Part shown: positions 1 to 64,000 of the stretch, one piece after another
Layout of the letters: the number at the start of each line of letters is the position of its first letter
How positions within the stretch are numbered: position 1 is the stretch's first letter
Assembly (NCBI GenBank): GCA_038222225.1
Contig: JBBRHV010000006.1
Span: forward strand, 1,626 to 65,625
Reading direction: 5' to 3'
DNA: 64,000 nt
Origin: Candidatus Omnitrophota bacterium
Lineage (GTDB): Bacteria > Omnitrophota > Gorgyraeia > Zapsychrales > JANLHA01
Program-made: the position numbers and the translations under genes
The notes under the pieces: generated by a model
The model's input: the letters and a program-made list of their open reading frames with translations, nothing else
The model's database searches: none
Told to the model about the DNA's origin: nothing

Positions 1-2
1 AG

Positions 3-3000
3 TCTGATCAAAGGCCCAATTCTTCAGAGCCACTAGAAAACAATAAAGCGGTTGTTTCCAAGCTTCTGGCCGGGGTTGTGGTTCTGGTGAGCTTGGTATG
101 GCCGCTTGTTTTGTCCAAGGCCTTTGTATCAAAATATCTGGCGTTCACGCTTTGGGGCACATTGGGAGAAGGATATGTTTGGCAGCTCCTCACGTACAGT
201 TTTCTCCATACGAATCCTTTGCATTTGACCTTCAATGTGATCGCGTTTGTTTTCTTCGCGAATTTCATAGAGAGGGCAGTGGGGGTCAAAAGATTTTTGA
301 CTCTCTTTATCGGAGCAAGTGTTGCCGGAGCAGTCTTCCAGGTGCTGGCAATGGCCGCAAACAGTTTCACCTCGCCGGAATTAGCGGAGGCACTGGATAT
401 CACTCCTCTCATCGGACTCTCAGCAGTAGTAGCCGGGCTGATCGGAGCCTTCGGCGTTGTGCTGCGTGATCAGAAAGTGACATTCTTACTGTTGTTCATT
501 ATTCCGTTCCGCATCAAGGCGCAGCGGTTGGCGCAGATGTTGGTCACCGTCAGCATTGCGGCGATCATTTTCAATATAGTTCGCGGGGCCCAGGGCGGGA
601 TCGCCCACGGGGCGCACCTCGGCGGGCTTATTTTTGGTTGGGTTTATACGGAATATTTGCGGCGTGCAGGAAAGATCGATACGTTCATTATTGAAGAGGA
701 GAAACCCAAGGATCCTTCCGGAACCAACGCGGCGGTATTATCCAACTCAGATCCGGAAGGGGGAGTTGTTTCTTATCCGGCCCGTTCCAGCATCAGCGCT
801 GAAGAAAGGGAAGCAGCAAAACAGGGTACGGGCCCGGAAAATCTCAAGGGCTATGTCGTCAATTCACGGAAGATTCTGGGCGTTCCGGTTGAAGGTCTTG
901 AGATCAGTTATTCGGACCGCAGCGGACAAACAGTTGCTGAATATAAGCCGGGCCGTGTTGCCATTGATCTTTTGGGCCTTGGAGCCCGGGCGCCGCCGAT
1001 CGATCTCGAGCATTCTGCAAAATCCCGTCGCTTCCAGAGCATTATTCATGATGTTGTACGACAAATTATATTAGCTTCTCATTATTATGCCCTTTCAGAG
1101 AAAGATGTCCGTCAGGTTTCAGCCCGGCACTTTATCGGCCGGCAGCAAAAAGTTCAGAATTTTCTGGATCAGGAATTTAATCTTCGCGAATTCGGTCTGG
1201 TGTTTGATCCTGCCTATCTTGAGCTTTTAAGAAATTACCAGAGAATTGATCCTCAAATCGAAAGAATTAAAGAGCAGCTTGATCTCTTCAAGGGCGGGGC
1301 TGTGTCGTTTGAAGAGCTGTGTGAAGCTCTGGATGCGCGCGTTATTCTGAATGTGGCATCGCGTGCCTTATTTGAAGTGGGGAACAGTCCGTACCTGGTT
1401 AAAATTTACCGCGGCGGAACGCTGACGGCGAAGGCGTATGCCGCCGAAAAACAATTTTATAGAGAATATAACCCAACGGTCCAGCCGGAGCTGGTTTATT
1501 GTGATGACAATCTGCAGGCCTTGGTTGTGACGGATTTGAACCAGCTGGGATTGGTGCGCATGTTTGATTTTATTCAAGGGCCGTTCATTACGGAAGAATT
1601 GTTGGGTTGTTCGATTTCTTCCATGGCCCATGCCTTGGCGCAGCTGCATAGCAGCGCTGACGTGGCCTCGCAAACCGGTGAGCGGAAATTTGCTGAACTC
1701 AGGCATGAAGTGGACCGGGCGGTGGAGGTCTTAAGAGCGGCCGGGTTCCAAGGCCTTCCCGATGGAAAGAGCCTGGAGGATTTTCTTGCGCGATTCCAAG
1801 ATTCAGTAGTCGGAGAAAATGAACGATTGGTTCACGGCGATTATCTGATGTGGAATATTTTTGTTGACCCGGCAAGCGGAGAGGTGCGGGCCCTCATTGA
1901 CGGTGAGATGAGCGGTCTTGATTCTGCCGCTAAAGAGATGGCGAACACGATCCTGGGATTGATCGATGCCCGCAAGAATCATCCGTTCTTAATCAGTCAA
2001 ACTGCGGAGATGTTACGGTCGTTTTGGAGAGAATATATCCGGGAGACGAAAGACATTACCGGGCAGGAGATTTCTCCGGCGTTTGAGACTCGGGTCCATT
2101 TTTATTGCGCGGTCCAGTTGCTGATTGGCGCCAGAGTTGCGCATGAGAAATGGGCTAAATGGGCCCATTTCAGAATTGAGATGGCCAGGTTTTTCCTTAA
2201 TCAGGAAGCATTTTCATTGGAAGCTTTCATTGAGTTTTTGAATCATAATATTGGCAAACAACCGATCGGTTGGGTCGGGAATTTTGATGTTGCGACTCAG
2301 CACGGGCAGAGGCCGGGCTCGGGCGTTGAGATAATGATTGATGAAACAGGTTGGGCTGATTTCTTTGCCGAGGTTTGGGTTCCAGGAAACATCGGGGATC
2401 CGATTTTTGCATTGGGTATCGGAGCGGAATTACGTGTGACAAACAGAGACACCGGCGTTGTTTCGATTTGGAGGCCAGTGGAATTTTGTCATTTTGCGGG
2501 GAATAATTATCAATTTAGAGGAAGCGTGTTTTATCTCCAGGCGGGATCGTATGATGTGGAACCATCCTTCTCAGCGGATATGGGAGAAACGTGGTTTATT
2601 CCGCAACTCCCTTATGGCCCGTGTCATCTGACAGTGACAAAAGCATTGTCTGGGGAAGCGCCTTCAGAAAAGATAGTGAGTGTGGTCTTTTCTGACCTTC
2701 ACGGTGAGTTGAATGGTTTCCGTTCAGCGCTTGTAAAGCTCGGTATGATTTTACCGCAAAATAACCCGATGGAAGATATTTGGATTTCTCAAGATGTGAC
2801 GGTGGTTGTGGATGGAGATATCATGGATCGTGGTTTGCGACAGAAAGAGTTATACCACTATATCTGCCATCTCATGTTGACCGCCGAAGAAAGCCGTAAT
2901 CGGGTCATCTTTATCTTAGGAAATCATGAGCTGCTTCATCTTCAGGGGACTCCGGATGATTGGACAGCTCATGCGCTTACAGAAGTGATTAGAGAAGGTA

Positions 3001-6000
3001 TTCTTCGAGGAGATATTGTGGCAGCCGCGTATCTAGGTGGGCGTCTGATAGTTCATGCGGGAATTTTACCTTTTATTACCATGGATTTGATAAAGACATT
3101 ACGCCCAGGATTTTTGACTGTCGTTGCCCATCGGTCAGGAAAGTTCGTAAAGGATCTTACCGCGGTTGAAGTTGCCATCGAATTGAATAAAACACATAGC
3201 GTTCTTTCTGCTGACTCTATCGTGAATGAATTCAATCGGAGATTGCGGTTGGCGGTTGAGAAAGGCGATTATTCTGACGTTATTTTCCAGAGAGGGAACG
3301 CTCATTTTGGCGAGAACAAAAGGCCTGGAGAGTCGGGATATATACCCGGAGGCATATTCTGGGCAGACTATGAAAACGAATTGCGGCTGGTTGACCCGCG
3401 TGCGCTTATAGCGCAGATCGGAGGACATAGGGAGGGGAATGCGCTCCGTTGGACAAAGGGAGCCAGGGCTGTGAACGTCAATCTTTGTTATAAAGAGGGA
3501 TTTGGACGCAGCTCCGGAGTCGCTGTGTTTGATGGACAAAACTGGAAAGCTGTTTATTTTGATGGCCGGCCCATGCAAATTATTCCTGCTGTTATGGAGC
3601 GTGCTGTAAAACGACAGACAACAAATTCGGCAGCAGGTCAAGGCGGAACCAACGCGGCTGTTCTTGAGGGTGCGCCTTTTGAAGAACCGGAAACGGGTCG
3701 GATGAGCAGGCGAAGCATGCTGAAAATGCTGGCGCTGGCAGGAGCAAGCTTGCCGTTCATGACAACGACTGCTTTTGCTGATGAACCGACGGTTGATGAA
3801 GTTTTGACGGAACTTTTGAGCACTCAAACAGCGCATGGCCTCATTAAGAGTTTCAAGGGCACAACCGATACCTTCATGCAGAATCAGGCCGTGACCTATG
3901 ATCAGGCAGCCGCCGGGATCGCAGCTCTTGCGGCCGGAAGGACGGCGGAAGCGGTCAGGATTTTTAATTTCTTTTATAACCAGCATAATGGAGGAGATCC
4001 TGTCTGGAACGGGTTTGTGAATATGTATGATGCGACCCGCGGGGTCAAGGGCAACGAGCGCACGATCCACACAGGCCCGAACATCTGGATGGCGATGTTC
4101 AGCCTTCATCTTTATATGGCAAGCAGCGGTCAACAGGCCACGAAGGCCTTGACCCTTGCCAAAGCGCTCATGCAGTGGGCCAGGGGTTTGAATCATCGCG
4201 ATGGAGCGGTTGCCCTTGGACCGGTCCCCAATAATAATATTTTCTCAACAGAACATAACCTTGATTATTTCGCCTTCCTTAAAGGAATACAGTCGTTTTT
4301 GTCCGCGGCAGAAGCGGCGATCGTTCAAGCAGAAATGGACGGGGTTGGAACATGGTTAAAGACACATGCTTATGACCCGGCCAGAAGATTGTTCAAACGC
4401 GGAGCATATGAAAACCCGGTTGTCTATGCTACAGATACGTCAAGCTTTGCATTTTTATTGGGATCGCAGGTTCTGGAAGATTGGGGCATTGTTCGCTCAA
4501 CATTCATCGGCCAGTCCGATGCTGCCTATCGTGTCGGGACACGCGGTTTTGATGTGGCGAGTGTCGAGAACGCCAATTGGACCCCGCGTTCACGTTATGT
4601 CTTCAGAGAGTTTACTCTTCAGATGGCGGTAGGATTTTTGGTGATGGCTGATGATGAACACGATCGAGGCAATTTCACGCTGGAAAAAACGTATCGTGAT
4701 AAGGCTCAGCTCTATGCTTCTCAATCTGGCATAGATGGTGATTATCAATATTGTGAACAGACCGGGGTTCAGCTCTTTTATGATATTCCGAGCTGGAAAA
4801 CAATTAATGGTCAGTCGGCTTCGGTCATGGCCTGGAAGATATTTGCACTTCTCGGTTTCAACCCGTTTGGATTTGTTACAAAGGTGCGGCTGTCCGTCAG
4901 GCGTCTGGCGGCAACTGGAAATATGGAGTTGACTTTGCGCAAGGAAAGTATGGCGTCGCTCACTGCCGAGATTCTTTATTCAGATGACCTGGGAGATCAG
5001 AAAGAATGGAAGAGCGCCGGTTCAGTGGATTTGAGCGGCCTAAGGGCGGTTTGGGTCGATAACGGTTCTCAGACCACAACACATCCGTCGCAAAGCTCAA
5101 GGAGATTCTACCGAGTCTCGGCTGTAAATTCGTCTGTCCAGGGATTGGGCGCAGTCCATCAGGAGTCTAACGGTTTAGTGCCAGAGACGGTATTAATTGG
5201 GTCAAGCGCAGAGTATGGTCAAGAGTTCAAAGATGCGAATGCAGCAGTTTTGCAGGGGAAATTTGTTCAGACAGTGAAGACCAAAGGATCTGGGCTTAAT
5301 CGCTTTGACCTCGGGCGTTGGGGACGCGGGGCACTGCATTCAGTTCTTGCGCTAACACTGCTCACATCCGGTTGTGAGAAAAAAGAGGATACCCAGGGAG
5401 ATGCGTTGTCGGGAGTCGCGGTTCAGCCTGTTGATAGGAGCGCATTGGAGAACAGGATCAAGGAAGAGGTCCGGAAACTAGAGTATTCTGACAAGAACGC
5501 GGAGGATTTTGTAACGATGCTACGTCAATGGAAGAATGCTCAAGGCCAACCGGTTCTTACTGCGTGGGAGCAGAGCATTCTTAATGCCCGGAAACAATAT
5601 GAGCAGGGAGCCATGACAGCCGATCAGTTGGCCGGGATCGAAGCCGGGGTTGTTGGAGAAGTTGCGATGAGGATCGCTGAAGAATTTTCCGCGAATAATA
5701 ATGCTTTTGAATTGACCGATCTGATTGAAAAGAAACAGTCACAGTGTGTCAGCAGGTCAATGGCGGTAGCTATCGTCGGGAATGTACTTGGATTTAAGGT
5801 TGACTTTCTTGATGTTGATGCCAAGGAGATCAGGGCGATTGACGTTCCATTGGCGGAAAGAACTGTGGCGCATGCGGCCACCCTTGTACATTTGACCGGC
5901 GGGACCGTGATCATCGCCGATTCAGCGCTACGGTTTGTAAGCCGGCCGTTTTTAATGGAAGAAACCTACGCCGCAGTCGGGAACTATTGGGAACTTAAGA

Positions 6001-9000
6001 ACAGGAACGAACCGTTGTTGCTGCATGGACGAATCAGGAAGGCGTCTCTTTTAGCAGAGATTTATAACAATCGAGGCAACGCCTATGGAAGAGCCGGTCG
6101 TTATGAGGAAGCCTTCGCGCTGATGGCGAAAGCGATGGAAATCGATCCGGCATTGGCTGCAGCTTATTACAATCGGGGAGTTCAATATCAGGATCTAGGC
6201 CGGGTAGCCGAGGCAGTGGCGGACTATACAAAAGCGATCGAGCTTGATCCAAGAGATGCTGCTCCATATTGCAATCGGGGGAATATTTACAATACCGCAG
6301 GACGGGATGCTGAGGCTGTTGCTGATTATACGAAGGCCATTGAGCTTGATCCGCAATTAGCAGTGGTGTATTTCAATCGGGGAAATATTTATGGCAGATC
6401 AGATCGGCCAGAGGAGGCGATTGCGGATTTGACGAAAGTGATCGGGCTGAATCCGGAAGATGCCCAGGCTTATTACAGGCGGGCAGTGATTTACGGAAGA
6501 GTCGGTCAGTTAGAGAGCGCCAAAGCAGATCTCTTAAAGGTGCTGAATTTAAGTTCGGATGAAAAGCAAAAAGAACAGATCAAAGCTGCTGTTCGCAAGA
6601 TTGATGACATGCTTAAAGAAATGCCTAAGAAGAGCGCATCATCCAGCCACTCTGTTAAAAACGCTGAAACCAACGCAGCGATCCTTTATCCGTCACGCTT
6701 GGTGCCTGGACAAACGCCGGACTGGGCAATAAAATTCAGAACGACGTTGCCTAGCGATTTTGTTGAGGCGGCCGAGTCAGAGGATGGAGAGCAGGGCGTT
6801 GACAAGGTCATGTCGCTGGGGATTTGCCAGGATTCGCCGGACGTCTCGGAGCTTTTATCAAGATTTTATCGAGGATTGATGGAGAATAGCAACCCATCCG
6901 AGGTCCGCAGTCATTTGATTTATGACACGTGGTTAAAACTTAAAGAGAAGAAGATGGATGAATGGAACGCGACATTGGCGGTGTGGTTTACGTATGTGGT
7001 CTTTCAAAAAGCTTTAAGCATAGAAGCAAAACGATTAGCACAAAAGAATGCTCCGGCGCCTTCTGTTGAGGCATCCACAGAAGTCGCTACAGAACCATCT
7101 TCAAAAGGGCAGGAAGAAGGGGCGTCTGCCCGGGAAGATGAGCGTTACTTGGGGATTGTGATCGAGGTGGAAGGGTTTGGCCAGGTCACACTGACCGAAC
7201 GCATCGCCCGAAACAGCCGGACGCTTCTTTTTAAGACGAATCACCCTGGGCTTTTGATCAAACTTTTTGATCTGAACCACACCAGCATCGCCGGAGCCTT
7301 TGATCCGGTGATCGTCCAGAATTTTGAATTGGAACGCAATAATTTTGTCGAGGTCGCGAAGATCGATGAGCTGAGGCCGTATATTCCGCATTATTATCAG
7401 AGCGGCATCATCAAAGAGAGCAAGTACGCTTTCATCGCCATGGAATACATTGAAGGCACGGACTTAAAGAGCTGGCGGGAACAGGTTATTAACGGACGCA
7501 GTGAAAAGACTTTGACCGCCATTGAGTTCTGGCAGATGATGTCCCAGGCGATGAGCATTTTAAGAATATTCCACAAGTATGACCTGATCTTTTCTGATTA
7601 TAAACTTGAGAATATTCTAAGGCTGGCAGACGGACGTCTGAGGTTCGTTGATCTGGGAAGTGTTTTCCTTATTCATGGCTCGATCAAACCGCAGGATTTT
7701 CCGTATTCAGCAACAATGGAGGATTCGGAAGTTTTTGAAAACGCTGTCACTTTGAAGAACGGAAAGCCGCTGGCGAAAATTTCCGATATCTTCTGTGTGG
7801 GTGTGAGCCTGTTTGAATTCGCCACAGGCCAGGACCGTTTGACGCTGAGTCGTGAATATGCGGATATGCTTTTGACTCATTTACGCGTTATCAACCCGCG
7901 GATGTCTGAAACCCGGCTGTATTTTAATTATTATCCTCATCTTAAGGGAAAATTACCGACGCTGGAAGATCAGCTGCGTGAAGGATACGTCTTTTTTGCT
8001 GATTTTTGGCATTTGCTGCACGAAGTTCTTAAATATACCCAAGACGGTTATGAAGACATGGGACAGGCTGAAAAGGATGTTGTCCTGTTGTCGGCGGGGA
8101 TCGATTTTATCCGTAAGCAGCTTGGGCCTCTGGGCTGGGTGGCAGAGCCTGTTGCCCGGGCGACAGTTCTTAGACGCGTCCGGGTTGACAGTATTCATGA
8201 TCTGCTTTTGACGTTCCACAGCCCCTTGGGAGCGGAGGTCGTTGATGACCTTCGCCGTCACAACTGTTTTGTTGGTTGTGCTGAATCACAGTTCGGACAG
8301 CAGGGTTTCGTGGAACAGATGAGCACTTGGGACGTGCGTCTGAATTCGCACACTCAGCATTGGGCGGTCCAGGCGCCGGTCGCATTCAGGCATGATACAC
8401 AAGAAGCCGGTGCGTTGTTCTTGCAGCAGACCTACACGGATGAGGATGGCCATCGGTATTATCACATCACAAGCATGGAGGAGGCGGATGAATTGCCGAA
8501 CGGGGAAAAATTGACCCTGGCGCATTTGGAGGATGATCCGTACGCTTGGCTGGGAGCTCCATCGCAGGAAGATAATCAGGGTGGAAACTCTAAGAAAAAG
8601 CCTGTTCCAGCTCCTGAGAAAGAAAAGATAGTCATTGCGGGTAACGAAAGTGAGAAGCAGAAGAAAAAAACCAAAAGAAAATCCAGGAGGCAAAAGCTTC
8701 CAAAACCGACGACACGAGAGGAGGCCATCGCGTTGCTGATCCAAGCGGCCGGACGTGTTCCTTCGAACATTGCAAAAACCCCGCATCTTGTGGCCGACTT
8801 TTCACGCGGAGAGTTGACCGCAGCCAAGATCAAGAGCATGGCAAGGCAATGGGGGATTACGGGATATGATGTGCCGATCTCGAATTTGCCTTTTAGAGCG
8901 TATTCACGGAATGCTTCTTCAGACGAGCAAACAAATTCCTCTGTTCTGAACGAAGATATTTCAAAAACCGGACCTCCGCAGGGCTTTATTCATGTGGATG

Positions 9001-12000
9001 TCCATCCGGAAATTTGTTCGTTTAACGCCCTTGCTGAAGTTCAGCATCAATTTGGGGAGCTCACCACCATTGTTGTTGTTTATAGACGAGCCGCCGCTCT
9101 TCTTCAAAGGAAGCCGGTTTATGCCTCGCGTGAAAATGATATCATCATTCATTCCGACGGGATTATTTCTCAGGATCAGCTTATTTCGAAAATAAAAGGC
9201 CCTATCGCGCGCCTGTTGGTAACCGGCAATGAATTTGAAAGCTGTGTTGCCCGGGCTGTTTTTTCCATCAGAGAATTTATGCGGGATCAATATTCTGCCG
9301 GGTTTGTCTTGGATGTTCATTTTCCGATGGATTTGATCGTTGCCAATCGTCATGACTATCGCGATGGGGGATATCAAAAGATGATCGCGAATATAAAAGG
9401 CGGGGACTTTTTCTACAGCTATAAATTTCAAGCCCGTCGGATTGCCTATGACATCTATGATGGAACCGAACTGATCTGCCCTTGTGGGGAGGGAAGCGAA
9501 AATATTTCCAATCTTTATGTATGGCCATCTTTACAGAGCATGAAAGATGAATTAAGCCGAGGAACCGGCGGGACCAACGGGGCTGTTCTTGAATCAGGAG
9601 AGGGCGGCGCCTACAAGGAATTGATTTGTCGGTTTGACATGAAAGAAGATTATGAGGCGGATGATTGGAAGGAATCACGGGTTCTTAAGCGCGTGGCACT
9701 TATGAAACAGATCAGGTTGGGTTGGAAATATCCTCAGATGGGAGAACCGTCGGAACAATGGCTCAATGAGCTGAGAGAACTCGTTCTTCATCGTCTTTGG
9801 ACAAAGCTTCAAAAAGCACATCGTGGAGACATGTTTTTCCCTCAAGACATGGTTTCTCTCAATCGGTCGCTGAATCAGCCGTTTGTTTTTATCGTCGATG
9901 AACTTTTAAAGAACGCCCTTGATGCCCAGGCCTTGGCAGGGCAAAGCGGAAATGTCCATCTTGCGAGATCGTTGCAAGGCGGAACATTCGTGATGGCGGT
10001 TTCTGATAACGGAATCGGCGTCCGTCGCCCATTCTTAGGCTCAGAGCAGCTGGCTTGTATTGAGTCTTTGGCAGATCAGCAGAAGAGACGTAATACTCGT
10101 TTGGAAGCAAGTGATGGGGCTGGATTGATCTGGGTTCAGTATCTGGTCGCCATGCGGGGAGGTAAGCTTGAAGTCGAATCTCCCGGTCGCAATGAAGCCA
10201 GGACTACGGTTGTTGTGTCCTTGCCGGCGGATGCGTTAACGGTCATTGACAAGACGGGCTTAGGTTCTCAGACAAATGCTGCAGTCCTTCAAAAGAGAGA
10301 AGATGTCGCTACGCGGTTTATTTTTAGGTTAGCTGATCATTATGGTCTTTCTTCCACTTGTGATCCGCAGGAGATCCTTCAGGTTCTTCGTGCCAGGGGA
10401 ATCTTGAGTTCAGGGGAAGAAAGGGCGTTTGTCAGATATAGAAAAATTTTAAAACAGATGTATCCGGAGCTGAGCCTTGGGCAGGCTGAAGCACGCTGGA
10501 CGGAGGGCTACACATTTTTCGGGAATAATTCTTCTGAGGATTGGGAGCTTTCCGGACTGACGGAAGATTTTACGGTCATGGTTAAGAAACACATCGAAGG
10601 GATCCGGGCCGTTGAACACACCGATCATCCTGCGGATCAGGGCTGGTGGAAGGAAGATGGGCTGAAAATAAGAGTGATCCGGATTACGGATAGTCTTGAT
10701 TTAAAGGCGGCGTTACCGAACGAAAAAACAGAAAACCTGCCGCTGTCATCTGATGATGAAAACGGTTCACTGCACCTCTTTGAGTTTTTGTTCAAGAAGA
10801 TCTTTATTGAGCCAAAATATTTTGGCCTGGTAGCTTTCAAAGAAGGAAGGCCTGTTGGTGTATATGGGGTTTTTGTTTTAAATGATTGGAGAACGATCTC
10901 TGGGCGCGGATTATATGTCGTTCCATGGGAAAGGTATAAGAAAACAAATATCGGGTGGATGCTGGTCTCAAGGATGGCGGAATTGTTCGCGCTCAATGGC
11001 TATAAGTATCTTTATATCCCTGTGGCCAACCGTCCGTCGGCGCAGAAATTTTTTGAGAACGTGTCGGACAATACTGGACGCTTCCAGTTTTTCACAGAAA
11101 CAAAACGGAACGATGACGGAAAAATTCAAAAGGTTGCTGTGAAGCTGCAGGAAAGGTTCACTCCGGTTCAATGGGACATTGATCTTAAGCGTCAGATCGG
11201 CCAAGTCAACAGCGCGGTATTAAATACGAGCCTGTTGCAGCAGGTCCAAAATATGGAGGCAATGTTTAAAGCCTATGAATCGATTCTTAGTGACCATGGC
11301 CGACAGATACACGAGAGAGTTCGAGTGGTTTTAAGAGCAGCTTCTCAAGGCGTGATGAATGCAGAGCAGCAAAAAGAAGTTCGGGCGCTCGTGGCGTTGA
11401 TGCCTGATCCGCAGCATATTGATATTGAATCCGGCGGAGAAAAGAATTGGATCCGTTGGTTTGATTTAAGCCCGGAAAGACTGGGCGCATCTTTAGATCA
11501 AAGCATTGCCGATGGATGTGCGTGGCCGTGCCTGCATTGTGCGGCGTACAATGGCCATGCCAAAACAGTGATGGAGCCGCTTCCTGTTGTGATCGCAAAA
11601 ATTTTAAGCAGAACACAAACGGATATTATTTATCCATTCCAGTTCGATCTGATTTCTTGGCGGGATCTTTTCTTTGGAGTCGGCATTTCGGGATTAGCAG
11701 AGTTTATATCACGGTATAACCCGCAATATCAATTACGGTCATTGCCGACACGAGGTTGGGATAGCGATGATGCCTTTGTTCAGAACGAAGCCCTGCATCT
11801 TGCGCAGCTTAAAATCGCTAGTGGTATGTTCATTCTTTCATTCCATCTGTGCCATCAGCGGTATGACATCTTGCCGGCTATTGCGCAGGCGGTCAGGAAC
11901 GGAGACCGTGCAGAACTCGATGCACTGATCGATGTTTATGCAGCACGTTATGCGAATGTGATCGCTACGTTAAGTCCTGCGCTTGATCGGGTCAGCGTAT

Positions 12001-15000
12001 TTTTACCCGGAGATGTATACGCTCCCGTCTTTGAAGAGGCGACGATCCGGGCATTGAAAAAAGTGTTGAGCATCTTAAACGCTTCGCATGAAGAGATCAA
12101 GCCGCTTGTTGGTGAGATCAGTCATGGGGTCCTTGGGATCCGGGATATGAGATTTTTAAACATCGGCGGAAGGCAGATTTCGTTTATTTCTCGAACGATC
12201 CAACACGACGGCCGCGGGCGTGACTTTTTGGGACGATTGTGCATGGCTGAAAGCGGGGATTTGAACGGCAGGAAGGCGAATATGAATTTGCTTCGCATGG
12301 TCAAAGAACATGGCCGTCCGTATCCGGTTTCTGTCCTGTTTGCCTCTGGACGAACGATTGTCCAAACGCCGCAAGTCAACAGCGCGGTGCTTTTGACCGA
12401 ACCGCTGAGAAAAATGTTCCGCGCATTGAAACCGTGGCTGGTTATCGGCGCCGTTGCTGCCTGGGTGGGTTTTGAAAGAATGAATGCGAATCTCTTTTCT
12501 GGCCCTGAAGGGGGCGCGCATGAGAAATGGATCTTTCTCGACCTTGTTTTAGCCGCCGGTGTTATTGAAGAAATTCAATACAGGTTTGGCGTGTACAGGC
12601 ATGTCTTGAGGCCTTATTTCGGCGTTGTGCTGTCAGTCATCATCAGTTCTTTAGTTTTTGTGGCGGTCCATCTGATCTTTGCGGATGGGACCTTGATCGG
12701 TTTAATATATGTCCTGTTGTTTGGTGTAATTTCTGCCTTGATTTATGAAACCAGCGGCAAGCTGCGCTACGCTATTCTTCTGCACATGATCTCGAACTTG
12801 ATTTGGATCGGCATGAGCGCCGGTCCGTTTGCATATTTTATATTCACGGTCTCGCTTATGGCGCTGATGAAATTAAGCTTTGTTCTATTTATCTTCTATC
12901 ATACGGTCATCGCTGGCGTTAATGAGAGAGGAATCAAGGCCTTTGAACGTTTTGGAAAAACTGATTCGATTGATGAATGGTTAGGTCAAAAAGTTATCAG
13001 ACCGGCGGTGGCTGTGATTAAAAGCCGATGGGCAAAACTTGGCATGAATAAAATGTGGCGAGCAAAAAGCCCGGATGGAAAAGAACATCGCCGCATATAT
13101 GCTTTGGCATTCACAATCAGTGGATTGATCCTGACCTTGCAGTTTGCCGGAGACAGGATGTTCAGATTGTTCTATCCGGTCTCGCCAAGACCTTTGATCA
13201 CTCAAGAAGAGATGCGACAGAACATTCAGCGGGAGAGGGATAAGTTTGAAGCAGCAAAACGTGCCGCCCTCGCACAGACGCCAGGACTCACCACCAATGA
13301 TATTTTTGGTGTGATGTATTCTTACAAAGCGGATCTTTCATTGATCCGGGTTGTTTTATTCCATGACGGTCGCGCATACAGCGTGGAGGTGACATCGTCA
13401 GGTGAGACAATTGTCGATCCGGTAGCGTTATCATGCTACGAGGGCATTCTTACGCTGTTATTTTCCGACGGGCATATGGACAGACATCGTGAACTTCCTT
13501 TAAACGAACGGACTTGGAATGAAGTTGAAGCTTGGAAAAATAGATTGCCTCAAAAACCTGCACCTAAAGTACGGTCGAAACAGGGCGCGCAAAATTCATA
13601 TCATAAATTCAATACAGCGAGTTTGTACAAAGGGGTCAACAGCGCGGTGTTGTTGGGTTACTCGGATAAAGAAGCGTGGAACAAAGAGTCCGGGTTTTTG
13701 CTGGATACATTTTTTACATTTGAGCAGTATGTCGCGGCGGCTTTATATGATCCGGCCTGGGGATTTTATGGCAGTGGGAAGATCAAACTAGGGTTTGATT
13801 TCGGAACCATGCCGATCGCGCTGTCGCCGTTTTTCGGAGAGAAGGTCGCTGAGCGTGTGTACGAGATGTATATCGGCATGCTGAAAGCCGGTACCATCAG
13901 GCCGGATGAGCCGTTTTACATGATCGAGTTTGGGGCGGGAACCGGCGTGTTGGCAAGGGACGTACTGGCATTCTTTAGAGAACAAGCTAAACGCGGACGG
14001 GTTTATAAACGATTCTATGACAATTTGCATTATGTGATCAGCGACCGATCTAGCCCGCTGCTGGAAAAACAAAAGCAGAAGAATGCGGAGTTCTTGGAGG
14101 AAGGCAAGATCCAGTTTGTGATCGGCGATGCTCAAGAGCTTGAAACATTCTTGGAGAAAGAGCGTCCGATCAAGGGAGTTGTATTCTCCAATGAGCTTTT
14201 GGATGCCTTCCCGTCCCATAAAGTTTACATGGATGAACAGGGAGTGGCACATGCCATGGTCTCGATACCGGCTCTTGTCGATCAGCACAGTCCTGATCTC
14301 AGGCCTGGCAGCAGAGGCCGCCTATCGTCAACGATCAGCTTGTTGGCGCAAGTCGGAAAGGTGCTTAAGGCCCACGGGCTTTCGCTTGAAACATTAACTC
14401 AAAAAAGCCGTGAGTTCGCAGGGCGGTCGAATGTAGTCAAACAGATGGTGGATGATGGGGCCGTTGTTTTAAGTCGGGAGGATTTCTGCCGTATCCAGGA
14501 AATTTTCTCCGGTGAGAAAGTCAGTATGTATCGCGAGCTTATCCACAGGGTTATGGCGTTCTCTGAGATGACGGTTCCCGCGGCGCTGGTGCCCGGTTTA
14601 AAGGAATATTTAGATTTCCACAAAGATGAAATGAGGACGGCCCTTCAGGGAGAGTCAGGATGCGCAGTTGTCTCTTCCGGGTGGCTTTCGTTTGCAAAGC
14701 ATGTTTCCGGTTTGATCGATCAGGGATATGTCTTTACGATCGATTATGGAGAGACTACGGCGACATTGTTGAGCGCCAGGCGCAGAGAGAATTTTCCGAT
14801 TTCGATCTATCATCGACGTTTGGGAAGAGAGCGCAATCCTTATCTTCACCCTGGTGATGTGGACATATCGGTTGCGCCGGATTTCACGGTCTTTGCCCAG
14901 GCGGGGCTTGTTCATGGCTTGGTTCCGGTTTATCACGGGGAGCTCCGGTTCTTGCAGGCAGATTCAACCGAAAGGATTGACTCCGCGCAAACCGCTTCAC

Positions 15001-18000
15001 GGGTTAAGCGGCTGTTTACCCAGATGGCGATCGAGGCCAATATTGAAATTAATGCTCTTCGAGCACATGGATTTTCGGGTGATCAATCTCAGAGCATCGC
15101 TGCTGCGATGGAGCGTTATTTTAAAGAGGGTCGCCAGCCTGCGCCGGGAGAGCTTGACGCTAAAGCTCAGGCGGAATTTGACAGCCTTCTTCAATTCGGA
15201 CGTAACGATGCCGATGACAAATATCCTATCTGGGTTGAGCGTTTCTTGCATTCATCCGGGCATAAGATCTTGATCCAGCAAAAGGCGGGCACAGATCCAC
15301 ATTATTCGTTTGGCCAGCCGATCTTGCCGCTGTTTCAGGTGAAGCCCAAGACATCTTTGGCAGTTTCGAATGATTTTATCGGAACAAATTCATCCGTGAT
15401 CGACGATCAAAAGGTTGTTGTTGATATCCGCAGCCTGGCTGAAGATGCCTACGATGAAGCGTTTGCCACACGCCATTCGAATTATAGACGTCATGACTCC
15501 CATCGAGTCCATCATTGCGAGGTCAACACCAATATTTTGCAGGGATTCCTTCAGCTAAAAGGATACAGGGCTATTCAAGTTTTTCATACACCAAAAGGTG
15601 AACCGCAATATTTTGTTATGTTTATGGTTAACGGTGAGGTTTGGGTTGCTGAGCCAACTTGGCAGCTCATGATTCCTGAAGAGAATCGCACTGATGATCT
15701 TCCGCATTGTCTGGTTTTCAAAGAAGCGGATCTTGAGAAAATCATGCAACAATTCGGTATTGTTGAACATTGCCGCGTAAGTTGGCGCAAATCGGTGAGT
15801 GAGAATCGAGACAAACTATTTGAGACCGGGACAAGGGATTCTCTTGGGACGAACGGATCGGTTTTAAATTCAGGCATAACAGGTGTTAAAAAAGGAATAG
15901 GGTATGTGAGTTCGCTCTGGCAAAGGATGCGGCATGGGCGCGCAGACTCTTTTGATCTTCATCAGATGGAGGCTGCCTTCGGATTGCATGTTTTGGGACG
16001 GTTCCTTCGCCGTCGCCCAACGGTTCTGGTGATTCGCGGGAAGGGGCCGTTAAGCGGGCTGCAGGTTCTGGCAGAGGGCTTGGCCGCTCAAAAGTATAAT
16101 GTTGTTCTGTTCAATTATGATTACAGATTGCCGATCAGACAACTAAGCGCTTCGCTGATCGCAGCCTGGAGAGTATTCCAGAAGGCCCATCCACGGCGGA
16201 CGGAGTTTGGGGTGGTGGCGTATTCTTACGGGACAACAGTTCTTCGTTTGGCTGTGGTGAAATCGTTAGATGAGGTCTTCAGAGAGGGGCACATCATTGA
16301 GCTGGCACCGCTCTTGGGCGGATCTAGGAGCGCCTTGAGCGCATCGACGCCGGAGGGGATTGCCTTGGCGCGGTCTTCCGGCAAAGCGGATATGATCCAG
16401 ATAGGGAAGGCCTTGGATCCGAATGGTGAGTTCCAGGCGGAGTTGTTTAATGAAATCAATATTGGATTATATGAGGACCGGTTCAGCCGTGCTTCGCGTT
16501 TTGTGATTATCGCCGAAGGAGATGAACTTGCGCCGCGCCTGGACCGCCGGCCGGATCATTTCACGCGAAGGTATCAGGAGAATCTCGGAGAACATGTCGA
16601 AGTCCGTATTAAGCGGCAGCCGCATGATGCTTTGCCCTCAGAGCCTGCGGCGGTTACAAAAGTGATCGAGCGGTTGAACTCTCGACTTAGACCCGGTGTC
16701 GATACCGCTGAGAGAAAAGCAGACGGCCGTCAAGGGAGAGACATCAATAGCGCGGTGTTGTCCTCTGGGGCTGAGCCGGATTTTTCTTTCGACAAAACAA
16801 TTTCGCCCGATGTTCATCGTGCCAAGATTCGTTATGTAAGCCAAAAGAGAATCGCTCAGGATATGTCACGCACTAGCCATGACCGGGTTCGGGCTAAGGA
16901 AGCCTATTTGCTTGCAGTTCGCGATACGGCGATCAATTTAGCCCGGGCTAGGGATGAGCGGGTCGCTGCTGTACTGCGGAAAATATGTGATACGATCGTG
17001 GTTCGTGCCGGCCCTATGAAATATTTATTGGGGGCCTACCGTTCAAAAGAATTGTTCCTTGATGAATCTCTGCTTTCTGATCCTCAACAGTATTATGAAT
17101 TAATTCTCACATTATTGTATGAAGCGCGAGCGATTGCTTACCCGGCAGGTTTTAATGCGGAAAATGAGGGGTTTGCCCAAGATTGTTTGGTCAACGGGCT
17201 TATTCCAGAACGGATCCATCCGCGCACCGCCAAAGAGCGTCAAAAGATCGTGGAGGCGCTCAAGCTTTTACCAAAAATTCAATCCCCGGTGAATTATCTT
17301 TTAGTCGTGCCGATGTATAAGGAAATGTTCCGTTTGAGTCCTGAGGGCGAAGACGCGTTGCGGCGCAAGGTTTTGGCCATGGCTGTTCTGCATCGGTTGA
17401 ATCCGAATTTGAACGGCCGCATGCTTCTGGTTGATGACGGAACTCCATCCCTGGCATCTGAGGCGTGTGCCCGTGAGATTTGGCGTCAGATCCAAAAGGA
17501 ATTCCAGGCTCGCGGCGAGGTACTGGATCCGGAAGCCGTTACGTTTGCCCATGTCTCCGTTGAGGAAAAGAAAAGCAAGAAGAGCAGAAAAGGATGGGCG
17601 GTTCTGCGGGGGATGCGTTTGGCGCTGGAGCAGGGATGGGCAGATTATATTGGTTATACCGATACGGATATTTCAACAAATCTGCTTCAGATGCCGTTTA
17701 TTTTATGTCCCCTGATCGAGCGCACGGCTGACGTTGCGATCGGATCCCGTTGGGCCAGCGGCGGCAAACAGGAAGGTGTTTCGTTTAGACGGATGGTTTC
17801 AAGTAAAGTCTTTAATATGGCGGTTCATATGTTTCTGCCGGTTTTGTGGCGGATCAGGGATACTCAGCGGGCGTTTAAATTGTTTAACCGGTCAGTATTA
17901 AGAACCATTTTGCCGTATGCCAAGGAACCCGGCTTAGCGATTGATACAGAGCTATTAACACTTGTCCGTATCGCCGGACGGAAAATCATTGAAGTTCCTA

Positions 18001-21000
18001 TTGCATGGATTGATTCTGCCGAGGCAAGTACGATCGATCTGGGGAAGTCTGCCAAAGAAATGCTTTTGGCAATTATGCTGCAGTCGCGCCATATGTTCGA
18101 TCTCAGGCTGATTTTGAATCTTCGGCTTGCAGAGAGGCTGAACCCTGAAAGGAAAGGAACAGATCTCGAGGTTAATAGCGCTGTTCTGGATGCAGAGAGT
18201 TTAAGTTGGAGTGGCTTCATTGAATTTGAACATGCCGGAATGAAACTGCTGGCTATTCAACGCAAGACAGAAGGGCTTGCCGGACGCAGCCTGGCCCGCG
18301 CGAGTATCGAAATTTATCAGCTGATCAGAGGTGTTTCTGAGCCTGCGCTGACCGGATTTGTTGACGTCTGGTTCCGGGAAGACCGAACAGCGGCGGTCCA
18401 TAAAGAATTTTCTTGGAATGATTATTATGCCTTAGGTGTCTTGGGACATGCCCATGGGCCGTTGAAATTAGGTTATTCTTTAGACGGGTATGATACTGTC
18501 TGGAGCTATGGCGAACGCCGGTTTCTGGTTGGGGAAGACCATCCGGCCTTGTGGGTCCATGCGCAATCACGCAATCAGGGGTTAGGGAAGGTCCTGTTTG
18601 GGGCCGCAGCCGAACTGGCCCGCTTGCGCAATTGTCATCTGCTTCGTGTTGAAGAATGCCAGACAGGCGGGCGCAGTCTGTATAGACAGTTTGTTCCGGC
18701 GGATCAACAGCAAAATATTGACGGATCTTCGGTCGTGCTTCAGCTGCAAGGCCGTGATGCACAAAAGACGGGTGAATCTCAAAAGGAAACGAATGCGTCG
18801 ATTTCTGGCGTTGAGGCGGAGCATAACAGTTCGGCTGGGATGCAGGAAAGGTTGGCAAGACTTTGTGAGGAGGCCCTTCATCAAACAGTTTTCCCTGTTC
18901 GAGGCCAAAGCACGGAGGATGTGAAGCGGCTTCTTATCGAGGCGGATAAACAGACGCATAGTATTTTCAGATTCCATTTGGCAAGACTGGTTCTGGCAGA
19001 ATTAGGCCGTTGTTGTTCAGGGGCTAAAAAAGGATGGATCTTCGGTGATGTCGGGGAAGGAACACTTGATCGGATCGGTCCGTTGGGCGATATTGATCTC
19101 ATTATCGGAGTCGCGACCGAAGAAGATAAAGTTGGCGCGGCCCAAAATTTAGCGAGCATTAACGCGTATGTGACGTACTGGTTAAATAAGCTGCAGCATA
19201 CCAAAATAGAGGAGCTCATTGAAACAAGGAATGCGAAAAGAATTTTAACATTGGCAGAGATTGAGGGTAACCCGTTCTATATCCACAATGTCGACAGTCC
19301 TGCTTCGCTTCTTTTTGATGCCGAAACAATTTCAGATGTTCGACGCGCAAACGGATCTGAGTCTGCCGAGGCCAACAGCGCGATCCTGAATCGAGAGGAC
19401 GCGCTGGCCCGGCTTCGCAATCCGGATTATGTTGAGCCGCAAGAATTGACCAGCACCGATCTTTTGGGGACGTGTGAAAAAATCACGCGCTGCACAAATA
19501 CAAGAGTTCAATGCTCATTTGTTCCTCATCAGCAGCATGCTCCCGGAGGTGTCTATGTTGCGGCAGGCGTTGCGCAGACAGCAAGGATGACGGCAACGGG
19601 GCAGGTGCATACACAGACTCAATTTGAAATCACGATCAGGGCAGGTCAAAGAGAGGACATGAAACATGTTTTGCGCATGATCTTAGAGAAGCTGGTGCGT
19701 TTGAGGGATAAGGTGGCTCCGGAAGCATTGGACGCCTTTGATGTTCTGGCGCAAAGAAAGGCCGCCGACATTTCTCTTCATGCCGCAGAGGGAGAATCGG
19801 CGCTTAGGTGGTCACATATGATCGGGCTTAAGGTTGAGGCGGAGAAGCATTTTAATCATGTGCCGGTGAGCATTCAGGCAGATGTGATCTTGACTACGAT
19901 GCCCCGGAGGGAGGCGGCACAGCGTTTGGTTGTTAAATTAAGTCAGGAACAACGGTTTATGATATTGGCTCCGACCGGGTTAAGCCCGCGGGAGATTGTG
20001 GATCAGCTTCTTGCGAAAGAAACCGTTGAGGAGGCAATTAAAAATATCTTGAGGAAAGGGATCCTTCGCGGGATTCATGCCCATGATGATATCCGAAAAG
20101 CGTTTCAGGGCAGCGGGATTTTATGTGAAGCGCTCGTGTCGGATGCCAGGGTCAACCGGATCCATATTTTCAGCGTGCCCAAAAGGATCACGGTTTTAAA
20201 AAGTTATCACTCAACGCCGGAAGATGTGTGGGACGCTTTGCGCCGGGAGAAGGGGCTTAATAATCAGCTTCAGGCGGATTTTGCTGAAAGCGTTCATTCT
20301 CAGATTGCCGCTGATATAGTCATGCGGCGTTTAGGTTTGTGGCGTCTAAAAGAAAAGAAAGACGGGTCTCTGTTTAGAGTCTTAACCCGTTTATTCCGGT
20401 TGAGGCGTTCGTCTTACGGTTTGGCCCAGGCCAGGGAAGACGTGGCACACATCAATTCCCAAATGGCAGGATCTGTTGCAGACTCCCTGACGTGGGTTTC
20501 GGCACCAACATATTTCTTGAGTCTTTCTGATGAGGAACGCAAGGGCCTTGAGGAGGAGATCAAATTTCAACTTCGAAAATTTGGGCCGAAGGCTGTTGAC
20601 CAGGAAGAATTTCAATTGAAATTGAGAGAGTCGATCGCGCAGCGTTGGAGAATCCAGAAGGGGATGACGCCGGAAGAAGTTTTTGACCAATGCGCGCTGT
20701 ATTGGATCGTGGAAGTTGCAAATAACTTCATTCCGAAATTCAATGCCATGAGGTCACGCTCAGAGCGGTTTGAATTTTTGAAGGCCCAGCTTCCGCAGTG
20801 GTATCCGGCGTTGGTAGAGACGTTAGATTCTCTTCAGAGTTTATTAAATGACGGAAGTACATCTTTTGATGTTCGACAGCAGATAGGAACACTGGGCATC
20901 TCAGTTGCGGAACAGGACCTTTTATCAAAAGCATTTTTAGATGAATTTGGGTTTGTGCTGCTTTTGGGACAGTCCGCTCAGGGAACAAAGTCAGATTTAT

Positions 21001-24000
21001 CGACAAGCGCCAGTGTTCTAAATGGAGAAAGCCAGGAAAGTGCGGACTTTGGCGAGGATCAAGATTTATCTCAGATTCTGTTGATGGCCCAAAGGGACCT
21101 CCGGTCTGGGAACCTTTCGCGGTTTGCCGGGATCAATGCTGAAAATCATAAAGAGCGATTATCAGGATTTATTTCTGAGAGCATTCTTCAGAATGAGCGT
21201 TTTGCGCAGGTCATCGGCCTCTTGTCATTTATTTCTGATAATCAGGCTAGGTCTGCTTATGGCTATTCGCCGATTTGTGAACATATGAGTCAGGCGGTTG
21301 CGGTTGAGACGGCAATAAAAGAATTCCAGGTATTAGGCTTGGCGGGCTGGAAGGTCGATTCGAGAGTTTTGACCGGTGTCAAGGATTGGTGGCCCATCGG
21401 TTCTCATCATTCAGCCGCGATCGTTGTGATCGGGGATATTCGTTTCTTTGTCGATATGACATTTCCTGTTCTCATCGAAAGCAATTCAGATTATGCGGAT
21501 TTAAGCAAGCCTCATGGGCTTGTGATGATCCCTGAACAAGTTTTGATCGAACATCCTTCGTTCCTTCAGCTTTATCAGACAGGGATCGCCAGATCCATGG
21601 ATTGCGGATTTTCTGAAATCAAGGGCGTCCAAAGGGAGGATTTAAAATTGACCATGCGGCTCCTTTCTTTAGACGAATTTTCTGATGTGATCGAAACTAT
21701 TCCCGATGATTTTGTCGCTGAACGCTACTCCAAAGAAGAGAGAGCTGCTTTACCAGCCCAAATTGAGAGCCAGGCACTCAAGATCTATTGTTTCTATCTT
21801 CCTCGGGCGGTTTCTCAGGGAGTCCTGGCAAAAGGAGTCGGCATGGTTTTTGTCCGCCAGGAGGGAACGGGCCGTCGCGAGATCGATTTCTTTTTCTTGC
21901 GATGCAGCCTCACTTATATGGGATTTGGGCCGGAAATGATTAGGCGCGTTTTGAGAGAACTTCGCAAAGGAACATCAGGCGTGAAGGAAGTTGGAATAAG
22001 CTCCGGGTTCTTGAAGATGCTTCCGGAAGACAACGGGTCTTCAAAACGGGCAAGGCTTTCGAGAAAGTTCTTTTGCTATCTGGGATTTGAAGGTGATCCG
22101 TTGACGTTGCGTTTGCAAACTTCCGAGGAAAAAAACAAGGTCCCCTCCGCAGCGACAAATGCTTCGGTCATTTTGGATGGAAAAACCTTGAGCGAACAGA
22201 AACCGCTAACGGTTGAAGAATCGTGGCAGCTATTCGCCAGAAAGTTGGAGAAGGGGGCGCGTACGAATAGTCATTCTGGATTGGAAGACAATCCGGTCAT
22301 GTCGCATTTTAACGAGACGAAAAAAAGGAACGCGAATAATTCCTTTGAAACAAATGCGTCCATTCTTCTGGAATGGAGATTGAGGAAAATCATGCAGCCG
22401 TTTTTTGAAGGCGGATATTACGTCGAGAAGCAGGGGGATTCACGTCATGAAATGTTTCTGCGCGTGTGCCATCCGGAGCCAGAGAGACAGGGCGTGTTTC
22501 GTGGTGAAGACAAGACCCGCGCTTTCTGGGTTCAAGCGAGGGAAGATGAGTTTGAGGTCAACTGGGTCTTTCCGGATCTTCCGCCTGGCAAAGGTCTGGG
22601 GCGTGCTTTCATGGCCAGTGCACTTTTATTGCAGGATGGTTTTTGTGGAGGAAAGAAAAAGTTTATTATTGAAGACACAAAAATCTGGTTGTGCCGCAGC
22701 TTCAGAAAGCTTCCCGGATTCGGGATTTTTTATTGGGCGAAAACGTTTCAGTTTGTTGCGTTGCTGTTTTGGTTGGCGGGCCGCCGGGATGTTCTGAAAT
22801 ACAGGCTGACCGGGCGCGTACCCGAGGTTTCAGCGAAATTTAAAGCCTGGCTGCATGAAAGAAATGAACACAACAAGGGCAAGGCTGTAGGGACAGAGCT
22901 TCGAACGACCAATGCCGCGGTGTTGGGCCGTTGGGTGCATGCGTTCGAAGAGGGGTGGGGGCGTGCGGCGAAAACAACCTTGAGCAGGGTTGCTGATGAA
23001 TCGCTTGCATGGAAAAGAAAAATTAATGAGTGGGTCTCTTGGCTGAAAATTTGCCTGCACGTGACGGACCGCAGTGATCGAGTGGTTGCGGCACAGCAAC
23101 AGGATATCCAGATTATTGGAAACAATTTCGGTACGGAGCAACACCCAGCCCGCGTCGGATCGGTAGTTCATATGTCCAGTTCGCATGAACAGGACCCGGG
23201 ACTACCGGTCTGGCGCACATATTTCGAAGGAAAACTCAGCGGCGGGGTAAACGCGGCTGTGCTTGTCCCTGATCGCATGGGCAAGACGTCGGCGGACTAT
23301 TTTGATGAACTTGTCGCGCAGTTTAATGATCAAAACAATGAAGTTTGGCAGAGATTTCGTGCTTCTGTTGAAGCGAACCCCGATCAGTACGATTCAGTTT
23401 GGTTGAAAGTTTTGAAGCAGGCGCGTGCATTAGAGGTTGAAACACAGAAGCAGGTTCAAGAACCCGTGAAGATATTTTTATCGCTGGATTCCGTCTTGAT
23501 CGTTCCTGAAGATGGAAGCATGACCGGTCCTTTATTGCCGTTGGCGCCGGATTCGGAAGCAACGCATCATTTGCCTGCCCTGCCTGTGGTGCCGGAAGCA
23601 ATTCTTTTATTCATTTTCGTTTTGAGCCGCAAAAGACAAGGCCGCGGGGGGAAAGGCAGGGAGTACAGTTTAGCTGCATTCGTTGAGAGCATGCAGAGCC
23701 GATGGAAGGCCGTGAAACGTGCTGGTTTTACGGGCAAAGATTTCTTTGGAAAACGCCATGTCTATAATCTCACGTTGCGGTCTTCGTGTCGGAATTTTGC
23801 GTCAACAGGGTTGAGTGATCCGTCCGTAAAGTTTGCAGGAGAAAGTAACGCATCAGTTCTGAAGGATGCAAAGAATCGTGAGAAGCGTGACAGTTTCAGA
23901 AGTGGACGGCGGTCTCTTTCTGTCGTGTTCACCGTTCTTGGAGTTGCGATCGTTTTGTTTATCGCGCAGACAGCTTTGGCAGGATTGGAAAGGGCGGCCT

Positions 24001-27000
24001 TGGGGTCGGTTTTTGGAAAAACTTTTGAACTGTGGAAACAGTTCCATGGTCCAGACGTGGTTATTTCCATCTTGGCAACTGCAGTGATTTGGACTGTTTA
24101 TCGGGTCCTTGTTTCATTCAGGGCCATGCGGGCCCGGCTGGGTGAGCCGGCATTATTTTCAGGTTGGCCTGGAATTGCGCGTGTGATCATCGCAAAGGTT
24201 TTAAAGCGGATTGTCTATCCGCACAATAAAAATGCGAAATGCGCATCGGCGGCGGGTTTCCGTTCCTTTGCCCGGAGTTCTCGCCGGAAAGAGGTCCGTG
24301 AGGCCCTGATGCGCGCTTCAGCTCTGCTGCGCGAGTCCCAGCGGCCTCTTCTGGTTAAACACAATGATATAAGGAACGTCCTGTTTTTATTATTCCCGGG
24401 CCACATTCCAGCGGCGGTACGTTTGAAGGGCGAGATTATCTGGTCGCCATGGTGTCCGAGCAAGGAGGCCTTGATTTCACATTTGACCAGCGTGATGGGG
24501 ATTCGTCAGGAAGAGGCGCAGCTCACAGCCGATCTGGTTGAGATCTGCCTTTCCCAAGAGGAAAATGTCTGGCCTCATTGGCAGGCTGCCCGCCGGTATT
24601 TCAAGTCCATCCGTTTCAGGGTTCAGCAGGAAACTTGGCGGCTCATTGGACGTTCTTCAGATCGGCAATTAAAGGTTTACCGCAAGGCTGTCGAAGACCT
24701 CGTCCTTTTTAGGCTTGAGCCGGCCGGCGGGAAATCGGCTCCCATAGTATTTTCGAAGTTCCGGGAGAGGCTGGTTAAGTTCTTTGGTGAGCGGCCCGAA
24801 ACTGCGTATATCGCAGGCTTCGATGGTGAACTGATCGAATGGCTCTATGCCATATACGATGGCGGACTTGGAGAAACAGCGTTTATCCAGGAGGTGGTTC
24901 GCCTCATGGATGTTGCTAATAATGTGGATCATGCGATGTCCGACCATGTTGAGGGCGCATTGAAGGATGCCGGAATTGAGAACCTGAAACCAATGTCCGT
25001 TGTGTTTGCTTTTGATCCGCACAGCGGGACTGCGGCAGATATTCTCAACGGAAAACTCAGAATTAATTATTATCAGTACATGTCGAGTGTGGCTAAGGTA
25101 GAGGAATTGCTGGAGACCCTTCTGTATGATATTTACTTCCATATTATTTATGCGGATCAAATGCGCTCGAATGAATTTTGTGATCAGGCTTCGCGCTCTG
25201 AAGCGCCTGGCGTGGTCAAGGGAAGTTATTTGCGAGGAGAATCGTATCCGGTTTCAAGTTTGGAACAGGGGGACCGTATTCGTCTGCATGAACGATTGGC
25301 CAAGCTGACCGCAGAAAAGATCGCCGCACAATTGGTGTTTGGGAAGGATTCTCAGATCGCCGGTTTGAGGCGGCGCTTTGTGGCGACGTGTGCTAAGTTC
25401 AAGTCCGGAGCGTCAGTCGCAGAATTAGCACTGGAAGTCGCTTCGCGAAGAGCCGTCCTCCAGGTCGAAGGACATGCCGGAACCTTGACAGAATCCGCCC
25501 GACAGCTAACGGAGTATTTGAAGGCTGCGCTATCGGCTGATTTGCCGGAACAGAAGCAGGTTATGGATTATATTGAGATTCAGGCACAAGCCATGGCGGT
25601 ATTTTTTGAGAAGATTGAACTGACCTCCGATTTTCGCGTCAGGCTTATGTCCACAGCGGGCTTTTTTGGGGAAGGCGCGCATGATCGTCACGGCATAGCT
25701 GAGGTCGGCATGAATGGGATTGGGATCATTCCTGTCAATCGGCTTTCTTTTGATTTCTTATTTGAAATAAAGGCCCGCGTTGCGGCTGCGCTGACCGGAT
25801 TCCGTTACCGCAAGATGGTCAATGATCAGCAGGCTGTAGTTCATGGTCAGGCTAATTTGCTGTTGTCCAATCCGATGGCGCGCGAGCTTTTGATCAAGAC
25901 GTTCCGTTTAAACGGAAGCCGGGATCCAGAAAAACGCGCGGATGATGTCCTGGCCGGGCAGCATGATCTTTCCCGTTTTGAGGAGGAATTGAAGGCAATG
26001 CTGAGTGCGTTGGGATCCCGTTATGTGAAGGTTGGATGGGATGAACAGGGAAGAGTGATCTGTCCTTTGCTTGATCCAAGTCAGATGAAAGAGGAGATCC
26101 TTAAAACGCGCTTGCGCGGCAACGTGATCGTTTTTGCGATCCGCCCAACGGTCGGCGGCCGCGCTTTATTCTCGACCTGCCTTCCGGATGACGATGATAA
26201 TTTTATTTATTATCATCTTCGCGGAGCTATAGAATTTGATGAACAGGGAGAATGTAAGGGGATCATTCTCCAGGGAGGGGAACCGCGCGATCCTGACTTG
26301 TTCATGAAATATCATGGATATTTCGGCGTATATTCAGAAAAAGACCTGATGGCGATCCTGCGCAATGACATGATCCTGGCAGCCCGCCGGTTCATGAAGA
26401 GCGGCCTGTTTGATCCGCATACGGAGGTGGGGATTTTATATATTGATCAAAACGGAGTTGATCAGTCGGAGAAGGTCCGGCTTGTCGACCTTGCCCGTGA
26501 TGTTCTGTACCGTCAGCACGATGCTCCCCAGCAGAATCACCCGAGCTATGTTCCTCAGACCCGCATACTTGCCTTAGGAGAAATTCTGCTTTGGTACAAT
26601 TATTTCCATTTGAAAAACAGACTTGGGTTATTGCTGGATTCAGAAGCGAGAGAGTATCTCAGCGCCGTCAGATCGCTCCCTTGTTATGAGAGCCTTGTGC
26701 GTCATTTTCCGACGGTGGAAATTGCTGAGGTTGACGCGCTGCCCCTGGTGGACTCCTCAGGGGAAAAGACCGGTACCAGGGTCGGAGATTTAAGGATGTT
26801 CGGTTCATGGAAGCCGTTCCTGACAGCAGAAGATGCGCATTCGAATAAGACAATGTCTTGGGAACAGCGAGTCATGACGAATGCATCGGTCAACAGCGGA
26901 ACAGAAGACGATGAAGGACCTTTGAGGGAATCATTGATCAGGAAAGAGGCGGGTGAAAGTATAGCGGCGGAAGCTTGGTACATGGGACAGGAAAACGGGA

Positions 27001-30000
27001 AATATCGCGACTTTGGCAGTTATTTGGCAACCCATCCATGGGTGTATGATCTGAAAAAAGGAAAAGCCGACAGCGGGGCCAATTCATCCGTACTGGGACG
27101 CAGAGTTGAGCTAAAGGATTTAGTTTTTCAATTTGCTTTTGAGATGGAACGCCGCGGCCGCGTGATCCGCACCCGGGCAGGAAGGATCCTTGATATTGAA
27201 GAAGACACTGAACTTAAGCGTTCCAGGGTTATAAAAGAGGAGGGGATGAGCACGTACCTCTTGGCTGACCGTTATGAGAGAGGATCGTCCTTGATGGCCT
27301 GGGTTGCGCAGGGAGAGATCATTGGTTACGGCTCTTATGTTCTGTCAGAGAACGATTCAGCGTGGATCGGATTCTGCATTTTTGAAGAGTATCGTGGCCG
27401 TGGGTTTGGCAGCCGGGCCTATTCAAAGTTGATCAGCGTTACACAAAACATTGGCCTAAGGCCAGTTGTGCAGTGGAGATATCCGCCTATTACTGTTTTA
27501 AACAAGAAGCTTTATCCAGGTGCGCGCTGGGATCTTTTGCCGTTTTTGTTGAGAAAGGGATTCCGTCCGTGGTTTGCTGATATTTCAGAAGAACACATTG
27601 AGCGTATTGCCAGAGGGGAACATGTCGGTTCCCGTATTGTTCACCGGTTGGTCCAACAGCCGTTGGTCTTGACGGACCACGCGAATTCCGCTGTTTTGAC
27701 TTCAACAACAGTTGGTCACGAACCGTTCGCTTACCGTGTGTGGGTCAAAACACCTCCGGTGTTAGCCGAAGGTAAATTTGCGGAATTGAGTGTAAAGGGT
27801 GGCTTATTGAGCGCGGCCAGATGCGCCGAGCTTAACGCCGAGTTGGAAGGAGCGAAGAAAAAAATTCTAGCCGAAGGATTCTTTGATGAAAAAGATTTTG
27901 ATCTGGAAGTCCGCATTCTCCGACGTGCCTACCATAGTGAATCCTTCACGCGACAAGTTAAAAAGACAATTCTTTTCCTTGATGAGCGGACATTCCAACA
28001 TTCGTTTGCTCTTTATCTTGCCGTTAAACATGCCATAACAGATCTCTGGGTGGATAAAAATGCGGAAACGCTGATCGCGCATGATCAGTTCGGACATCTG
28101 AAAGATTATATTTCGGAATCTTCCAAAGGAAGATCTTTTAATCCGGCCTGGCGTGAGATTTTCACGATCTTAAACGTTAATGTTTTTGAGTTTTTGCTTT
28201 TGCGTGATCAAGCTCTCAAGAAAGCTGAAGAATTCATTCGTTCGATCGGAAAAGAGGCGGCCGTGCACGGGCTGTTTTGGCTTTATGTATTGATGCTGTC
28301 TGATAGAGAAAAAAAGACGCCCATAGAATGGATCGGCGTGGTTTTCGCCCTTGTCTCTTACAGCCCTGCTGTTTATCCGGCTATCCGAGCACGGGCGCAT
28401 GCTTTTGGTATGTATGAGAATCCGCAGAGGGCACAAGCTTTAGCGCGGAGTGTGGAAGGGGTTTTTGCAACCAAGGACTTGCAGATCGGGGCACAGGCTC
28501 AAGCCAGGCTTCAGGAGTTGCGCGGCTATCAAAAGCAAAGCGAGATTGACCGTTTGGCGGAAAGCATGAGAGCTCTGGTTTCTGCAGTGCAGCGCTTGAC
28601 GGATGAGGGATACAGGCCAGAACAGTTGACGTTGGCGTTTTTCAAAGACGTTCCTATTAATCCGGTTGATCGTAAATCGTGGTTTAAGCCGTTTAAAAAA
28701 TGTCAATGGGATGATCCGTTGCAGAGGAATTTGAGTCTCGGGCGGACATCGCGCGTGAGGAAATCTCCGGGATCTAACAGTGCGGTGCTTAATGGTTTTG
28801 AGCCGTCCGGGTCCTCTATAGGGCATCCGGGCCCAGCTGCTTCCAATAAGGTTTGGCTGATCGTTGCGTTTGTGCTGCCCATCGTTCATGGACTGAGCAT
28901 TGTGCTGGCGAAATATATTCTGGGCGTTCAGCTGGTGCATCCGATTGGGTATTTGTTTGCGTTTTTTGCTTGGACAAATATCTGGATGTTTTTGTTCCGG
29001 ATCGCACAGAGCTTCAGCAACGGCCAGCGTAATGAACAAACGCCATGGAGCTTGTTGCGCCATTGGAGTTTTACTCATCGGGAATGGACGGTGCTTGAGC
29101 AGTCGACCCGGGCAGAAAAGTGGATGATCCGCGTGAACGCGTTATTCAGCCAGTTTATTCTCACGCTGTTATTTATTTGGTCACTGAAAAGCGGCCTTTT
29201 AACAGCGGTTTATTCCATTTTGCAGACCTCCGGCTTTGTGTTCGGCCTGTTTCTTGGAGCGCTTGTTCTGGGAAAAATTCTAAATATTCACGCGGAAAAA
29301 TTACGGTTCCGTCATTTCGCCGGCATTGGTTTAGCTGTGACCGGGGTTGTGTGGGCTTTGGCAAGTGTGGGCATAAGTCAGGGCCGCGGGATCCGGGGCC
29401 TAATTGAAATGGTCATCAGCGGCTTAACCAGTTCGGGAGCAGGGTATGCCATCGGGTTGGCCGGGCTGGTCGGCTTTCAGGCCCTTCTGCAGAAGATCAT
29501 TATCAGTGTGATGAATAAGGGCAAGCCGTACCGGCAGAAACAATTGCCTTATGTTATGACAAAATACGGATACCGGTTTGGGATCACGACAGCGTTGTTA
29601 ACGCTTCTCGGATTAGCCATCATTTCTCCTGCCGTGGCTCCGTCGGTCGCTGAGATTGCAGCGTGTTTTTTCAATCCGTATTTGATCGCCTTGGCGGGAA
29701 TTTTTCCAATGATATGGATCACGACCTATACCTTGTACCGCAAACTTCCTTTATTGCAGCTGACCTTTTTCCGTGCAACCATTCCTTTCTGGGTCATGCT
29801 CGGGTCATTTGCCGCAATGCATACAGCGGTGACGTTCAGCCAGGTCATATCCGGGCTTTTTGTTCTATCGGCGGCGGTTGTGGCAGCGACGGGCACTCAG
29901 AATGGAAACAATCAAGACGCGGTGCCGGATTTTCAAGCAGAGAACGGCCAGGACAAAAGAGAAGTTGTCGTACGCTGCCATTCTTGGTTTAAGCCATGGG

Positions 30001-33000
30001 AAAAAAGGAAGAACCGGATCCATTTGCGTCCGGCCAGTAGAATTGTTTATGTTGCGAAGTACATCTGGGATCAATTGAACATTCGTATGATCGTTGAAAA
30101 GGAAGGAGATCAACAACAGGTGGATGCCCGAAGTATCAACGGCCTTGCACGTCTGGCAATCTTTGACGGGGAAAAAATTTCAATTCGAACAGAGGGCTTG
30201 GCAGATAGGCAGATCAAAGGCAAAGCGGTTGAACTTTTTGCTAGGATTTTGAGAGACCCGGGGGTTCTTCAGCACAAAACGATTTGGGACATTTTTTATT
30301 TCTTTGATGAAGGGCGGGGGATAGATCAATTGTCCTTGCGTAAATATAAGCGTGCGGTTGATTTGATCAAGCTGGATGCGGCGGAGTCGGACCGACCTGA
30401 TAGGGCGCAAGTCAATTCCTCAGTTCTATTCGGAGCATCTCTGGCGCAGATCGATGCCTCTATCGTTGGTGATGTGGTCGGAATGATCATGTTTGCTTTG
30501 GGGTCGGCGGTTACCTGCATTGCGGCCCTGTTGATATGGCTGGTTAGAACACAGCGGTTCCGTATTCATGGGTTCTGGGTTAGGAGCTATACACCGGAGG
30601 AGATGAAAATTCGCCGGAGCGTTCATGCGCGGATGATCGATTTTTGCATCGGAAGCAAGCATTCTCAGAGAATGGCAGCTCAACGCATGGCGGGCCGTTT
30701 TACGCATTCGGCACGCAAATCATACAGATATCTTGTTGATATCTATGGAAGAGAAAAAAGCAAAACGGAATTTTTAAAATTTTTGAGAGAAACAGAAAAG
30801 GATCGACTGGTTACTTTTTTAGTTTTCTTAGAAAAGAAGAAGATGCGGTTGATCGTCGCTCCGCGATTTGTGGAAGGCGGAAAAGAATTCCGTCATCTGG
30901 ACATGCAGCATGGGTTCGCTTTGGAGGGCGTTCTAAAAAATTATGTTTACGGATATTTTGAAGGGATTGACCCAACGGACGATCAAGGAAAGATCGTGCT
31001 GATGTATTTGGCGGGGGAGGAGGGGTTCAAACAGCTACAAGAGTTGGCATTTTTATTTATTACAGGCGGAATATCCATAGTGAAGCCAGTCGAGCTCTTT
31101 ATGGATTCGGGAACGATAGGTGAGATCAAGACTGTGCGTGATCTTTTGCGTGTTGAGTATTTCTATCAGATAAAAAAGCAGAAGCAAAAAGAGGCGTTAG
31201 AAAAACGCATTGCCGAGGATAGGGCCGCGCAAGACGGGACCAACGCGGCGGTTTTAGAGAACGGCACAGCGGATCATGAACAGGACGGTGGCGAAACAAA
31301 TGCCGCGGTGCTGGATTCCGAAAACGAAAGCAAAGGGGAATTTTTGGCCGGGACCCAGCAGGGGATTCGGCTTGGGCTTTTGACACTTGAGGAGGCGCGT
31401 CTTTGGGAGAGGGCGGCAAAGATTGTTGATGCTCCTGTCGGCATGGAGATAGAATTCAGTCATCCGGAAATTGCGACATTAGGTGATGATGAGTATGATC
31501 TTCCCTATTATATTAGCGAACATTATTCGGATCCTCATTTGGAATTTAATCTTGAGCCATCTTGGAATCTTGGCATTCAAAGATATTTGGTAAGGCATAT
31601 TTACCGCAGTATGGGGTTGTCTGAGGATGATGTGATCTCGGTCCAGTTAAACTGCGGTATCCGCAAGAAAGATTATGAGGGGCTTTCTCAAGCTTCCCGC
31701 GGATTATTTTTATCTATGGCGCATTATTTAATGCTTGCGGTTACGATCGTTTATGCATCAAATCAAAGGATCTTATCAAAGAAATCAGAAAAGGTGGCCG
31801 AAAAACGGGATTGCGCTGAACCGCTTGATGGAGAACCCTACATTCGGATCGAATACGGTTTTCTTGATACGATCGATGAGGGGTGGCTGGTTCTCTGGAT
31901 CTTGCATCAGGTTATTTGGAAAACTGCAAGGTTCAGCGACGATCAAAAAATTTCCGGCAAACTCATTCGTGAAGAGGAGCAGTTGCTAATCAAGATCGGG
32001 CAGGACATGGTTATTCAATTGCATGAACGTCTTCCAGGTATTAGAGGATTAAGTGCGAATGATATATTTGACCTGTCGGATGCTCGGACGTGGTTTAGGT
32101 TGGTTCCGTGGCGCCAGGAAAATCCTGCTACGGTGAAGGCCATTGACAATCTTCTCCAGAAAACTGTGCTTCAAGTTTTGTCCACTTTAGGAGGGTCAAA
32201 CCATACGCCAGAGAAGGAAGTGCCGGTTTGGATTTTACCGGCTGGAAATCGGGAGACATTTTTAAGATGGTTTGGTAATCGGGAGCAGGCGATTGCTCAT
32301 ATTCCTGAGCCTACAGGTGGACAGGACGAGGTAAGGGATGGCGGAGTTAATTCTGCCGTTTTGGATCAGAGAAACATTGTTGGTGTTGAAGTGCACTGTC
32401 CGGCAGGATCAGGATATTGGCTGAGAGATATTCTTTATGAAGGGATCCCGGTTCAAGGCGGGCTGGTGATCCGGTATTATGATCAGTCGCGGTGGTCGTC
32501 AGGAATTGCAGGGATACGGACGGTTCGCAGTGATCATGGATTTTTTACAGAAGTGGATATGTTAAGAATATTAAATGGAGAGGTCCCGACAGACATTTTC
32601 TACGTGGGGGCTTTTCATTTGGGATGTGTTCGGCATGCGTTTGAAAGCGCGCTTCAAATTCAAAAGACAGGCCTGTGGAACGGGTCTCAAGCAAATCATC
32701 ATTTCATTTCAAACCGCATTGCCTGTGATTGTGATGATTTCGATATTCGTGTCAGTGATGCTTTGCCGAGGCTGAATCTGAGGACTGCAACGCCGTTTGC
32801 CTGGCGCAGAAATTGGAGTGTCAAAGCAGCGGTTATTCGGGGAGATGAGGTTGTAAGTAACACACGATTTATCGATCAGCTTCAAGCGAGGCTTTATTAT
32901 TGGAACGATGTGCCGGAATTTAAGGAATGGATAAGCCGTGGGATTCAGCAGACAAACGCAGCGGTTTTGAACCAGAGAATGTTTGAGATCGTGGATACAC

Positions 33001-36000
33001 ATATGATCAGGCGCAGAGTAGCGCAGAATCTTCAGGCATTGGAAGGCCTGCTGCGACAAAATTTTTCAGATCAAATGCTGGCAGAGGCTGCGCAATATCT
33101 TGCGCCGTTCACCACAGAACCGATCCTGTTCCATGAGATTTCAGATCAGGAGCGTGGGGAGCTGACGGTCGTTGATTTAGGCAACCGGCCGGCGGGATCG
33201 TTTAAGCCATGGATCATTTATGGTGTGATCAAGGCTATTTTGGAAGGGAAGACAACGATCGTGACCGCCAGCACAGGAAATCAGGCTATTGCTGTTCAAA
33301 AGATCATTGAGCAGATCAATGCAACGCCGTCGTTGATCGGTATCAACGCCCAAAGGCTTGGAATAAAAGTTGTTCTATTTGTGGGCCGTCATACTCCGCT
33401 GGAAAAAATCGACCGCATCAAGCACGGTGACGGACTTGTTGAGATTGTCGGAGATCCGAGGGAGAACGGCAGGTTGTTTGAGAACTATGAGGGGGCCTAT
33501 CGCGCCGCACGAGTCTTTGCAGCCCAAGAGCCTTCTAAGAATTATTTTGTTGAACATGCCGGGCGGGAGGCCATTGCCGGGTATATTGTTTTGGCAAACA
33601 GGGTCTTTGATCAGTGGCTCGCTCAGGGGCGAGATCTTCATCAAATGACAATACGGGTTGGGGTTGGCGCCGGAGGTTTGGCCAGCGGGTTTGCGATCGC
33701 GGCATTTTTAAGGGGAGCGGGCGTACGGATCATTGGGGTTCAGACCGATCGGACTCGTCACGCCTTTGATTCTCTATTTCAGGGAAGGATTCTCCCCTTT
33801 GTTTCAGGGGATACGAGTGGTGAATTTGATGAGGATGGGATCGACACAAAGACGCTTGAACCGATGGCGTTTTGGGCATTATCACATTTCTTGGATGGAT
33901 TGGTTCTCGTTGATCATCAGGAAGTTCCTTCGGCGATAGATTCTTATACACAACATGGAGTTGCGGCTGAAGGCGCGGCAACGCTGCCGTTCATTTCTTT
34001 AGAAAGATCAGCCCGTTTGTTTGATGATGAAGGGTCCCGTCAGCAGATTTTGATCGCCACCGGAAGAAACCGCAGAATACAACCGGGCTTGAACAGTGAT
34101 CAAGAGGCTAATGCCGCGGTACTTGGCGTCATGACCCCGCATGATTTTGTACATGATGGACGAATTTTGAATGAAGTTCATGCGTCAGGATCGGTTGTGG
34201 GGATCGTCCGCGAGATCAAGCGCGGCGCATCGCGTGTGGCAAAAACACCGGATCATGTCCGGCAGTTGACGCAGAGTGGGCTGATCGTTTTGGTAGAAGC
34301 TAAAGCTGGCGAACGCAGCGGGTACAGTGATGATCAGTACCGGCAGGCTGGCGCGTTCATTGTCCTTTCGGCTCGTGAGGTTTGGGAGCGGTCGGATATC
34401 ATCGTCAAGGTGAAAGAACCTCTGCCGCAAGAATATCAATATTTCCGCCGGGGATTGATCTTGTTCACCTATTTCCACTTAGCAAATCCGGAAAACAAAA
34501 ATTTGACAGAGGAGTTGTTGCGCACCGGGGTGACAGCTATTGCCTATGAATCTGTTGTGAAGGATGGACGGACAGTTCTGTTGGAGCCTATGTCGCATAT
34601 TGCCGGATGGTCTGCGGCGATTCTTGGTTTGTTGTATTCCCGCGCGTCGCCGGATTACAAGTTCATGATCGAGCCCGATGGCCGTATAAAAGCGGAGTTA
34701 GCCGCTGATATTCAGCAGTCCGCTGAACCGCTGGCCGGGCAGATGCAAAAAGAATTCGACACTTTGCGCGAGTCGCGGTTCTGCATGGACGAACCCGGAT
34801 TAAGGATTTTGATAGAAAAATTTGGAGGGCTTGGTAATGTCGTGGTTCTGGGTGGAGGCAATGTTGGACGTCAGGCGGCCTATATGGCGATGTTATTACA
34901 ACCACGTTCGGTCACGGTTTCCCAGTTGCCACACTTGCAGGAGGCGTTGCGTGAAGATCTCAGACGGTATCAGGGTCAAACGGTATTTAAGATCGTCACG
35001 CCTGATTCGGCTGAACTCATGGAGGCTTTAGAGCAGGCGGATGTCATTATTAGCGGGATCTATGCGCGCACTGCTGAGGGCGCTACCCGCGCATTGAAAG
35101 TTATTGATGAAGGCCTTCTTGAGAAGATCAGCCGCGGCAAGAAAAAGGTCATTATCGATGTCGCCATTGATCAAGGAGGGAATATTGAGCCGGCATTTGA
35201 CCGGCAGGAAACGGATCCGTTTACCTATCTCGACCGCCCGGCTCGACTGGACAAATTTGGTAATTTGCGCATGGATATTCCTAACATGCCGGATGCGTTT
35301 GGTCCGGTCGCTTCTCCCTATTTGTCACATGCCACCCAACCGTTTCTTCTTTCGCTGGTCCGCATGTCAAACGCGCAGGATATCCGCGAGAGGGATCCAG
35401 TGCTTTGGACCGGGGTTGCCGTAATCGATGGGCAGTTACTGGATAGGGCTGTGGCACAGTCCCATGGGTTGAAACACGGTGGTCAGGGGACAAACAGCGC
35501 CGTGGTGATGAGTGATTCCTTCGGCAAAGAGAGTGACGATCGTGTCAGATTAAAAGGTTGTGGGTCAAGGTGGGCGCAGGTTAAGGCTGTTATCGGCCGC
35601 TCGAGTATCCGGGAAGAAGATTCCATTGAAGTCACTCTTCCGGGCAAAGATTTCCGCATGGATCTTAAGGCTCTTGCGCTGACGGGGTTGAAGGATATTG
35701 GATTGGCCAATTACCGCAGGGTTATGGAGGCTATGGAGCTTAAACACATTTGGAAACAGGTCTTTCTATCGGACATTCTTAAAGCCCTGGCCAGAGTGAA
35801 GTTTGTTCTAATCGATGATCCCCAGCGGAATGGGTCAGCGTCCCTGATCGCTGATGGATGGAGACGATTTATTGCTGCGGCCGTTTCCGTTGAAGCCCCT
35901 GGCCGGATCTATTTGTCACGGTCTCTTGTTAAGGACATAAAGAACAGAAAAGAATTCGATGCCCTGATCGGATTTGTCTGGAGTGCGGGTTTTTGGATAG

Positions 36001-39000
36001 CAGCGCAAGACAAGGGTCTTCTGAACAATGAGGACCTGAGGCGCGCAGCCGTGGCCATGGAAGGTTTGCCTGGCATTATTCTGGATGAGGGGTCGTATAT
36101 GCAAAGCGATTTAAAGAAAGCAAGCGAGTTTGATTTTGTGATGGCTGACCGTATGGTTGAAGAATTCCGGCTGAGATTGGGGAATCCCGGGGTAACCCTG
36201 GTGGCGGAATCGTTAAATTGTGACGAGGAGGATCCAGACCATCAGACGGGGTTGATCATCGCTGCTGTGATGGACCATCCTGCCATTACCAGGGTGCTGG
36301 ATTATAATTCGATGAGTCCTTTTGTAAGACATGGTGGATTCTTGATCACCGACGGACAACAGAGAAATTCGGTGCCGTTATTTGACGGTGTGCAGGAGAT
36401 TGTGTTGGTCGGCGGGAATTTAAGCGCGTGTCTTAAGACGCAGCTTTTTATATGGTTATTCGCCTTGCGGCATGAGTTTGAACAGGGGGTTGTATCGGGT
36501 AACTGGGTCTTTCATATTCCTTCGGGCGCAGTGTTTGATGTTAACGAACAGATGACGGGTAATGAATTTTTAAGGAGAACGGATGGCGTGCGGAAAACAT
36601 TTTTAAAAGAGTTTTCCATTTTAAACGAAGGGTTTGCGGCAGATCGTTTCGGGTTGATTCGCGTGTATAGACAAGAAAAGTTTTCAGTGACTTTAAGGCT
36701 GTGGAAAAATTTTGAAGATTTTATGAGGCGATTGGATTCTGTGAAGAGGATGGCCCGCTTGGGTACGTCTAACTCCTCCGTATTGAAGCCGATGGCCGTT
36801 GGGATTGGCGTGCATGACGGAAGCCACATGAGTGAGGCGGCGGCGAAACGTACATGGGCGGCGCTTGAAAACGGAGAGCGCGTGAAGTTTGCCGATATAA
36901 GGGATCATGTTTTACCGGGGATGATTGATCCGATTGCTCAAAGCCTTTTGCGGGATGAAAGGGTTTGGATCTTTGTTCCGGATGTTATGGCGGGAGAGCG
37001 CGGTCCGCCGGTGCTGTGGTTTGATTCTTCTGAATATTTTGTTGTTTCAGCTATTTTAAATCAGCAAATCATTATTCCTGTCGGGCTTTTGGACCATCCT
37101 TCCCTGATCGAAATTTTGCGTTTTGAAATGGTGAATGTTATTTCTGGTGAAGAAGACGTCGCGCAGGGAGCTCTTTTGGCACAAAGTGTTTTGCGGTCTG
37201 TTCTCATGGTGATCAATAAGGGAAAAGAAGTAAAAAATAAGTCGAAAAAAGACCATGCTGCTGAAGAGATCAATTCTGCCGTTTTGAGCGGAAAGGACAA
37301 AGAATACCGTGTGATTTTTGAAGGCAACAAAACAACGATCCGTGGTGAAGAGGGATATTGGGTCCATGTTCAAGTTTTGATTGATATGGGGGAGATTCCC
37401 GCCGAAGGCAAGACGATTCGCAACGGGGACCGCTGGCAGCAGGAAACGTCCGAAGAAGTCTTTGGACAGGGAAAAATTATTGCGGTTCAGGGTGATTATT
37501 TAAAGGCCGAATTTGGGACCAAAGGAATGCGGCAGTTCAATTGGAGGGTGGCGGATATTGAGATTTTTGTTTCATTGAAGAGCCTTTTGTTTAAAAAAAT
37601 CCGCGACTCCGAGGAGGAAAAAAATAGGGCTTTTGCCGAAATTCAGAGGGGCGAGCTAGCCGGGTTGATAGACTCGGCGCTGCGTTGCGGGTATCGATTG
37701 CAGGATTTAGCCCGGGAAGCGGTTATATCCCCCAGTTATATAACAGGTATCGTGAAGGGGAGGATGCAGCCATCGACAGACGTTATCCGTAGGCTTGTTG
37801 CTGCAACAAAGAAGGCCATGGCCCATCCAAAAATGATTGGGCGAAAAAAGGGCGGGATGTTGATTAGCGCAGAAGAACGCCAAAGGATAGTAGCTCGTCT
37901 GCAAGCGCTTATTCAAAGAGGGTTCTTGCCTGCCCGGATCGCGGAAGAAGCGAAAATTTCTTTAGCACTTCTTTCACGCGTGCTTAATAACGGATGGGGG
38001 TTGGGTACCCATGCTCATGAAAAAGTGATGAGTGCTGTTGAGAAGATGGAGAAACAAAAACCGAATCTTGATCAGATAAGGGATGTCTTAGTCAAGATTT
38101 TAAACAGCGGTTATTCATTTGTTGAAGTGGGAGAAGTGGTCGGAGTGAGTGACATAAAACTGAGGCGCATCTACAAAGGAGAAACCGGTTTTGCTGTTGA
38201 CGAAAAAGAACTGTTAAATAAACTTCGGATTTTGAGCGGGCAGCCACATCCGAATGCTGTTTTAGGGAAAGCATTGTACCGGTTAGCCGTCCTTTTGGGT
38301 TCGCAAAAACGTGTGGCACAAATCTGCGCAGAGAACACGTTTGTCATCAGCAAACTCATCCGCGGTTCAGGCGGGGTTAAAGCCGATAAACGGAAAAATT
38401 TATACGCCTGCATTGTGCGCGCGTTACCAAAGATCGCAACGTGTTTGACTCTGGAATTGTCCGGTAAAGGGCTTGGTTCTTTAGCTGGGTCCATGGCAGA
38501 GGTCTTGCGCAACAGATCAGGCGCCGTGCGCTTGTTTACCGATGTGGACTATTTGACCTTTAACGCAGCCCGGATCCACGAGTTCCTGGCGGTTGAGAAT
38601 GTTCTACTTGAGCTGACGCAAAACATTTTCCTCAAGAAAGCGCGCGAATGGATCGATGAACAAGGTGTACATGTCATTTATCATGTTGTCCCTCAAGATC
38701 AGGCTGACTTAAATGGAAGAAACAAACCGTTAACGTTATCGAAGGTCCAGGGTGAACGTGATTGGATTGGCGCGGAGTTTTTTGACGAGCGTTCAGGACA
38801 TGCCGTCAATTCCTCTGTTTTGAATGCCGTTCACTCAGATATGTGGGTCAGGGTGAAGAATACAGTCCCGGCTCTGGAGCAGATGAAGCAGATGTTTGAT
38901 GCAGATCAAGATTTGCTCACAGAAGAAGGAGTGAGAGTGGAGAGAGACGTCCGCGACACGTTGATGGCGTTGCGCTCTTCTTTGAGAAACGAATGGGCTT

Positions 39001-42000
39001 TGGCGTTCGCGGAAGATCTTGTTGCCCTCATGCCGGATCCTGAACACTTTGATGAAACGGGTGAGTGGATGACGTGGTTTAAGCCTCATGCATTTAATGG
39101 GAAATTCACCCTTGAAGCATGGGGTCTCGGGCAGGAGTTCATCGATCGGTTGAACAAGGTGCGCGGGGCAGACACGAGCAAAATCAACAGCGTCGGGGTT
39201 AATTCGTCTATTTTTGGTCATTTATTCGGGGCAAAGAAAGAAGCGGCAGACATTGATTCTACGGAGGTCAGACAGGAGATAACAGAGTGTGATTTTGATC
39301 AGGCCGTGCGCGGAGTTCGACGCCTGGTTAATGAAACGCCGACAAATGAAATTGCAAAAGTTCTTTACGGCCTGCTTCAGTATGAGGAGGACTATTTGTA
39401 TTATCAGATTGTTCGTTATGAGGCTGCCAAGAGAATAGCCAAGGCATCGGTGGAGGAATATGAAGATCTGAAACAGTTGATCAGCACATTGCGGATGCTC
39501 GGGAAGATGATTGAAGATCGCCAAAAATTGTTTGAGGAAACAGGGGAAACGAACGTTGACTTTTATTTATTAGCCCTTCGACAGTCTCGACAGAAGTTAG
39601 CAAGATTATTCCGTTTTCATATTCGGGGGTATGAGAATCTTGACCGGGTCGTTCAACGGTTGGACAGCGACACGGTGGAGTATTTATTTTCGTTCTTCAG
39701 CAGGGCATCAGTTCAAGAATTCACCAGCTTAGATGAGCTCATGCAGATCATGACATTTGTCCGGCGGCGCACTTCTTTGGTGGATGAAGATCTGTTGGCG
39801 CGCGCCAAAGAAAGCCTTGAACGGATCATGGTGGAATGGGTTTGTGAAGTCGGCGGAGAAAAGGATCCTGATCTAAGGAGCCAAGAAGTCAGGAATATTC
39901 TAGAATACATTACACAGCATGATCGGACATTCCGTCAGAAATTGAAAGAAGGCATCAAGAGGGCCATTGGTTTCTTAGCCCGTCAAATCAGAAAGAGTCA
40001 AGATGACGCAAGGGAGGCGCAAAACTTGGCAGATAAGAAGGCCGTTGAAGGACGGCAAAACACACTGATTGATTTAAGCGTGAGTTATTCGGCGCTGATG
40101 ACAGCAGTGGATGATGAGTCAGGAGACGGAAATCTTGATGGAAACAATTTATGGGAAAGCCAAGACAGCCAACAGACAGATAAAAAATCAAACAATGATT
40201 TGGGTGCAAATGCTTCTGTATTGATGGGAAGAGAAAATTACAGGCATCTTAAAAAAAGATTTGATGATACAAACGCGGCGCTATTGATTGGAAGAAGTGA
40301 CAGGTCACAGACAAACAAGGAAATAAGGGCGAAGAGGCTCATTCAGGGGTCGATTTTAAATGCGTTTCTCTTTTGTCTTCCTGCTTTGGTCATTGCGGTG
40401 ATCGCTGTTGTGACTTGGGGGCCAAGCTGGAAGATATTTGTGGCGGTCTGGGTTATTCTGGCGTTAACACGGTTTGCAATGTCCATGCGCCATATTCCCG
40501 ATATTTGGAGAACATTGCAGGGCTTAGGTACGCCAACGAAGGGCGGCATCATTGAATTGGCTAAGGCCACTAAGACCAAGATGGAAAGGAAAGCTGTGGC
40601 GCGTGAGCAAGCCCGCAAGAAAGCGATTCATCAGGCCAAGGCTGCTATGGGCAGGGTTTCTCCCAAGAGTTATGCCATACAAGAGGAGTATAGCACCGAG
40701 GTGGGCCGAAAGATCCCGGCGGAACTTAGAAACGACGAAGAAATTGTTGAGCAATATGAAAAATTGACAGCCCGTGCGGAAGAATTTTTTGCGCGCAAAG
40801 TACGTTCACAAAAACCGAAAGAGACTGCGCCGCAGCATATTCCTGAGGTGGCACCAATACCGATAGAGCCTGTCCAAAGACAGGAAGCGCCTGAGGCGCG
40901 CGAAATGGCCAGAAAACGGTTCATTCGTCGACAGCTGGCTGAGGCGCGCCGTTATATTGAAAAGCTGGACAGCCGCGGGTTTATGAGCGCGCATGAGTTT
41001 TTGAACGCCGCCGAAACGTTTAAACCGGAGTGCGTTAAAACATATCCGGATGATGCTCAGGTGAAGGATTTTCTGACGTGGTTTGATTGTGCAGTTCAGG
41101 CTGTGGCACAACAGGTCGCGGATAATGTTCGGCGCATGGAATTTGAGGAGCGCAAAAAGGAACTGCTGGCATCATGGCGAATGATGGTTGAGAAATTGGA
41201 AAGAGCCCGGCAACGGCTGGATCAGGCTATGGCGGCAAGGATTTCCAAAGACCGCGCTTCGTTGGCAGAGTTGCAGAGAAGGATGGATCAACAGGTCGCG
41301 GATAATGTTCGGCGTATGGAATTTGAGGAGTGCAAAAAGGAACTGCTGGCATCATGGCGAATGATGGCTGAGAGATTGGAAAGAGTTCGGCAGCGGCTGG
41401 ATCAGGCTATGGCGGCAAGGATTTCCAAAGACCGCTCTGCGTTAAGTGAGTTGCAGGTAAGGATGGATCATCTGGCAGCGACCATAGAACAGCTTCGTCA
41501 GGCAAAAGATGTTTTGCGCGCGTTGACTTTGCCATCCGCGACCGCCGGTGAGGATGATTTGCGATCCGCGATTTTACAGGTGCTTCCCGTTGAAGTCAGA
41601 GAAGACCCGCGCTTGGCGCTTTTTATCGAACAGGCCAGGTTGCGGTTGTATGAACACGCTGTGACGCGGGTTTTGGATATTTTGTCTCAGTCTTCAGTTG
41701 ACCCCAGAACTTTTGATGACAGCGAGGCCTTCCGCCAGGCATGGATTGCGAAAGTGCCGGTATGGATGCAGGAGGATCAACGTATCATTGCAGCCCTTGA
41801 AGAGCGTATTGATCAAGGCCTTTTGGTAATAACCGAACAGGAGAAAAAGTCTGCTCAAGTTAAAAGGGAACAGGCATTAGAAAAAAGAGCGACTATTGGG
41901 GAACTTTATACCGCCTTAGGAAAAAATGATTTTGGAACGGCACTGACGAAAGCCTTTAAGTTGCGCACATTGGTTGCTGATATGCCGGTAGAGGATTGGT

Positions 42001-45000
42001 TGGAATTTCTTGAGATGTTTGTTGTGCAGGCAGCTCAGAGAATCGAACAATTACGTCGGGAAAAAAGGCATAAAGAGGCCGAACATGCCATCCAAGGAAT
42101 GCGTAGGCTTTTGGACAAGACCCCGCTGGCGGAAACTTTCAAGCAAATGCTAGGAGACATTGACCGCCGTTTGCAAGAAACACAACATAGAACGCCGGTT
42201 TCCGAGCGTATCCAAGAAGGAGCAAATGGCAATGAAACAAATTCTGCTATCGCGCATGGGACTGACAATGCAGATAATACGGGCAATGTACCGGATGAGG
42301 TAGGAGCAAGGCTTAGTGCTGAGGTCTGGCTGGATGTGGCGCATTTGGATGCGGAGGCGGTCAATGGGGTTTTGAGATTTAAGGGGAACGATGGCTCTGG
42401 ATTGACGTCTTTGACTTTGACAGACCTTCCGGTGAGTGCCGCTCTGGATCAATTATGGTTTTTGTGGTTTAAATGGAAGAATGACAGAGAAGCATTTTAT
42501 CGTGATTGGCTTTCTCATCTCCGAAACATTCCTTTATCGTTTTCTCACTTAAAACAAGAAGACAATTTAAAACAAGCTGTGCTCAGTAAAGGGCGCATGG
42601 CTTTTGCGATTCATGTGGCTGCCAATATGCGTTCTGACCGTTGTTTGTACGAACGATTAGAGGCAGCCGCGAGATCAGGAGCGCATACGGTGCTTGTCGT
42701 TTCCGGCGGAGGCCTTTATCAGAAAATTTTACGAAGAGTACCGTTTGGACGGTATGTGTTCCGTGATGGATCTTTGAAATTGATTCACATGTGGGCCAGT
42801 TTGTCGCGTGAGGGAAAGGTCCCTCCGGGTGTGAGGATCGCCGTTGCGCTTAATTCGAATTATATCGGCTCGAAGGCAAAGCGCGAAGCGGTTCGTTTGG
42901 TAAAGAAAGTGAAGTTGGCTCAAGAATTGGGCATTCCGCTTTCTCAGATCGAAATTCATACCATGGCTCCTTTGACCGGGTTTGAGTGGGTTGACGGTAT
43001 CGGGCTTTGGAACTTGCGCCATGTGGATGCGATCGCGTTTTTCAGGGACATCTTATTACCAGTTTTAGCAAAAAATGGAATTGGTACTAAAGAGTTAACC
43101 GTTCGTTTTGGTGTGGCCCATGTGATGAATGCAACAAACTATGCATTTTGGGTGTATTTGGCTGGCCGATCCGTCGATGAAAAGAGTGCGGGCCGGGCGT
43201 ATGACACTTGGCGAAAGCATTCACGTGCTGATCAACTGGCAAAAGCATGGTGGAGAGTTCAGTATGAAGTCAATAAGCGGATTCAGGAGCAGGCGTCTTT
43301 TGGTCACGTCGCATTGATCTTTCAGCCGGCGGCAAAGAAGGCGGGGGATGCGGTTATCCGTTGCGCGTCTTTTGTGCAAAGTGTGAATAGCGCGGTTTTA
43401 AAGACAGCAAGACAAAACGGGCTTATCAGCGATTCAATCATTATTCAGGAATTAGGTTTTATGCGCAGGATGTTTACGGCCTATGAGGGAATATTAAGTG
43501 AACAAGGCCGCAGAGCCATACAGAATATCAGTGAATTCATGAGTAGTCTTCAAAGAGGCTCGGCGGGGGATGATGTTCGCCGGAAAGCCGTCGAGTGGAT
43601 CTATAAAATGCCGGAACCGTTGCAGTTGAATATGGAAGACGAATGGCTGACGTGGTTTGATCACAAGAAAATCCAGTTGTTCCCTTATGGTTTAGGGGGC
43701 GGGTGCACGGAGCCTTGCTTGCATTGTTTTTGGGGGAATCCTGTTCCAGTGGCGAATCTAAATCCTCTTCCTGCCGTATTTCTCGGCGCGAAAAACAGCA
43801 AACGAGAAGTTCTTACGTGCGGACATTTTGATGATCTGGAATGGTATGACCCCTTATTCGGAATTGGGCTAGACAGCATTGTGAAGTATTATTTGAATTC
43901 AAATCCACGGCAAAGGTTAAGTCTTTTGACTCGCGGTTGGGAAAAAGAACATGCAAGAAAACAACAGGTTGTTGAGAACATTGTTCGTATTGTATCCGGC
44001 GCTGATTATAACTTTGAATTTGGAGTTTCCTTTAATCTTGCTCAGTCTGGAAAATATGATCTCGCTAAGGCGATTCAAAGTGGAAGGCTGGAGTCTGTTT
44101 TAGAACTGTATGCTCAGCGTCATCAACACATTTTAAGGACGCTTCGAGGCTTGTCGAAGATCCGATACGTGGTTCGTCCGCTTCTGCAGGAGCGGGAGTT
44201 GGATCATCCCACAGAGAAATTGCTTGGCATGGTCTTGCGCAAAGCTGAGGTTGCGGCTGCGGACGTGAGAAGGGCGGAGGCGACCGTCATTGGAAGCAAT
44301 AGAAACAGCCGAATCCCCTGGGGCCCAGGAACGCTCACGATCGAATGTGATCAATGCATCAATGAGACCGGTTCCGGCGGTGAGTTTATTCGAAGCATTG
44401 ACTCGGCGATTCGCGGAGAAGATTTTGTGCGAAGTTCCTACGGGCACATATATAGAGAAGGCATGCCGTGCGCTCAAATACACGGTGCTACAAATGAGAT
44501 CGTTGTTGTTCTTCCCAGCGGAAAGCGGGTGATGCGAGGACCGATAAGCGATTTTCCGATGAGGACGGTAAGGCAAAAGGGCGCTGCTCAAGGTGGCAAC
44601 TCTGCAATTTTAGCTGAGAAATTCAGTGATTGCGTTGATATCGATTTTGAGAGGATGTTACAAGACCGGAAAAAGAAGTTCTCCTCCAGTTGGCCGCATC
44701 TTGATTTTACAAATCGCATTTTGATTCCGTTTCCTCTGCCAATGTTGCGGGTGTACGGAAAAGAACCATTTCATGACGAAGATATTCAGCGCGTTATTTA
44801 TGAGCTTTTAACCAATGCTCACGATGAGGCGCCGGCCGGGCTGATCAGAGTGAATTTTGAATTGGGAAGCATTGATTCGCAGAACGGCCTAAGTCTTTTT
44901 ACGATCCAGATCGAAAATGAGCGCACCGGAGAGATCCCGTTTGATCAGATGTTTCGGTTCCTGTTGGGACAGGCAATCACCGGGAATCTGTGGCGTAATA

Positions 45001-48000
45001 AGACGACGGATCAGCCGGTCATTGAACGGATCCAGAACCGTTGGGAAGTTGGGGAATTGGAAAACATGCCGGACATTTACGAGCGCGTACCTGACCGTCT
45101 TCAGGCCCTTGCGCTGGCCCACCGCTATGTTCGTCAATATGGGCTTAAGTCGATCCTCTTTCTTGAAGGAGTCGGTCGAAGAAAAAGTAGAGAGAGAAAC
45201 GAGATCGGCGGAGTGGGCGTGGGACTTTATAACAGCCGGTATACCATCAATCGATTAGGGGGAAAGATTGATCTTGATGATACGCGCTCGGGCCGGACCA
45301 CGTTCGCGATCGGATTTTTTGTCCGGGAATTTTCATTGAGGCAAAAAGGATCGGATGCGTTTGTTAGCGGTGCTAACTCTGCGGTTTTTAGGGGATCGAA
45401 GGATTCTTCTCTTGATTCTCTGCTTGAGAGCATCATGGCGTCCCACAAAGAGAGCGGGGTGCGATCAACGCCTTGGGCTGCAAGGATGGACAAGCCGCTT
45501 GACCGCACAGGATTCAACGGGCCGCACCTTTTCGCGAATATTGAATTAACGAACGAGCAGGTTCGGTTGTTCCTTATCCTTAAAGAGCATAAACAGGCGC
45601 TCCTCAATTTACTTGGTGAAAGCTTCAGAGCTGTATTTGGGAAAGCGGCAGGGATCCTTCTTAATCAAAATGTTTCTGGATTTAAGGCAACACAGGTCGA
45701 TGAACAGTATTTAACTTGTACCGTTGGTGATCTTTTTATTCCAGCCATCGAAAATGCTTTTGATGCCTATATGAAAAAGAGCGGCCAATCATCCGATGTT
45801 CCGTTGGTTCTTGAATTTTATATTTCCTTTGATGGCCGGGTGATGATTGCGGAGATGCGCACCAATGGTCTGTCGTATGATTCCGGTGAGACCGCGACCT
45901 CCGAAAAGAAAAAGGACTCGGATCAATTGGGTGGAAAAGGGCGCGGACTGAAAGCCATTGATGAATTTGCTGCATGCATCGGCGGGATCCAGTGGGATAT
46001 CCGAAACCGTAAAGATCTTTTTCCTGAGGATGCGGAAGGATCTGTTTTTTATGTATCTCTTCAACGGGATAAGCTTTCTCAAATCGTCAGTCATGCGGCG
46101 AAGTTTTTTGGTCTGGGTTCGTGCGCGACATGCCCAGAGGATAGCGTCAGAAGAAATGCCGACGCAACGAGCAAGAATAGTGGAGCGAATTCTGCAGTCT
46201 TGAACGGAAACACGGATGATTCGACGGGAAGTGATTCTCAAAAGAAGCGCTTGGAAGATTTCTTGAGCATGGCTAAAAATTCACAGTTGGAGGCGTTTTG
46301 GTTAATTCATGAATTAAAATTGGATCAAATTGAGCGGGCCGTTTCCGTTGGCAGCGGCGTGCTTGCGTTGGCGCCGTTTGAAATGATTTTAATCGAAAGC
46401 GGTGTTGTGGTTACGATTTTTGATCCCGATCCAAACGTTCAGGAAAATTGGGCGCAGTATAAAGCGCGAAGGCTTAATGGCCATTGTGTTGACCTTGTAC
46501 CGTTATCCAGATCAAAATTTGGAAGTTCAGCACAGCCGATCCAGGGTGCGCAGATGTATATTACGATGAATGTTTTTGGTCGTTCGGGCATTCCTATGAC
46601 AGAACGTGCACAAATGTTAGGCCTCTTAGCGAAAAGTTTTAAAAACGGGGACTTTCTTTTGAATGGATGGTGCAGTCCGCTGGCGTTTGAATTGATTGCA
46701 AATTCGCCGGCACCCCAAGAGGATGTCAGGGTCGAGACCGCGCTCAATCACGAGCATATGCTGGCCTTGGTGAATCTTTTGGAATCGCGGCATATGATGT
46801 TGGAGCCTGTCCGTTTCGGCAGGAAGGAGGACGTTCTTCATCAGAGGGACTTTTATCGAATTATTCCGCTCGGATCACCGGTGATGCCGGTAGCTGATAA
46901 AAATCGAAAAAAGAAGGGTGAGCGCCAGCCTGGAAAGAGGATGTCCGAAGATAAAGGCGCCAATGCTGCTGTTTCGCAAAATAATGAAGGCGTTCCGGCG
47001 GATGATCGAGGGATCGATTGGAAAGGATTAAGGGCAGGGCTTGAGCAGGGAAGTTCCTTGTCGTTCGGCAAGGTCAAGCAGCTGATCCGGGCAGGGAACA
47101 AGAAGGTGTTTGGTCTGCTGCAATCTGTCGTCGCCGGCCACAGCAAACAAGAGGCTGCGGTTTGGCATTTTATTTTGACGGTGGATCTTGATCGGGAATA
47201 TTCAGCCCATTTGGGTTCGAACATGAGAAATTTGAAAATGGCTGTTATCCGGGCCGCGCAAAAGGATCTTGAAAAAGGCGGTGTGCCCGGGTCCGATCTT
47301 CTGGAGCAGTCTGTGTCCTATGGTGATGAAGATTCTTTGAGCGCTCTTCAAAGGGTGGCCTTCGGTGTCAGCAAAGGGAAATTCCTTGCGATCAGAGTAA
47401 TCTTTGAGGCGCAAAAGGAAAAGAGTCCGGCGTCTCCGCAAATACGGGCTGTTTGCCGGGGATTTTTGAACACGATCGCCTATAAATTAGGCGAAGGGAT
47501 CGAGAGGGATCCAGAAACGGGGTTACTCATACTTGGAGCGCTTGTTTTTGAGATGCCTTGTGAACCGATAGGGGAAGGGGCCCGCGGGATATTAAAAAAT
47601 ATCGTCGATGGGAAGTGCCGGTTGACTAAAGAGAAAAGGATTGAGGCGTTGAATTCTTTGGTGGAATGCGTTCGTGACGGAGGCTCTGTCGATTTGCTGG
47701 AGTGGATTTTGAAGGGCGTGGCCGCGCTTGACGGCAAAGGCTTCCCGCGTCTCAATAGCTGGAGCGTTCAAGAGATGCTGGGTTCGCTTTTCCACAATGT
47801 TTCGGTGGCGCCAGTATTGCGCTTGTATGCTTATGGACTGATGCCATTGCCGGAAAACGAGACCGAAGCGCTTGTATTAGCTAAACGTGTGTTACATGAA
47901 AAGGCCCATTTGACCTCCTTGGAACTATTTTCAGACAGCGGTGTTTGGCACAATGAAGAGCTTAAGGTTTATATCTTGGCCGTGTATTTGATTATGGTTG

Positions 48001-51000
48001 CGAAAATAAAAAGAAGCAGTTCCTTTTTTTCACGATGCCAGAATCAGGAAGATGACATCGACAGCATTATGACCGGCACGATGCTGAAAGAAGATTACGG
48101 CGGGATTGGTAACAGCAAGCTGCAGTTCGGGCGCAAAGATCTTATCGAGGACCGCAATGAACCGAAGATGATGTTCGGTACCTGCGCCCACGAGTGGACG
48201 CATATTTTTAACCGTTGGATTATTGAAATTTATAGGATCGAAGAAGAGGATGGACAGGATGCGATCGATGAATTTTTGGCGGATCTGGGTGCGGAAATGT
48301 TTTTTGGAGAAATGGGCTGGCAGCAGGCAAAAGAGGTGCGCCGGAATAAATTTGTATTTCAGCACGCGAAAGTATTTGGGCGGAGTCCCCGGGCAGATCA
48401 GATCAGCCATGAGCAGCATGAGGCGGCCCGTGTCGCCTATAAGGAGATGCAGCGGTTTTTGGAAGCCAGGGAAAGGGAGACCGGTGAACGCGTTCCTCTT
48501 TCTGGAGAGATGCTGTTTTATCTTTGGGGTGCTTTGGGAGAGAGGAAAGCAGAGGAGATATCGTTTGTCATGTTGCAGGATTTGCTGCAGGTCCGGTATG
48601 GTTATGCGGAGTTTGTTCATCGGCGGAAAAACAAGTTCCAGTCCCGTCCCCTCGCGGATAGCGAGATGGAAGAAAAAGGAGTAACGCAACGTGAACCTGA
48701 TAAGGACATTGTTTATGTGATCAGATGTTGGCATGTAGAGGAAGAGGAGCGCGCCGAGCTGTTTGAAGGACCAAATGTTTTACGAATTGCTGTTTCATCC
48801 GGCACAGAACCGCAGGCCAGCGGATCCCAGGATATTCAGGTCATACAAGAGGCAACAAACCCGAAGGATGGAGAAGCGCCATCTTCTAACGCCAACTCTG
48901 CGGTTTTAAACTATTGCGTCGCGTGTTTTGCCGGCGTTGTCGCGTCTCCCTGGGTCGCATTGCCGGTTGACGTTGTCGCAAGCATTGCCATGATGTGGGG
49001 AATCATTGTTATGTCTGAGGGGATCGAGATGCGGCACTCTTTAATTTTTAGGGCTCTCACCTGGATCAAAGACCGTTATGAATCACGCAAGGTCACGATC
49101 GAATTTTTGAAAATGGTCTTGAGGTTTGCAAACATGGTTGGTTTGTATGCGCTTTTATCTTTTTCGTGGGGAACGCTCATTTTGCAATGGATCTCGTTAT
49201 TAAGCATAAAGCTGGATTGGCCTGAGTGGATGACTTTTATAGCAGCGCTCCTACCGGCAGCAGCCTTCATCAGCGGAGTAAGTATGGTGGTGGTCCCGGA
49301 GATCATCCGGGTGCATAAGGAATGGAAGAGATATCTTAAGAATATCCGGGGAGATCGTGCTCCGGAATGGATGGCCCAAAAATACAGCCATATCTCCGCG
49401 GAAGAATTGCTCCACCGTTCGGTGAGGATGAAGCGTATTGGGCGGGTCTTGTTAGCTGCTGTTTGGGGAATAGGTATCATTCTTTTGGCGATGTCGTTCC
49501 AGCATGCTCCGCACATGAAAGTTCTTAAAGGCATAAGCATTGTTGTTCTGTTTTTTTATTATCAGACATTGGTTGCAGCCCGGGAAATGAAGAAAATGGC
49601 AGAAGAATTGGAGCAGACAAAAATTCTAAGGGAGGCTTCTTTAAAAGCCAACCGATCCAGGGCAGGGCCGCCGGTCAGTTCTTATTCGGATTTTAAAGGT
49701 GGTATCAATTCAGCAGTATTGAGTGAACAGAGCGAACCGGATCATACGTCTCCCAATAAAGCAATTTTTGATTTTGTTCGACAGAGTCTCGGGGATGGAA
49801 CAACCCAAACAGTGAATGAGGTGGCGGAAGCGCAAAGACCCGTGATTCTGCAGGGTGGCAGAGATCAGGCGCTTAGAGCAGGTAATGATTCTTTGCCTGA
49901 TGATTTAAGAAAAGTCAATGCCGGTTATCAAGCGGACATTTATTTCTCGCCGAGTCGACGGATGTTTTATAAGGTCAGGAAATCCACGCTGTCTGCCTAC
50001 TATAGGTCATTACGGAATCATCTTCTTGATCGCGGGCTGTTCAGAACATCGGCGTATCTGTGGATTATGGACACGCTGCGGAAAAATTATCAAAGGTCCG
50101 CTGGAATGAAGACCGTGGAGGGTCAGCCTTTTTACGATATTCTTTCGCAGGCCGGTAAGGCCGGACGGCCGAACACCGGTGTTCTTGTCCGCATAACGAA
50201 GATGCTTAAGGCCTTCAGAGCGGTTGTTAGTTTTTGTATTGTTATGGCTGGCAGTATGTTTATTTTTTCAAAGACGGTCAGGGCTGAGAAGGCGCTTTTC
50301 CATGACAATTATTTCAAGGGTTATGAGGACATGCTTAAGTTTGGGTTTGTGCAGCAAGGATATGTGGCAGATTTTCGAGTGATCAGTGTCCCTGCGGAGG
50401 ATCGGAATGGAATTTTTAAATGGAGATGGTTGGAGCGGAACCGAAAGGTCATTGAACAGTCGGAAGTGGTTGAACTGATACAGGTGTTGCGGGAAATGAC
50501 GGATGCGCAGTTTTATGTAGCGGTCGAGCGTTACATTGAGATCCAGCATGCGTTTTGGCGCTGGGGATTTTTTAATCATGCTTTGGGATTTTTGGGAAAT
50601 TATGGATATGTCAAAGATAATGGTCAGACCAACGGACCACTGGTCCTTTTTGACCCGGGAGAGATCGTTAGTAATGGTGATAACGCCGAAGATAAAATTT
50701 TGGAGGTAGTCGAGCGCAAGAAGGAAGGGGCGTATAAGGACCTCAACGCATTGAATCCAGTTTGGGGGCAGTATTACAAGGTTAGAGTTGAGGCTGAACT
50801 AAACCGCTCCAAATTTTACGAGCTTTGGTGCAGTGAAGCCGGGTGCCGGATAGAGACAATCCAAAATTATTCCACTAACGCCGCGGTCGGTTCCAAATCC
50901 CGTTTCGTTAGCCGAAAAAGGGAAAGAGAAGATCGTCCCGCGATGGCCTTGCCGAGTTGGGAAGAGTTCAAGGACCCTCGACGGTCATGGCTGGTAAAAT

Positions 51001-54000
51001 TATATATTCTTTTGGTGCGTCAGCCGGTAAGAGAAGAATATAAACTTTTAGCCGAAATATGGAGTGTTGCGGGCTGGCTTGGGGAGCATGGCGTCAATGA
51101 GAGCAATATGCATGAGCGGTGGGTTCAGGAGCTTTTGGAGCTGCGTACGACGATTAATGCTTTTACCCGGTATCCGGTCCGGTGGTTCGGCCTCTTTGGT
51201 GCAGTACTGATGTACTGGCCTGCGGTGTTCATACATTTTGTTTATAATGCCCGATGGTTGGTGCGCAGGGTTATCCGGGAGGTTTTGTCAGGGGTGAAGG
51301 GTTCGACAGCAACTGTTTTTGTCGGCGAAGCTGCCATGGTCAGAGAAAAGAAAACATCCTCGGCATATCAAGTCATTGTTGAAGAGCTTTGGAATTTGAG
51401 GAGTTTTTATCCTGGGAAGATCTATCTGCGATCAAAGACTATCCTTTGGCTGATGGTGTTCGCTGCCCGATGGATTCTCCGGAAACAGTTATCCACCAGC
51501 TCGGTCGTGGTGCTCGAAAAGAGCAATAACCAGGGTGAAATAGGAAGTGGGCATTTACGGGTTTTCCGGGCATTTGTTTTTAGTTTTGGTTTGAAGTTGG
51601 AATTATTCAGGGCAGATGAGTTTTTGCTGATATCGACAGAAGAGCAGTTTCCAGCCCAATTCGACAAGTTGAAAAATTTATATGCGATGATGAAGCCTTC
51701 CCAGGCTTTTCCCTTAATGGGGGGATGGGCGGCCTCACCGGATCTCGCTATGATCATAGTTTCTTATATCATGAAATATCGTCCAAAAGTTGTTCTTGAT
51801 TTGGGCAGCGGAACTTCGACAATCATCATTGCTCAGGCTTTGAAAAATTTATCCTGCAGCCAGTCCCGCCGCACTTCTGCGGAACGGGCAGGATTCCGCC
51901 TAACGGGTGAAAAGATTTTGGGGGCTCCACAGACAGGGCATGTGTGGTCCATGGAGCAGGACGCAGCCTATGCAGGAAAGACGCGGCAAAATTTGGATGC
52001 CCATGGGCTTGGTACTTACGCGACGGTTATTCATGCTCCGATCAGAGAATATTCGAATCACAACGGCACGGGAAGATGGTATGACGTTTCCCGGCTAGAG
52101 GGTATCGGCCCGATTGATTTGGTGATTGTTGATGGGCCGCGTGGCTCAGGTCAAAGAGCTGGGGCCATGCCGATTCTTTTTGATCATTTAAGCGATGAGG
52201 TTGCGGTGATCATTGACGACACGAGCCGGGTGGCAGAACAGGAAATGGTTGAGAAATGGCTGAGAGATTTTGAAGGGTTCCGCGCGCAGGAAATTGACAC
52301 GGAAAAGGGGACGATTATTTTAAGAAAAACAAAAGCCGCCATGGATGGCGAAGAGGCAGAGCCTATTTCCTTAGAGTCTGAAATCAATGCCGCGGTGCTT
52401 GGAAATGAATCTTCGCCTAAAGAGGATGGGACAAATCACCAGGAAAAATGGTTTTTCCGAGATGCAAAATCCGGTGCGGTCGAAGTCCATGAAATTGCCG
52501 ATGATAATGGGGAAACAATTTGGCAAGTTCTCCAGGAACAGGAAGCGAGAGAGCAACCGGTTTCTGACAATAGCGGGAATAAGATCCAGGGAGCGACAAG
52601 CGCTGCGGTGCTGGGCAGTGGAAAAGTTGGCCGCAATGATCCTTGTCCCTGCGGCAGCGGGAAAAAATACAAGAAGTGTTGTGGGGGGGCTTCCGCTACT
52701 CAACCTTTCGCAGCGCCGGCATTGAACACAAGAAAGAGCGTCGGACGATCGTTCAGGTTTATTGCCATGGCTGATGGTCAGGTTCAAGATCTTTCTCCGC
52801 CGGCAGCGTGGGAATCAGGTTCCGTGGCCGTTTCTCCCCAGCCTGTCCATGGGCGCGCTGCTTTAACCGGGACGGTCATTCCGGCCAGACTTGAGCATGC
52901 TGAGCGCATACTCGCGCTATCCAAGAGGGTCTCCTCATCTACCCCTGTTTCGATGAATGTGATCATCAGATCCATACAGTCCATAGCTGAAGATTTCAAT
53001 GGTGAGCCGAGAATTTTTGTTTACATAGAGAAGAACGTGGTCTTAGGGTATACGTTCGCTTCCATTTATCCTTCAAGGAAACTGGTTTATATGGTTCAAA
53101 CATCCGTTGATCAACAGCATGAAGGCCGCGGGATCGGACGTTATCTGCATCAGTATTTGTTTGATGTTGTGCGAAGCCAGGGACACAAAAAAATCTTTTC
53201 AATATCGAATCCTCGTGCGGCGAGCATCCTTTGTAAGGATGGTTTTCAGGTTTTGACAGACGCCCGAAAACTTCCAGTGATCAGCATTGATCTGCGCGAT
53301 GATGAAAATGTCGTATCTTTGAATGCGACGTTGGAGGATGTTCTCTGCGTGGGGATTATGCGGGTTCTTCTGCCGACCAATCTGGTTGCCATTGATCAGG
53401 CGTTAATTCATGGGGATATGCCCGGGGTTCAGCATCTTGTCCGGACGAATTTTATTTTTGCCTGGCTGCGAGCCAGCGGCATTCTTCCTTCGGATGAATT
53501 CCGACGGAAGATCATTGCGGATTTTAACAGACGAGGGGCTGGTAGGGCTATGCAGCAGAATGAAGAGACGCTGGTTGTGGCCTGTGCGGTAGGGACTTCA
53601 CAACATCCGTCCTCGAGAGATGAAAAATTATGGCAAAGGGAGGGACGTACATTGCCGGCGTCTTTTGATCCGTTAGAAGATTTTGCGCAGCATTGTGTGG
53701 ATGTTGTTTTCCACCCCAAAGAATATGAACAGAGGTATCATTCGGCTGATGAAAAAGATCGACCTCGTTTATTGGCGCAGTATGCAGTTGTGAGGGATGT
53801 TCTTCAGCAGTCCCTTCCTGGCGCAAGAGATAGAGGACAGTCTTCTGGCGGAAGGGGACAGTCCCCCCGCGGGGACAATCCCCAATCGACCAACGCCGCG
53901 GTGCAGGTTTCTGATTCCATTCCGACGCCTTTGACTTCTGAATTTATTCGAACGTTGTCCGTTGGAAAGAGAAGTGTAACGTCATCCGAAAAACGCATCC

Positions 54001-56891: not shown

Positions 56892-56956
56892 CTGGCCGGG
56901 ATTTCTATAAAATGGTTTTGGTAAAAATAAAAAATTATATGAATTTTAGATTTTAT

Positions 56957-57009
56957 GTATAATAAGTGAACTTGCGGTTGTTTTATTAGGGATATTGAAG
57001 ACGAAGGAG
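56957..57009 (+). promoter_or_regulatory. Possible promoter -10 element and Shine-Dalgarno for the aldolase gene
   Basis: AT-rich 126-nt intergenic region. TATAAT at 56957-56962. AAGGAG at 57004-57009, 8 nt before ATG 57018. No convincing -35 found. Confidence 0.4.
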
Positions 57010-57017
57010 AGGAAAAA

Positions 57018-57968
57018 ATGTATAGACCGGAAATTCGGGTGTTTGACTGCACGATCCGCGATGGCGGGTTGATGAACAACCATTTATTTGATCACAGTTT
57101 TGTCAGAGATGTTTATAAAGGATTATCCGAGGCTGGGGTTGACTATATTGAGCTCGGATATAAAAATTCCAAAGATCTTTTTTCGCCGGAGGAATACGGC
57201 GCCTGGAAATTCTGTGAGGATGACGAAATCCGAAAAGTGACCGAAGGCATTGAATCCAATGCCAAGATCTCGGTGATGGTGGATATCGGCCGGGTGAATA
57301 TGGAAGATATAAAACCGGCTTCTGAGAGTCCCGTGCACATGGTCCGCGTGGCCAGTTATGTGAAGGATATTGATAAGGGGATCTCGATGGCCAATGAATT
57401 CCATGATAAGGGTTATGAAACCACCATTAATATCATGGCTATTTCCAAAGATCAGGGGCCGGACCTCGAAGCCGCTCTTTATCAGATCGAAAAGGAAAGC
57501 AAGGCGGATGTGGTGTATATTGTGGATAGTTTTGGGTATTTTTATCAGGAAAATATTGAGCATTTGACCAAGTTGTATAAGAGGATTTTAAAGACACGCG
57601 AGATTGGTTTTCATGGTCATAATAATCAGCAGTTGGCCTTCGGCAACACGATTGAAGCGATTATCCATGGGGCGAATTTTCTGGATGCAACAATTTTCGG
57701 GATCGGCCGGGCTGCCGGGAATTGTCCGATCGAGCTTTTGCTCGGGTTCTTAAAGAATCCGAAATTTGATATCCGTCCGGTTCTTGATCTGATCTCCCGG
57801 GATTTTGTCCCGTTGCGTGAAAAGATCGAATGGGGATATGTCATTCCTTACGCGATCGCCGGTATGCTCAATGAGCATCCTCGCGCTGCTTTGGCTTTGC
57901 GAAAGACGGAGAAGAAAGAGAATTACCGTGATTTTTATGAGAGTTTGACTAATACGGGGTTGGATTAA
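57018..57968 (+). CDS. HMGL-like (DRE-TIM) aldolase / pyruvate carboxyltransferase-domain protein
   Basis: 'VFDCTIRDGG' N-terminal motif and 'FHGHNNQQLAFGNTIEAI' (HxH metal site) typical of the HMGL/4-hydroxy-2-oxovalerate aldolase/isopropylmalate-synthase superfamily. Strong SD. 316 aa. Confidence 0.8.
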   Translation: MYRPEIRVFDCTIRDGGLMNNHLFDHSFVRDVYKGLSEAGVDYIELGYKNSKDLFSPEEYGAWKFCEDDEIRKVTEGIESNAKISVMVDIGRVNMEDIKPASESPVHMVRVASYVKDIDKGISMANEFHDKGYETTINIMAISKDQGPDLEAALYQIEKESKADVVYIVDSFGYFYQENIEHLTKLYKRILKTREIGFHGHNNQQLAFGNTIEAIIHGANFLDATIFGIGRAAGNCPIELLLGFLKNPKFDIRPVLDLISRDFVPLREKIEWGYVIPYAIAGMLNEHPRAALALRKTEKKENYRDFYESLTNTGLD

Positions 57969-57999
57969 AAGACAGCGTAAAGGGAAGCGGCAGGTGATA

Positions 58000-58130
58000 G
58001 AAATACAATTGAAATATAATGGAAATACATAGAAATAAGAAATTCGGAAAAAGAGAAAGCTTAATCAGAGCAAGTAATCGTTAGGGTTTTTTATTTCAAT
58101 GTATGTCTATATTTTTCCATGTATTTCAAT
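58000..58130. repeat. Phased GAAATA direct repeats and inverted ATTGAAATA copies in the aldolase-eda intergenic region
   Basis: GAAATA at 58000, 58011, 58022, 58032 (10-11 nt spacing), GAAATT at 58039. ATTGAAATA at 58008-58016, with its reverse complement TATTTCAAT at 58092-58100 and 58122-58130. Confidence 0.5.
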
Positions 58131-58147
58131 CTGTTTTTAATTTGAGT

Positions 58148-58777
58148 ATGAATATTTCCCAATTTAAAAAACTTCCTATTCTGGGCATCTTGCGCGGGAT
58201 CGAAAAGAAACAGGTTTATCCTCTGACCCGGGCCGTGATGGCCTCTGGTCTTAAGAGTATTGAGATCACCATGAATACGGCAGGCGCTGAAGACATGATC
58301 CGTGAGATGATCGCGGTTTCTGACGGTGAGCTGACCGTTGGGGCCGGAACAGTTTTAAATGCCGATGATATGGAGCGAGCGCTGAAGGCCGGAGCAGAAT
58401 TTATTGTGTCGCCTGTCTTTATTGAAGAGGTGGTCGCCTCCTGCAACGAACTTGATATTCCGGTTTTTCCCGGCGCGTTGACGCCTCAAGAAGTTTTTCA
58501 TGCGTGGAATGCCGGAGCCACCATGGTCAAGGTTTTTCCTACCAAACAATTAGGCCCCGGTTATATCAAAGAGCTGAAAGGGCCGCTTGATCAAATTGAA
58601 CTCATGCCCTGCGGCGGTGTGAGCAAGGACACAATCGCTGAATTTTTTAAGTGCGGAGCCTCAGCGGTTGGGTTTGGCGGAAGTATTTTCCGCAAAGAAT
58701 GGCTTCTGGCAGGTCAATATCAGCACATCACTGACGCTATTCGGGAGCTGATTTCAGCCTCTCAACAAGTGGCGTAA
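58148..58777 (+). CDS. eda: 2-dehydro-3-deoxyphosphogluconate (KDPG) / 4-hydroxy-2-oxoglutarate aldolase
   Basis: 'LPILGILRG', 'SIEITMNT', 'GAGTVLN', 'FIVSP', 'PGALTPQE', 'VKVFPT', 'MPCGGVS' match the KDPG aldolase family. I prefer ATG 58148 (209 aa) over the track start at 58103. Confidence 0.8.
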   Translation: MNISQFKKLPILGILRGIEKKQVYPLTRAVMASGLKSIEITMNTAGAEDMIREMIAVSDGELTVGAGTVLNADDMERALKAGAEFIVSPVFIEEVVASCNELDIPVFPGALTPQEVFHAWNAGATMVKVFPTKQLGPGYIKELKGPLDQIELMPCGGVSKDTIAEFFKCGASAVGFGGSIFRKEWLLAGQYQHITDAIRELISASQQVA

Positions 58778-58820
58778 TGTCTTGTGATGATAAGAGGCAT
58801 AGATATTGCAGGGTGATAAT

Positions 58821-60353
58821 ATGAAAACTAAAAATGTTCAGGGAAGCGCGAAAAGTTTTTTTTCGGCAAGACGGATATTTTTAGTTGCAATCGTGGGCTA
58901 TGGGATCGGCATTCGTTTGGGTGAGTATTTAGCGAATCGCTCACTCTGGTTTGATGAGGCCATGTTGGCTTTAAATATCATCCACAAATCCTCCTGGGAA
59001 CTTATTACTCAGCCGTTAGATTACAATCAAACCGCTCCGATCGGATTCTTGGCGCTCACCAAACAATTGGTTTTGATGTTTGGAAACGGTGAACTTGTTT
59101 TAAGAGCTGTTCCTTTCTTGTCCGGTATTATTTCAGTCCCTCTTTTTTATAATGTCATTAAAAAATTCAGCGCAAGAAAAACGGCTTTGATCGCCTTAGT
59201 TCTGTTTTCCTTTTCCTCTTCCTTGTTGTTCCATAACACAGAATTCAAACAATATTCTAGTGATGTTTTCTTCGCTCTCATTATTTCATTGCTAGGAGTG
59301 GTTTTTTTAACGAAAAAGTTGACCTTTCAAAGGGGCATTCTTTTGGGAATGGGCGGGGCGGCTATGATATGGTTTTCACACCCGGCCGTTTTTATGCTCG
59401 GCGGAATTGGGCTGACGCTGTTGGTTTTTTATTTTTCAAACAAGAGGTGGAGAGAGTGTGCGCTTTTGTGTGCCAGTTTTATTCTTTGGGGGTTGAGCCT
59501 TATCGTTTTGTATGGTCTTTCTTTAAAAGCAATGGGGAATAATGTGTTTCTTGAGAATGCTTGGCAGCGTAATTTTATGCCTTTTCCTCCGCAATCTATC
59601 CGTGACCTGGGATGGTTTGTTGACTCATTTATTCAATTGTTTTCCGATCCAGGCGCGATCCGGCAGACTTTTTTTGGGGCAGCAGCTTTTGTTTTGGGAA
59701 GTTATTCCATGTTTAAAAGAGACAAATATCTCTTTTGGATGGCGTTGATGCCGATCATTCTGGCTTTGGGGGTTTCCGGCATTGGTTACTATCCGTTTAC
59801 GGGAAGGCTGCTTTTATTTTATGTTCCTTTCTTGTATCTTTTTATTGCAGAAGGTTTGGTGTTTTTAATGGATAAGCGTTCATATGTTCTCCGGGGAGCA
59901 GGCGTTGTTATGTTGGCGATTATCGTATGGTCGCCGAGCATCACGGCCTACAGACAGGTAACTCAGCGGATGTTTTATTCGGAAGAGCTTAAGCCGGTCT
60001 TGGATTATTTAAGAGAACACAGGGAAAAAGAGGATTTTATTTATATATACTATGGAGCCGAATACGCCTTCCGTTATTACGCGGGGCAGTATGGGTTTGA
60101 TGAGGACAATTTCATAAAGGGAAGTAAGTCGCGGAAGGATTGGAAGAAATACTGTGACGATCTTGATCAGTTCGAAAGGGGCGGGCGAGTTTGGTTCATT
60201 TTTTCGCATGTTTATTTTCGGGAGCAAAGGTCGGAAGAGAAGTATATGGTTGATTATTTAGAATCTATTGGGGACAGGCTGGATACTATTCAGGCCACTA
60301 GCGCCTCCGCGTATCTTTATGAATTTGCTGCTATCAAGACGGAGGGGATGTGA
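58821..60353 (+). CDS. Multi-pass membrane protein, GT-C (ArnT/PMT-like) glycosyltransferase candidate
   Basis: More than 10 hydrophobic helices over ~400 aa followed by a soluble C-terminal domain. 'SLWFDEAMLA' acidic motif in the first loop, as in GT-C enzymes. ATG 58821 preferred over TTG 58806. Confidence 0.5.
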   Translation: MKTKNVQGSAKSFFSARRIFLVAIVGYGIGIRLGEYLANRSLWFDEAMLALNIIHKSSWELITQPLDYNQTAPIGFLALTKQLVLMFGNGELVLRAVPFLSGIISVPLFYNVIKKFSARKTALIALVLFSFSSSLLFHNTEFKQYSSDVFFALIISLLGVVFLTKKLTFQRGILLGMGGAAMIWFSHPAVFMLGGIGLTLLVFYFSNKRWRECALLCASFILWGLSLIVLYGLSLKAMGNNVFLENAWQRNFMPFPPQSIRDLGWFVDSFIQLFSDPGAIRQTFFGAAAFVLGSYSMFKRDKYLFWMALMPIILALGVSGIGYYPFTGRLLLFYVPFLYLFIAEGLVFLMDKRSYVLRGAGVVMLAIIVWSPSITAYRQVTQRMFYSEELKPVLDYLREHREKEDFIYIYYGAEYAFRYYAGQYGFDEDNFIKGSKSRKDWKKYCDDLDQFERGGRVWFIFSHVYFREQRSEEKYMVDYLESIGDRLDTIQATSASAYLYEFAAIKTEGM

Positions 60354-60377
60354 GAAAAATAAGCATTAGCTGGGTTT

Positions 60378-60396
60378 CCCGCTTGAGGAAAGCGGG
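60378..60396. terminator. Hairpin between convergent genes (possible bidirectional terminator)
   Basis: CCCGCTT (60378-60384) / loop GAGGA / AAGCGGG (60390-60396), a perfect 7-bp stem. It lies 25 nt after the + gene stop and 14 nt after the hydE-like stop. U-tract weak. Confidence 0.4.
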
Positions 60397-60409
60397 GAGG
60401 CCGGCGGTT

Positions 60410-61468
60410 TTAAGGAAGGATCTGCGGGACCGGAAAGTCTTTGTGAAAATGAGGGGAATCTCCCCACTGGTCGTATCCGATCCGTTCTCCGATCGAATCA
60501 ATGCGGTTTTCCAAACATCCCCGGCAGAGCACGGCATTTTCATCCAGGCAGGGCTTATTGTCATAGAGGCGGTAGCTTTTGCGGTATTTGGTCGGCGTCA
60601 TATTCGGCATGATGATATTGGCGCCGGCCTTAAGCCCCAGTTCACGGCCTTCGGGCGACAGGGATTGAAGGGCTGTGGTGGAGGCGATGTTGACATCTTT
60701 CAACAGGATTCGTGTTAAGGCGATCATTTTTAATCCTAATTCCAAATTGTGCGGTCCGTCAAAATTTTTGGCTTCAGACGCCAGCGGCGTATCTTCATGC
60801 ACAATGTAGGGTCCCATTCCGATCATATCCATATTCTGGTTTTTAAAAAACAAAATATCTTCCGCCAGGTCTTCAATGGTTTGAAAGGGCAGCCCGATCA
60901 TGACGCCAGTCCCAACCTGATAGCCGTTTTGGCGTAAAACCTTAAGACATTCAAGACGTTGCGCGAAGTCGTGGCCTTCAGGGTGGATTTTTTGATAAAG
61001 TTTTTCGTTGGAGGTCTCGATGCGCAAGAGATACCGGTGCGCTCCGGCGGTAAACCAACGGCGCAGGGTGTCTGGGGAGTGCTCTCCCAAAGACAAGGTG
61101 ATGCCCAGGCGTCCTTCGCTCACGCGTTTGATGCCGTGTATAACCCGTTCGATAAAGTTTGTAAAAGCATCATCCTGACGTTCGCCGGACTGAAGGACGA
61201 TGGATCCGTATTTCATCTGGTCCGCTAAATAGGCGGTTTGAACAATTTCATCTTCGGTCATCTGATAGCGTTCAACGCGCTTGTTGCCTTTGCGGATGCC
61301 GCAGTAGAGACAGTCTTTTTGGCAGAGGTTGCTAAGCTCAATGATGCCGCGAAAATACACGATCGGGCCGACGTGCTCACACTTGATCCGGTAGGCCTCT
61401 GCATAGAGTTCTTCCAAGCGGGAAGGGTCGGTTGTTTCAAGCCATTGGATCAGTTCAGTTTTGTTCAT
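60410..61468 (-). CDS. hydE: Radical SAM enzyme, [FeFe]-hydrogenase maturase HydE-like (BioB-related)
   Basis: 'VYFRGIIELSNLCQKDCLYCGIRKGN' (CxxxCxxC) and 'GSIVLQSGE'. Length of 352 aa and layout are typical of HydE; a BioB/PylB-like alternative is not excluded. Confidence 0.65.
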   Translation of the reverse strand: MNKTELIQWLETTDPSRLEELYAEAYRIKCEHVGPIVYFRGIIELSNLCQKDCLYCGIRKGNKRVERYQMTEDEIVQTAYLADQMKYGSIVLQSGERQDDAFTNFIERVIHGIKRVSEGRLGITLSLGEHSPDTLRRWFTAGAHRYLLRIETSNEKLYQKIHPEGHDFAQRLECLKVLRQNGYQVGTGVMIGLPFQTIEDLAEDILFFKNQNMDMIGMGPYIVHEDTPLASEAKNFDGPHNLELGLKMIALTRILLKDVNIASTTALQSLSPEGRELGLKAGANIIMPNMTPTKYRKSYRLYDNKPCLDENAVLCRGCLENRIDSIGERIGYDQWGDSPHFHKDFPVPQILP

Positions 61469-62559
61469 GGTTTGCCCCGGTCATTAGCTGTGACGAATAA
61501 GATGATGCCGCCACCGAGCAGTGTTCCGTCTTCGTCAAACAGAACAACGGATTGTCCTGGGGTGACGGCTTTTTGCGGTTCATCAAAAATAATTTTGGCC
61601 ATTTTTTTGGGAAGCATCTCAGCCCGGCAGGGCAATAAGTTTTTTCCGTAGCGGATTTTCGCAAACAATTTTTCGGGAAGAGGATCAGTGAAAAGGTTGA
61701 TGCTTCCGGCCAAAAGGGTCGTGGATCTCAGATCGGCCTCATCGCCGATCATCACGTCATGCGTATCGGCGTTTAAAGACACAACATATTGAGGTTTGCC
61801 AAGTGCAACTCCCAGTCCGTCGCGTTGTCCGATTGTAAAATGGATAATGCCGTTATGCTGTCCCAAGACAGTGCCTTTTGTATCAATAATATTTCCGGGC
61901 TCGACTGTTGGAACCCATTTTTTTACAAAGTCCGCGTATCCCTCGTCAGAAACAAAACAGATGTCCTGGCTTTGCGGTTTATTGGCCACCGGAAGACCGG
62001 CCGCGTGAGCGATTTTCCGCACTTCATCTTTGGTGTAGTCGGCCAGCGGAAAAAGGATGGAGTCTAAACTCTCCGGCGCAATACAGTAGAGAAAATACGA
62101 TTGATCTTTATTGGTGTCTTTGGCCGGCGTTAGAAAAAGCTGACCGTTGATGTCAGTCATTCTGGCGTAATGGCCGGTGGCCAGATAATCATAGCCGTTG
62201 TCTTTGGCGTATTTGAGAAGTTTTCCGAATTTTAGAAATCGGTTGCATTCCACGCAGGGATTGGGGGTGCGTCCTTGAGTATATTGTGTGACAAAATCCT
62301 TGATCACATGTTCCTGCATATCTTTGGAGAAATCCAGGACATAAAAAGGGATCTTGAGATGCTCGCAGACGGTTCTGGCATCGGCGATCGCGTCGCGCCC
62401 GCAGCAGCGCGTTTTGGGATTCTCCGGCCCGCCGTCAGGAAGGCCCAGACACATGGTGACCCCTTCGACGATATAGCCTTGTTCTTTCAGCAGATAGGCC
62501 GCTGTTGAAGAATCCACTCCGCCGCTCATGGCGACTAAGACGCGTTTAGGTTCGGACAT
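61465..62559 (-). CDS. mnmA: tRNA 2-thiouridine(34) synthase MnmA
   Basis: 'VLVAMSGGVDSS' PP-loop, 'TPNPCVECN', 'LATGHYAR', 'KDQSYFL'. 4-nt overlap (61465-61468) with the downstream hydE-like gene. Confidence 0.9.
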   Translation of the reverse strand: MSEPKRVLVAMSGGVDSSTAAYLLKEQGYIVEGVTMCLGLPDGGPENPKTRCCGRDAIADARTVCEHLKIPFYVLDFSKDMQEHVIKDFVTQYTQGRTPNPCVECNRFLKFGKLLKYAKDNGYDYLATGHYARMTDINGQLFLTPAKDTNKDQSYFLYCIAPESLDSILFPLADYTKDEVRKIAHAAGLPVANKPQSQDICFVSDEGYADFVKKWVPTVEPGNIIDTKGTVLGQHNGIIHFTIGQRDGLGVALGKPQYVVSLNADTHDVMIGDEADLRSTTLLAGSINLFTDPLPEKLFAKIRYGKNLLPCRAEMLPKKMAKIIFDEPQKAVTPGQSVVLFDEDGTLLGGGIILFVTANDRGKP

Positions 62560-62687
62560 GATCTTGTTTTCCAGGTTATTGATCGTTAAGCCAGGGGTTC
62601 TACCCGTGGGCGTTCATTATACAGATTTTGGGGGGAAATATCAACCCGTAAACCACCTGGGGTTTTCGGCTTTGGTCCGTGGTGGAG

Positions 62688-63023
62688 TCAGCGAAGGGGT
62701 TTATACTTGGGACGAAAAAGCCGTATGAAACAGTTAAGGATAAAGACAGTTCCAAATCCCCAGAGCAGACTGTTGGCAAGAAAGACAGCCCATTCCAGGA
62801 CATCCGGCACATTTCCACTCATCCATGTTGTCCAGATGAATCGCCCGGGAAGCGAGAGAATGCCGGAAAACATACTAAATGGATCAAAGGAGGCGAGAGA
62901 CAGTTCTCCTTTATCAAAACGGATCATTGATGAGCTAAACGAAACCAAGATGCTGCAAAATGCGGCACCGGCATGAATAGCGGAAAAAAGCGCACCTAAG
63001 AAAATAAAGGTTGTTTCGTTCAA
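62688..63023 (-). CDS. Hypothetical small membrane protein (111 aa)
   Basis: Three hydrophobic stretches. TTG start. No homology recognised; the ORF fills the gap between mutL and mnmA. Confidence 0.3.
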   Translation of the reverse strand: MNETTFIFLGALFSAIHAGAAFCSILVSFSSSMIRFDKGELSLASFDPFSMFSGILSLPGRFIWTTWMSGNVPDVLEWAVFLANSLLWGFGTVFILNCFIRLFRPKYKPLR

Positions 63024-63060
63024 AAGGGACCTCTCTTAATACGAGCGATACTGTTTATGG

Positions 63061-64000
63061 TCAGGACCTTAAGAATTGTTTGTCAAGAAAATCGAGCGTC
63101 ATTTCCACCACTGTCGGCCGGCCGTGCGGACAGGTGAACGGATCCCGGCAGGTTAAAAGTTGTTCCCGCTGGAATTCTGCCTGTTGGGGCCTTAACACAT
63201 CGCCGGTCATAACGGAAGAGCGGCAGGCACGTCGGGCAATGGTTTCATGGTCACAGCGGGCGGGGTTGTCCCCGGCCAGCAGTTCGCGTACCGCGGATTC
63301 CGGATCTTTCACCAGAGTGGGATGAGTATGGATAGCGATCGTTTGGTCATCAAATTGCGATGTGGAAAATCCGATTTGTTCTAAGGTCTCTTGGGCTTCT
63401 TCCCAGACATTCAATTCCTGGGGGGAACTTTTCAAAAGATAAGGGGACAAAAGGTTTTGGATCTCAATACGGCTTTCCTGCATTTGCAGGATGAACTGTT
63501 CGAACATGATCCGTTCTTGGGCCGCATGCTGATCGATCAGAAGAAGGGCGGAGGAGGCTTCAAACAGAAGATACTTGTTCAACAAGGGGCCGATAAAGCG
63601 GCTGTTCTCCAATTTGGTTTTAAGCGATCCTGCGGTTTGTTCAAACAACTGGCTGCCCCAGCCTGAGGAGGCGAGCTGTTGAGGAAAGGTGTATTGTTCG
63701 GTTGCGTGTTGTTCCGCGGAAGTAAAGGGTTCGATATCGAAACTTTTGTCGAGGACATTTTGAAGGTCTTCCCGCCGGCGCACGGCCTGATCAATCAGGG
63801 CACGGATATTGGCGCCTGCCGGGTTTTGGGACTCATTCGGCACAGGGCTCATGGCCTGCTTGGGTCCGCTGGCTTGCAAGAGGCCTGATTCACAGATTTT
63901 CCGCAAAGCAGAGCAGACCGCCTGTTCGTCTTTGATCTTCACCTCTCGCTTGGTGGGGTGAATATTGACGTCGAGCGTGTTGGCCGGAAGCGTGAGAAAG
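63061..64000 (-). CDS. mutL: DNA mismatch repair protein MutL (C-terminal ~310 codons; N-terminus beyond right edge)
   Basis: 'LIDQHAAQERIMFE', 'ACRSSVMTGD', 'FTCPHGRPT' C-terminal dimerisation/endonuclease motifs. The frame continues open past the track start to nt 64000, reading '...LDVNIHPTKREVKIKD'. Confidence 0.9.
   Translation of the reverse strand, partial: FLTLPANTLDVNIHPTKREVKIKDEQAVCSALRKICESGLLQASGPKQAMSPVPNESQNPAGANIRALIDQAVRRREDLQNVLDKSFDIEPFTSAEQHATEQYTFPQQLASSGWGSQLFEQTAGSLKTKLENSRFIGPLLNKYLLFEASSALLLIDQHAAQERIMFEQFILQMQESRIEIQNLLSPYLLKSSPQELNVWEEAQETLEQIGFSTSQFDDQTIAIHTHPTLVKDPESAVRELLAGDNPARCDHETIARRACRSSVMTGDVLRPQQAEFQREQLLTCRDPFTCPHGRPTVVEMTLDFLDKQFLRS

Follow-up and report, generated by a model that had tools for sequence, protein, structure and literature searches.

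Does the product of a giant bacterial open reading frame (ORF) persist as one chain, or is it cut into separate proteins, and where would the cuts fall? The locus analysed here, a stretch of 64,000 nucleotides (the window), raises this question in a particular form, with a Tat-type signal peptide lying far inside such an ORF. For the giant proteins of the Omnitrophota, cleavage has been regarded as possible, with cleavage points that are not known (West-Roberts et al. 2023, bioRxiv 10.1101/2023.11.21.568195; Seymour et al. 2023, PMC10066038; bioRxiv 10.64898/2026.06.07.730766). One of these papers discards internal signal-peptide calls as chunking artefacts, and in the papers that we searched cleavage is an open question and no cleavage motif is reported. 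An internal Tat signal behind a conserved junction peptide gives the question a testable form, the two together predicting cut sites, products, cellular destinations and the mature N-terminus DEPTVDE.

Modules and junction peptides of the giant ORF

The ORF runs over 56.8 kb without a single stop in its frame between nt 3 and 56891, and its start probably lies 5' of the window; residues are numbered here from the GTG at nt 78 (Table 1). The nearest loci belong to the Candidatus Omnitrophota MAGs RA.bin146 and GFS_5990 and, with its Omnitrophota relatives, its length as one ORF of more than 20 kb and its many hydrophobic segments (43 to 57), the ORF matches the giant-ORF class of this phylum. 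Like the 'multi-enzyme metabolic cluster' giants it also holds many unrelated Pfam domains. It is a mosaic of about 41 modules (median 390 aa), in a range of approximately 40 to 55 protein-sized modules of unrelated families joined in frame, which include cytoplasmic enzymes, kinases and acetyltransferases as well as membrane and exported proteins. It differs from the published giants in that an explicit recurrent junction peptide, together with conserved internal Tat and lipoprotein signals, defines the units. An assembly artefact is ruled out by two independent assemblies, one of which (L001) matches the 3' end of the ORF at 100% identity while the other (L004) is an independent MAG, and an alternative genetic code is ruled out as well, since TAA, TGA and TAG each end genes here and the standard code therefore applies. 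No Rfam family or ribozyme was found in the window. The antisense ORF at 3135-4196 (353 aa) has no family match and is probably spurious.

The junction peptide has the consensus (G/E)-(T/V/A)-N-(S/A)-(A/S)-V-L. Its core pattern, N[ASG][AS][VIL]L, is present in 40 copies in the ORF, where 0.52 would be expected, against 0 to 2 in the other frames and none in 2,070 aa of neighbouring genes. The codons differ synonymously among the copies and, in the comparison with L004, conservation is 89% in the junction and 21% in the flanks, which are polar and disordered. The junction motif is thus under selection as a peptide. The ends of synteny blocks fall within 13 aa of a junction in 9 of 13 cases (P about 4e-9), a tenth end coincides with a SASVL variant of the junction, and paralogous modules align beginning at junction residue 1. 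Some copies look degenerate (NSSVQ, NAAVS, NAAVG). Hydrophobic segments follow 8 of the 40 junctions, with 3.7 expected (p=0.026), which is a modest enrichment. Autonomous units in one frame, with stand-alone homologues for modules 3 and 4, and a conserved short site at the unit boundaries are both features of a polyprotein. No recurrent junction motif was found in the distantly related giant ORF L005, and the scheme is therefore not universal. A homologue search with a concatemer of the 40 junction contexts returned only the unrelated P0152 (YadA-like head repeats).

Table 1. Features of the giant ORF and of modules 1, 3, 4 and 10 (window coordinates).
Feature	Position (nt)	Strand	Remarks
Giant ORF	3..56891	+	18,937 aa or more; runs off the window's 5' edge; TAG stop at 56889-56891
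Module 1, rhomboid-family intramembrane serine protease	78..725	+	PF01694, E=2.4e-23
Junction NAAVL opening module 3	3651..3665	+	aa 1192-1196; preceded by GGT; proposed processing site
Variable acidic linker EGAPFEEPETGR	3666..3701	+	pLDDT <50; replaced in L004 (AAGESGDW)
Tat-type signal peptide MSRRSMLKMLALAGASLPFMTTTAFA	3702..3779	+	aa 1209-1234; followed by DEPTVDE
Twin-arginine core SRRSMLK	3705-3725	+	M replaces F of the consensus S/T-R-R-x-F-L-K
h-region of the Tat signal	3726-3761	+	
c-region TTTAFA of the Tat signal	3762-3779	+	
Predicted signal peptidase I site AFA↓DEP	between 3779 and 3780	+	
Six-hairpin (alpha/alpha)6 barrel, glycosidase/epimerase-like	3783..4865	+	proposed exported passenger
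Module 3 C-terminal beta-rich domain	4878..5126	+	strands at module residues 412-492; pLDDT 50-65
Degenerate junction NSSVQ	5127..5141	+	same position: TNAAIL in L004 (working-type), ASSPL in L003
Module 3 disordered tail/linker	5142..5237	+	module residues 493-529; pLDDT <50
Module 4	5238..6671	+	signal, domain with invariant Cys/His/Asp, TPR repeats
Junction NAAVL opening module 4	5238..5252	+	aa 1721-1725
Lipoprotein-type signal of module 4, RFDLGRWGRGALHSVLALTLLTSG↓C	5301..5375	+	lipobox Cys-1766
Module 10, CPBP/Rce1-like intramembrane glutamic protease	12378..13637	+	PF02517, E=6.4e-13

The Tat-type signal of module 3

The preliminary description of this DNA had placed a complete Tat-type signal 12 residues past a junction and about 1,200 residues into the chain, and the translation bears out both statements: the spacing between NAAVL and Met-1209 is exactly 12 residues and at least 1,208 residues precede the signal as encoded. 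As the frame contains no stop from nt 3 to 56891, no possible N-terminus lies closer to the signal than 1,208 residues, and the segment would take the N-terminal place of a signal peptide only after a cut of the chain at the junction. The strict core [ST]RR.[FLMIV][LIVM]K is seen once in the 18,937 aa, where 0.04 would be expected, and a relaxed pattern of the full signal is also seen once, against 0.07 per shuffle. The only family matches of the region are to Tat signal models. When the peptide is presented as an N-terminus, as had been suggested, the curated model TIGR01409 accepts it from Met-1209 with 17.4 bits (cut-off 16.7) and gives 16.5 bits when the sequence begins at the junction, and PF10518 gives 17.3-17.9 bits, under its gathering score of 22.7. 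Among the 40 post-junction segments of 60 aa, one has a TIGR01409 match at E<=0.05, and it is this signal. The h-region is short and weakly hydrophobic and contains Gly and Pro; over the 18 uncharged residues of the h- and c-regions, which end in AFA↓D, the KD mean is 1.23, compared with 1.5-3.1 in the other post-junction segments.

The Tat region is visible in two independent relatives only, the giant ORFs L004 and L003, in which the counterparts of the signal are LSRRQMLKGLVLAGMALPFMTSRAYA↓DEP (L004/P0002, module 75% identical) and SRRTFLKNSSLAALAALFGIRSSARA↓GE (L003/P0003, module 38% identical). The S, R, R, L and K of the core are invariant in the three sequences, the orthologous signals end in AYA↓D and ARA↓G, and the c-region of both orthologues carries added basic residues. 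Basic residues in the c-region are typical of Tat Sec-avoidance and are disfavoured in a transmembrane helix. Identity with the orthologues drops in the linker and recovers directly past the AxA. The conservation in orthologues, which the preliminary description had named as a check, is thus found in L004 and L003. The linker ahead of the signal diverges fully in related giant ORFs, in which the signal itself is maintained by selection.

The segment resembles ordinary Tat signals (TIGR01409/PF10518) in its S-R-R-x-(F/M)-L-K core, its weakly hydrophobic h-region, its AxA end and the basic c-region of the orthologues. Unlike them, it does not stand at the N-terminus of the ORF, and the n-region that would be left by the cut proposed below is acidic, which counts against our preferred explanation. 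No tat genes were found within the window; at the level of the phylum, the KO table of Seymour et al. (PMC10066038) lists K03116/K03118 for some genomes of the set.

The passenger domain and a second internal signal

The AF2 model of module 3 has a pLDDT mostly above 90 over module residues 45-405, and a Foldseek search of the PDB gave a probability of 1.0 to dextran dextrinase, MmpH, cellobiose 2-epimerase and GH8, with target-normalised TM-scores of up to 0.70 for the last three. The domain has no Pfam match. A word-indexed homologue search with module 3 yielded one distant match only and an exhaustive HMMER search was required, which retrieved 215 homologues of the domain, most of them with N-terminal signals or anchors. 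Its stand-alone relatives (380-500 aa) carry N-terminal signal peptides at the place where the internal Tat signal sits, and in the giant ORFs L005 and L006/P0109 the same domain again follows an internal signal-like segment. The domain family is extracytoplasmic in nature. In an 18-sequence alignment, which is too diverged to find loci, the acidic residues E201, D262 and E320 do not vary, and D84 and D301 hardly vary; metagenome scans gave no match. In the synteny comparison, module 3 moves as a unit bounded by junctions. The earlier suggestion that module 3 was, or still behaves as, an autonomous exported protein is supported by these signal-bearing stand-alone relatives, by the selection on the signal and by the junction-bounded movement.

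Module 4 carries a second internal export signal, of the lipoprotein type, approximately 30 residues past its junction, and this signal aligns with the N-terminal membrane anchors of the stand-alone homologues P0153 and P0154. L004 has no module 4 at the syntenic position, and the module therefore represents an insertion or a deletion bounded by junctions. The AF2 model of its Cys/His/Asp domain (pLDDT 42) is unusable. The lipobox signal is the next one after the Tat signal, with nothing hydrophobic between the two, and on the N-terminal side each is flanked by positive charge. Module 4 has a single hydrophobic segment.

Routes to a free N-terminus

We propose, with a probability that we put at roughly 0.55, that the ORF encodes an operon-sized polyprotein and that a cut at the junction frees module 3 for export by the Tat pathway and trimming at AFA↓D. 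An endopeptidase would recognise the junction and cut there, probably in the cytoplasm and perhaps while the chain is still being translated, and the cut would place the twin-arginine signal 12-17 residues from the new N-terminus. Having folded, the six-hairpin glycosidase-like domain would then pass through the Tat translocase, and signal peptidase I would remove the signal at AFA↓DEP.

The preliminary description had held that the signal needs either a cut or a translation start nearby, and of these two routes to an N-terminus the junction cut appears to be the better supported. Internal initiation at Met-1209 (nt 3702) would make the signal N-terminal without any cut, and the ATG does lie exactly at the signal start, with a Met two residues ahead of SRR in the L004 orthologue, but no Shine-Dalgarno sequence precedes nt 3702 whereas a neighbouring gene has a strong one, combinations of a Shine-Dalgarno sequence and a start show no enrichment behind junctions (1 found, 2.7 expected), and internal promoters or terminators gave no signal above chance. 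Internal initiation would also leave the conservation of the junction at the amino-acid level unexplained, and we reject it as very improbable. A route that would free the modules in translation without a protease is a junction acting in the ribosome in the manner of a 2A 'StopGo' element, with the Tat signal then used as proposed above. The failure to find a protease and the position of a motif, selected at the peptide level, exactly between modules would both suit this idea. However, 2A elements depend on a longer stretch of conserved residues on the upstream side, with NPG↓P at its end, whereas only 5-7 residues are conserved here and the upstream residues vary; we know of no bacterial precedent for such an element and give this route hardly any weight.

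The rival that we take most seriously, although we consider it unlikely, leaves the chain uncut: the ORF product would be a polytopic membrane protein in which the Tat-like segment serves as an internal start-transfer or signal-anchor sequence (Sec/YidC) and brings the domain to the outside. In such a chain, signal peptidase might clip past AFA as in flavivirus polyproteins, and the junction peptide could be a linker, a docking motif or a modification motif. This is the current reading of the literature, which treats internal signal calls as artefacts and hydrophobic segments as transmembrane helices, and the abundance of such segments in the ORF, the absence of a junction protease from the Pfam/NCBIfam and motif scans and a module 2-module 5 parity that could work with two segments in the window are all consistent with it. 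The signal itself fits it poorly, as its h-region is short and weakly hydrophobic with Gly and Pro, the c-region of the orthologues contains Arg, and a simple anchor would not need selection of the exact SRRxxLK core. The topology raises further difficulties, since two N-in signals would follow each other without a hydrophobic stretch between them, the lipobox Cys would come to lie on the wrong membrane face, and the gain or loss of module 4 relative to L004 would invert the side of all downstream domains, including a protein kinase. An uncut chain also leaves unexplained why a peptide of 5-7 residues, located at the shuffling points, is the most conserved part of otherwise freely drifting linkers. 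Module 3 could alternatively have been captured from a stand-alone exported gene, its signal being a decaying remnant without function. The existence of stand-alone homologues with N-terminal signals and the degeneracy of some junctions agree with such a history, but the core is invariant at 38% overall identity next to a fully diverged linker, compensating substitutions maintain the signal-type features and other giant ORFs retain a signal ahead of the same domain, so that we regard a functionless remnant as improbable.

The polyprotein proposal calls for a junction protease. Apart from the rhomboid of module 1 and the CPBP protein of module 10, the Pfam/NCBIfam scan of the whole ORF and a scan for catalytic motifs found no protease, nor did PDB sequence searches with the first 9,000 aa of the ORF. 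Module 1 is rhombosortase-like and module 10 MrtJ/MrtS-like, both below cut-off, and neither module would be expected to cut soluble cytoplasmic linkers. A cut of the junction after position +2 would fit the published rhomboid preference in its small-P1/hydrophobic-P2' part. We consider a rhomboid unlikely as the junction protease, since the active sites of these enzymes open to the outer side of the membrane and the junctions sit in soluble linkers. The 'GFCGG' of module 16 was rejected as a protease motif, being not conserved in L004 and located in a module that looks GNAT-like, and so were the HExxH motifs of module 36, which are within chance expectation and without a family match.

Several known systems share parts of the proposed scheme. 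In flavivirus, pestivirus and HCV polyproteins, an internal signal, itself followed by a signal-peptidase site, has a protease site a few residues ahead of it on the cytoplasmic side (as in flavivirus C-prM); the signals are co-translational ER signals of the Sec type, and the chain encodes its own protease, which is known. The giant ORF would resemble them as one ORF with many products and a cut just upstream of an internal signal, but it differs in its bacterial host, its approximately 40 modules, its Tat-type signal and the lack of an encoded protease that could be identified. In the bipartite presequences of thylakoid-lumen proteins (Tat, delta-pH), an internal twin-arginine signal is functional only after an upstream cut, made by the stromal processing peptidase, which removes a short transit peptide. 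The same order of events is proposed here, the twin-arginine signal becoming N-terminal by an upstream cut, except that the upstream part consists of more than 1,200 residues of other proteins. Gingipain/HagA and the staphylococcal Atl are single translation products processed to several functional proteins, with a single N-terminal signal, processing after export and few related products. The giant ORF would likewise give several proteins from one precursor but, unlike gingipain/HagA and Atl, the modules that it joins are unrelated, number in the dozens and differ in destination, and each carries a targeting signal of its own.

If the proposal is correct, a cellular organism runs a virus-like polyprotein strategy at the scale of an operon, record sizes of bacterial 'proteins' are those of precursors and not of mature proteins, and junction motifs could serve to divide giant ORFs, to annotate them and to seek the protease. 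A more general version, in which the 'multi-enzyme' Omnitrophota giants are polyproteins whose proteins of mixed destination are freed at lineage-specific junctions by a dedicated protease and shuffle like cassettes, is tentative, and we would place it slightly below even odds. The destinations in a polyprotein reading would be cytoplasmic, membrane, Tat-exported, Sec-exported and lipoprotein. The lineage-specific junction would be TN(S/A)AVL in this ORF, and another lineage may use GSSSP(V/I).

The junction-punctuated giant ORF

The larger phenomenon behind the finding of an internal signal is a giant ORF punctuated by a short recurrent peptide, N[ASG][AS][VIL]L, the junction; the pieces between consecutive junctions are called modules. 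Its frame extends without a stop to the 5' edge of the window and no SD is found upstream of the GTG at nt 78, therefore the gene probably begins upstream of the window and exceeds 18,937 aa. The residues ahead of the rhomboid module (nt 3-77) read ...ENNKAVVSKLL..., which may be a variant of the junction. The families tiling the ORF include a rhomboid protease, an APH-type kinase and a metallophosphoesterase, together with TPR repeats, a protein kinase, HATPase_c, a CPBP/Rce1-like protease, a COG1565-type methyltransferase, at least five GNAT acetyltransferase regions, HPr, a PLP-dependent dehydratase, an alanine dehydrogenase, an HTH and a SEC-C motif. This zinc-binding motif, normally found at protein termini, stands directly behind a junction variant (window 52599-52685, aa 17508-17536). 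The flanking genes are ordinary (HMGL-like, KDPG aldolase, radical SAM, MnmA, MutL), with TAA and TGA stops. An independent Logan assembly (L001) matches the final 2.4 kb of the ORF, stop included, at 100% identity. Among 185,579 species genomes of one collection, the closest loci come from two Candidatus Omnitrophota MAGs, and in both the entire fetched 21 kb is one unbroken frame. The ORF is one of the known Omnitrophota giant ORFs, of the class termed 'multi-enzyme metabolic cluster'.

Coordinates of the main features in the window
Feature	Position (nt)	Strand	Remarks
Giant ORF	78..56891	+	18,937 aa as called; frame stop-free from nt 3 to TAG at 56889-56891
Rhomboid intramembrane protease module	78-725	+	best NCBIfam match rhombosortase, below cut-off
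Junction NAAVL before the signal	3651-3665	+	aa 1192-1196
Tat-type signal peptide MSRRSMLKMLALAGASLPFMTTTAFA, then DEPTVDE	3702-3779	+	translation; aa 1209-1234 counted from nt 78
Module 4	5238-6671	+	lipobox signal, domain with invariant Cys-170, His-212 and Asp-228 (module numbering), TPR repeats
CPBP intramembrane protease module	12378-13637	+	best matches sorting-system proteases MrtJ/MrtS, below cut-off

NAAVL occurs 14 times in the giant ORF against 0.04 expected, and the general form 40 times against 0.52 (for example at nt 726, 3651, 5238, 6672, 10275, 22911, 31242 and 56070); the latter is found 0-2 times in the five remaining frames and is absent from 2,070 aa of the neighbouring genes. 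The extended consensus is (G/E/Q)-(T/A/V/I)-N-(S/A)-(A/S)-V-L, and no fewer than 14 other variants are present, among them NSAVV, NASVI, SAAVL, SASVL and NAAVQ. Since the codons vary freely (AAC/AAT; GCN; GTN; CTN/TTR), what is selected is the peptide, not the DNA. The flanks are polar and poor in hydrophobic residues, and for module 3 AF2 models the 18 residues past the junction and the 37 ahead of the next one as disordered. The pieces have a median length of 390 aa. Tandem junctions, 19 and 21 residues apart, are present at 31242-31313 (NAAVLENGTADHEQDGGETNAAVL) and 40209-40286 (NASVLMGRENYRHLKKRFDDTNAALL); if both members were cut, tiny spacer peptides would be released.

The modules common to the window and L004, a locus of the Omnitrophota MAG RA.bin146, are collinear and 48-73% identical. 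Modules are gained or lost whole, L004 lacking modules 9-12 and, at the syntenic site, module 4, and the region upstream of module 3 is entirely different. Nine of the 13 synteny block ends lie at most 13 residues from a junction (P about 4e-9), and a tenth coincides with the SASVL variant. Across nine orthologous junctions, identity is 89% in the five-residue motif, compared with 21% in the 20-residue flanks on each side. Inside the giant ORF, the alignment of the paralogous modules 9, 34 and 31 starts at junction residue 1. Modules 17+18 (22911-23846) are paralogous to module 41 (56070-56888), save that ...GKLSGGVNAAVLVPDRMGKTS... replaces ...GKLSMAEADRMGKTS...; one copy has a junction (GGVNAAVLVP) where the other has MAEA, hence junctions can be gained or lost inside a protein. 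Judged from these alignments, the junctions are unit boundaries in evolution.

The internal Tat-type signal and the domain behind it

The preliminary description placed a complete Tat-type signal 12 residues past a junction, and translation and coordinates prove it accurate, the linker EGAPFEEPETGR between NAAVL and Met-1209 having exactly 12 residues. In the whole giant protein the strict core [ST]RR.[FLMIV][LIVM]K is seen once (0.04 expected) and the relaxed whole-signal pattern once (0.07 per shuffle). Tat signal models were the sole family matches in short-peptide scans. Presented as an N-terminus, the check then suggested, the peptide reaches 17.4 bits against TIGR01409 (NCBIfam; cut-off 16.7) when it begins at Met-1209 and 16.5 bits when it begins at the junction, and 17.3-17.9 bits against PF10518 (Pfam), under the gathering score of 22.7. 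When the initial 60 residues past each of the 40 junctions were scanned as a control, the Tat model matched one segment, that of module 3 alone. Its h/c-region comprises 18 uncharged residues with Gly and Pro and a KD of 1.23, which sets it apart from the ORF's remaining hydrophobic segments past junctions (window-maximum KD 1.5-3.1); low hydrophobicity and an uncharged h/c-region with Gly and Pro are typical of Tat signals. An antisense ORF overlapping the signal (353 aa, nt 3135-4196, minus strand) gives no match in Pfam and probably owes its existence to the long sense frame.

An exhaustive HMMER search returned 215 relatives of module 3. AF2 models it as an (alpha/alpha)6 barrel with a small beta domain behind it (pLDDT 77.7 overall, >90 in the core); the Foldseek neighbours of the model include dextran dextrinase, MmpH, cellobiose 2-epimerases and GH8 enzymes, and the conserved acidic residues are kept. 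Stand-alone relatives of 380-500 aa bear classical N-terminal signal peptides exactly at the place of the internal signal, most clearly P0021, P0045, P0046 and P0104; others have a signal or anchor further upstream, and P0001 a transmembrane anchor instead of the signal peptide. These N-terminal signals and anchors mark the module 3 family as extracytoplasmic.

Orthologues had been proposed as a further check, and they retain SRR, L and K. P0002 of L004 reads NAAVL-AAGESGDWM-LSRRQMLKGLVLAGMALPFMTSRAYA, then DEP, and P0003 of L003 (GCA_023818655.1; 38% identical) begins with SRRTFLKNSSLAALAALFGIRSSARA, then GE, its contig being cut at the motif; S, R, R, L and K are invariant in the window, L004 and L003, the last two with an Arg added to the c-region. 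Junction and Tat signal are visible together in only one independent orthologue (L004). The clade is rare in public data. In the more distant giant ORFs L005 and L006 (P0109), a Sec-like internal segment precedes the same domain.

Other modules carry signals as well. A second junction and Tat-like signal lie at 6719-6920 of L004, NSAVL...NRRGFLKSLAVLCGGLAV (NRRGFLKSLAV), with 18.4 bits for TIGR01409, above the cut-off; Pfam gives no match for the module that follows. In module 4 a lipobox signal (LLTSG, then C) about 30 residues past the junction aligns with the N-terminal anchors of stand-alone homologues, and its Cys/His/Asp domain is common to the stand-alone P0153 and P0154; module 4 may be a cysteine-peptidase-like lipoprotein. 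Over the whole ORF, a hydrophobic segment lies 8-50 residues past 8 of the 40 junctions, where 3.7 would be expected (p=0.026); K+R is higher in the N-flank than in the C-flank for most of these, a bias not seen in other segments (small numbers).

Proposed cutting and export, and the alternative readings

Our preferred reading, with a probability of about 0.55, is that of a polyprotein cut at the junctions, with module 3 exported by Tat; which bond is cleaved, that a protease does it and that Tat is used are all inferred. The junctions would be endopeptidase recognition sites at which modules are set free, each following its own targeting signal. Module 3 would have time to fold in the cytoplasm before Tat export, and signal peptidase I would then cut it between AFA and D. 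Tat would be a sensible route, as the domain should emerge and fold long before the chain is complete. The proposed arrangement, in which a protease site is followed by 12-17 residues, a signal peptide and a signal-peptidase site, shares its logic with flavivirus C-prM and with thylakoid bipartite presequences, in which an upstream cut unmasks a Tat signal.

The main rival, the reading found in the literature, is a giant that stays uncut and threads through the membrane, with internal signals that are merely transmembrane helices. It gains from the failure to find a suitable junction protease: the only recognisable ones are the rhomboid and CPBP intramembrane proteases, whose below-cut-off matches hint at protein sorting rather than junction cleavage, and all other attempts failed. 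It also gains in that the hints of tat genes are at the level of the phylum. We nevertheless consider it rather improbable, because the conserved features are specifically Tat-like, module 4 has a lipobox, and two N-in type signals follow in succession with nothing hydrophobic between them. Moreover, with module 4 and its single segment gained or lost between two otherwise collinear genes, the kinase downstream would face one side of the membrane in one protein and the other side in the other. A fossil signal, an internal start and a StopGo event are less probable still, even jointly. According to the preliminary description the signal needs either a cut or a nearby start, and the start loses ground: SD/start combinations are not enriched past the junctions of the giant ORF, and no SD precedes Met-1209. 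Promoter-like or terminator-like signals show no excess in the ORF and no Rfam ribozyme was found in the window. A cut would be the simplest account.

Taken singly, Tat signals, polyproteins and Omnitrophota giant ORFs are already known. The searchable literature yielded no junction or cleavage motif for these giants, no mention of NSAVL/NAAVL in a giant-ORF context and no paper joining 'polyprotein' with Omnitrophota. According to a huge-protein survey, the obstacle is that protease motifs are unknown, and a 2026 preprint (bioRxiv 10.64898/2026.06.07.730766) downgraded internal signal-peptide calls as artefacts. The present finding turns an open question on giant ORFs into a directly testable one.

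Junction-like motifs in other Omnitrophota giants

The junction scheme is not universal among Omnitrophota giants: NxxVL is absent from the giant-ORF fragments of L006 (GCA_002792715.1; P0109) and L003 (P0003), and L005 has no such scheme. Over 3,011 aa of P0109, SSP[VI] is found 8 times, for the most part as (G/S)SSSP(V/I), with signal-like segments behind several copies, and L003 has ASSPL where L004 has the junction ending module 3. SSSP(V/I) may be a lineage-specific junction motif in P0109 and P0003.

Follow-up and report, generated by a model that had tools for sequence, protein, structure and literature searches.

Giant ORFs have been reported from the Omnitrophota that exceed 10 kaa, place many Pfam families on one polypeptide, carry scattered TM helices, and are poorly conserved in sequence (West-Roberts et al. 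2023, bioRxiv 10.1101/2023.11.21.568195; Seymour et al. 2023, PMC10066038). Class 1 of these ORFs has been described as 'multi-enzyme metabolic clusters', and another Omnitrophota giant protein is reported to include a signal-peptidase-II domain (Nielsen & Lui 2026, bioRxiv 10.64898/2026.06.07.730766). Since 2022-2023, the question has been whether such ORFs act as one megadalton protein each or are processed into smaller products. The Omnitrophota giant-gene papers that we found give no cleavage points as known and mention neither a linker nor a motif, and one of them sets aside internal signal-peptide calls as artefacts. Our literature search for an Omnitrophota polyprotein or cleavage motif returned nothing, although its coverage is incomplete and an earlier description is possible.

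Three other systems are useful for comparison. The signals of bacterial lipoproteins, which are processed by Lgt and LspA (PROSITE PS51257), lie at the translational start and combine a basic n-region, a short uncharged h-region and small residues at -1 and -2 with a Cys at +1, a polar tether and then a folded domain. Viral polyproteins, such as those cut by picornavirus 3C, potyvirus NIa and coronavirus Mpro, encode many unrelated proteins in one ORF, with a boundary motif that is conserved as a peptide, and those of flaviviruses, pestiviruses and HCV place export signals just past the boundaries. To our knowledge, polyprotein expression of the kind proposed below is so far known only from viruses. 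Some bacterial precursors are cut into several products, including gingipain RgpA/Kgp and the Mycoplasma adhesin precursors.

The giant ORF described here (Table 1) occupies most of the window, the term that we use for the whole 64-kb stretch of DNA that was analysed. It is a cellular chromosome gene located between housekeeping genes, and is made up of about 54 unrelated modules with 53 junction motifs between them. A Pfam search identified no fewer than 17 distinct families along its length. The ORF therefore fits the 'multi-enzyme' class of Omnitrophota giant ORFs (at least 10 kaa, many Pfam families, none dominating). The flanking MnmA protein is 81% identical to that of Candidatus Omnitrophota MAG RA.bin146, where the gene order is the same. 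The 3' end of the ORF is also present in an independent assembly (Logan contig SRR19962012), and its start has no match among GTDB representative genomes.

Table 1. Features of the giant ORF and its module 4, with nucleotide positions in the window
Feature	Position	Strand	Description
Giant ORF	78..56891	+	Uninterrupted, 18,937 aa; from ORF listing and translation
Module 1, rhomboid intramembrane serine protease	78..740	+	Pfam Rhomboid E=1e-24; HxxxN, GxS and AHLGG intact
Junction module 2/module 3	3645..3665	+	G-T-N-A-A-V-L
Module 3 Tat signal	3702..3779	+	MSRRSMLKMLALAGASLPFMTTTAFA; starts 13 residues past junction
Junction module 3/module 4	5232..5252	+	D-A-N-A-A-V-L, aa 1719-1725
Signal n-region	5253..5330	+	QGKFVQTVKTKGSGLNRFDLGRWGRG, aa 1726-1751, net charge +5
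Signal h-region	5331..5363	+	ALHSVLALTLL, aa 1752-1762, uncharged
Lipobox L-T-S-G-C	5361..5375	+	Cys1766 is the predicted lipidated +1 residue
Polar tether	5376..5432	+	EKKEDTQGDALSGVAVQPV; joins Cys to folded domain
Mature module 4 (predicted)	5433..6662	+	Uncharacterised domain of about 200 aa, then five TPR repeats (Pfam)
Junction closing module 4	6663..6686	+	A-E-T-N-A-A-I-L; in low-confidence C-terminal tail of AlphaFold model
Module 10, Rce1-like CPBP intramembrane protease	12393..13652	+	Pfam PF02517 E=1.5e-13

The segment of interest begins directly past the D-A-N-A-A-V-L junction, about 1,740 residues into the ORF, and spans window positions 5253-5375. It is probably a true lipoprotein signal of the Sec type (signal peptidase II) that belongs to module 4, is embedded in a polyprotein, and would be released by cleavage at the junction. 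The first-pass annotation had placed a lipoprotein signal with its lipobox at 5301-5375, right after a junction, and both the positions and the residues that it gave prove exact. The region encodes RFDLGRWGRGALHSVLALTLLTSGC, in which a basic stretch comes ahead of the Cys, and EKKEDTQGD follows it. The junction ends at 5252, and Cys1766 (codon tgt, 5373-5375) is the 41st residue past its Leu.

The segment has each of the elements of a lipoprotein signal named above, from the basic n-region through the short uncharged h-region and the small -1 and -2 residues to the +1 Cys, the polar tether and the folded domain. It differs from these signals in being located far inside an ORF rather than at a translational start, and in its unusual length (40 aa, compared with 35 aa in free-standing relatives, where the signal is also unusually long). 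Cleavage immediately past the junction Leu would place the Cys at position 41, compared with 36 in the free-standing relatives and a PROSITE range of 15-35. Another difference is the Thr at -3, by which the lipobox misses the strict pattern [LVI][ASTVI][GAS]C; a Leu is present at -4. The LTSGC sequence does match a relaxed PROSITE-type core, [LIVMFWSTAG]2-[LIVMFYSTAGCQ]-[AGS]-C, as well as a G+LPP-type core.

The uncharged stretch of 16 residues, GALHSVLALTLLTSGC, has a mean Kyte-Doolittle value of 1.39, and the best windows of 11 and 19 residues in the signal reach 2.01 and 0.87, respectively. Because the latter value is far under the usual membrane-helix threshold of 1.6 for a 19-residue window, the hydrophobic core is predicted to have the character of a signal peptide and not of a TM helix. 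Its length of 11-16 residues is also within the approximately 7-22 residues typical of lipoprotein h-regions. An AlphaFold model of module 4 (mean pLDDT 88.7) has a confident fold from about residue 61. Ahead of this fold, residues 1-25 are disordered (pLDDT <50), residues 21-37 form an isolated helix outside the fold, and residues 41-50 have low pLDDT.

Lipobox regular expressions by themselves were rejected as evidence, since the number of matches is close to the level of shuffled sequences. The relaxed core occurs twice in the giant ORF versus 1.3 times expected from shuffles, which is not significant, and a stricter pattern of K/R, h-region and lipobox core also occurs twice versus 0.32 expected (P(>=1)=0.28). 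With both patterns the second match is at Cys14543, inside a CxxxCxxC motif, where the stricter pattern finds KIQLFPYGLGGGC. The element in module 4 nevertheless appears to be well beyond chance because it is adjacent to a junction and because it is homologous, column by column, to the N-terminal lipoprotein signals of its relatives.

These relatives, 274 in total, were found by an exhaustive HMMER search. A word-indexed protein search lacked the sensitivity for this purpose, with one match for module 4, one weak match to a PilZ-TM protein for module 3, and zero matches for 2,763 aa of orphan modules. Among the relatives with complete N-ends, 94 of 108 have a hydrophobic signal or anchor at the start, and a lipobox Cys is present in at least 20. 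The column of Cys1766 holds a Cys in 25 of the 46 family members in one alignment (A4) and in 9 of the 12 sequences in another (A3). Conservation of the Cys in homologues, the check that the first-pass annotation had itself proposed, is thus borne out, and extends to the closest relative described below.

Comparison with free-standing genes indicates where module 4 begins. The initiator Met of the free-standing homologues occupies the column of the first residue past the window junction (Q1726). For P0009 and P0015, the two loci checked, in-frame stops are located 7-8 codons upstream of the start, and Met1, F4, the GLN motif and the lipobox Cys36 align with Q1726, F1729, GLN and Cys1766. The architecture of module 4, an N-domain followed by TPR repeats, is identical to that of the free-standing homologues. 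As judged from these alignments, module 4 is a complete protein with a putative signal, an unknown domain and TPR repeats, carried within a polyprotein. An earlier argument, that Lgt/LspA processing needs this element near a free N-terminus, agrees with the real N-terminus in the free-standing homologues, and holds as a rule of thumb rather than as an absolute one. Internal signals function co-translationally in viral polyproteins.

The closest relative, P0002 (46-50% identity), is a fragment of another junction-bearing giant ORF with 7 junctions. The sequence at its boundary is TNSAVL, followed by RARTVLAAGLAGLVALSGC and then DKKES. Directly past TNSAVL is a textbook 19-residue signal (RARTVLAAGLAGLVALSG, then C), which places the Cys 20 residues past the junction, and there is no ATG from the junction to the signal. 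The L-S-G-C lipobox of this relative has the strict form and its tether is DKKESPVASAV. A third giant protein, P0041, is an unrelated polyprotein with an RTSP junction, and it too has a signal and an aligned Cys ahead of its copy of the domain. The flanking genes in the window were also searched for ordinary lipoproteins that might reveal the lipobox preference of the lineage and none were found, and neither Lgt nor LspA is encoded within the 64-kb window.

The junction motif has the consensus [G/E/Q]-[T/A/V]-N-[S/A]-[A/S]-V-L. Exact N[AS][AS]VL cores occur 33 times in the giant ORF versus 0.13 expected from shuffles, and these 33 copies are written by 32 different 15-nt strings, with both AGY and TCN codons used for Ser. 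A set of 322,396 control residues contains no copy of the core, and neither do the neighbouring ordinary genes. The motif recurs in related Omnitrophota loci (L003, L085, L083 and L086) where the modules differ, and module content turns over fast between related genomes. The excess of cores, their diverse encodings, their absence from controls and their recurrence across loci together indicate that the motif is under selection at the peptide level. Two 'dialects' of the junction can be distinguished, namely [T/A/V]-N-[S/A]-[A/S]-V-L in this ORF versus D-R-T-S-P-[M] in P0041. A DNA-level repeat or recombination site was considered as the basis of the junction and was rejected given the diversity of encodings, and an N-glycosylation sequon was rejected by eye, as the third position is mostly Ala.

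The onsets of hydrophobic segments are enriched near the junctions, where 9 of 24 are located within 60 aa past a junction versus 3.8 expected (P=0.006). This value should be read with caution because the onset version of the test was picked after the result of the simple version, in which any hydrophobic segment within 60 aa past a junction was counted and no significance was reached (P=0.16).

The positions of export signals and cytoplasmic modules along the chain bear on cleavage. Module 3 carries a Tat signal, SRRSMLK...AFA, with an S/T-R-R-x-F-L-K-like motif, an h-region and an AxA site. The signal scores 17.1 bits with NCBIfam TIGR01409 versus a cut-off of 16.7, and 17.5 bits with Pfam TAT_signal (E=0.004), which is under the gathering cut-off of 22.7. 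The view that the module 4 element is a second export signal placed after a junction therefore agrees with what precedes it. From Cys1766 to module 10 (about aa 4150) we found no hydrophobic segments, and that interval includes modules that need the cytoplasm, namely a protein kinase, an HATPase_c domain, a GNAT module and a radical-SAM-like module. Because no hydrophobic segment returns the chain before these modules, and because a Tat signal is located upstream, an uncut chain is predicted to be topologically incompatible with the combination of export signals and cytoplasmic modules.

These observations suggest that the product of the giant ORF is processed into a large number of individual proteins. 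From the sequence we infer that the junction is cut, that the product is exported and lipidated, and which proteases are candidates for the cut, and the following series of events can be proposed. The chain of 18,937 residues would be translated as a single polypeptide, and a protease that recognises [T/A/V]-N-[S/A]-[A/S]-V-L would cut at the junction or within a few residues of it. The new N-terminus would then fall where the free-standing relatives have their initiator Met. The freed precursor, with its basic n-region, short h-region and LTSG-C, would be exported by Sec, whereupon Lgt would modify Cys1766 with diacylglyceryl and LspA would cut just before this Cys. The TPR protein would thereby be tethered to a membrane on the periplasmic side through the polar linker EKKEDTQGD. 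Either of the two intramembrane proteases in the chain, the rhomboid (module 1) and the CPBP protease (module 10), is a candidate for the junction protease, as is an unlinked enzyme. The NCBIfam rhombosortase and GlpG models match module 1 under their cut-offs, and P0041 has a CPBP domain at the end of its first module.

Among the alternatives, the signal might be used for export without producing a lipoprotein, if signal peptidase I cuts between T-S-G and Cys, or if the segment serves as an uncleaved anchor, in each case with an unlipidated Cys. Signal peptidase I follows a -3/-1 rule with which T-S-G is compatible, and Thr replaces the usual Leu, Val or Ile at -3. In addition, roughly half of the family members are without the Cys and carry N-ends that are signal peptidase I-like or anchor-type, including the two nearest free-standing relatives, P0001 and P0003, which have a hydrophobic anchor. 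We regard this explanation as unlikely, however, because Cys1766 occupies the exact column of the lipobox Cys of its relatives, the closest of these has a canonical L-S-G-C, and the acidic, Lys-rich tether past the Cys is common to relatives. Moreover, Cys is rare in the ORF (139 of 18,937 residues). A somewhat less probable scenario is that the junction remains uncut and the element acts as an internal start-transfer signal, as in flaviviruses, such that only LspA or signal peptidase I would cut, on the periplasmic side. Internal signals are generally able to work in this way during translation. Published work (Nielsen & Lui 2026) also views these giant ORFs as single polypeptides threaded through the membrane. 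Against this, the Tat signal of module 3 is of an N-terminal type that exports folded proteins, no TM segment brings the chain back to the cytoplasm ahead of the kinase, ATPase and GNAT modules that follow, and the core is weakly hydrophobic and is not the type preferred by SRP. An uncut chain also leaves unexplained why a motif of seven residues is preserved as a peptide in 53 places.

It is improbable, to a slightly greater degree still, that the signal is an inert relic of a lipoprotein gene that was fused into the giant ORF. The element is clearly derived from the N-terminus of a free-standing gene, and modules come and go fast between related genomes. However, the h-regions of module 4 and P0002 differ at the level of identity noted above, yet the basic n-region, uncharged core, S-G-C and acidic/KK tether are kept, and the signal and Cys are kept in P0041 as well. 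A neutral stretch of 16 residues would be expected to gain charged residues. Production of module 4 from its own start codon, which would need no proteolysis, seems very unlikely. A GTG at V1734 would yield MKTKGSGLNRF...C with Cys at position 33, but no Shine-Dalgarno core precedes this codon, and across the ORF such cores are found ahead of the first Met after a junction in only 2 of 27 cases versus a background of 11%, which is no enrichment. Furthermore, the basic RAR of the P0002 n-region is located between the junction and the sole possible GTG, and an internal start would not explain the conservation of the junction as a peptide. A chance hydrophobic patch that ends in Cys can be set aside almost entirely. 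Although about 1.3 lipobox-core matches are expected in a shuffled ORF of equal length, this explanation is effectively refuted by column-level homology to N-terminal lipoprotein signals in dozens of relatives.

A released lipoprotein thus remains our preferred reading of module 4, and we lean modestly towards its extension to the whole class, wherein 'multi-enzyme' Omnitrophota giant ORFs would be cellular polyproteins from which a dedicated protease releases dozens of proteins at a lineage-specific junction motif. The products would include cytoplasmic enzymes, polytopic membrane proteins, and substrates of the Tat, Sec and lipoprotein pathways. The junction protease may be the intramembrane protease of the first module, and the junctions may be the points at which modules come and go as cassettes. 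The proposal of the first-pass annotation that each module is a separate protein stands as a well-supported inference from sequence, rather than as an observation.

The giant ORF resembles viral polyproteins in its many unrelated proteins, its peptide-level boundary motif and the export signals just past its boundaries. It also encodes at least two proteases in the chain, as viral polyproteins do, although any match between protease and site is putative. Unlike them, it is a cellular chromosome gene of about 54 modules and 19 kaa whose modules turn over between close relatives. With the gingipain and Mycoplasma adhesin precursors it would share the production of several functional proteins from one bacterial gene product. 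Those precursors yield few related surface fragments, whereas one motif connects dozens of proteins in the giant ORF, which are unrelated to each other and include cytoplasmic, membrane and exported types. Compared with the published accounts of Omnitrophota giant ORFs, what is added here is the definition of a junction motif and of a homologous internal lipoprotein signal. This signal bears on whether such ORFs are cut because its homologues are true N-termini, and because it is conserved behind a junction motif in several giant ORFs.

Our preferred model predicts that new N-termini will map to N-[SA]-[AS]-V-L or directly beside it, that a peptide with a lipidated Cys1766 exists, and that modules 3 and 4 occur as separate species. 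If it is correct, a single annotated 'gene' would stand for about 50 proteins, which would change genome annotation, and polyprotein expression would be established in a cellular organism.

The TPR lipoproteins NlpI, Tgl and PilW can be considered functional analogues of module 4, and a Foldseek search with this module is dominated by TPR matches. The N-domain has zero matches in Pfam and zero in a PDB sequence search. Within the family, this domain carries two nearly invariant residues, C165 and H207.

The module 4 signal is located within a single unbroken ORF whose translation resembles a chain of unrelated ordinary proteins. A Pfam scan, which left long stretches without any match, identified a rhomboid protease, an APH-type kinase and a metallophosphatase, the TPR protein that constitutes module 4 and bears the signal, a protein kinase, HATPase_c domains, several GNATs, an Rce1-like CPBP protease, methyltransferases, and HPr, PLP enzyme, alanine dehydrogenase, HTH and SEC-C domains. 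Downstream of the ORF are ordinary genes coding for HMGL-like, Eda, membrane glycosyltransferase-like, radical SAM, MnmA and MutL proteins. This MnmA shares 81% identity with its counterpart in Candidatus Omnitrophota MAG RA.bin146, where the gene order is the same. A Logan contig of SRR19962012 carries an independent, identical assembly of the 3' end of the giant ORF and two downstream genes, and therefore the ORF is real and not a chimera.

The first-pass annotation had placed a lipoprotein signal with a lipobox shortly after a junction, and when re-derived from the window sequence this description proved exact in coordinates and residues. The best 19-residue hydropathy window of the signal scores 0.87, far under the usual transmembrane threshold of 1.6, and thus the core is of the signal-peptide type rather than a membrane helix. 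The lipobox pattern alone is unconvincing, since 1.3 relaxed cores are expected in a shuffled ORF of equal size. A second match in the giant ORF is an obvious false positive within a CxxxCxxC motif. The strict lipobox rule is [LVI][ASTVI][GAS]C, from which LTSGC departs by carrying Thr at -3. The AlphaFold model of module 4 (mean pLDDT 88.7) includes disordered residues 1-25, an isolated helix (21-37), a disordered tether (41-50), and a confident fold from about residue 61.

Features of the giant ORF, in window coordinates
Feature	Position	Description
Giant ORF	78-56891 (+)	18,937 codons
Module 1	78-740	Rhomboid intramembrane serine protease; HxxxN 219-239, GxS 414-437, AHLGG 612-629, all intact
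Junction	3645-3665	Asn-flank pattern
Junction before module 4	5232-5252 (+)	DANAAVL, aa 1719-1725; Asn-flank pattern
Module 4 n-region		QGKFVQTVKTKGSGLNRFDLGRWGRG, net charge +5
Module 4 h-region		ALHSVLALTLL
Module 4 lipobox	5373-5375 (Cys1766 codon)	L-T-S-G-C, then EKKEDTQGD...
Junction	6663-6686	Asn-flank pattern
M09	11223-12392	Cys-cluster module
Modules 16-24	18807-27095	2,763 residues
M21+M22	22926-23861	Paralogous to M54
Mini-module	31257-31313	19 residues, ENGTADHEQDGGETNAAVL
M37 (partial)	38823-39215	Cys-cluster module
Module 39	41109-41474	Coiled-coil-like unit
M41	43401-44612	Cys-cluster module
Module 47	50166-50300	Degenerate junction R-P-N-T-G-V-L within the module, and the residues directly behind it
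M54	56085-56888	C-terminal module

An exhaustive HMMER search identified 274 relatives of the non-TPR part of module 4. Most are 380-760 aa long and share its layout, wherein an N-terminal hydrophobic segment is followed by an uncharacterised domain of ~200 aa and TPRs. Among the 108 relatives with complete N-termini, a signal or anchor is the first element of 94, and a conservative rule assigns a lipobox Cys to at least 20. Cys occupies the Cys1766 column in 25 of 46 aligned sequences, where it always terminates the N-terminal hydrophobic stretch (e.g. ...VILTGC/EE, ...GISVGC/EQ, ...ALSSC/GKK). This conservation, a check proposed along with the first-pass annotation, supports the annotated lipoprotein signal, with lipidation itself being a predicted step.

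Two Cys-bearing relatives were examined in their contigs, and each is a free-standing gene whose start codon is preceded, at 7-8 codons, by an in-frame stop. Met1 of both aligns with Q1726, which directly follows the junction Leu. The alignment likewise matches Phe4, a GLN motif and the Cys (MTDFVKSKPIRGLNTYK...LTGC/EE in the free-standing proteins vs QGKFVQTVKTKGSGLNRF...TSGC/EK in module 4). Therefore, as judged from these alignments, module 4 has all parts of a lipoprotein-type precursor, with the junction lying where its start codon used to be. The same correspondence to the N-termini of relatives excludes a chance match. The Cys is at residue 36 in free-standing family members, and the long n-region is a family trait and no peculiarity of the giant ORF.

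Relatives are also carried by other giant proteins. The closest (P0002, 50% identity) is encoded by part of another giant ORF with junctions, which has only module 4 in common with the window ORF. It reads ...NDQTNSAVL/RARTVLAAGLAGLVALSGC/DKKES..., wherein a canonical 19-residue signal peptidase II signal starts directly behind the junction, with no ATG between the two. Another protein recovered by the search from outside the window (P0041, 6,474 aa) carries a different recurring junction, [D]-R-T-S-P-[M/V/I/F/L], in 15 copies that are 211-812 aa apart, with Met directly after 8 of the 15. Its domain copy is preceded by a signal (RR motif and hydrophobic core), the aligned Cys and then KKKE, and its first module ends with an Rce1-like CPBP intramembrane protease domain. 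The P0041 junction suggests that there are lineage-specific junction 'dialects'. The module 4 signal is unlikely to be an inert relic, because three different giant ORFs have preserved its functional features at no more than 50% identity, while the h-region sequence has diverged.

The 53 junction copies in the window ORF conform to [G19 E11 Q6]-[T24 A11 V10 I4]-N50-[S27 A24]-[A38 S15]-[V46 I7]-[L42], behind which the residues are polar and variable. Exact N[AS][AS]VL cores number 33 vs 0.13 in shuffles. They are absent both from long ORFs of 79 unrelated bacterial loci (322,396 residues) and from the ordinary genes flanking giant ORFs. The 33 exact cores have 32 different 15-nt encodings, with Ser from AGY and TCN codons alike, and therefore selection acts on the peptide and not the DNA. 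Disorder-promoting residues make up 0.71 and 0.66 of the 15-residue flanks vs 0.54 ORF-wide.

The same motif is present in the giant ORF of RA.bin146 (syntenic locus L003), in metagenome contigs L085 and L084 from one organism and L083 from a third, and in the ENA contig encoding P0002 (L086). The modules between junctions vary among these ORFs. For example, in L083 (1-3236) a 582-aa HTH/sigma-like module, accompanied by a junction of its own, separates a radical-SAM-like module from the conserved C-terminal one, whereas L085 (~9000-10867) has a single junction there and lacks the module. Modules seem to be cassettes with junctions at their bounds. The M21/M22 junction 'GGVNAAVLVP' is absent from M54, which has 'MAEA' in its place, and thus junctions can arise or vanish inside what elsewhere is one unit. 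The mini-module lies between two junctions, a duplicated junction. The degenerate junction of module 47 is directly followed by VRITKMLKAFRAVVSFCIVMAGSMFIFSKTVRA/EK, which resembles a signal of the signal peptidase I type and may represent a third case of an export element immediately behind a junction.

Tat systems transport folded proteins via an N-terminal signal. A Tat signal (MSRRSMLK...AFA) scoring above the curated NCBIfam cut-off begins module 3, directly upstream of module 4. No hydrophobic segment is present from Cys1766 to module 10, ~2,400 residues downstream, and Pfam assigns to this stretch a protein kinase, an HATPase_c domain, a GNAT and a radical-SAM-like module, all of which require cytoplasmic cofactors. 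Thus, an uncut chain cannot put modules 3 and 4 outside and modules 5-9 inside, and most likely the module 4 signal works only once module 4 has been detached from the adjoining modules. A flavivirus-like internal signal with no junction cleavage conflicts with the upstream Tat signal and the missing return transmembrane segment, and would leave the motif conservation unexplained. Internal translation starts are unsupported, given that Shine-Dalgarno cores precede the first Met after junctions in 2 of 27 cases vs an 11% background. ORF-wide, 9 of the 24 hydrophobic segments that end a stretch free of such segments fall within 60 residues past a junction vs 3.8 expected (P=0.006), a statistic picked once a cruder one had proved non-significant (P=0.16).

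We infer junction cleavage, export and lipidation, wherein the whole giant ORF would be translated as one chain that is cut at the junction or within a few residues. The freed module 4 precursor would be exported by Sec, modified by Lgt and cleaved by LspA at Cys1766, yielding a membrane-tethered TPR protein in the periplasm. The earlier proposal that each module is a separate protein agrees with the internal signal, the Tat signal and the topology, and depends on this putative cleavage. It is possible that module 4 is exported yet non-lipidated, since TSG/C could be cleaved by signal peptidase I and the Cys is absent in about half of the family.

Candidate junction proteases encoded within the chain are the module 1 rhomboid, with intact catalytic motifs, and the module 10 CPBP protease. 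The best NCBIfam match of module 1, to rhombosortase, falls below cut-off; the window has just 77 nt ahead of this module, and the true start and promoter are beyond view. The junction [TAVI]-N-[SA] may be compatible with the -3/-1 rule that Ser/Lys-dyad peptidases follow. Another possibility is that a small P1 and Leu at P2' match the rhomboid recognition motif. The invariant Asn is flanked by [T/A/V/I/S/G] and [S/A/G], which are residues permitted at -3/-1 of signal-peptidase-type (Ser/Lys dyad) sites, and this pattern may be a lead to the place of the scissile bond and the protease class.

The window ORF is an example of the known Omnitrophota giant ORFs (West-Roberts et al. 2023, bioRxiv 10.1101/2023.11.21.568195), whose role is poorly understood (Seymour et al. 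2023, PMC10066038), and falls into the class that Nielsen & Lui 2026 (bioRxiv 10.64898/2026.06.07.730766) call 'multi-enzyme metabolic cluster'. That study reads giant ORFs as single membrane-anchored polypeptides and explicitly downgrades signal-peptide calls on non-first chunks as artefacts; 'cleav', 'linker' and 'motif' are absent from its text. Our literature search, with incomplete coverage, found no description of an Omnitrophota polyprotein or cleavage motif. The nearest mechanistic analogues are viral polyproteins, of which the flavivirus type is closest in having internal signal peptides. By its sequence the module 4 element is itself an ordinary lipoprotein signal, and it would be a bona fide one used from within a cellular polyprotein. 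It offers a sharp handle on the open question of Omnitrophota giant ORFs.

Modules 16-24 match no Pfam family and have zero homologues in a 5.8-billion-protein word-indexed search, and are extremely orphan in sequence although the integrity of the ORF is clear. M09, M37 and M41 are paralogous (25-36% mutual identity), and each has a CxxxCxxC-type Cys cluster and no Pfam match. Module 39 includes a 60-residue coiled-coil-like unit in tandem duplication (QQVADNVRRMEFEE[R/C]KKELLASWRMM...).

Follow-up and report, generated by a model that had tools for sequence, protein, structure and literature searches.

Giant proteins of the Omnitrophota have been suspected to be cleaved in papers independent of this work, which report no cleavage sites. 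According to Nielsen & Lui, many such giants are membrane-anchored, with the bulk of the protein on the cytoplasmic face. The window analyzed here, i.e., the whole stretch of 64,000 nucleotides from an Omnitrophota bacterium, contains a single giant ORF of >18,962 amino acids (Table 1), corresponding to a gene of more than 57,000 bases in which about 50 mostly unrelated enzymes and membrane proteins are strung together in one chain. Its modules are joined by a short recurrent peptide, which we propose as a likely protease site.

A hexapeptide joins the modules of the giant ORF

The first in-frame start codon of the ORF does not occur before nt 78, and a start at this position would truncate the first transmembrane helix of the rhomboid module, indicating that the gene starts upstream of the window. 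The 5' part of the gene thus lies beyond the window. When codon usage was modeled on the housekeeping genes that flank the ORF, all 48 modules with a length of ≥60 aa scored as coding in the frame of the giant ORF.

The modules are connected by the hexapeptide [T/A/V/I]-N-[S/A]-[A/S]-V-L, which occurs at 49 high-confidence and 2–4 weaker sites. The pattern [NS][SA][AS]VL gave 36 in-frame matches as compared to 0.33 expected from composition, while all 33 matches of the strict pattern N[SA][AS]VL fell in frame +3, with none in any of the five remaining frames or past the stop codon. When scored with a position matrix, 49 sites reached at least 12 bits; in shuffled ORFs scored with the same matrix, the highest score averaged 9.3 bits and about one site reached ≥8 bits. 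The first-pass annotation had counted 55 junctions, a slightly generous number given 49 firm and 2–4 probable sites, but its observation as a whole was confirmed. The range it addressed (8931–13652) extends exactly from a TNSSVL to a VNSAVL hexapeptide and includes six junctions. The most highly conserved residue is Asn (46 of 49 sites, 4.5 bits), which is replaced by Ser at the other three. Amino-acid information at positions −2 to +4 amounts to 1.3–4.5 bits; the profile climbs from position −2 and falls abruptly after Leu.

Table 1. Positions of the giant ORF, selected modules, and junctions in the window.
Feature	Position	Strand	Remarks
Giant ORF	3..56891	+	stop codon 56889–56891; left window edge open
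Module 0, rhomboid intramembrane serine protease	3..725	+	Pfam Rhomboid, E=2.6e-22
Module 9, CPBP/Rce1-like intramembrane glutamic protease	12378..13637	+	Pfam Rce1-like, E=5.5e-13
Module 49, conserved C-terminal module, hydrophobic tail	56070..56888	+	paralog of modules 20, 21
TNAAVL	723..740	+	
TNAAVL	3648..3665	+	
VNSSVQ	5124..5141	+	probable, weak; matrix 10.0, above nearly all shuffles
ANAAVL	5235..5252	+	
TNAAIL	6669..6686	+	
TNSSVL	8931..8948	+	opens range 8931–13652
TNGAVL	9573..9590	+	
TNAAVL	10272..10289	+	
VNSAVL	11205..11222	+	
VNSAVL	12375..12392	+	
VNSAVL	13635..13652	+	closes range 8931–13652
TNSSVI	15384..15401	+	
TNGSVL	15849..15866	+	
INSAVL	16743..16760	+	
VNSAVL	18171..18188	+	
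TNASIS	18789..18806	+	weaker variant
ANSAIL	19371..19388	+	
TSASVL	21003..21020	+	
TNASVI	22155..22172	+	
TNASIL	22350..22367	+	TNSSVL in L012 ortholog
TNAAVL	22908..22925	+	orthologous junction in L012
VNAAVL	23247..23264	+	gained within a module; divides modules 20 and 21
SNASVL	23844..23861	+	L012 ortholog retains NASVL, 4/5 codons different
ANSSVL	27078..27095	+	
ANSAVL	27681..27698	+	
SNSAVL	28773..28790	+	
VNSSVL	30411..30428	+	
TNAAVL	31239..31256	+	
TNAAVL	31296..31313	+	19 aa past junction 31239
VNSAVL	32346..32363	+	
TNAAVL	32952..32969	+	ahead of PLP-enzyme module
ANAAVL	34107..34124	+	ahead of alanine dehydrogenase module
TNSAVV	35490..35507	+	
SNSSVL	36768..36785	+	
INSAVL	37269..37286	+	
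VNSSVL	38805..38822	+	
ANASVL	40206..40223	+	
TNAALL	40269..40286	+	21 aa past junction 40206
VNSAVL	43383..43400	+	
GNSAIL	44595..44612	+	probable, weak; matrix 9.8
ANSAVF	45372..45389	+	
ANSAVL	46185..46202	+	top matrix score of all sites
ANAAVS	46959..46976	+	
ANSAVL	48891..48908	+	
INSAVL	49704..49721	+	
INAAVL	52383..52400	+	
TSAAVL	52596..52613	+	
TNAAVQ	53889..53906	+	
TSSAVL	54570..54587	+	
ANSAVL	55056..55073	+	
TNAAVL	56067..56084	+	last junction; homology to relatives' giant genes starts exactly here

Junctions lie between modules

The modules delimited by the junctions are protein-sized, with a median length of 337 aa. None of the 49 junctions is located inside one of the 20 Pfam envelopes, compared to 6.6 expected (P=0.0007). 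The recognizable domains include rhomboid, CPBP protease, kinases, GNATs, a PLP enzyme, alanine dehydrogenase, and TPR; the modules are mostly unrelated to one another, and modules with many transmembrane helices alternate with soluble enzyme modules. Each of the alanine dehydrogenase, PLP-enzyme, and GNAT modules covers an enzyme over its full length. The PALP domain of the PLP-enzyme module covers aa 11045–11342, and alignment with solved alanine dehydrogenases places their residues 2–3 at 28 aa past the junction Asn. Two of the "modules" consist of just 19 and 21 aa and would be odd as released proteins. Hydrophobic residues account for 16% at positions −10 to −3 and 21% at +5 to +12 compared to a background of 35%, while Gly/Ser/Thr/Asn/Gln and charged residues are enriched in the flanks. 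The junctions thus lie in hydrophilic linkers, probably flexible and exposed, between modules that would fold independently.

The junction is conserved as a peptide

The first-pass annotation had concluded from freely varying codons that selection acts on the amino-acid sequence. The codons it relied on are correctly placed: Ser is encoded by AGC at 11211, 12381, and 13641, by TCC, TCT, or TCA at 8937, 27687, 32352, and 49710, and by AGT at 28779 and 55062, and Leu by TTA at 738, CTT at 3663, TTG at 5250, CTG at 8946, and CTA at 21018. Across the 49 junctions, we counted AAT (25) and AAC (21) for Asn, AGC (8), AGT (2), TCT (6), TCC (5), and TCA (3) for Ser(+1), GTT (21), GTG (13), GTA (7), and GTC (3) for Val, and TTG (16), CTT (10), CTG (7), TTA (6), and CTA (3) for Leu. 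Hence, both Ser families, five Leu codons, and every Val and Ala codon are used. Third codon positions carry 0.1–0.4 bit, except for 1.0 bit at Asn, which is forced by the AAY codon. Free variation holds to first order, as usage is close to that of the whole ORF, but not for Ala(+2), which favors GCG (23 of 36, p=0.003), nor for Thr(−1), which favors ACA/ACC (p=0.002–0.007).

The nucleotide information of the junctions was 18.5 bits, compared to 17.1±0.3 bits expected from the peptide and the codon usage of the ORF, which together predict about 93% of it. Junction pairs sharing an amino acid used the same codon at a fraction of 0.352 (0.324 expected).

The same motif occurs in the syntenic giant genes of four related genomes. 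Twelve pairs of orthologous junctions agree at 64 of 72 residues; 22 of these 64 are encoded by different codons. All eight replacements are conservative, and those at core positions stay within the set allowed by the motif. Between orthologs, the linkers beside the motif vary and contain many indels, whereas the motif itself does not change. The information figure, the near-expected codon sharing, and the synonymous turnover in orthologs all support purifying selection on the peptide: what is conserved at the junction is the protein sequence and not the DNA. Four indels between the relatives, comprising five modules, among them a glutamate dehydrogenase and a GNAT module, have both ends exactly in junction motifs. 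The junctions are therefore evolutionary breakpoints, although no DNA sequence is conserved there.

Explanations at the level of DNA or RNA

These breakpoints would be consistent with junctions being a by-product at the DNA level, namely scars or targets of the cassette insertion or recombination that assembled the gene. The junction gained inside a module at 23247, the small excess of nucleotide information with its preference for GCG and its summed third positions (2.34 bits vs 1.56 expected), the largest DNA repeat family (a weak 26-nt family of five GGTNAAVL junctions), and an exact run of 17 nt common to junctions 11205 and 12375 point in the same direction. However, breakpoints at junctions are also expected from selection, as only module-preserving indels survive. 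The diversity of codons, the share of information explained by the peptide, and the exchange of codons in orthologs argue against a DNA element, as do the invariable reading frame of the motif, the finding that adjacent junctions are no more alike in codons than distant ones, and the lack of inverted repeats and conserved structure at the junctions. We consider this explanation very improbable and already largely refuted. An RNA-level signal, i.e., an RNA processing site or an internal translation start for each module, would match the regular spacing of the junctions and nothing else, and appears extremely unlikely. Folding energy and accessibility around the junctions equaled those of controls, with pairing of the motif neither raised nor lowered; RNAalifold predicted no pairs and thus no consensus structure in an alignment of 49 junctions of 75 nt, and an Rfam search of the window gave no match. 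With respect to internal starts, a Shine-Dalgarno sequence with ATG was found near 4 of 49 junctions vs 8.9% in controls, in-frame ATG density downstream was not raised, and 21 of the 44 Val codons are GTT, which is not a start codon. The structure and motif test set beforehand did not refute the peptide reading, and the earlier argument against an RNA or DNA element was upheld.

Possible functions of the junction peptide

The earlier suggestion of a protease, docking, or folding signal can be narrowed, as the evidence favors an exposed linear linker motif with a protease site as the most plausible role. Alternatively, the chain could stay intact, with the motif serving as a docking or binding site, e.g., for the TPR module of the protein, a chaperone, or an assembly factor, or as a structural spacer or orienter. 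TPR domains bind extended peptides, and a near-consensus TPR module is present at aa 2017–2197 of the same protein. The motif is short and exposed, as in many peptide ligands, and the lack of a dedicated soluble protease as well as the view of the giants as membrane-anchored (Nielsen & Lui) would also fit. On the other hand, if the motif were only a spacer, there would be no need to keep six specific residues across species while the flanks drift, about 50 identical binding sites per chain have no obvious purpose, and both the alternation of membrane and soluble modules and the appearance of the modules as complete stand-alone proteins in size and content are easier to reconcile with released parts. 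We therefore regard an uncleaved connector as rather unlikely. Protease-free action during or after translation, by 2A-like bond skipping or self-cleavage through an Asn succinimide, could account for the prominence of Asn without any identified protease, but seems very unlikely. The three sites with Ser would be incapable of Asn chemistry while fitting a binding pocket, and Ala follows Asn at 23 of 49 sites, which leaves no intein-like nucleophile. As conservation is limited to about seven residues, no intein or autoprocessing domain flanks the sites. The junction is also unlike the 2A motif, D(V/I)ExNPGP, which is not known to work on bacterial ribosomes.

On balance, we lean towards the junction being an exposed linker peptide recognized and cut by a sequence-specific protease, and the gene encoding a cellular polyprotein. 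Through cleavage at some 50 standard connectors, a single translation product would yield separate enzymes, regulators, and membrane proteins. We infer cleavage, the scissile bond, and the protease from the sequence; the best guess for the bond is after Leu, where conservation ends abruptly, and the information profile resembles that of sites with P-side specificity. As the same connector flanks every module, modules could be gained, lost, or split without harming their neighbors, and such interchangeable connectors would account for the whole-module differences between relatives. The cuts could be made by the rhomboid and CPBP modules of the giant protein itself or by an enzyme whose gene lies beyond the window. 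In module 0, the catalytic residues of GlpG are matched in the alignment by HxxxN, GLSAVV (Ser), and AHGAH (His); in module 9, the EEIQYR, FVAVH, and HMISN motifs are intact, and among the NCBIfam models it comes closest to MrtJ and MrtS, scoring below the cut-off of either. Both are potentially active proteases. However, known substrates of intramembrane proteases adjoin transmembrane helices, whereas most junctions lie between apparently cytoplasmic enzymes. Domain and profile searches identified no soluble protease domain in the window; since about 30 of 50 modules have no recognizable domain, these may conceal a protease, or there could be none at all. The motif turns the suspected cleavage of Omnitrophota giant proteins into a directly testable question. 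As a counterpoint, a motif of six residues could equally bind a partner.

The C-terminal module

Module 49 displays 57–60% identity to L003 and L005 and is the only module common to the retrieved portions of the relatives' syntenic giant genes. Neither the paralog at 56364 nor any of the four homologs in relatives has the VNAAVL junction seen at 23247.

Results

The giant ORF and its genomic setting

The giant ORF reads in frame +3 through 18,962 codons without a stop, starting at nt 3 of the window. Since initiation at its earliest in-frame start codon would cut the first transmembrane helix of the rhomboid module, the gene start is placed upstream of the window. The 3' end was confirmed by an independent Logan assembly, which reproduces this region at 100% identity. 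A codon model that had been trained on flanking housekeeping genes only rated all segments of at least 60 aa as in-frame coding sequence. The housekeeping genes 3' of the giant ORF encode an HMGL-like enzyme, a KDPG aldolase, a radical SAM protein, MnmA, and MutL. The flanking MnmA shares 81-84% identity with proteins of syntenic giant-gene loci, of which just one has a name ('Candidatus Omnitrophota bacterium'), and its matches further off (about 50-56%) are mostly named Omnitrophica/Omnitrophota. The lineage is present in samples SRR19962012, JGI 3300009771 and 3300010346, and ERZ795054/55/61. Coordinates of individual features are collected in the table.

Features of the window and of the giant ORF (nt, window; aa, giant ORF)
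Feature	nt	aa	Remark
Giant ORF	3-56891		stop codon 56889-56891; earliest in-frame start codon 78
Rhomboid module	3-725	1-241	
CPBP module	12378-13637	4126-4545	
Logan assembly match	54530-59152		
TPR module	~6051-6593	2017-2197	
Region of the first-pass annotation	8931-13652		exactly from the TNSSVL copy to the VNSAVL copy; six hexapeptide copies inside
Near-orphan modules		2978-4550	
Identical 17-nt run in two junctions	11205-11221 and 12375-12391		CAAGTCAACAGCGCGGT
Stretch orthologous to L012		6729-8343	
Two modules absent from L012		7002-7450	
GGVNAAVLVP junction	23241-23270		VNAAVL core 23247-23264
Counterpart of this spot in the window paralog	56391-56405		
19-aa segment	31242-31298		
21-aa segment	40209-40271		
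Tandem duplication	41104-41463		180 nt, two copies, 91% identical, 60 aa each; in module 37 (1,038 aa)
SEC-C motif	52632-52685	17544-17561	
GC skew	1-64000		positive (0.11-0.23); peak at 36-52 kb within the giant gene

A recurrent hexapeptide at 49 sites

The pentapeptide [NS][SA][AS]VL occurs 36 times in the giant ORF, compared to 0.33 occurrences expected from amino-acid composition. Its strict form, N[SA][AS]VL, was found 33 times in the coding frame and never in the other five frames or past the stop. An iterated position matrix yielded 49 sites scoring at least 14.9 bits, with all other positions at or below 7.5 bits. Using a 10-column matrix, the 49 sites scored at least 12 bits, while in shuffled ORFs the highest score averaged 9.3 bits and roughly one site reached at least 8 bits. 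The 55 junctions counted by the first-pass annotation are thus of the right order, if slightly high: 49 sites are firm and two to four weak ones are plausible. Each codon cited there was located at its position.

Over the 49 sites, the consensus reads [G/E/Q]-[T/A/V/I]-N-[S/A]-[A/S]-V-L, carrying, in order, 1.3, 2.2, 4.5, 2.5, 2.8, 3.2, and 2.5 bits per position and at most 0.8 bit elsewhere; conservation is confined to about seven residues. The information drops abruptly past Leu, the last conserved residue, which is mostly followed by N, G, D, or S. The residue preceding Asn is T at 22 sites, A at 11, V at 9, I at 4, and S at 3. Asn itself is followed by Ala at 23/49 sites and replaced by Ser at 3/49.

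The junction is conserved as a peptide

Synonymous codons are used broadly at the 49 sites, as first described from a subset of them. Both Ser codon families encode Ser(+1) (AGC 8, AGT 2, TCT 6, TCC 5, TCA 3), five codons encode Leu (TTG 16, CTT 10, CTG 7, TTA 6, CTA 3), and both Asn codons occur (AAT 25, AAC 21). Ala(+2) is encoded by GCG 23, GCT 6, GCA 4, and GCC 3 times, and Val by GTT 21, GTG 13, GTA 7, and GTC 3 times. Third codon positions carry 0.1-0.4 bit, apart from the 1.0 bit at Asn that is forced by AAY. Where two junctions have the same residue, they use the same codon in 35.2% of cases versus 32.4% predicted from ORF-wide usage, and adjacent junctions are no more alike in their codons than random pairs (p=0.81).

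We then simulated junctions in which the residues were those observed, while the codons were sampled according to their usage in the whole ORF. The observed nucleotide information was 18.46 bits compared to 17.1 ± 0.3 bits in the simulation, from which we concluded that the peptide explains about 93% of the junction nucleotide signal. At third positions, 2.34 bits were observed versus 1.56 ± 0.19 simulated. The proposed free variation of codons therefore holds in that usage is close to that of the whole ORF, but it is incomplete: a small, significant nucleotide bias remains, mainly due to GCG at Ala(+2) (23/36) and ACA or ACC at Thr(-1) (20/22). Nearest-neighbour codon context was tested as the source of this residual bias and did not explain it.

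Some junctions have runs of 14-17 nt in common, the longest of which is identical in two of them (see table). A DNA repeat search returned only five GGTNAAVL junctions, forming a weak 26-nt family of 73-92% identity. As a general cause, we rejected both gene conversion and a recent duplication of the DNA at junctions.

At the RNA level, the minimum free energy of 61-, 101-, and 151-nt windows centred on the junctions equalled that of matched ORF windows (p=0.23-0.58), and minus-strand folding energy around junctions likewise did not differ from controls. Pairing of the motif bases was neither above nor below controls. RNAalifold analysis of the 49 junctions ±30 nt, covering the covariation check that had been suggested, predicted zero base pairs, and Rfam gave no match in the whole window. 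Hence, no conserved RNA structure or nucleotide motif emerged that would explain the peptide as a by-product. A Shine-Dalgarno-like sequence with an in-frame ATG was present near 4/49 junctions compared to 8.9% of control positions, and internal translation starts at the junctions were rejected on this ground. We also rejected a start Met retained from an ancestral protein after the junction, as Met is not enriched there; in the alanine dehydrogenase module, Ser/Val occupies the place of the native Met.

Junctions delimit protein-sized, unrelated modules

Cut at the 49 sites, the ORF falls into 50 segments, which range from 19 to 1,078 aa in length; their median of 337 aa is approximately the size of an ordinary bacterial protein. 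The segments are mutually unrelated except for two small paralog groups. About 15 distinct domain types, none of them dominating, were identified by Pfam and NCBIfam over the 50 modules: a rhomboid protease, an APH-type kinase together with a metallophosphoesterase, a near-consensus TPR, a Ser/Thr kinase, HATPase_c (two), GNAT (five), a CPBP/Rce1-like protease, two methyltransferases, HPr, a threonine-dehydratase-like PLP enzyme, alanine dehydrogenase, HTH, and a SEC-C motif. About 30 modules are without annotation. Multi-TM segments (rhomboid, CPBP, 8-TM, and 5- and 6-TM) alternate with soluble ones. The 20 domain envelopes contain not one of the 49 junctions, where 6.6 would be expected (P=0.0007). 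Wherever a good reference is available, the segment comprises an entire enzyme. In the alanine dehydrogenase module, the counterpart of residues 2-3 of the solved enzymes lies 28 residues past the junction Asn, and about 17 residues separate its end from the next junction. AlphaFold2 prediction without alignment of the PLP-enzyme/alanine-dehydrogenase pair was uninformative (mean pLDDT 34).

Hydrophobic residues amount to 16% at positions -10 to -3 and 21% at +5 to +12 compared to 35% overall, and Gly, Ser, Thr, Asn, Gln, and charged residues are enriched around the junctions. Within these hydrophilic flanks, A-V-L of the motif forms a small hydrophobic island.

Two 'modules' consist of just 19 and 21 aa, with their junctions nearly back to back; these are either spacer peptides or remnants of deleted modules. 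The TPR module is unusually near an idealised consensus TPR: a phmmer search matched an engineered consensus-TPR protein at E=1e-110, with O-GlcNAc transferase TPRs next best, and the module could function in peptide binding. The zinc-binding SEC-C motif, of the type at the SecA C-terminus and in YchJ, begins 11 residues past a junction and opens a module in which there is a GNAT domain as well. SecA-derived domains are frequent in the giant Omnitrophota proteins of the literature. The modules of aa 2978-4550 are near-orphans; as a query among 5.8 billion proteins, this stretch gave one weak HATPase_c match and nothing else. In two collections that do not include the window's own contig, the N-terminal 466 aa matched only an unrelated Chitinophaga rhomboid (genome collection) and had no match (metagenome collection).

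Junctions in related genomes

A giant gene occupies the same place, adjoining the HMGL-like gene, in four related genomes: L004/L010 (GCA_035452745.1, DAOTBU010000001.1; 13,533 aa, apparently complete), L003 (JGI 3300009771; at least 6,501 aa), L005 (GCA_029561995.1; at least 8,756 aa), and L013 (JGI 3300010346; a fragment). A fifth fragment, L012 (GCA_035453615.1, DAOTDK010000078.1), is orthologous to an internal stretch of the window ORF. All five loci have N[SA][AS][VI]L junctions, and these lie in a context like that of the window junctions. A word-based search with an alignment of the 49 junction windows returned 13 candidates, none of which scored; as motif-bearing relatives were later recognised through synteny, this does not speak for an absence of the motif elsewhere. 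A HMMER profile of the motif, tested locally, gave about 0 bits per junction and missed known relatives as well; the C-terminal module was used as query instead. At nt 263-297 of L012, near the start of this short contig, the giant-gene frame changes and the gene calls are two that overlap; either a mistake in the assembly or a genuine frameshift may lie behind it.

The relatives' giant genes were compared with the window over the 2,300-3,600 C-terminal residues that could be retrieved. In these parts, only the last module is common to the window and its relatives (57-60% identity), and the similarity starts exactly at the TNAAVL junction. In 12 pairs of orthologous junctions, 64/72 residues are identical. 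The eight replacements (V/A, V/I, L/I, A/S, I/M, S/T) are all conservative, and those at core positions fall inside the residue set of the 49 window sites. Different codons are used for 22 of the 64 identical residues; NASVL, for example, reads AAC GCA TCA GTT CTG in the window and AAC GCT TCG GTC TTG in L012. The linkers beside the motif are variable, with indels between orthologs. Taken together with the simulation, these synonymous exchanges support the selection on amino-acid sequence that had been proposed from the window's codons.

Where relatives differ by whole modules, the alignment breaks exactly in the motif and one intact junction is left. A glutamate-dehydrogenase module of 1,339 aa is present in L010 and absent from L005, a 582-aa module in L005 is absent from L010, two modules of the window are absent from L012, and a GNAT module of L012 is absent from the window. 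In one case, the GGVNAAVLVP junction, a site lies inside a module and splits it into two; at the same spot, the window paralog and four relatives' homologs have MAEA, ITAA, MADA, or VAGA. As these counterparts are without a junction, we concluded that a junction can arise inside a protein and split it. By these alignments, junctions are evolutionary breakpoints, though without a conserved DNA sequence. Selection keeping only module-respecting indels would produce such a pattern, and microhomology between junction copies may be an added contributor. The first-pass observation is thereby confirmed and its interpretation supported, with the residual nucleotide bias and the role of junctions as module breakpoints as refinements.

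The syntenic cargo of the relatives is almost wholly unlike that of the window and includes glutamate dehydrogenase, PPDK/PEP-utilising domains, HIT, and SPASM/radical SAM, as listed from L010 aa 930-2269 and the L003 gene product. Given the 81-84% identity of MnmA, cargo turnover is very fast compared to the surrounding housekeeping genes.

A distant relative of the C-terminal module, P0126 (737-aa fragment; locus L014, GCA_035477245.1, DATIKT010000092.1), has four 'AML' in polar contexts (GAMLAD, TADSAMLTV, GRDSAMLAA, TDKAMLAD) where about 0.2 are expected. The contigs of P0126 and of P0129, another protein of a distant relative, are too short for gene context. Judged by its sequence, D-S-A-M-L seems to be the form that the N-S-A-V-L connector takes in this lineage, a pattern that would agree with a protease evolving together with its site.

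Discussion

The junction is a short linear motif under protein-level purifying selection. It lies exposed in flexible linkers, where one protein-sized, independently folding module ends and the next, unrelated one begins, and has been kept across species despite cargo turnover. As these traits are hallmarks of polyprotein cleavage sites, we infer that recognition by a sequence-specific protease is its most likely function, and we regard the motif as a putative cleavage site with slightly better than even confidence. The information builds over six residues and stops at Leu, which suggests a P6-P1 register of x-N-[SA]-[AS]-V-L in which the protease would cut after Leu; alternatively, the cut might lie between [AS] and V-L.

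Of the modules of the protein itself, the rhomboid and CPBP proteases are, as far as their motifs indicate, no more than candidates for this role. The HxxxN, Ser, and His positions of the rhomboid module are intact in an alignment to what we take to be the E. coli GlpG sequence, and a PDB match to the H. influenzae GlpG homolog (2nr9) supports the alignment of the catalytic residues. The CPBP module has intact EExxxR, FxxxH, and HxxxN motifs; in NCBIfam, it comes nearest to the sorting proteases MrtJ and MrtS, with neither match reaching its cut-off. Both candidates are intramembrane enzymes, but most junctions do not adjoin TM helices. Searches of Pfam and NCBIfam detected no soluble protease in the window, with the 5' part of the gene lying outside it.

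The probability that does not fall to cleavage by a protease is shared by an uncleaved docking or linker motif, by protease-free self-processing, and by by-products of DNA or RNA elements. Among self-processing systems, a 2A peptide was rejected, as D(V/I)ExNPGP does not occur and the consensus has no conserved Pro or Gly; an intein or Asn cyclisation was rejected in view of the Ala after Asn at 23/49 junctions, the Ser in place of Asn at three, and a conservation of only about seven residues. By-products of DNA or RNA are largely excluded. A recombination site or an attC-like cassette scar was rejected, as synonymous sites are near random, excess folding is missing, and no consensus pairs form.

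Several known systems resemble a cleaved giant protein in part. The viral polyproteins of picornaviruses, potyviruses, and coronaviruses are processed by 3C-type proteases at conserved short sites into about 10-16 products. Here as there, one ORF encodes many unrelated proteins, some of them membrane-spanning, with a boundary motif of 5-7 residues that is conserved as a peptide in exposed linkers. In contrast, the window gene is cellular, chromosomal, and flanked by housekeeping genes, has about 50 modules whose cleavage is only proposed, and contains no recognised chymotrypsin-like or papain-like protease. In the light-harvesting polyproteins of Euglena and dinoflagellates and in polyubiquitin, tandem similar proteins are joined by short conserved linkers that are removed by a processing protease. 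The proposed release of several mature proteins from one translation product through a short conserved linker would be alike, whereas the window modules are mutually unrelated. Rhombosortase/GlyGly-CTERM and MrtJ/JDVT-CTERM pairs employ rhomboid or CPBP proteases, both of which occur in the window giant protein, but their sorting signals are C-terminal and the junctions are internal repeats.

MARTX and clostridial toxins are, like the window protein, large bacterial proteins of exchangeable modules, which are effectors in the toxins; their C80 domain autoprocesses after Leu in unstructured inter-effector segments with the consensus small-Leu-small (PMC2900308). The junction Leu is the last conserved residue and lies in a hydrophilic linker; P2, however, would be Val if the cut lay after it. 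The junction motif is longer and Asn-centred, the cargo resembles ordinary metabolic and regulatory enzymes, and modules are ten times more numerous. As neither Peptidase_C80 nor RTX repeats were matched by Pfam or NCBIfam in the 18,962 aa, identity with a MARTX/CPD autoprocessing toxin was rejected. By analogy, viral polyproteins and MARTX toxins would be the closest functional counterparts. Rhomboids recognise a small P1, a large hydrophobic P4, and a hydrophobic P2' (PMC2941825). If [T/A/V/I]-N-[S/A]-[A/S]-V-L were cut before V-L, P1 and P2' would fit and P4 only partly, with Thr or Ala at 33/49 junctions. Known substrates have this motif beside a TM helix, whereas the junctions have hydrophilic flanks and most neighbouring modules lack a TM segment; in this defining feature the junctions do not match a rhomboid substrate.

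The window gene belongs to the giant proteins of Omnitrophota, multi-enzyme type, described from the same phylum as Archaeovorin type (West-Roberts et al. 2023) or 'multi-enzyme metabolic cluster' (Nielsen & Lui 2026). With these it has in common an ORF of more than 10,000 aa with interspersed TM segments, a tiling by many divergent Pfam domains including methyltransferase, HATPase_c, GNAT, and kinases, and nearly unique sequences with almost no homologs; unlike in them, domains of the C39, S8, SecA-DEAD, and dockerin types are missing from the visible part of the gene. Whether the products of giant Omnitrophota genes, of up to 147,000 aa, work as a single molecule or in pieces has lately become a puzzle. 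West-Roberts et al. (bioRxiv 10.1101/2023.11.21.568195) suspected proteolytic processing from C39 and S8 domains, and Nielsen & Lui (bioRxiv 10.64898/2026.06.07.730766) described domain tiling, in a set with 5,761 Omnitrophota proteins of at least 10,000 aa, without the words cleavage, linker, junction, motif, or polyprotein; neither reported an inter-module motif. According to authors describing these giants, missing known cleavage points blocked further analysis. We found no paper on a recurring connector peptide among open-access papers and bioRxiv. Although giant proteins of this class have been described before, the connector motif seems to be new.

The motif makes the question of whether and where giant proteins are cut directly testable, either in simple reporter constructs or by searching existing metaproteomes for non-tryptic termini at one fixed motif position. 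It also gives explicit predicted boundaries, along which giant proteins can be split up so that their modules are annotated and their structures predicted one by one, and the module-level indels at connectors show how giant genes grow and diversify. If cleavage is true, dozens of unrelated proteins would be co-produced stoichiometrically from a single ORF, a new mode of bacterial gene expression and a natural 'fuse-and-cleave' system of the kind that synthetic biologists build artificially. More tentatively, and in our estimate somewhat short of probable as a whole, a free-living or episymbiotic bacterium would replace a multi-operon region by a polyprotein of more than 19,000 aa, from which about 50 unrelated enzymes, regulators, and membrane proteins are cut at one connector, as a cellular analogue of the viral polyprotein strategy; this connector would serve as an evolutionary 'plug' for in-frame gene insertion, deletion, and splitting, and may be general to Omnitrophota giants, with lineage-specific variants such as D-S-A-M-L.

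Two further features of the window DNA were recorded. The GC skew is positive throughout and peaks within the giant gene, and a tandem duplication in module 37 is the sole sizeable recent DNA repeat of the giant ORF (see table).

Follow-up and report, generated by a model that had tools for sequence, protein, structure and literature searches.

The window analysed here, a stretch of 64,000 nucleotides from a bacterium of the phylum Omnitrophota, contains the greater part of a giant "multi-enzyme" gene in which about 55 unrelated protein modules are encoded in a single frame. All features described below lie on the forward (+) strand and are given in window positions. The open reading frame (ORF) as listed runs from nt 78 to 56891 and encodes 18,937 aa. 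This size, about 19,000 codons, is a lower bound: the frame is open from nt 3 onwards and has no stop before nt 78, which puts the true start outside the window on its 5' side, and the translation of nt 9-77 can be aligned to the N-terminus and the first transmembrane (TM) segment of stand-alone rhomboids. The modules include Rhomboid, APH, Metallophos, TPR, Pkinase, HATPase_c, Rce1-like and methyltransferase domains as well as GNATs, HPr, PALP, AlaDH, HTH and SEC-C, about 18 distinct Pfam families with no dominant one. Complete enzyme domains sit between short recurring peptides, the junctions, and along the ORF cytoplasmic enzymes are interleaved with exported and with multi-pass membrane modules. 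TM-like segments were found in about 20 modules by a hydropathy scan, which is crude and too unreliable for a cleavage test based on whether cytoplasmic modules are separated by odd or even numbers of TM helices. In its phylum, its length of at least 10,000 aa and its many Pfam families and TM helices, the ORF agrees with the giant multi-enzyme ORFs of Omnitrophota. An HMGL-like and a KDPG-aldolase gene (57018-58777), which served as synteny anchors, follow directly downstream.

Two intramembrane proteases are encoded within the ORF. Module 1 (3-740) is a rhomboid serine protease (Pfam PF01694, E 1e-24) which keeps the H..N, GxS and AHLGG residues in an alignment with stand-alone rhomboids and is apparently active; its best NCBIfam match is rhombosortase, with a score under the family cut-off. 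The module ends with the first junction, TNAAVL (723-740). Module 11 contains a Rce1-like/CPBP glutamic protease domain (12528-12803; Pfam PF02517, E 6.6e-13), which in NCBIfam comes closest to the MrtJ/MrtS sorting proteases, again with scores under their cut-offs. Pfam scans of the giant ORF, including ten unannotated modules, revealed no peptidase families beyond rhomboid and CPBP and no C39 or S8 domains (PF03412 gave no match). In module 3, a segment resembling a Tat signal peptide (GRMSRRSMLKMLALAGASLPFMTTTAFADEP, 3696-3788) begins 11 residues past a junction; its SRRSMLK fits the twin-arginine consensus S/T-R-R-x-F-L-K, which predicts a Tat signal. Similarly, in the sequence P0009 a junction is followed at once by a putative Tat/lipoprotein signal (VSRRNFIQ...LASGC). 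Only a few modules open with a TM segment, located 16-50 residues past the junction.

The junction has the consensus x-[T/V/A/I]-N-[A/S]-[A/S]-V-L and occurs in about 54 copies between unrelated modules. Its strict form N[AS][AS]VL was counted 33 times in the giant ORF against 0.13 expected from shuffled sequences (maximum of 2 in 300 shuffles), and neither the other five frames nor the six neighbouring genes contain it. The Asn is near-invariant (51 of 54 junctions), the core A-A-V-L is small and hydrophobic, and the flanks are polar and rich in Gly and Ser, positions +6 to +13 past the motif being mostly N, G, S, D or E. A Gly occupies position -1 in 19 and position -2 in 10 of the 54 junctions, the conserved residues lying downstream of it. 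The junction codons vary synonymously, including TCN and AGC for Ser and CTN and TTR for Leu; this variation rules out a DNA-level explanation, and the motif evidently acts at the peptide level. Within the first 15 residues past the junctions, 16 Met residues were observed against 17.8 expected. Met is not enriched at this position, and separate translation of the modules is therefore not possible.

The sole match among GTDB representatives was RA.bin146, a metagenome-assembled genome of Candidatus Omnitrophota bacterium, which was found by a pattern search of genome contigs with patterns widened by the use of P0002 (narrower patterns gave none). The order of modules is collinear between the window and RA.bin146, with whole modules present or absent and with breakpoints at junctions. 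Comparison of 11 orthologous junctions revealed 85% identity in the motif vs. 30% in the flanks, and purifying selection on the motif is indicated. With several complete domains in one ORF that shows no sign of internal starts, and with a selected short peptide at their boundaries, the ORF agrees in these two respects with a proteolytically processed polyprotein. Tandem junctions only 19-71 aa apart occur at modules 4, 20, 25, 30 and 50. Homologues were obtained with a full HMMER scan, whereas a word-indexed search of proteins, for which the terminal module was the query, gave no match. The distant homologues use a second junction "dialect", D-x-A-M-L, with an Asp aligned to the position of the Asn.

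Modules 21+22 and the last module of the same giant ORF are an internal and a terminal copy of one module. A formal BLASTP alignment of 22926-23861 with 56085-56888 (E 6e-55, 108/228 residues identical, 47%) bears out the proposal of the first-pass annotation that the two are paralogous across the position of a junction, and the blocks it had named as shared (SWLKI.L.VTD.SDR, RVGSVVH.SSSH.QDP, VWRTYFEGKLS, DRMGKTSADYFDE and VWLKVL) are all present. Its estimate of 60-65% identity was too high for the whole match, since protein identity amounts to 47-50% overall and to 59% in a 134-aa core. The paralogy reaches about 90 nt further 5' than positions 23034 and 56187. DNA identity is 59.6%, with 43% at third codon positions, and the duplication is therefore old. 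The sole gap in the conserved core, six residues between YFEGKLS and DRMGKTSADYF, lies exactly where it had been placed: the internal copy reads GGVNAAVLVP (23241-23270) and the terminal copy MAEA (56394-56405). GGVNAAVLVP had rightly been taken for a canonical junction, given the excess of the strict motif reported above. As homologous copies with a single core indel that equals a canonical junction, the pair is usable as the internal control for which it had been put forward.

The duplicated module comprises about 230-300 aa, in which an N-terminal unit and a four-helix unit are followed by a Pro-rich/hydrophobic/basic element and then by a tail. The internal copy opens with the junction TNAAVL (22908-22925), followed by the N-terminal unit (WLKI..VTDRSDR..RVGSVVHMSSSHEQD, 23028-23195), for which the predicted structure is of low confidence, and by helix 1 of the four-helix unit (PVWRTYFEGKL, 23205-23237). 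The loop between helix 1 and helix 2 (H1-H2 loop, 23238-23288) contains the derived junction, an 18-nt net insertion with the core VNAAVL at 23247-23264, and helices 2-4 follow (SADYFDE..W..FR..VWLKVL, 23289-23426). A Pro-rich and short hydrophobic segment (LPALPVVPEAILLFIFVLS) and then RKRQGRG (23571-23627) gave no HMM match, but this stretch looks like a sorting signal. RA.bin146 shares the tail unit (REYSLAAF..NFASTGLSD, 23658-23825), terminal copies lack it, and in P0009 it stands within a junction-bounded module of its own. The copy closes with the junction SNASVL (23844-23861), the orthologous junction of RA.bin146 being TNASVL. The terminal module opens with TNAAVL (56067-56084), which is conserved in orthologues, and contains the N-terminal unit (56181-56348), the four-helix unit (56358-56561) with the loop SMAEADRMGKT (56391-56423), in which MAEA represents the junction-free state, and a Pro-rich and short hydrophobic segment (LSAFPVMSGSIFLFISILV) followed by YPGRRR (56703-56759), again conserved in orthologues. 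No family for the duplicated domain was found in Pfam or NCBIfam, and the best Foldseek match in the PDB had an E-value of 3.1; the domain may be a membrane-anchoring module.

The four-helix unit of the terminal copy was predicted by AlphaFold2 to be compact (pLDDT 92-95), the usable model being that of a shorter construct with a shallow alignment of 13 sequences. In this model the indel falls into the H1-H2 loop of 11 residues. For the whole internal copy only a poor model was obtained (pLDDT 47), in which the junction residues scored below 50. Since the indel is located in the H1-H2 loop of one four-helix unit, the site lies inside a domain and not between genes. Only 2-3 loop residues separate the new junction from helix 1, whereas canonical junctions have long polar linkers; because of this tight spacing the new junction might be a poor protease substrate. 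The string RVGSVV was also considered for its resemblance to the SEA-domain autoproteolysis motif (G↓SVVV) and found no support, as it falls in a low-confidence region with no predicted beta-hairpin.

The orthologue search proposed earlier for polarising the indel was run and gave insertion, not loss. RA.bin146 (L004/L005/P0002) has both copies, and its internal one is syntenic and reads SVAGADLMGK, without a junction. The terminal orthologues read MAEA (L002/L007), MADA (L003) or ITAA (L006/L008, AITAADRMGK) and all lack the junction. All of them precede the HMGL-like and aldolase genes, and the terminal copies are therefore positional orthologues. The insertion of six residues is missing in 13 of the 14 family members, namely four terminal orthologues, one internal orthologue and eight distant homologues. 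The junction therefore represents a gain in the lineage of the window and not a loss from the terminal copy. By this comparison, in which a single independent internal orthologue was sampled, it is a lineage-specific net gain of 18 nt in frame, and it dates from after the split from a congener in which a neighbouring gene is still 94% identical (the HMGL-like gene, compared with a contig of the RA.bin146 type). As only one independent internal orthologue is available, the gain could instead, though less probably, predate this split, RA.bin146 having later lost the junction precisely. The two internal copies form no clean clade in the 134-aa core, their orthology resting on synteny and the shared tail. 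Recent copying from another junction was ruled out, since the nearest one differs at 9 of 30 nt, which is the ordinary spread. Junctions of the D-x-A-M-L dialect also occur inside the duplicated domain: 13 residues upstream of the site in P0004 copy 1, P0007, P0008, P0010 and P0011, and in the same H1-H2 loop in P0005 (TDKAMLADG).

The conservation of the motif, the whole-module indels bounded by junctions and the predicted Tat signals directly past junctions are the reasons for which we consider it rather probable that the junction is an endoproteolytic processing signal and the giant product a polyprotein cut into modules. Recognition of the junction peptide would take place in the cytoplasm and on the protein itself, and the giant product would be cut at the junctions into its constituent modules. 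The internal copy would then yield two chains, one with the N-terminal unit and helix 1 and the other with helices 2-4, the anchor and the tail, while the terminal copy, without a junction, would stay in one piece. The ORF's own CPBP/Rce1-like module or a trans-acting enzyme is a more plausible candidate for the protease than module 1, the rhomboid, since the active sites of bacterial rhomboids open to the periplasm and their preferred sites adjoin a TM helix. The wider proposition of an Omnitrophota polyprotein with a peptide "cleavage code", lineage dialects, sites arising de novo even within domains and cassette-wise turnover of modules appears to us evenly balanced.

Alternatively, the junction could stay uncut and be a conserved linker or docking motif of the whole protein, bound by a chaperone, a scaffold or the membrane surface, and the internal one would be an extra copy in a tolerant loop. 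This would agree with the published treatment of Omnitrophota giants as single membrane-anchored chains, for which no cleavage sites are reported; moreover, a small hydrophobic core in polar flanks resembles many short linear motifs, and the interspersed TM modules could anchor one long chain. However, predicted Tat and Tat/lipoprotein signals directly past junctions make little sense inside a chain of 19,000 aa, and the alternation of cytoplasmic, exported and multi-pass modules also tells against such a chain. A docking motif would have no obvious reason to mark every boundary and to persist through module swaps. An uncut junction is thus judged unlikely.

The junction of the internal copy might also be a neutral scar, either left by an inserted module that was later deleted between its junctions or copied by recombination, and this would be compatible with the junctions in general being cleavage sites. 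Modules do turn over at junctions between close relatives, including the GNAT module which stands just before the internal copy in RA.bin146 and is absent there in the window, and closely spaced tandem junctions are found elsewhere in the ORF. Nevertheless, there is no donor among the other junctions, as the distance to the nearest one indicates, no known genome has a module in the H1-H2 loop, and the independent occurrence of other-dialect junctions in the same 25-residue region suggests selection over accident. We regard a scar as a doubtful explanation.

Very little speaks for an action without any protease, that is, self-cleavage at the Asn by asparagine-lyase chemistry or 2A-like ribosomal skipping. 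The near-invariant Asn and the Asp at its place in the other dialect can both cyclise, but known asparagine-lyase sites need a folded domain, whereas the junction consists of 6-7 conserved residues in disordered polar linkers of low pLDDT, and it is unlike the 2A motif D(V/I)ExNPGP and contains no Pro.

Hardly credible is the suggestion of an ancestral boundary between two once-separate genes, with the terminal copy having lost the junction and kept a start Met: three of the four terminal orthologues do have a Met at the indel, but the insertion is absent in nearly the whole family including the internal orthologue, the two blocks form one four-helix unit, Met is not enriched past junctions, and the Met column of MAEADRMGK, read by the first-pass annotation as a relic start codon, has Ile in L006/L008 and Val in SVAGADLMGK and so looks like merely a hydrophobic loop residue. 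Of the discrete cassette that it had described, the in-frame 18-nt indel between conserved blocks stands, while the gene boundary does not.

Whether giant bacterial proteins are single chains or are cut has been left open, with no known cleavage points or protease motifs (West-Roberts 2023, 10.1101/2023.11.21.568195; PMC11573180). A selected and conserved peptide at every module boundary provides candidate cut sites, and the paralogue pair together with the junction-free orthologue of RA.bin146 provides near-isogenic substrates in which one domain either has the site or lacks it. If the modules are indeed released by cleavage, this would be a cellular polyprotein strategy on a scale unknown outside viruses. 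Giant ORFs would then have to be annotated as many proteins, membrane-topology models of giants would need reinterpretation, and the evolution of gene fusion and of operon replacement would be open to study in these genes. If the product is uncut, the motif would remain an unexplained, strongly selected linker element.

Among known systems, the ORF is most directly comparable to the "multi-enzyme metabolic cluster" class of Omnitrophota giant ORFs (Nielsen & Lui 2026, bioRxiv 10.64898/2026.06.07.730766; West-Roberts et al. 2023, bioRxiv 10.1101/2023.11.21.568195; Seymour et al. 2023, PMC10066038). It shares with them the phylum, a length of more than 10,000 aa, many Pfam families tiling one polypeptide (HATPase_c, GNAT and methyltransferase domains among them), interspersed TM segments and fast sequence evolution. 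It differs in its recurring inter-module peptide, which none of those papers reports: cleavage points of giants are unknown according to West-Roberts et al. (2023), and the words cleavage, junction, linker and motif are absent from Nielsen & Lui (2026). Likewise, a literature search for the junction motif strings and for polyproteins or cleavage in Omnitrophota giants found no report. A further difference is that C39 and S8 proteases are discussed in this literature, whereas the present ORF has rhomboid and CPBP instead. C39 double-glycine leader processing, which has been proposed for Omnitrophota giants, was rejected here, as PF03412 is absent and the junctions show no Gly-Gly/leader pattern.

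The recognition motif of rhomboids is said to consist of a small P1 and hydrophobic P4 and P2' residues beside a TM helix. A cut at N-[A/S/G]↓[A/S]-[V/I]-L would give a small P1 and a hydrophobic P2', and an apparently active rhomboid is encoded as module 1. In contrast, the P4 of the junction is not hydrophobic, mostly polar sequence and not a TM helix follows the junctions, and the junction linkers adjoin cytoplasmic enzymes; the junction was therefore rejected as a canonical rhomboid substrate for its position away from TM helices. Among C-terminal sorting systems, rhombosortase/GlyGly-CTERM, CPBP MrtJ/MrtS with JDVT-CTERM and Synerg-CTERM, and exosortase with PEP-CTERM and VPEID-CTERM were considered. 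The two membrane proteases of the ORF best match rhombosortase and MrtJ/MrtS, far under the cut-offs, and in both copies of the duplicated module (PVVPEAILLFIFVLSRKRQ and PVMSGSIFLFISILVYPGRRR) a basic cluster accompanies a Pro-rich signature and a short hydrophobic stretch. This element differs in that it does not stand at the extreme C-terminus, the resemblance relates to the module's tail rather than to the junction, and the CTERM-signal HMMs of NCBIfam gave no match in the giant ORF.

Finally, the viral polyproteins processed by picornavirus 3C, potyvirus NIa and nidovirus Mpro differ from the giant product in their unrelated motifs and in their size, the present ORF being 3-6 times as long as typical viral replicase polyproteins. 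It belongs to a cellular bacterium, its modules are ordinary proteins of metabolism, signalling and the membrane, and its cleavage is predicted from the sequence. What the viral systems and the giant ORF have in common is the presence of many units per ORF, a peptide at their boundaries, a protease encoded in the same ORF and a turnover of sites.

The internal region (nt 22926-23861) and the last module of the giant ORF (nt 56085-56888) were compared by BLASTP (E 6e-55, 108/228 residues identical) and by MAFFT at the DNA and protein level, which gave the same picture. This confirmed the first-pass annotation in regarding the two regions as paralogous, and the translations matched its description, but its hand-aligned identity of about 60-65% was too high, since the copies share 47-50% of their residues overall and 59% in a 134-aa core. 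The low identity together with third codon positions near saturation (DNA identity 59.6%) indicated that the duplication is old. The conserved core contains a single 6-residue gap, located between YFEGKLS and DRMGKTSADYF exactly where the annotation had placed it: the internal copy reads S-GGVNAAVLVP-DRMGK (nt 23241-23270) and the terminal copy S-MAEA-DRMGK (nt 56394-56405). GGVNAAVLVP agrees with the junction consensus at every position. Upstream, the RVGSVVH block of both copies (23151-23180 and 56304-56333) resembles the G|SVVV autoproteolysis motif of SEA domains; this likeness is probably coincidental, as the region was modeled with low confidence and without a predicted beta-hairpin.

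A two-copy profile, run with HMMER in a full scan against 1.84 billion representatives, matched 11 proteins, all of them pieces of similar junction-punctuated ORFs. P0001 and P0003 have the same ending as the ORF of the window, followed by HMGL-like and aldolase genes, and are positional orthologues of the terminal copy. P0002 matches the window collinearly across modules 18-24 and is the orthologue of the internal region. A genome scan assigned P0002 to the MAG Candidatus Omnitrophota bacterium RA.bin146, where one frame stays open through the whole 22 kb fetched and carries the same motif. The metagenome contig ERZ795055 NODE-178 from the same species (loci L005 and L008) contains both the internal and the terminal copy.

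These orthologues polarised the indel. The terminal loop reads MAEA in the window and in the relatives' loci L002/L007, MADA in L003 and ITAA in L006/L008, the internal loop of RA.bin146 reads VAGA, and eight more distant homologues likewise do not have the six extra residues found in the internal copy of the window. An earlier gain followed by a precise loss back to the four-residue loop would be the rival history; since one gain on the lineage of the window accounts for all copies, a recent gain of the junction on this lineage is favoured and, judged from these sequences, very probable. The best-matching other junction in the window differs at 9/30 nt from the new one, giving no sign of a recent copy.

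The annotation had also proposed that the site marks an ancestral gene boundary. A terminal-copy construct modeled with AlphaFold2 from a 13-sequence family alignment formed four helices in residues 55-130 (pLDDT 92-95), in the order helix 1 (GVWRTYFEGKL), an 11-residue loop (SMAEADRMGKT) and three more helices up to VWLKVL. The model of the whole internal copy was poor, yet showed the same helices, with the junction residues below pLDDT 50. As the loop joining helix 1 to helix 2 belongs to a single compact predicted unit, the junction was inserted inside a domain and not between two former genes. No relative of this domain was found in Pfam, NCBIfam or PDB folds. The idea that the Met of MAEA is a relic start codon fails, because other members have Ile or Val in this column and canonical junctions are not followed by an excess of Met (16 vs 17.8 expected). 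Thus the discrete indel and the value of the two copies as a control pair stand, whereas the boundary and the relic Met do not.

Six distant homologues (P0004, P0005, P0007, P0008, P0010, and P0011; loci L009 and L010), all polyprotein-like fragments, use a second junction dialect, D-x-A-M-L, in place of the motif of the window (DSAML, DQAML, DFAML, DHAML, and DVAML). In five of the six it occurs in the homologous domain, 13 residues upstream of the site of the window, where it replaces QDPNLG of the window's clade without change of length (e.g., SSAKEDFAMLVWREWGLKK); in P0005 it occupies the loop of the new junction (YLTDKAMLADGVVDAAGKT). This recurrence within a 25-residue region suggests that function favours splitting the N-terminal unit from the helical one. 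This shorter motif may sometimes match by chance, since P0008 has a further DEAML within helix 2, where the DE is conserved. One D-x-A-M-L motif of P0011 is directly followed by the start of a guanylate-kinase P-loop. P0004 (307 aa) contains the four-helix unit twice in tandem, with a DQAML junction before the first copy and QDPTKP before the second; in addition, the "WLK" helix opening the N-terminal unit can be aligned with the final helix of one repeat, which hints at an origin of the duplicated domain from a repeat.

A regular-expression census of the ORF put the number of x-[T/V/A/I]-N-[A/S]-[A/S]-V-L sites at about 54, with N in 51/54, V in 47/54 and L in 42/54, Gly favoured directly upstream and both flanks polar and Gly/Ser-rich. 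The strict form N[AS][AS]VL occurs 33 times (0.13 expected from shuffles) and is absent from the other five reading frames and from six neighbouring genes. Codons vary freely among the junctions, with Ser and Leu each drawn from both of their codon families, so it is the peptide that is constrained rather than DNA or RNA. Across 11 junctions orthologous between the window and RA.bin146, identity is 85% in the motif and 30% in the flanks. Module order is collinear between the two, but they differ by the presence of whole modules, and the breakpoints fall at junctions: modules 7, 10-14, 17, 19-20 and 25 lack a counterpart in the part of RA.bin146 compared, and RA.bin146 has extra modules, among them a GNAT module that immediately precedes the internal copy. 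This independent evidence indicates that junctions behave as selected module boundaries. The HMGL-like neighbour (57018-57968 vs L008 10969-11925) is 94% identical whereas the giant-gene modules are 45-82% identical to locus L004 and differ in content; the genomes are thus close relatives, and the giant gene evolves much faster than its neighbourhood.

The giant ORF is listed at 78..56891 (+ strand, 18,937 aa). Its frame is free of stops from nt 3 to nt 78, and the stretch of 25 codons ahead of the listed GTG start matches stand-alone rhomboids at their N-terminus and TM1, with the rhomboid start Met falling at about nt 6-9. The true start therefore lies beyond the 5' end of the window, making the gene longer than 18,937 aa. 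Pfam families found between junctions are Rhomboid (module 1), APH, Metallophos, TPR, Pkinase, two HATPase_c, Rce1-like/CPBP (module 11), Methyltransf_28, several GNATs, HPr, PALP, AlaDH, HTH, SEC-C, and Methyltransf_24; many modules matched no Pfam family, and about 20 contain TM-like hydrophobic segments. The downstream genes (HMGL-like, KDPG aldolase, radical SAM, MnmA, and MutL) are ordinary bacterial ones. Modules 10 (11223-12392) and 42 (43401-44612) form a second paralogue family (full-length, E 3e-30) with a CxxxCxxC motif (CAWPCLHC/CTEPCLHC) suggestive of a radical-SAM cluster site. Module 38 (38823-39215) aligns only with their first 80-100 residues and then ends in the junction VGVNSSIF, which provides a further natural experiment on where junctions are placed. 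Some modules enclosed by two junctions are very short, at 19-71 aa (5142-5252, 22173-22367, 26895-27095, 31257-31313, and 52401-52613; the clearest, ENGTADHEQDGGE, is flanked by two TNAAVL motifs), and may represent spacer peptides or what is left of deleted modules.

The conserved motif, the module breakpoints, the Tat signals and the lack of internal start signals in the ORF, taken together, make a putative polyprotein processing site the best reading of the junction, and a moderately probable one. Module 3 begins with a textbook twin-arginine signal (GRMSRRSMLKMLALAGASLPFMTTTAFA-DEP; SRRSMLK...AFA, 3696-3788) 11 residues after a junction, and P0009 has a Tat/lipoprotein signal (VSRRNFIQSIAVAGAAILASGC) immediately after one. 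The module 3 signal and a lipoprotein-like signal (ALHSVLALTLLTSGC, 5313-5375) lie shortly after junctions deep inside the ORF. Such signals act at or near a free N-terminus, and their position within a chain of 19,000 aa, with cytoplasmic enzymes on either side, is hard to explain without release.

Giant ORFs are a well-documented feature of Omnitrophota, and one class described among them is the "multi-enzyme metabolic cluster" (Nielsen & Lui 2026, 10.64898/2026.06.07.730766). Cleavage was suggested by West-Roberts et al. (10.1101/2023.11.21.568195), who stated that the cleavage points are not known, and a 2024 survey (PMC11573180) named missing protease motifs as the obstacle. The searchable literature, of limited coverage, held no mention of a recurring junction peptide, and motif strings returned nothing relevant. 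New here are the polarity, the intradomain loop context, the taxon and the junctions as selected module boundaries.

The rhomboid of the ORF retains the catalytic Ser and His and the H..N motif and is apparently active; its best NCBIfam match, below cut-off, is rhombosortase. Canonical rhomboid substrates are cut beside a TM helix on the periplasmic side. The junctions sit in polar linkers adjoining cytoplasmic enzymes, which makes the rhomboid a weak candidate for the junction protease. The CPBP module, whose best NCBIfam matches are the MrtJ/MrtS sorting proteases (below cut-offs), or an enzyme in trans, is possible. Pfam detected no C39 or S8 domain in this ORF, the proteases proposed for other Omnitrophota giants (West-Roberts et al. 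2023, 10.1101/2023.11.21.568195). Both copies and all orthologues (L002, L003, and L008) share an element in which a Pro-rich signature is joined by a short hydrophobic stretch and a cluster of basic residues (23571-23640 and 56703-56775; PVVPEAILLFIFVLSRKRQ; P[VL][ML][PS]GS...GRRR). After GRRR, the terminal copy of the window (~56770-56780) is without a segment of ~19-20 aa (e.g., GTAEICEFLTVHFGISSHRR) present in 3/3 terminal orthologue lineages (L002/L003/L008). The element resembles exosortase- or rhombosortase-type C-terminal sorting signals.

Follow-up and report, generated by a model that had tools for sequence, protein, structure and literature searches.

A giant Omnitrophota reading frame with a recurrent junction motif as a putative cellular polyprotein

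Introduction

How could polytopic membrane proteins, exported proteins and cytosolic cofactor enzymes be encoded in one uninterrupted frame and each still reach the compartment that its sequence calls for? The question is raised by a giant ORF in a 64,000-nucleotide stretch of Candidatus Omnitrophota DNA (the window). A preliminary description had held that the neighbours encoded at 28791-35507 are topologically incompatible within one polypeptide, and had offered three ways out: that the chain is cut, that the modules are produced separately, or that many of the signals are relics. Giant ORFs are already known in this phylum, including a class termed 'multi-enzyme metabolic cluster', in the parts of three reports drawn on here (bioRxiv 10.1101/2023.11.21.568195; bioRxiv 10.64898/2026.06.07.730766; Seymour et al. 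2023, PMC10066038). We consider it probable, although far from assured, that the present ORF encodes a cellular polyprotein cut at its junctions in the cytoplasm by a putative protease.

Results

A single stop-free frame was found to run from the 5' edge of the window to a stop codon at 56889-56891 (Table 1). The ORF caller reports it as 78..56891 (18,937 aa), and amino acid numbering here counts from nt 78; positions 3-200 translate openly up to the window edge, so this length is a lower bound. At ~110 Da per residue, 18,937 aa amount to the ~2 MDa given in the preliminary description, which is correct for the chain as a whole. The longest ORF of any other frame in nt 1-56891 has 353 aa. Housekeeping genes flank the giant ORF on a cellular chromosome.

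Pfam domains cover only ~14% of the ORF, and most modules had no homologs in the databases searched (Pfam, protein-database and PDB-sequence searches). Besides the five Pfam assignments with E-values in Table 1, matches were obtained to HATPase_c (two sites), several GNATs, APH, Pkinase, Metallophos, two methyltransferases, HTH and SEC-C. Hydropathy peak-picking gave 34-49 TM candidates, grouped in about a dozen modules. Pfam, hydropathy and direct reading together confirmed that polytopic, single-anchor, Tat and lipobox modules are interspersed with cofactor enzymes; two earlier labels call for correction: the name 'DMT' for the 10-TM module is unsupported, with no Pfam match even at E<=5, and the 'single-anchor' modules M23 and M40 look like 2-TM hairpins by hydropathy. 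Catalytic motifs were intact in the rhomboid (GLSA serine and AHGAHLGG histidine motifs), CPBP (EEIQYR, FVAVH and HMISN), HPr, PALP and AlaDH modules. The top NCBIfam matches, all below cut-off, were rhombosortase for the rhomboid, the C-terminal-sorting proteases MrtJ/MrtS for the CPBP module and threonine/serine dehydratases for the PALP module, which has the SFK lysine and STGN motifs.

The junctions between modules carry a short motif with the consensus [G/E/Q]-[T/A/V/I]-N-[S/A]-[A/S]-V-L. Its strict form, N[AGS][AS][VI][LIVFM], occurred 44 times in the giant ORF compared with 0.96 times by residue shuffles (maximum 6 in 500), 0, 0, 3, 1 and 1 times in the other five reading frames, and 0 times in six neighbouring genes. 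Together with seven degenerate copies and three with serine in place of asparagine (TSASVL, TSAAVL and TSSAVL) there are ~54 junctions, none of them within a Pfam domain or TM bundle. The motif codons matched the ORF background usage for each amino acid, with serine encoded by AGY and TCN and leucine by TTR and CTN; the motif is selected at the peptide level, and nucleotide conservation is absent. The 15 residues on each side of the junctions had a disorder-promoting fraction of 0.71-0.74 compared with 0.53, and the linkers are hydrophilic and probably flexible. Methionine was not enriched within 25 aa after the junctions (0.39 compared with 0.36), and only 11 of the 39 motif valines had a GTG codon, indicating that this position is not a start codon.

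Several features indicated that the modules are whole proteins: their median length is 311 aa, the alignment of the AlaDH module with PDB alanine dehydrogenases starts at residue 2 of the latter, 28 aa past the junction, and the best 150 of 6,508 rhomboid homologs (from a search of 1.8 billion representatives) are stand-alone proteins of ~200-400 aa. The signals likewise sit as they would at a free N-terminus. The Tat signal, 1,208 aa into the ORF, starts 17 aa past its junction. For the lipobox h-region the distance is about 25-30 aa, with TPR repeats next in the same module, and for the first TMs of the membrane modules it is 5-47 aa. An internal paralog of the last module (22911-23846) has the junction GGVNAAVLVP between its two halves, whereas the terminal copy has none.

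The 28791-35507 stretch holds only 7 of the ~55 modules. A ~10-TM domain and an HPr-like domain share the first of them; a module with an N-terminal anchor comes next, then two unknown ones, and finally the PLP and AlaDH-family enzymes. The ~10-TM domain reads N-in/C-in by the positive-inside rule, with basic loops after TM2, 4, 6 and 8, and the HPr-like domain, in which IHLRPAS (His15-like) and RSINGL (Ser46-like) are present, is expected to be cytoplasmic. The anchor at aa 10137-10155 lies 23 aa past the junction, with an acidic flank upstream and a basic flank downstream (RTQRFRIHGFWVR); as the positive charges sit on the C-side, it reads N-out/C-in as a free protein. The PALP and AlaDH modules are soluble by hydropathy. 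In an uncut chain the borderline segment aa 10542-10560 sets the parity of these downstream enzymes and could restore it relative to HPr, so that locally the conflict concerns orientation and is not a firm parity violation.

We then counted parity conflicts along the chain at thresholds of 1.5-2.0, using our own crude hydropathy predictor. The conflicts expected from the preliminary description were obtained at 1.6-2.0 (7-8), but none at the laxest threshold of 1.5, where the zero count requires aa 990-1008 of the metallophosphatase fold (summed dG +7.1) and aa 1895-1913 of the globular lipoprotein part (summed dG +9.5) to be taken as TM. Many membrane modules have an even TM number and are topologically neutral. 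Parity counting by itself is fragile, and a much weaker test than had been assumed. The robust topological conflict lies at aa 218-4101, outside 28791-35507, where ATP- and acetyl-CoA-dependent enzymes (APH, Pkinase, HATPase_c and GNAT domains) accompany the Tat and lipobox modules with no credible TM. From the lipoprotein module to the kinase, the best 19-mer had a KD of 1.07 and a summed dG of +7.7; with no TM candidate between them, an uncut chain cannot place these two neighbours on the sides they require, outside for the lipoprotein module and inside for the kinase. The incompatibility claimed earlier holds in that an unprocessed chain cannot satisfy all signals and cofactors, with its clearest case outside the coordinates given for it.

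Related MAGs and metagenome contigs contain the same architecture and motif. A syntenic giant ORF in the Omnitrophota MAG RA.bin146 (L002/L084) and a third variant (L082) share the motif, which is kept at the orthologous last junction in both, and what distinguishes L082 from L084 is the insertion of a single 582-aa module whose limits coincide exactly with motifs. The last module is the only one common to the relatives' giant ORFs (57-60% identity). MnmA and HMGL are 81% and 94% identical to those of an Omnitrophota MAG. The locus is hypervariable: the neighbouring HMGL gene has this 94% identity to the relative's copy, whereas the giant ORF is homologous to its relative only in the last module (57%). 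Junctions in the relatives' ORFs are sparser (6 in 3,640 aa), with some modules of >1,300 aa, and protein-database searches gave no further examples of the motif beyond one narrow lineage of three or four related loci.

Table 1. Features of the giant ORF and of the 28791-35507 stretch
Feature	Position (nt)	Strand	Residues and details
Giant ORF	3..56891	+	at least 18,937 aa; ~55 modules, median 311 aa, range 19-1011
Rhomboid intramembrane serine protease	171..662	+	aa 32-195; Pfam E 1e-24
Canonical Tat signal	3702..3779	+	aa 1209-1234, MSRRSMLKMLALAGASLPFMTTTAFA; SRRSMLK, h-region, AFA↓D
Lipoprotein signal, lipobox LLTSGC	5313..5375	+	Cys 1766; read directly in sequence
CPBP/Rce1-like glutamic intramembrane protease	12528..12803	+	aa 4151-4242; Pfam E 5e-13
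Junction NSAVL	28776..28790	+	aa 9567-9571; directly ahead of the 28791-35507 stretch
~10-TM membrane domain	28848..29888	+	aa 9591-9937; hydropathy
HPr-like domain PF00381 (PTS-HPr)	30009..30230	+	aa 9978-10051; E 9e-8
Junction NSSVL	30414..30428	+	aa 10113-10117
Strong single TM anchor	30486..30542	+	aa 10137-10155; KD 2.34, summed dG -2.0
Paired junctions NAAVL ... NAAVL	31242..31313	+	enclose a 14-residue acidic spacer, no functional module between
Borderline hydrophobic segment	31701..31757	+	aa 10542-10560; KD 1.71, summed dG +1.9; in unknown 350-aa module
Junction NSAVL	32349..32363	+	aa 10758-10762
Junction NAAVL	32955..32969	+	aa 10960-10964
PLP-dependent enzyme domain PF00291 (PALP)	33135..34028	+	aa 11020-11317; E 5e-22
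Junction NAAVL	34110..34124	+	aa 11345-11349
AlaDH/PNT-family NAD enzyme, PF05222 + PF01262 (AlaDh_PNT_N/AlaDh_PNT_C)	34200..35441	+	aa 11375-11788; E 7e-43/7e-20
Junction NSAVV	35493..35507	+	aa 11806-11810; closes the stretch
Last module	56070..56888	+	ends with a sorting-signal-like [F/L]PV - TM - RRR element

Discussion

Cleavage at the junctions would remove the topological conflict. We infer that the motif is the cleavage site, and likewise which bond is cut and in which compartment. The ~55 gene-sized modules would be translated as one chain, each of them a full protein that carries the signals for its own targeting (N-terminal TM anchors, Tat signal or lipobox) 5-47 aa past the junction. 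A site-specific protease would cut the motifs from the cytoplasmic side, probably while the chain is still being translated or shortly afterwards. Cytoplasmic cutting is proposed because the Tat module would need release at both ends before folded export. Once released, the HPr-like, PLP, AlaDH-like, kinase, GHKL ATPase and GNAT modules would remain cytoplasmic, the polytopic modules would insert into the membrane, and the Tat and lipoprotein modules would be exported. The junction motif gives strong indirect support to the earlier suggestion that the chain is cut, and we count as further support the two motifs around a 14-residue spacer without a module and the gain or loss of module and motif as a unit. 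Against cleavage we count the threshold-dependent parity, the narrow lineage, the sparser junctions in relatives and the lack of a soluble protease in cis. Pfam and NCBIfam over the whole ORF and phmmer against the PDB found no soluble protease domain, only the rhomboid and CPBP modules, which as intramembrane enzymes are poor candidates for cutting soluble linkers; HExxH motifs in one dark module (AlphaFold2 model, pLDDT 37) were the sole other protease hint.

It is possible, but in our judgement unlikely, that the protein is never cut and works as a giant multi-enzyme anchored in the inner membrane, with the motif a conserved linker or docking element (for instance for a chaperone or partner) and the Tat and lipobox signals recently captured relics or ordinary TM passes. 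Nielsen & Lui 2026 (bioRxiv 10.64898/2026.06.07.730766), in the parts relevant here, read the 'multi-enzyme' Omnitrophota long proteins in this way from DeepTMHMM predictions, as intact membrane-anchored chains. The formally conflict-free parity at 1.5, the many neutral even-TM modules and the failure to find a soluble cis protease with Pfam, NCBIfam and phmmer agree with an uncut chain, but the conflict-free solution makes soluble-fold segments span the membrane, no TM candidate separates the lipoprotein module from the kinase, and the anchor at aa 10137-10155 would insert against the positive-inside rule. A docking role would also leave unexplained why the motif stands at every boundary, occurs as a pair around the spacer and is gained or lost with a module. 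As for relic signals, the open 56.9-kb frame and intact catalytic motifs disfavour them, although module turnover is quick enough for unselected signals to persist. A still less probable reading is an exported, MARTX-like multi-effector polyprotein, delivered to the surface or into a prey or host cell, with its modules freed there by junction cleavage. The prey would then be the target of the kinases, phosphatase, acetyltransferases and methyltransferases as well as of the membrane modules. Parts of the literature describe Omnitrophota as predatory or parasitic, with one giant protein up threefold in prey-attached cells; the hypervariable locus, an effector-like repertoire and the sorting-signal-like end of the last module fit this as well. 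However, the ORF's own Tat and lipoprotein signals and polytopic modules suit the producer's envelope, AlaDH, PLP enzyme and HPr resemble housekeeping metabolism, and Pfam and NCBIfam found no secretion domain except the SEC-C zinc motif, with no C80/CPD, RTX, SecA_DEAD or C39.

We regard separate production of the modules without proteolysis, by internal initiation, 2A-like StopGo skipping at the motif or mRNA cutting, as very improbable, even though the motif, like the 2A sites of some viral polyproteins, is encoded at the peptide level, short and spaced at regular intervals. This earlier suggestion found no support: with no in-frame stop in 56.9 kb, translation from any internal start would continue to the end, neither methionine enrichment nor GTG usage points to starts, the motif lacks the nucleotide conservation that RNA-level processing would predict, and mRNAs cut at junctions would have no stop codons. 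StopGo requires NPGP and eukaryotic release factors. The least credible reading is a non-functional one, under which the ORF would be chimeric by assembly or a series of fused pseudogenes in decay. The low Pfam coverage and the scarcity of homologs in the databases searched are compatible with it, but a stop-free frame of this length cannot persist by chance beside other frames reaching 353 aa at most, the catalytic motifs are intact, and the architecture and motif recur in related MAGs and metagenome contigs. The assembly of run SRR19962012 also contains an identical 4.6-kb 3' end, though possibly from the same sample as this contig.

The polyprotein reading can be set beside known systems. 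As far as the cited sections go, the 'multi-enzyme metabolic cluster' ORFs share with the present one the phylum, a single ORF of >10,000 aa, many unrelated Pfams with none dominant, HATPase_c, GNAT, methyltransferase and radical-SAM-like families, scattered TM helices, poor conservation between genomes and mostly dark sequence. In contrast to these ORFs, no SecA_DEAD, C39, S8 or dockerin domain was found for the present one in the window (Pfam, NCBIfam). Term searches and some sections of the Omnitrophota giant-ORF literature gave no mention of module-sized units or of a motif that recurs at junctions; 'polyprotein', 'linker', 'junction' and 'motif' had 0 occurrences in a term search of Nielsen & Lui 2026 (bioRxiv 10.64898/2026.06.07.730766), which in the parts relevant here considers topology for the chain as a whole. 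West-Roberts et al. 2023 (bioRxiv 10.1101/2023.11.21.568195) state, in the portion cited, that cleavage-point information is lacking; if the chain is cut as proposed, the junctions would be candidate cleavage points for Omnitrophota giant genes. MARTX toxins are likewise very large bacterial proteins with variable, unrelated enzymatic modules and unstructured linkers, whose content varies between strains. Their linkers are cut at short Leu-containing sites, and the present motif also contains Leu but differs. No C80 cysteine protease, RTX repeats or type I secretion signal was detected here (Pfam, NCBIfam), and alongside metabolic enzymes the ORF encodes membrane, Tat and lipoprotein modules that belong to the producer itself.

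Viral polyproteins of the picornavirus, potyvirus, coronavirus and flavivirus types also encode many unrelated proteins in one ORF, membrane beside soluble, with a short small-residue motif in exposed linkers at every boundary, where cleavage in the present case is our inference. The asparagine followed by S/A/G resembles 3C-like Q↓S/A/G sites, and T/V-N-A↓S resembles the V-N-A↓S sites of herpesvirus assemblin; both are leads. The present ORF differs in lying on a cellular chromosome with no recognised chymotrypsin-like or papain-like cis protease, in having ~55 modules compared with roughly 10-16 in viruses, and in the cassette turnover between close relatives. The nif 'fuse-and-cleave' polyproteins follow the same concept, in which many bacterial genes are fused into a 'giant gene' and separated by protease sites so that they are expressed stoichiometrically (PMC6130400); that arrangement is synthetic, with TEV sites and few genes per fusion, whereas the Omnitrophota one is natural and would rely on a putative protease.

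Gene-sized modules in one reading frame

The giant ORF probably continues beyond the 5' edge of the window, because the frame is open at that edge (translation of nt 3-200), ATG, GTG and TTG are absent before the GTG at nt 78 from which residues are counted, and the first rhomboid helix begins 5' of nt 78; the length of 18,937 aa is therefore a lower bound. The genes that follow it on the 3' side are ordinary bacterial ones (HMGL-like, KDPG aldolase, PMT_2 glycosyltransferase, radical SAM enzyme, MnmA and MutL). MnmA and the HMGL-like gene are 81% and 94% identical to those of the metagenome-assembled genome 'Candidatus Omnitrophota bacterium RA.bin146', which has a giant ORF at the syntenic position. 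The identity of the flanking genes and the syntenic ORF indicate that the giant ORF belongs to an Omnitrophota genome. A 4.6-kb piece across its 3' end recurs, identical, in an assembly of run SRR19962012. The GC skew on the coding strand was strongly and uniformly positive over the entire ORF (0.12-0.27 per 2 kb; window 1-64000).

About 20 distinct Pfam families were found in the giant ORF with none dominating, including PF02518 at two sites, PF00583 at several, PF02636 and PF13578. Searches of Pfam, NCBIfam and PDB sequences bore out the mixture of membrane, exported and cytosolic modules reported in the preliminary description, which had singled out the stretch 28791-35507. The features are collected in the table.

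Features of the giant ORF and related loci (nucleotide positions refer to the window unless a locus is named; aa, residues of the giant ORF)
Feature	Position	Remarks
Giant ORF	78..56891 (+)	at least 18,937 aa; nt 3 to 56888 stop-free (ORF listing, translation)
Intramembrane proteases		rhomboid; CPBP/Rce1-like (Pfam/NCBIfam)
Kinases and phosphatase		APH, Pkinase, metallophosphatase (Pfam/NCBIfam/PDB-sequence searches)
Other enzymes		HATPase_c (two sites), several GNATs, two methyltransferase families, GT2-like domain
Further domains		TPR, HTH, SEC-C motif (19-residue zinc motif)
Enzymes and domains of the singled-out stretch	28791-35507	HPr-like, fold-type-II PLP enzyme, AlaDH/PNT-family enzyme (Pfam/NCBIfam/PDB-sequence searches)
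Membrane domain, ~10 TMs	28848-29888	fused to HPr-like domain (to 30230)
Module with one strong N-terminal anchor	aa 10137-10155	singled-out stretch; hydropathy
Two unknown modules	aa 10542-10560	singled-out stretch; position is that of a borderline hydrophobic segment in one of them
PLP and AlaDH modules		singled-out stretch; soluble by hydropathy
Module with Tat signal	3651-5126	
Paralogous module trio	11208-12377, 43386-44597, 38808-39200	25-36% identity; 38808-39200 is a short fragment
Last-module copies	56070-56888, 22911-23846; L002 14057-14980 (-); L082; L084	L002/L084, giant ORF of RA.bin146; L082, third variant locus
HMGL gene adjoining the giant ORF	57018-57968; L002 12978-13928	
Tandem duplication	41109-41470	180 nt, two copies, 91% identical
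Mini-modules	5127-5237, 22158-22352, 26880-27080, 31242-31298, 52386-52598	19-71 aa, between junctions
HExxH motifs	48189-48203 and about 47895	HEWTH, HEKAH; in a 644-aa soluble module without database match

By hydropathy, the membrane domain of the singled-out stretch has nine peaks, and one further TM was resolved by eye, the predictor being crude; basic loops after TM2, 4, 6 and 8 give an N-in/C-in orientation. Its earlier label of 'DMT' could not be retained, as no Pfam family matched aa 9568-9951 at E<=5 and none was found in NCBIfam. This uncharacterised 10-TM domain carries an HPr-like phosphocarrier domain as a C-terminal fusion, an architecture that to our knowledge is not known from PTS systems.

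Several modules carry targeting signals of their own. The Tat signal, read directly in the sequence as SRRSMLK, then MLALAGASLPFMTTT and AFA↓D, has all the expected elements, namely S/T-R-R-x-F-L-K, a moderately hydrophobic h-region and an AxA cleavage site. It lies 1,208 aa into the ORF (counted from nt 78) rather than at its N-terminus, and would be 17 aa from an N-terminus only if the chain were cut at the junction. A lipobox, LLTSGC, lies ~1,745 aa into the chain. Two of the modules earlier described as having a single anchor look like 2-TM hairpins by hydropathy.

The two long members of the paralogous trio share a CxxxCxxC motif (GCAWPCLHC and GCTEPCLHC), suggestive of radical-SAM enzymes. 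In the protein collection that we searched, which apparently lacks these ORFs, their alignment had no match. The same collection, apparently without the giant ORF and its relatives, gave three weak matches for the PALP and AlaDH modules together and none for the last module. The tandem duplication is recent and in-frame; the module that holds it is long and charged, with a 2-TM hairpin at its start, and is probably a coiled-coil.

A peptide motif at every module boundary

The same pentapeptide motif marks each module boundary, for example as GTNAAVL, VNSAVL or TNASVL. In its strict form, N[AGS][AS][VI][LIVFM], the motif occurs 44 times in the giant ORF compared with 0.96 expected from residue shuffles (maximum 6 in 500), 0-3 times in the five other frames and not at all in six neighbouring genes. 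Including seven variants without the final Leu and three with Ser for Asn (T-S-[AS]-[AS]-V-L), there are ~54 junctions and 55 modules. Position -2 prefers G/E/Q, -1 T/A/V/I, +1 S/A (rarely G) and +2 A/S. Upstream of nt 78 (window 1-120), the residues ...SEPLENNKAVVSK... may form a degenerate junction.

The codons of the motif follow the background usage of the ORF, with Ser encoded by both AGY and TCN and Leu by both TTR and CTN, from which it follows that the peptide, rather than the DNA or RNA, is under selection. This synonymous, background-like variation rejects a DNA-level repeat or recombination site as the junction. An N-glycosylation sequon (N-x-S/T) was also rejected, as Ala occupies +2 in 32 of the 44 sites, and autoproteolysis by an N-to-O acyl shift (SEA-type) is unlikely with Ala at +1 in 17 of them.

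Disorder-promoting residues make up 0.71-0.74 of the 15-residue flanks of the motif compared with 0.53, and no Pfam domain or TM bundle in the giant ORF is interrupted by a junction. The median module length is 311 aa, as in ordinary bacterial proteins. The alignment with PDB alanine dehydrogenases starts at their residue 2, 28 aa past a junction, and for the rhomboid module the best 150 of 6,508 matches (among 1.8 billion representatives) are all stand-alone proteins of ~200-400 aa. Targeting signals lie 5-47 aa downstream of a junction. Judged by these full-length homologue boundaries and targeting signals, the giant ORF appears to encode several independent mature proteins.

Two motifs also occur in tandem at aa 10389-10412 with just a 14-residue acidic spacer between them. 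The mini-modules may have been left behind when modules were deleted; alternatively, they may be small peptides or cleavage sites in tandem.

Topology of an uncut chain

The preliminary description had held that neighbouring modules are topologically incompatible within one polypeptide, and had proposed counting parity conflicts along the chain. We ran this check with TM segments picked from hydropathy peaks (Kyte-Doolittle 19-mers and a summed Hessa scale) instead of DeepTMHMM, which gave 34-49 candidates in the giant ORF, grouped in about a dozen modules. TM segments were then counted, as a crude parity test with either orientation of the N-terminus, between 15 domains dependent on ATP, NAD, PLP, SAM, acetyl-CoA or DNA and two exported modules. 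Conflicts were indeed found at thresholds of 1.6-2.0, with 7-8 domains misplaced, but there were none at 1.5, and a count so sensitive to threshold was rejected as a decisive test and cannot carry the argument by itself. The zero at 1.5 needs two segments to be TM, aa 990-1008 (LIVHAGI, within the metallophosphatase fold, summed dG +7.1) and aa 1895-1913 (summed dG +9.5, from a globular region of the lipoprotein module), and neither is credible as such.

A conflict independent of threshold was found at aa 218-4101. This part of the chain is free of TMs, yet it holds the Tat and lipoprotein modules together with kinases, a GHKL ATPase and a GNAT. From the lipoprotein module to the protein kinase, the most hydrophobic 19-mer has a KD value of 1.07 and a summed dG of +7.7. 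Within the singled-out stretch itself the conflict is softer: one strong TM does separate HPr from PLP and AlaDH, but the borderline hydrophobic segment could restore parity. The strong anchor is read as N-out/C-in because its N-flank is acidic and its C-flank strongly basic. Such an anchor suits a free 23-residue N-tail but not a position behind the cytoplasmic HPr domain, and the problem of orientation remains.

Turnover of modules in related loci

So far the motif is known from a single narrow lineage, namely the window and three or four related loci. Both the ORF of RA.bin146 (L002/L084; L084 derives from a 77-kb metagenome contig and its ORF has at least 3,640 aa) and L082 have the same motif, including the orthologous junction before the last module. 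Their other modules are different enzymes or segments (protein kinase, NAD-glutamate dehydrogenase, membrane segment and SPASM radical-SAM enzyme). Since the last module alone is homologous between the giant ORF of the window and its relatives (57-60% identity) although the adjoining HMGL gene is 94% identical between the genomes, the locus is, by this comparison, a hypervariable island amid a conserved neighbourhood.

Relative to L084 (at aa 3348), L082 has an additional 582-aa module (aa 202-784) that runs exactly from motif to motif, flanked by a SPASM module of 86% and a last module of 76% identity. In the giant ORF of the window, the internal paralogue of the last module has GGVNAAVLVP between its two halves, a junction absent from the terminal copies. 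Taken together, these two cases show that modules change as units, each with one motif.

Proposed processing and alternative readings

Because the motif is selected as a peptide and marks all boundaries between modules that are gene-sized and independently targeted, it is most simply accounted for as a protease recognition site, and on balance we lean slightly towards reading the giant ORF as a cellular polyprotein that would be cleaved. A protease would cut at the junction motifs, as in viral polyproteins, of whose expression mode the giant ORF would then be a cellular counterpart. Cleavage would take place in the cytoplasm, because the junctions lie next to cytoplasmic enzymes and because folded export of the Tat module requires its prior release at both ends. 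The specificities of 3C-like proteases, assemblin and signal peptidase give two candidate scissile bonds, N↓[S/A/G], with Asn at P1 and a small P1', and [T/A/V/I]-N-[S/A/G]↓[A/S], with small residues at -1 and -3. The released proteins, of ordinary size, would sort to the cytoplasm, membrane and periplasm. We give even chances to the fuller proposal of a 'protein-level operon', in which some Omnitrophota would express large and rapidly changing sets of unrelated genes together, a multi-megadalton product would be cut at N-[S/A]-[A/S]-V-L into dozens of independently sorted proteins, and genes would join or leave as cassettes of module and junction.

The alternatives differ in what becomes of the chain. 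That it stays intact and anchored in the membrane is unlikely in our judgement; the count without misplaced domains at 1.5 is in keeping with it, and the TM-free stretch that holds kinases together with exported modules speaks against it. We think it distinctly improbable that the ORF encodes an exported effector array like a MARTX toxin, since MARTX toxins have Peptidase C80 and RTX-type repeats and neither was matched anywhere in the giant ORF by Pfam or NCBIfam. Separate production of the modules without proteolysis we regard as very improbable; internal start codons at the junctions were rejected, as Met is not enriched there and GTG is not favoured among the Val codons. Finally, a non-functional ORF is even less probable: the frame is free of stops over its length, and the HPr-like domain has intact His15-like and Ser46-like motifs.

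The topological puzzle was already known for ORFs of this class. Omnitrophota have been described as having giant ORFs, so far presented as single giant proteins. The window ORF belongs with the 'multi-enzyme' class (at least 10,000 aa, many Pfam families including HATPase_c, GNAT and methyltransferase) set out in a 2026 preprint (Nielsen & Lui, bioRxiv 10.64898/2026.06.07.730766). It differs from the 'Archaeovorin' and dockerin types with SecA_DEAD, C39, S8 and dockerin, as given by West-Roberts et al. 2023 (bioRxiv 10.1101/2023.11.21.568195); no SecA DEAD-like helicase, C39 or S8 peptidase or dockerin was found by Pfam or NCBIfam in the part of the ORF within the window, its 5' end, which may still encode an N-terminal peptidase, lying outside. 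West-Roberts et al. had already noted implausible localizations and suspected cleavage without giving cleavage points, and according to a 2024 survey of huge proteins the obstacle is that the protease motifs are unknown. The 2026 preprint handles chains as single topological units and bases functional conclusions on their topology, for example putting metabolic enzymes on the periplasmic face; it contains none of the terms polyprotein, cleav-, linker, junction, motif and fusion. Among the literature searched, no paper paired Omnitrophota with 'polyprotein', and a text search for the motif strings returned only chance matches in unrelated proteins. What is new, as far as the papers searched show, is the regularity of the junction motif, the gene size of the modules and their cassette-like turnover.

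The regularity of the motif allows a direct test of cleavage at about 54 predicted sites, and the junctions are rational points of division when such ORFs are annotated or their structures predicted; topology calls on whole chains of this kind may be meaningless. If cleavage does occur, this would be a polyprotein strategy of gene expression in a cellular organism, with cassette-like turnover of genes. Giant genes of at least one bacterial lineage would then have the cleavage map that they have lacked, and the finding would bear on how accessory functions are organized in ultra-small, host-dependent bacteria.

Candidate proteases

A C39-like peptidase, suspected in the lipoprotein/TPR module from a Q..C / H / D pattern, was set aside: it had no Pfam match at E<=10, and the NCBIfam PA2778 match of this module was limited to its TPR part. 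No chymotrypsin-like GDSGG motif was found in the giant ORF. The module with two HExxH motifs is the sole hint of a soluble metalloprotease in cis; its AlphaFold2 model from the single sequence, with no alignment, was unusable (pLDDT 37).

The rhomboid and the CPBP enzyme, both intramembrane, are the only proteins in the giant ORF recognizable as proteases by Pfam and NCBIfam. The best NCBIfam match of the rhomboid was the rhombosortase TIGR03902 (35.8 bits compared with a cut-off of 84); those of the CPBP enzyme were MrtJ and MrtS, below their cut-offs (MrtJ, 30.9 bits compared with 75). By reasoning only, the rhomboid is an unlikely junction protease: its active site faces outside, whereas the junctions flank cytoplasmic enzymes. 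An AlphaFold2 model of the last module from two sequences was unusable (pLDDT 35). This module ends in [F/L]PV - TM - RRR(K), and the element is also present in its internal paralogue; it resembles C-terminal protein-sorting signals and is neither GlyGly nor any other named CTERM motif. The rhomboid and the CPBP enzyme may instead be linked to this element.
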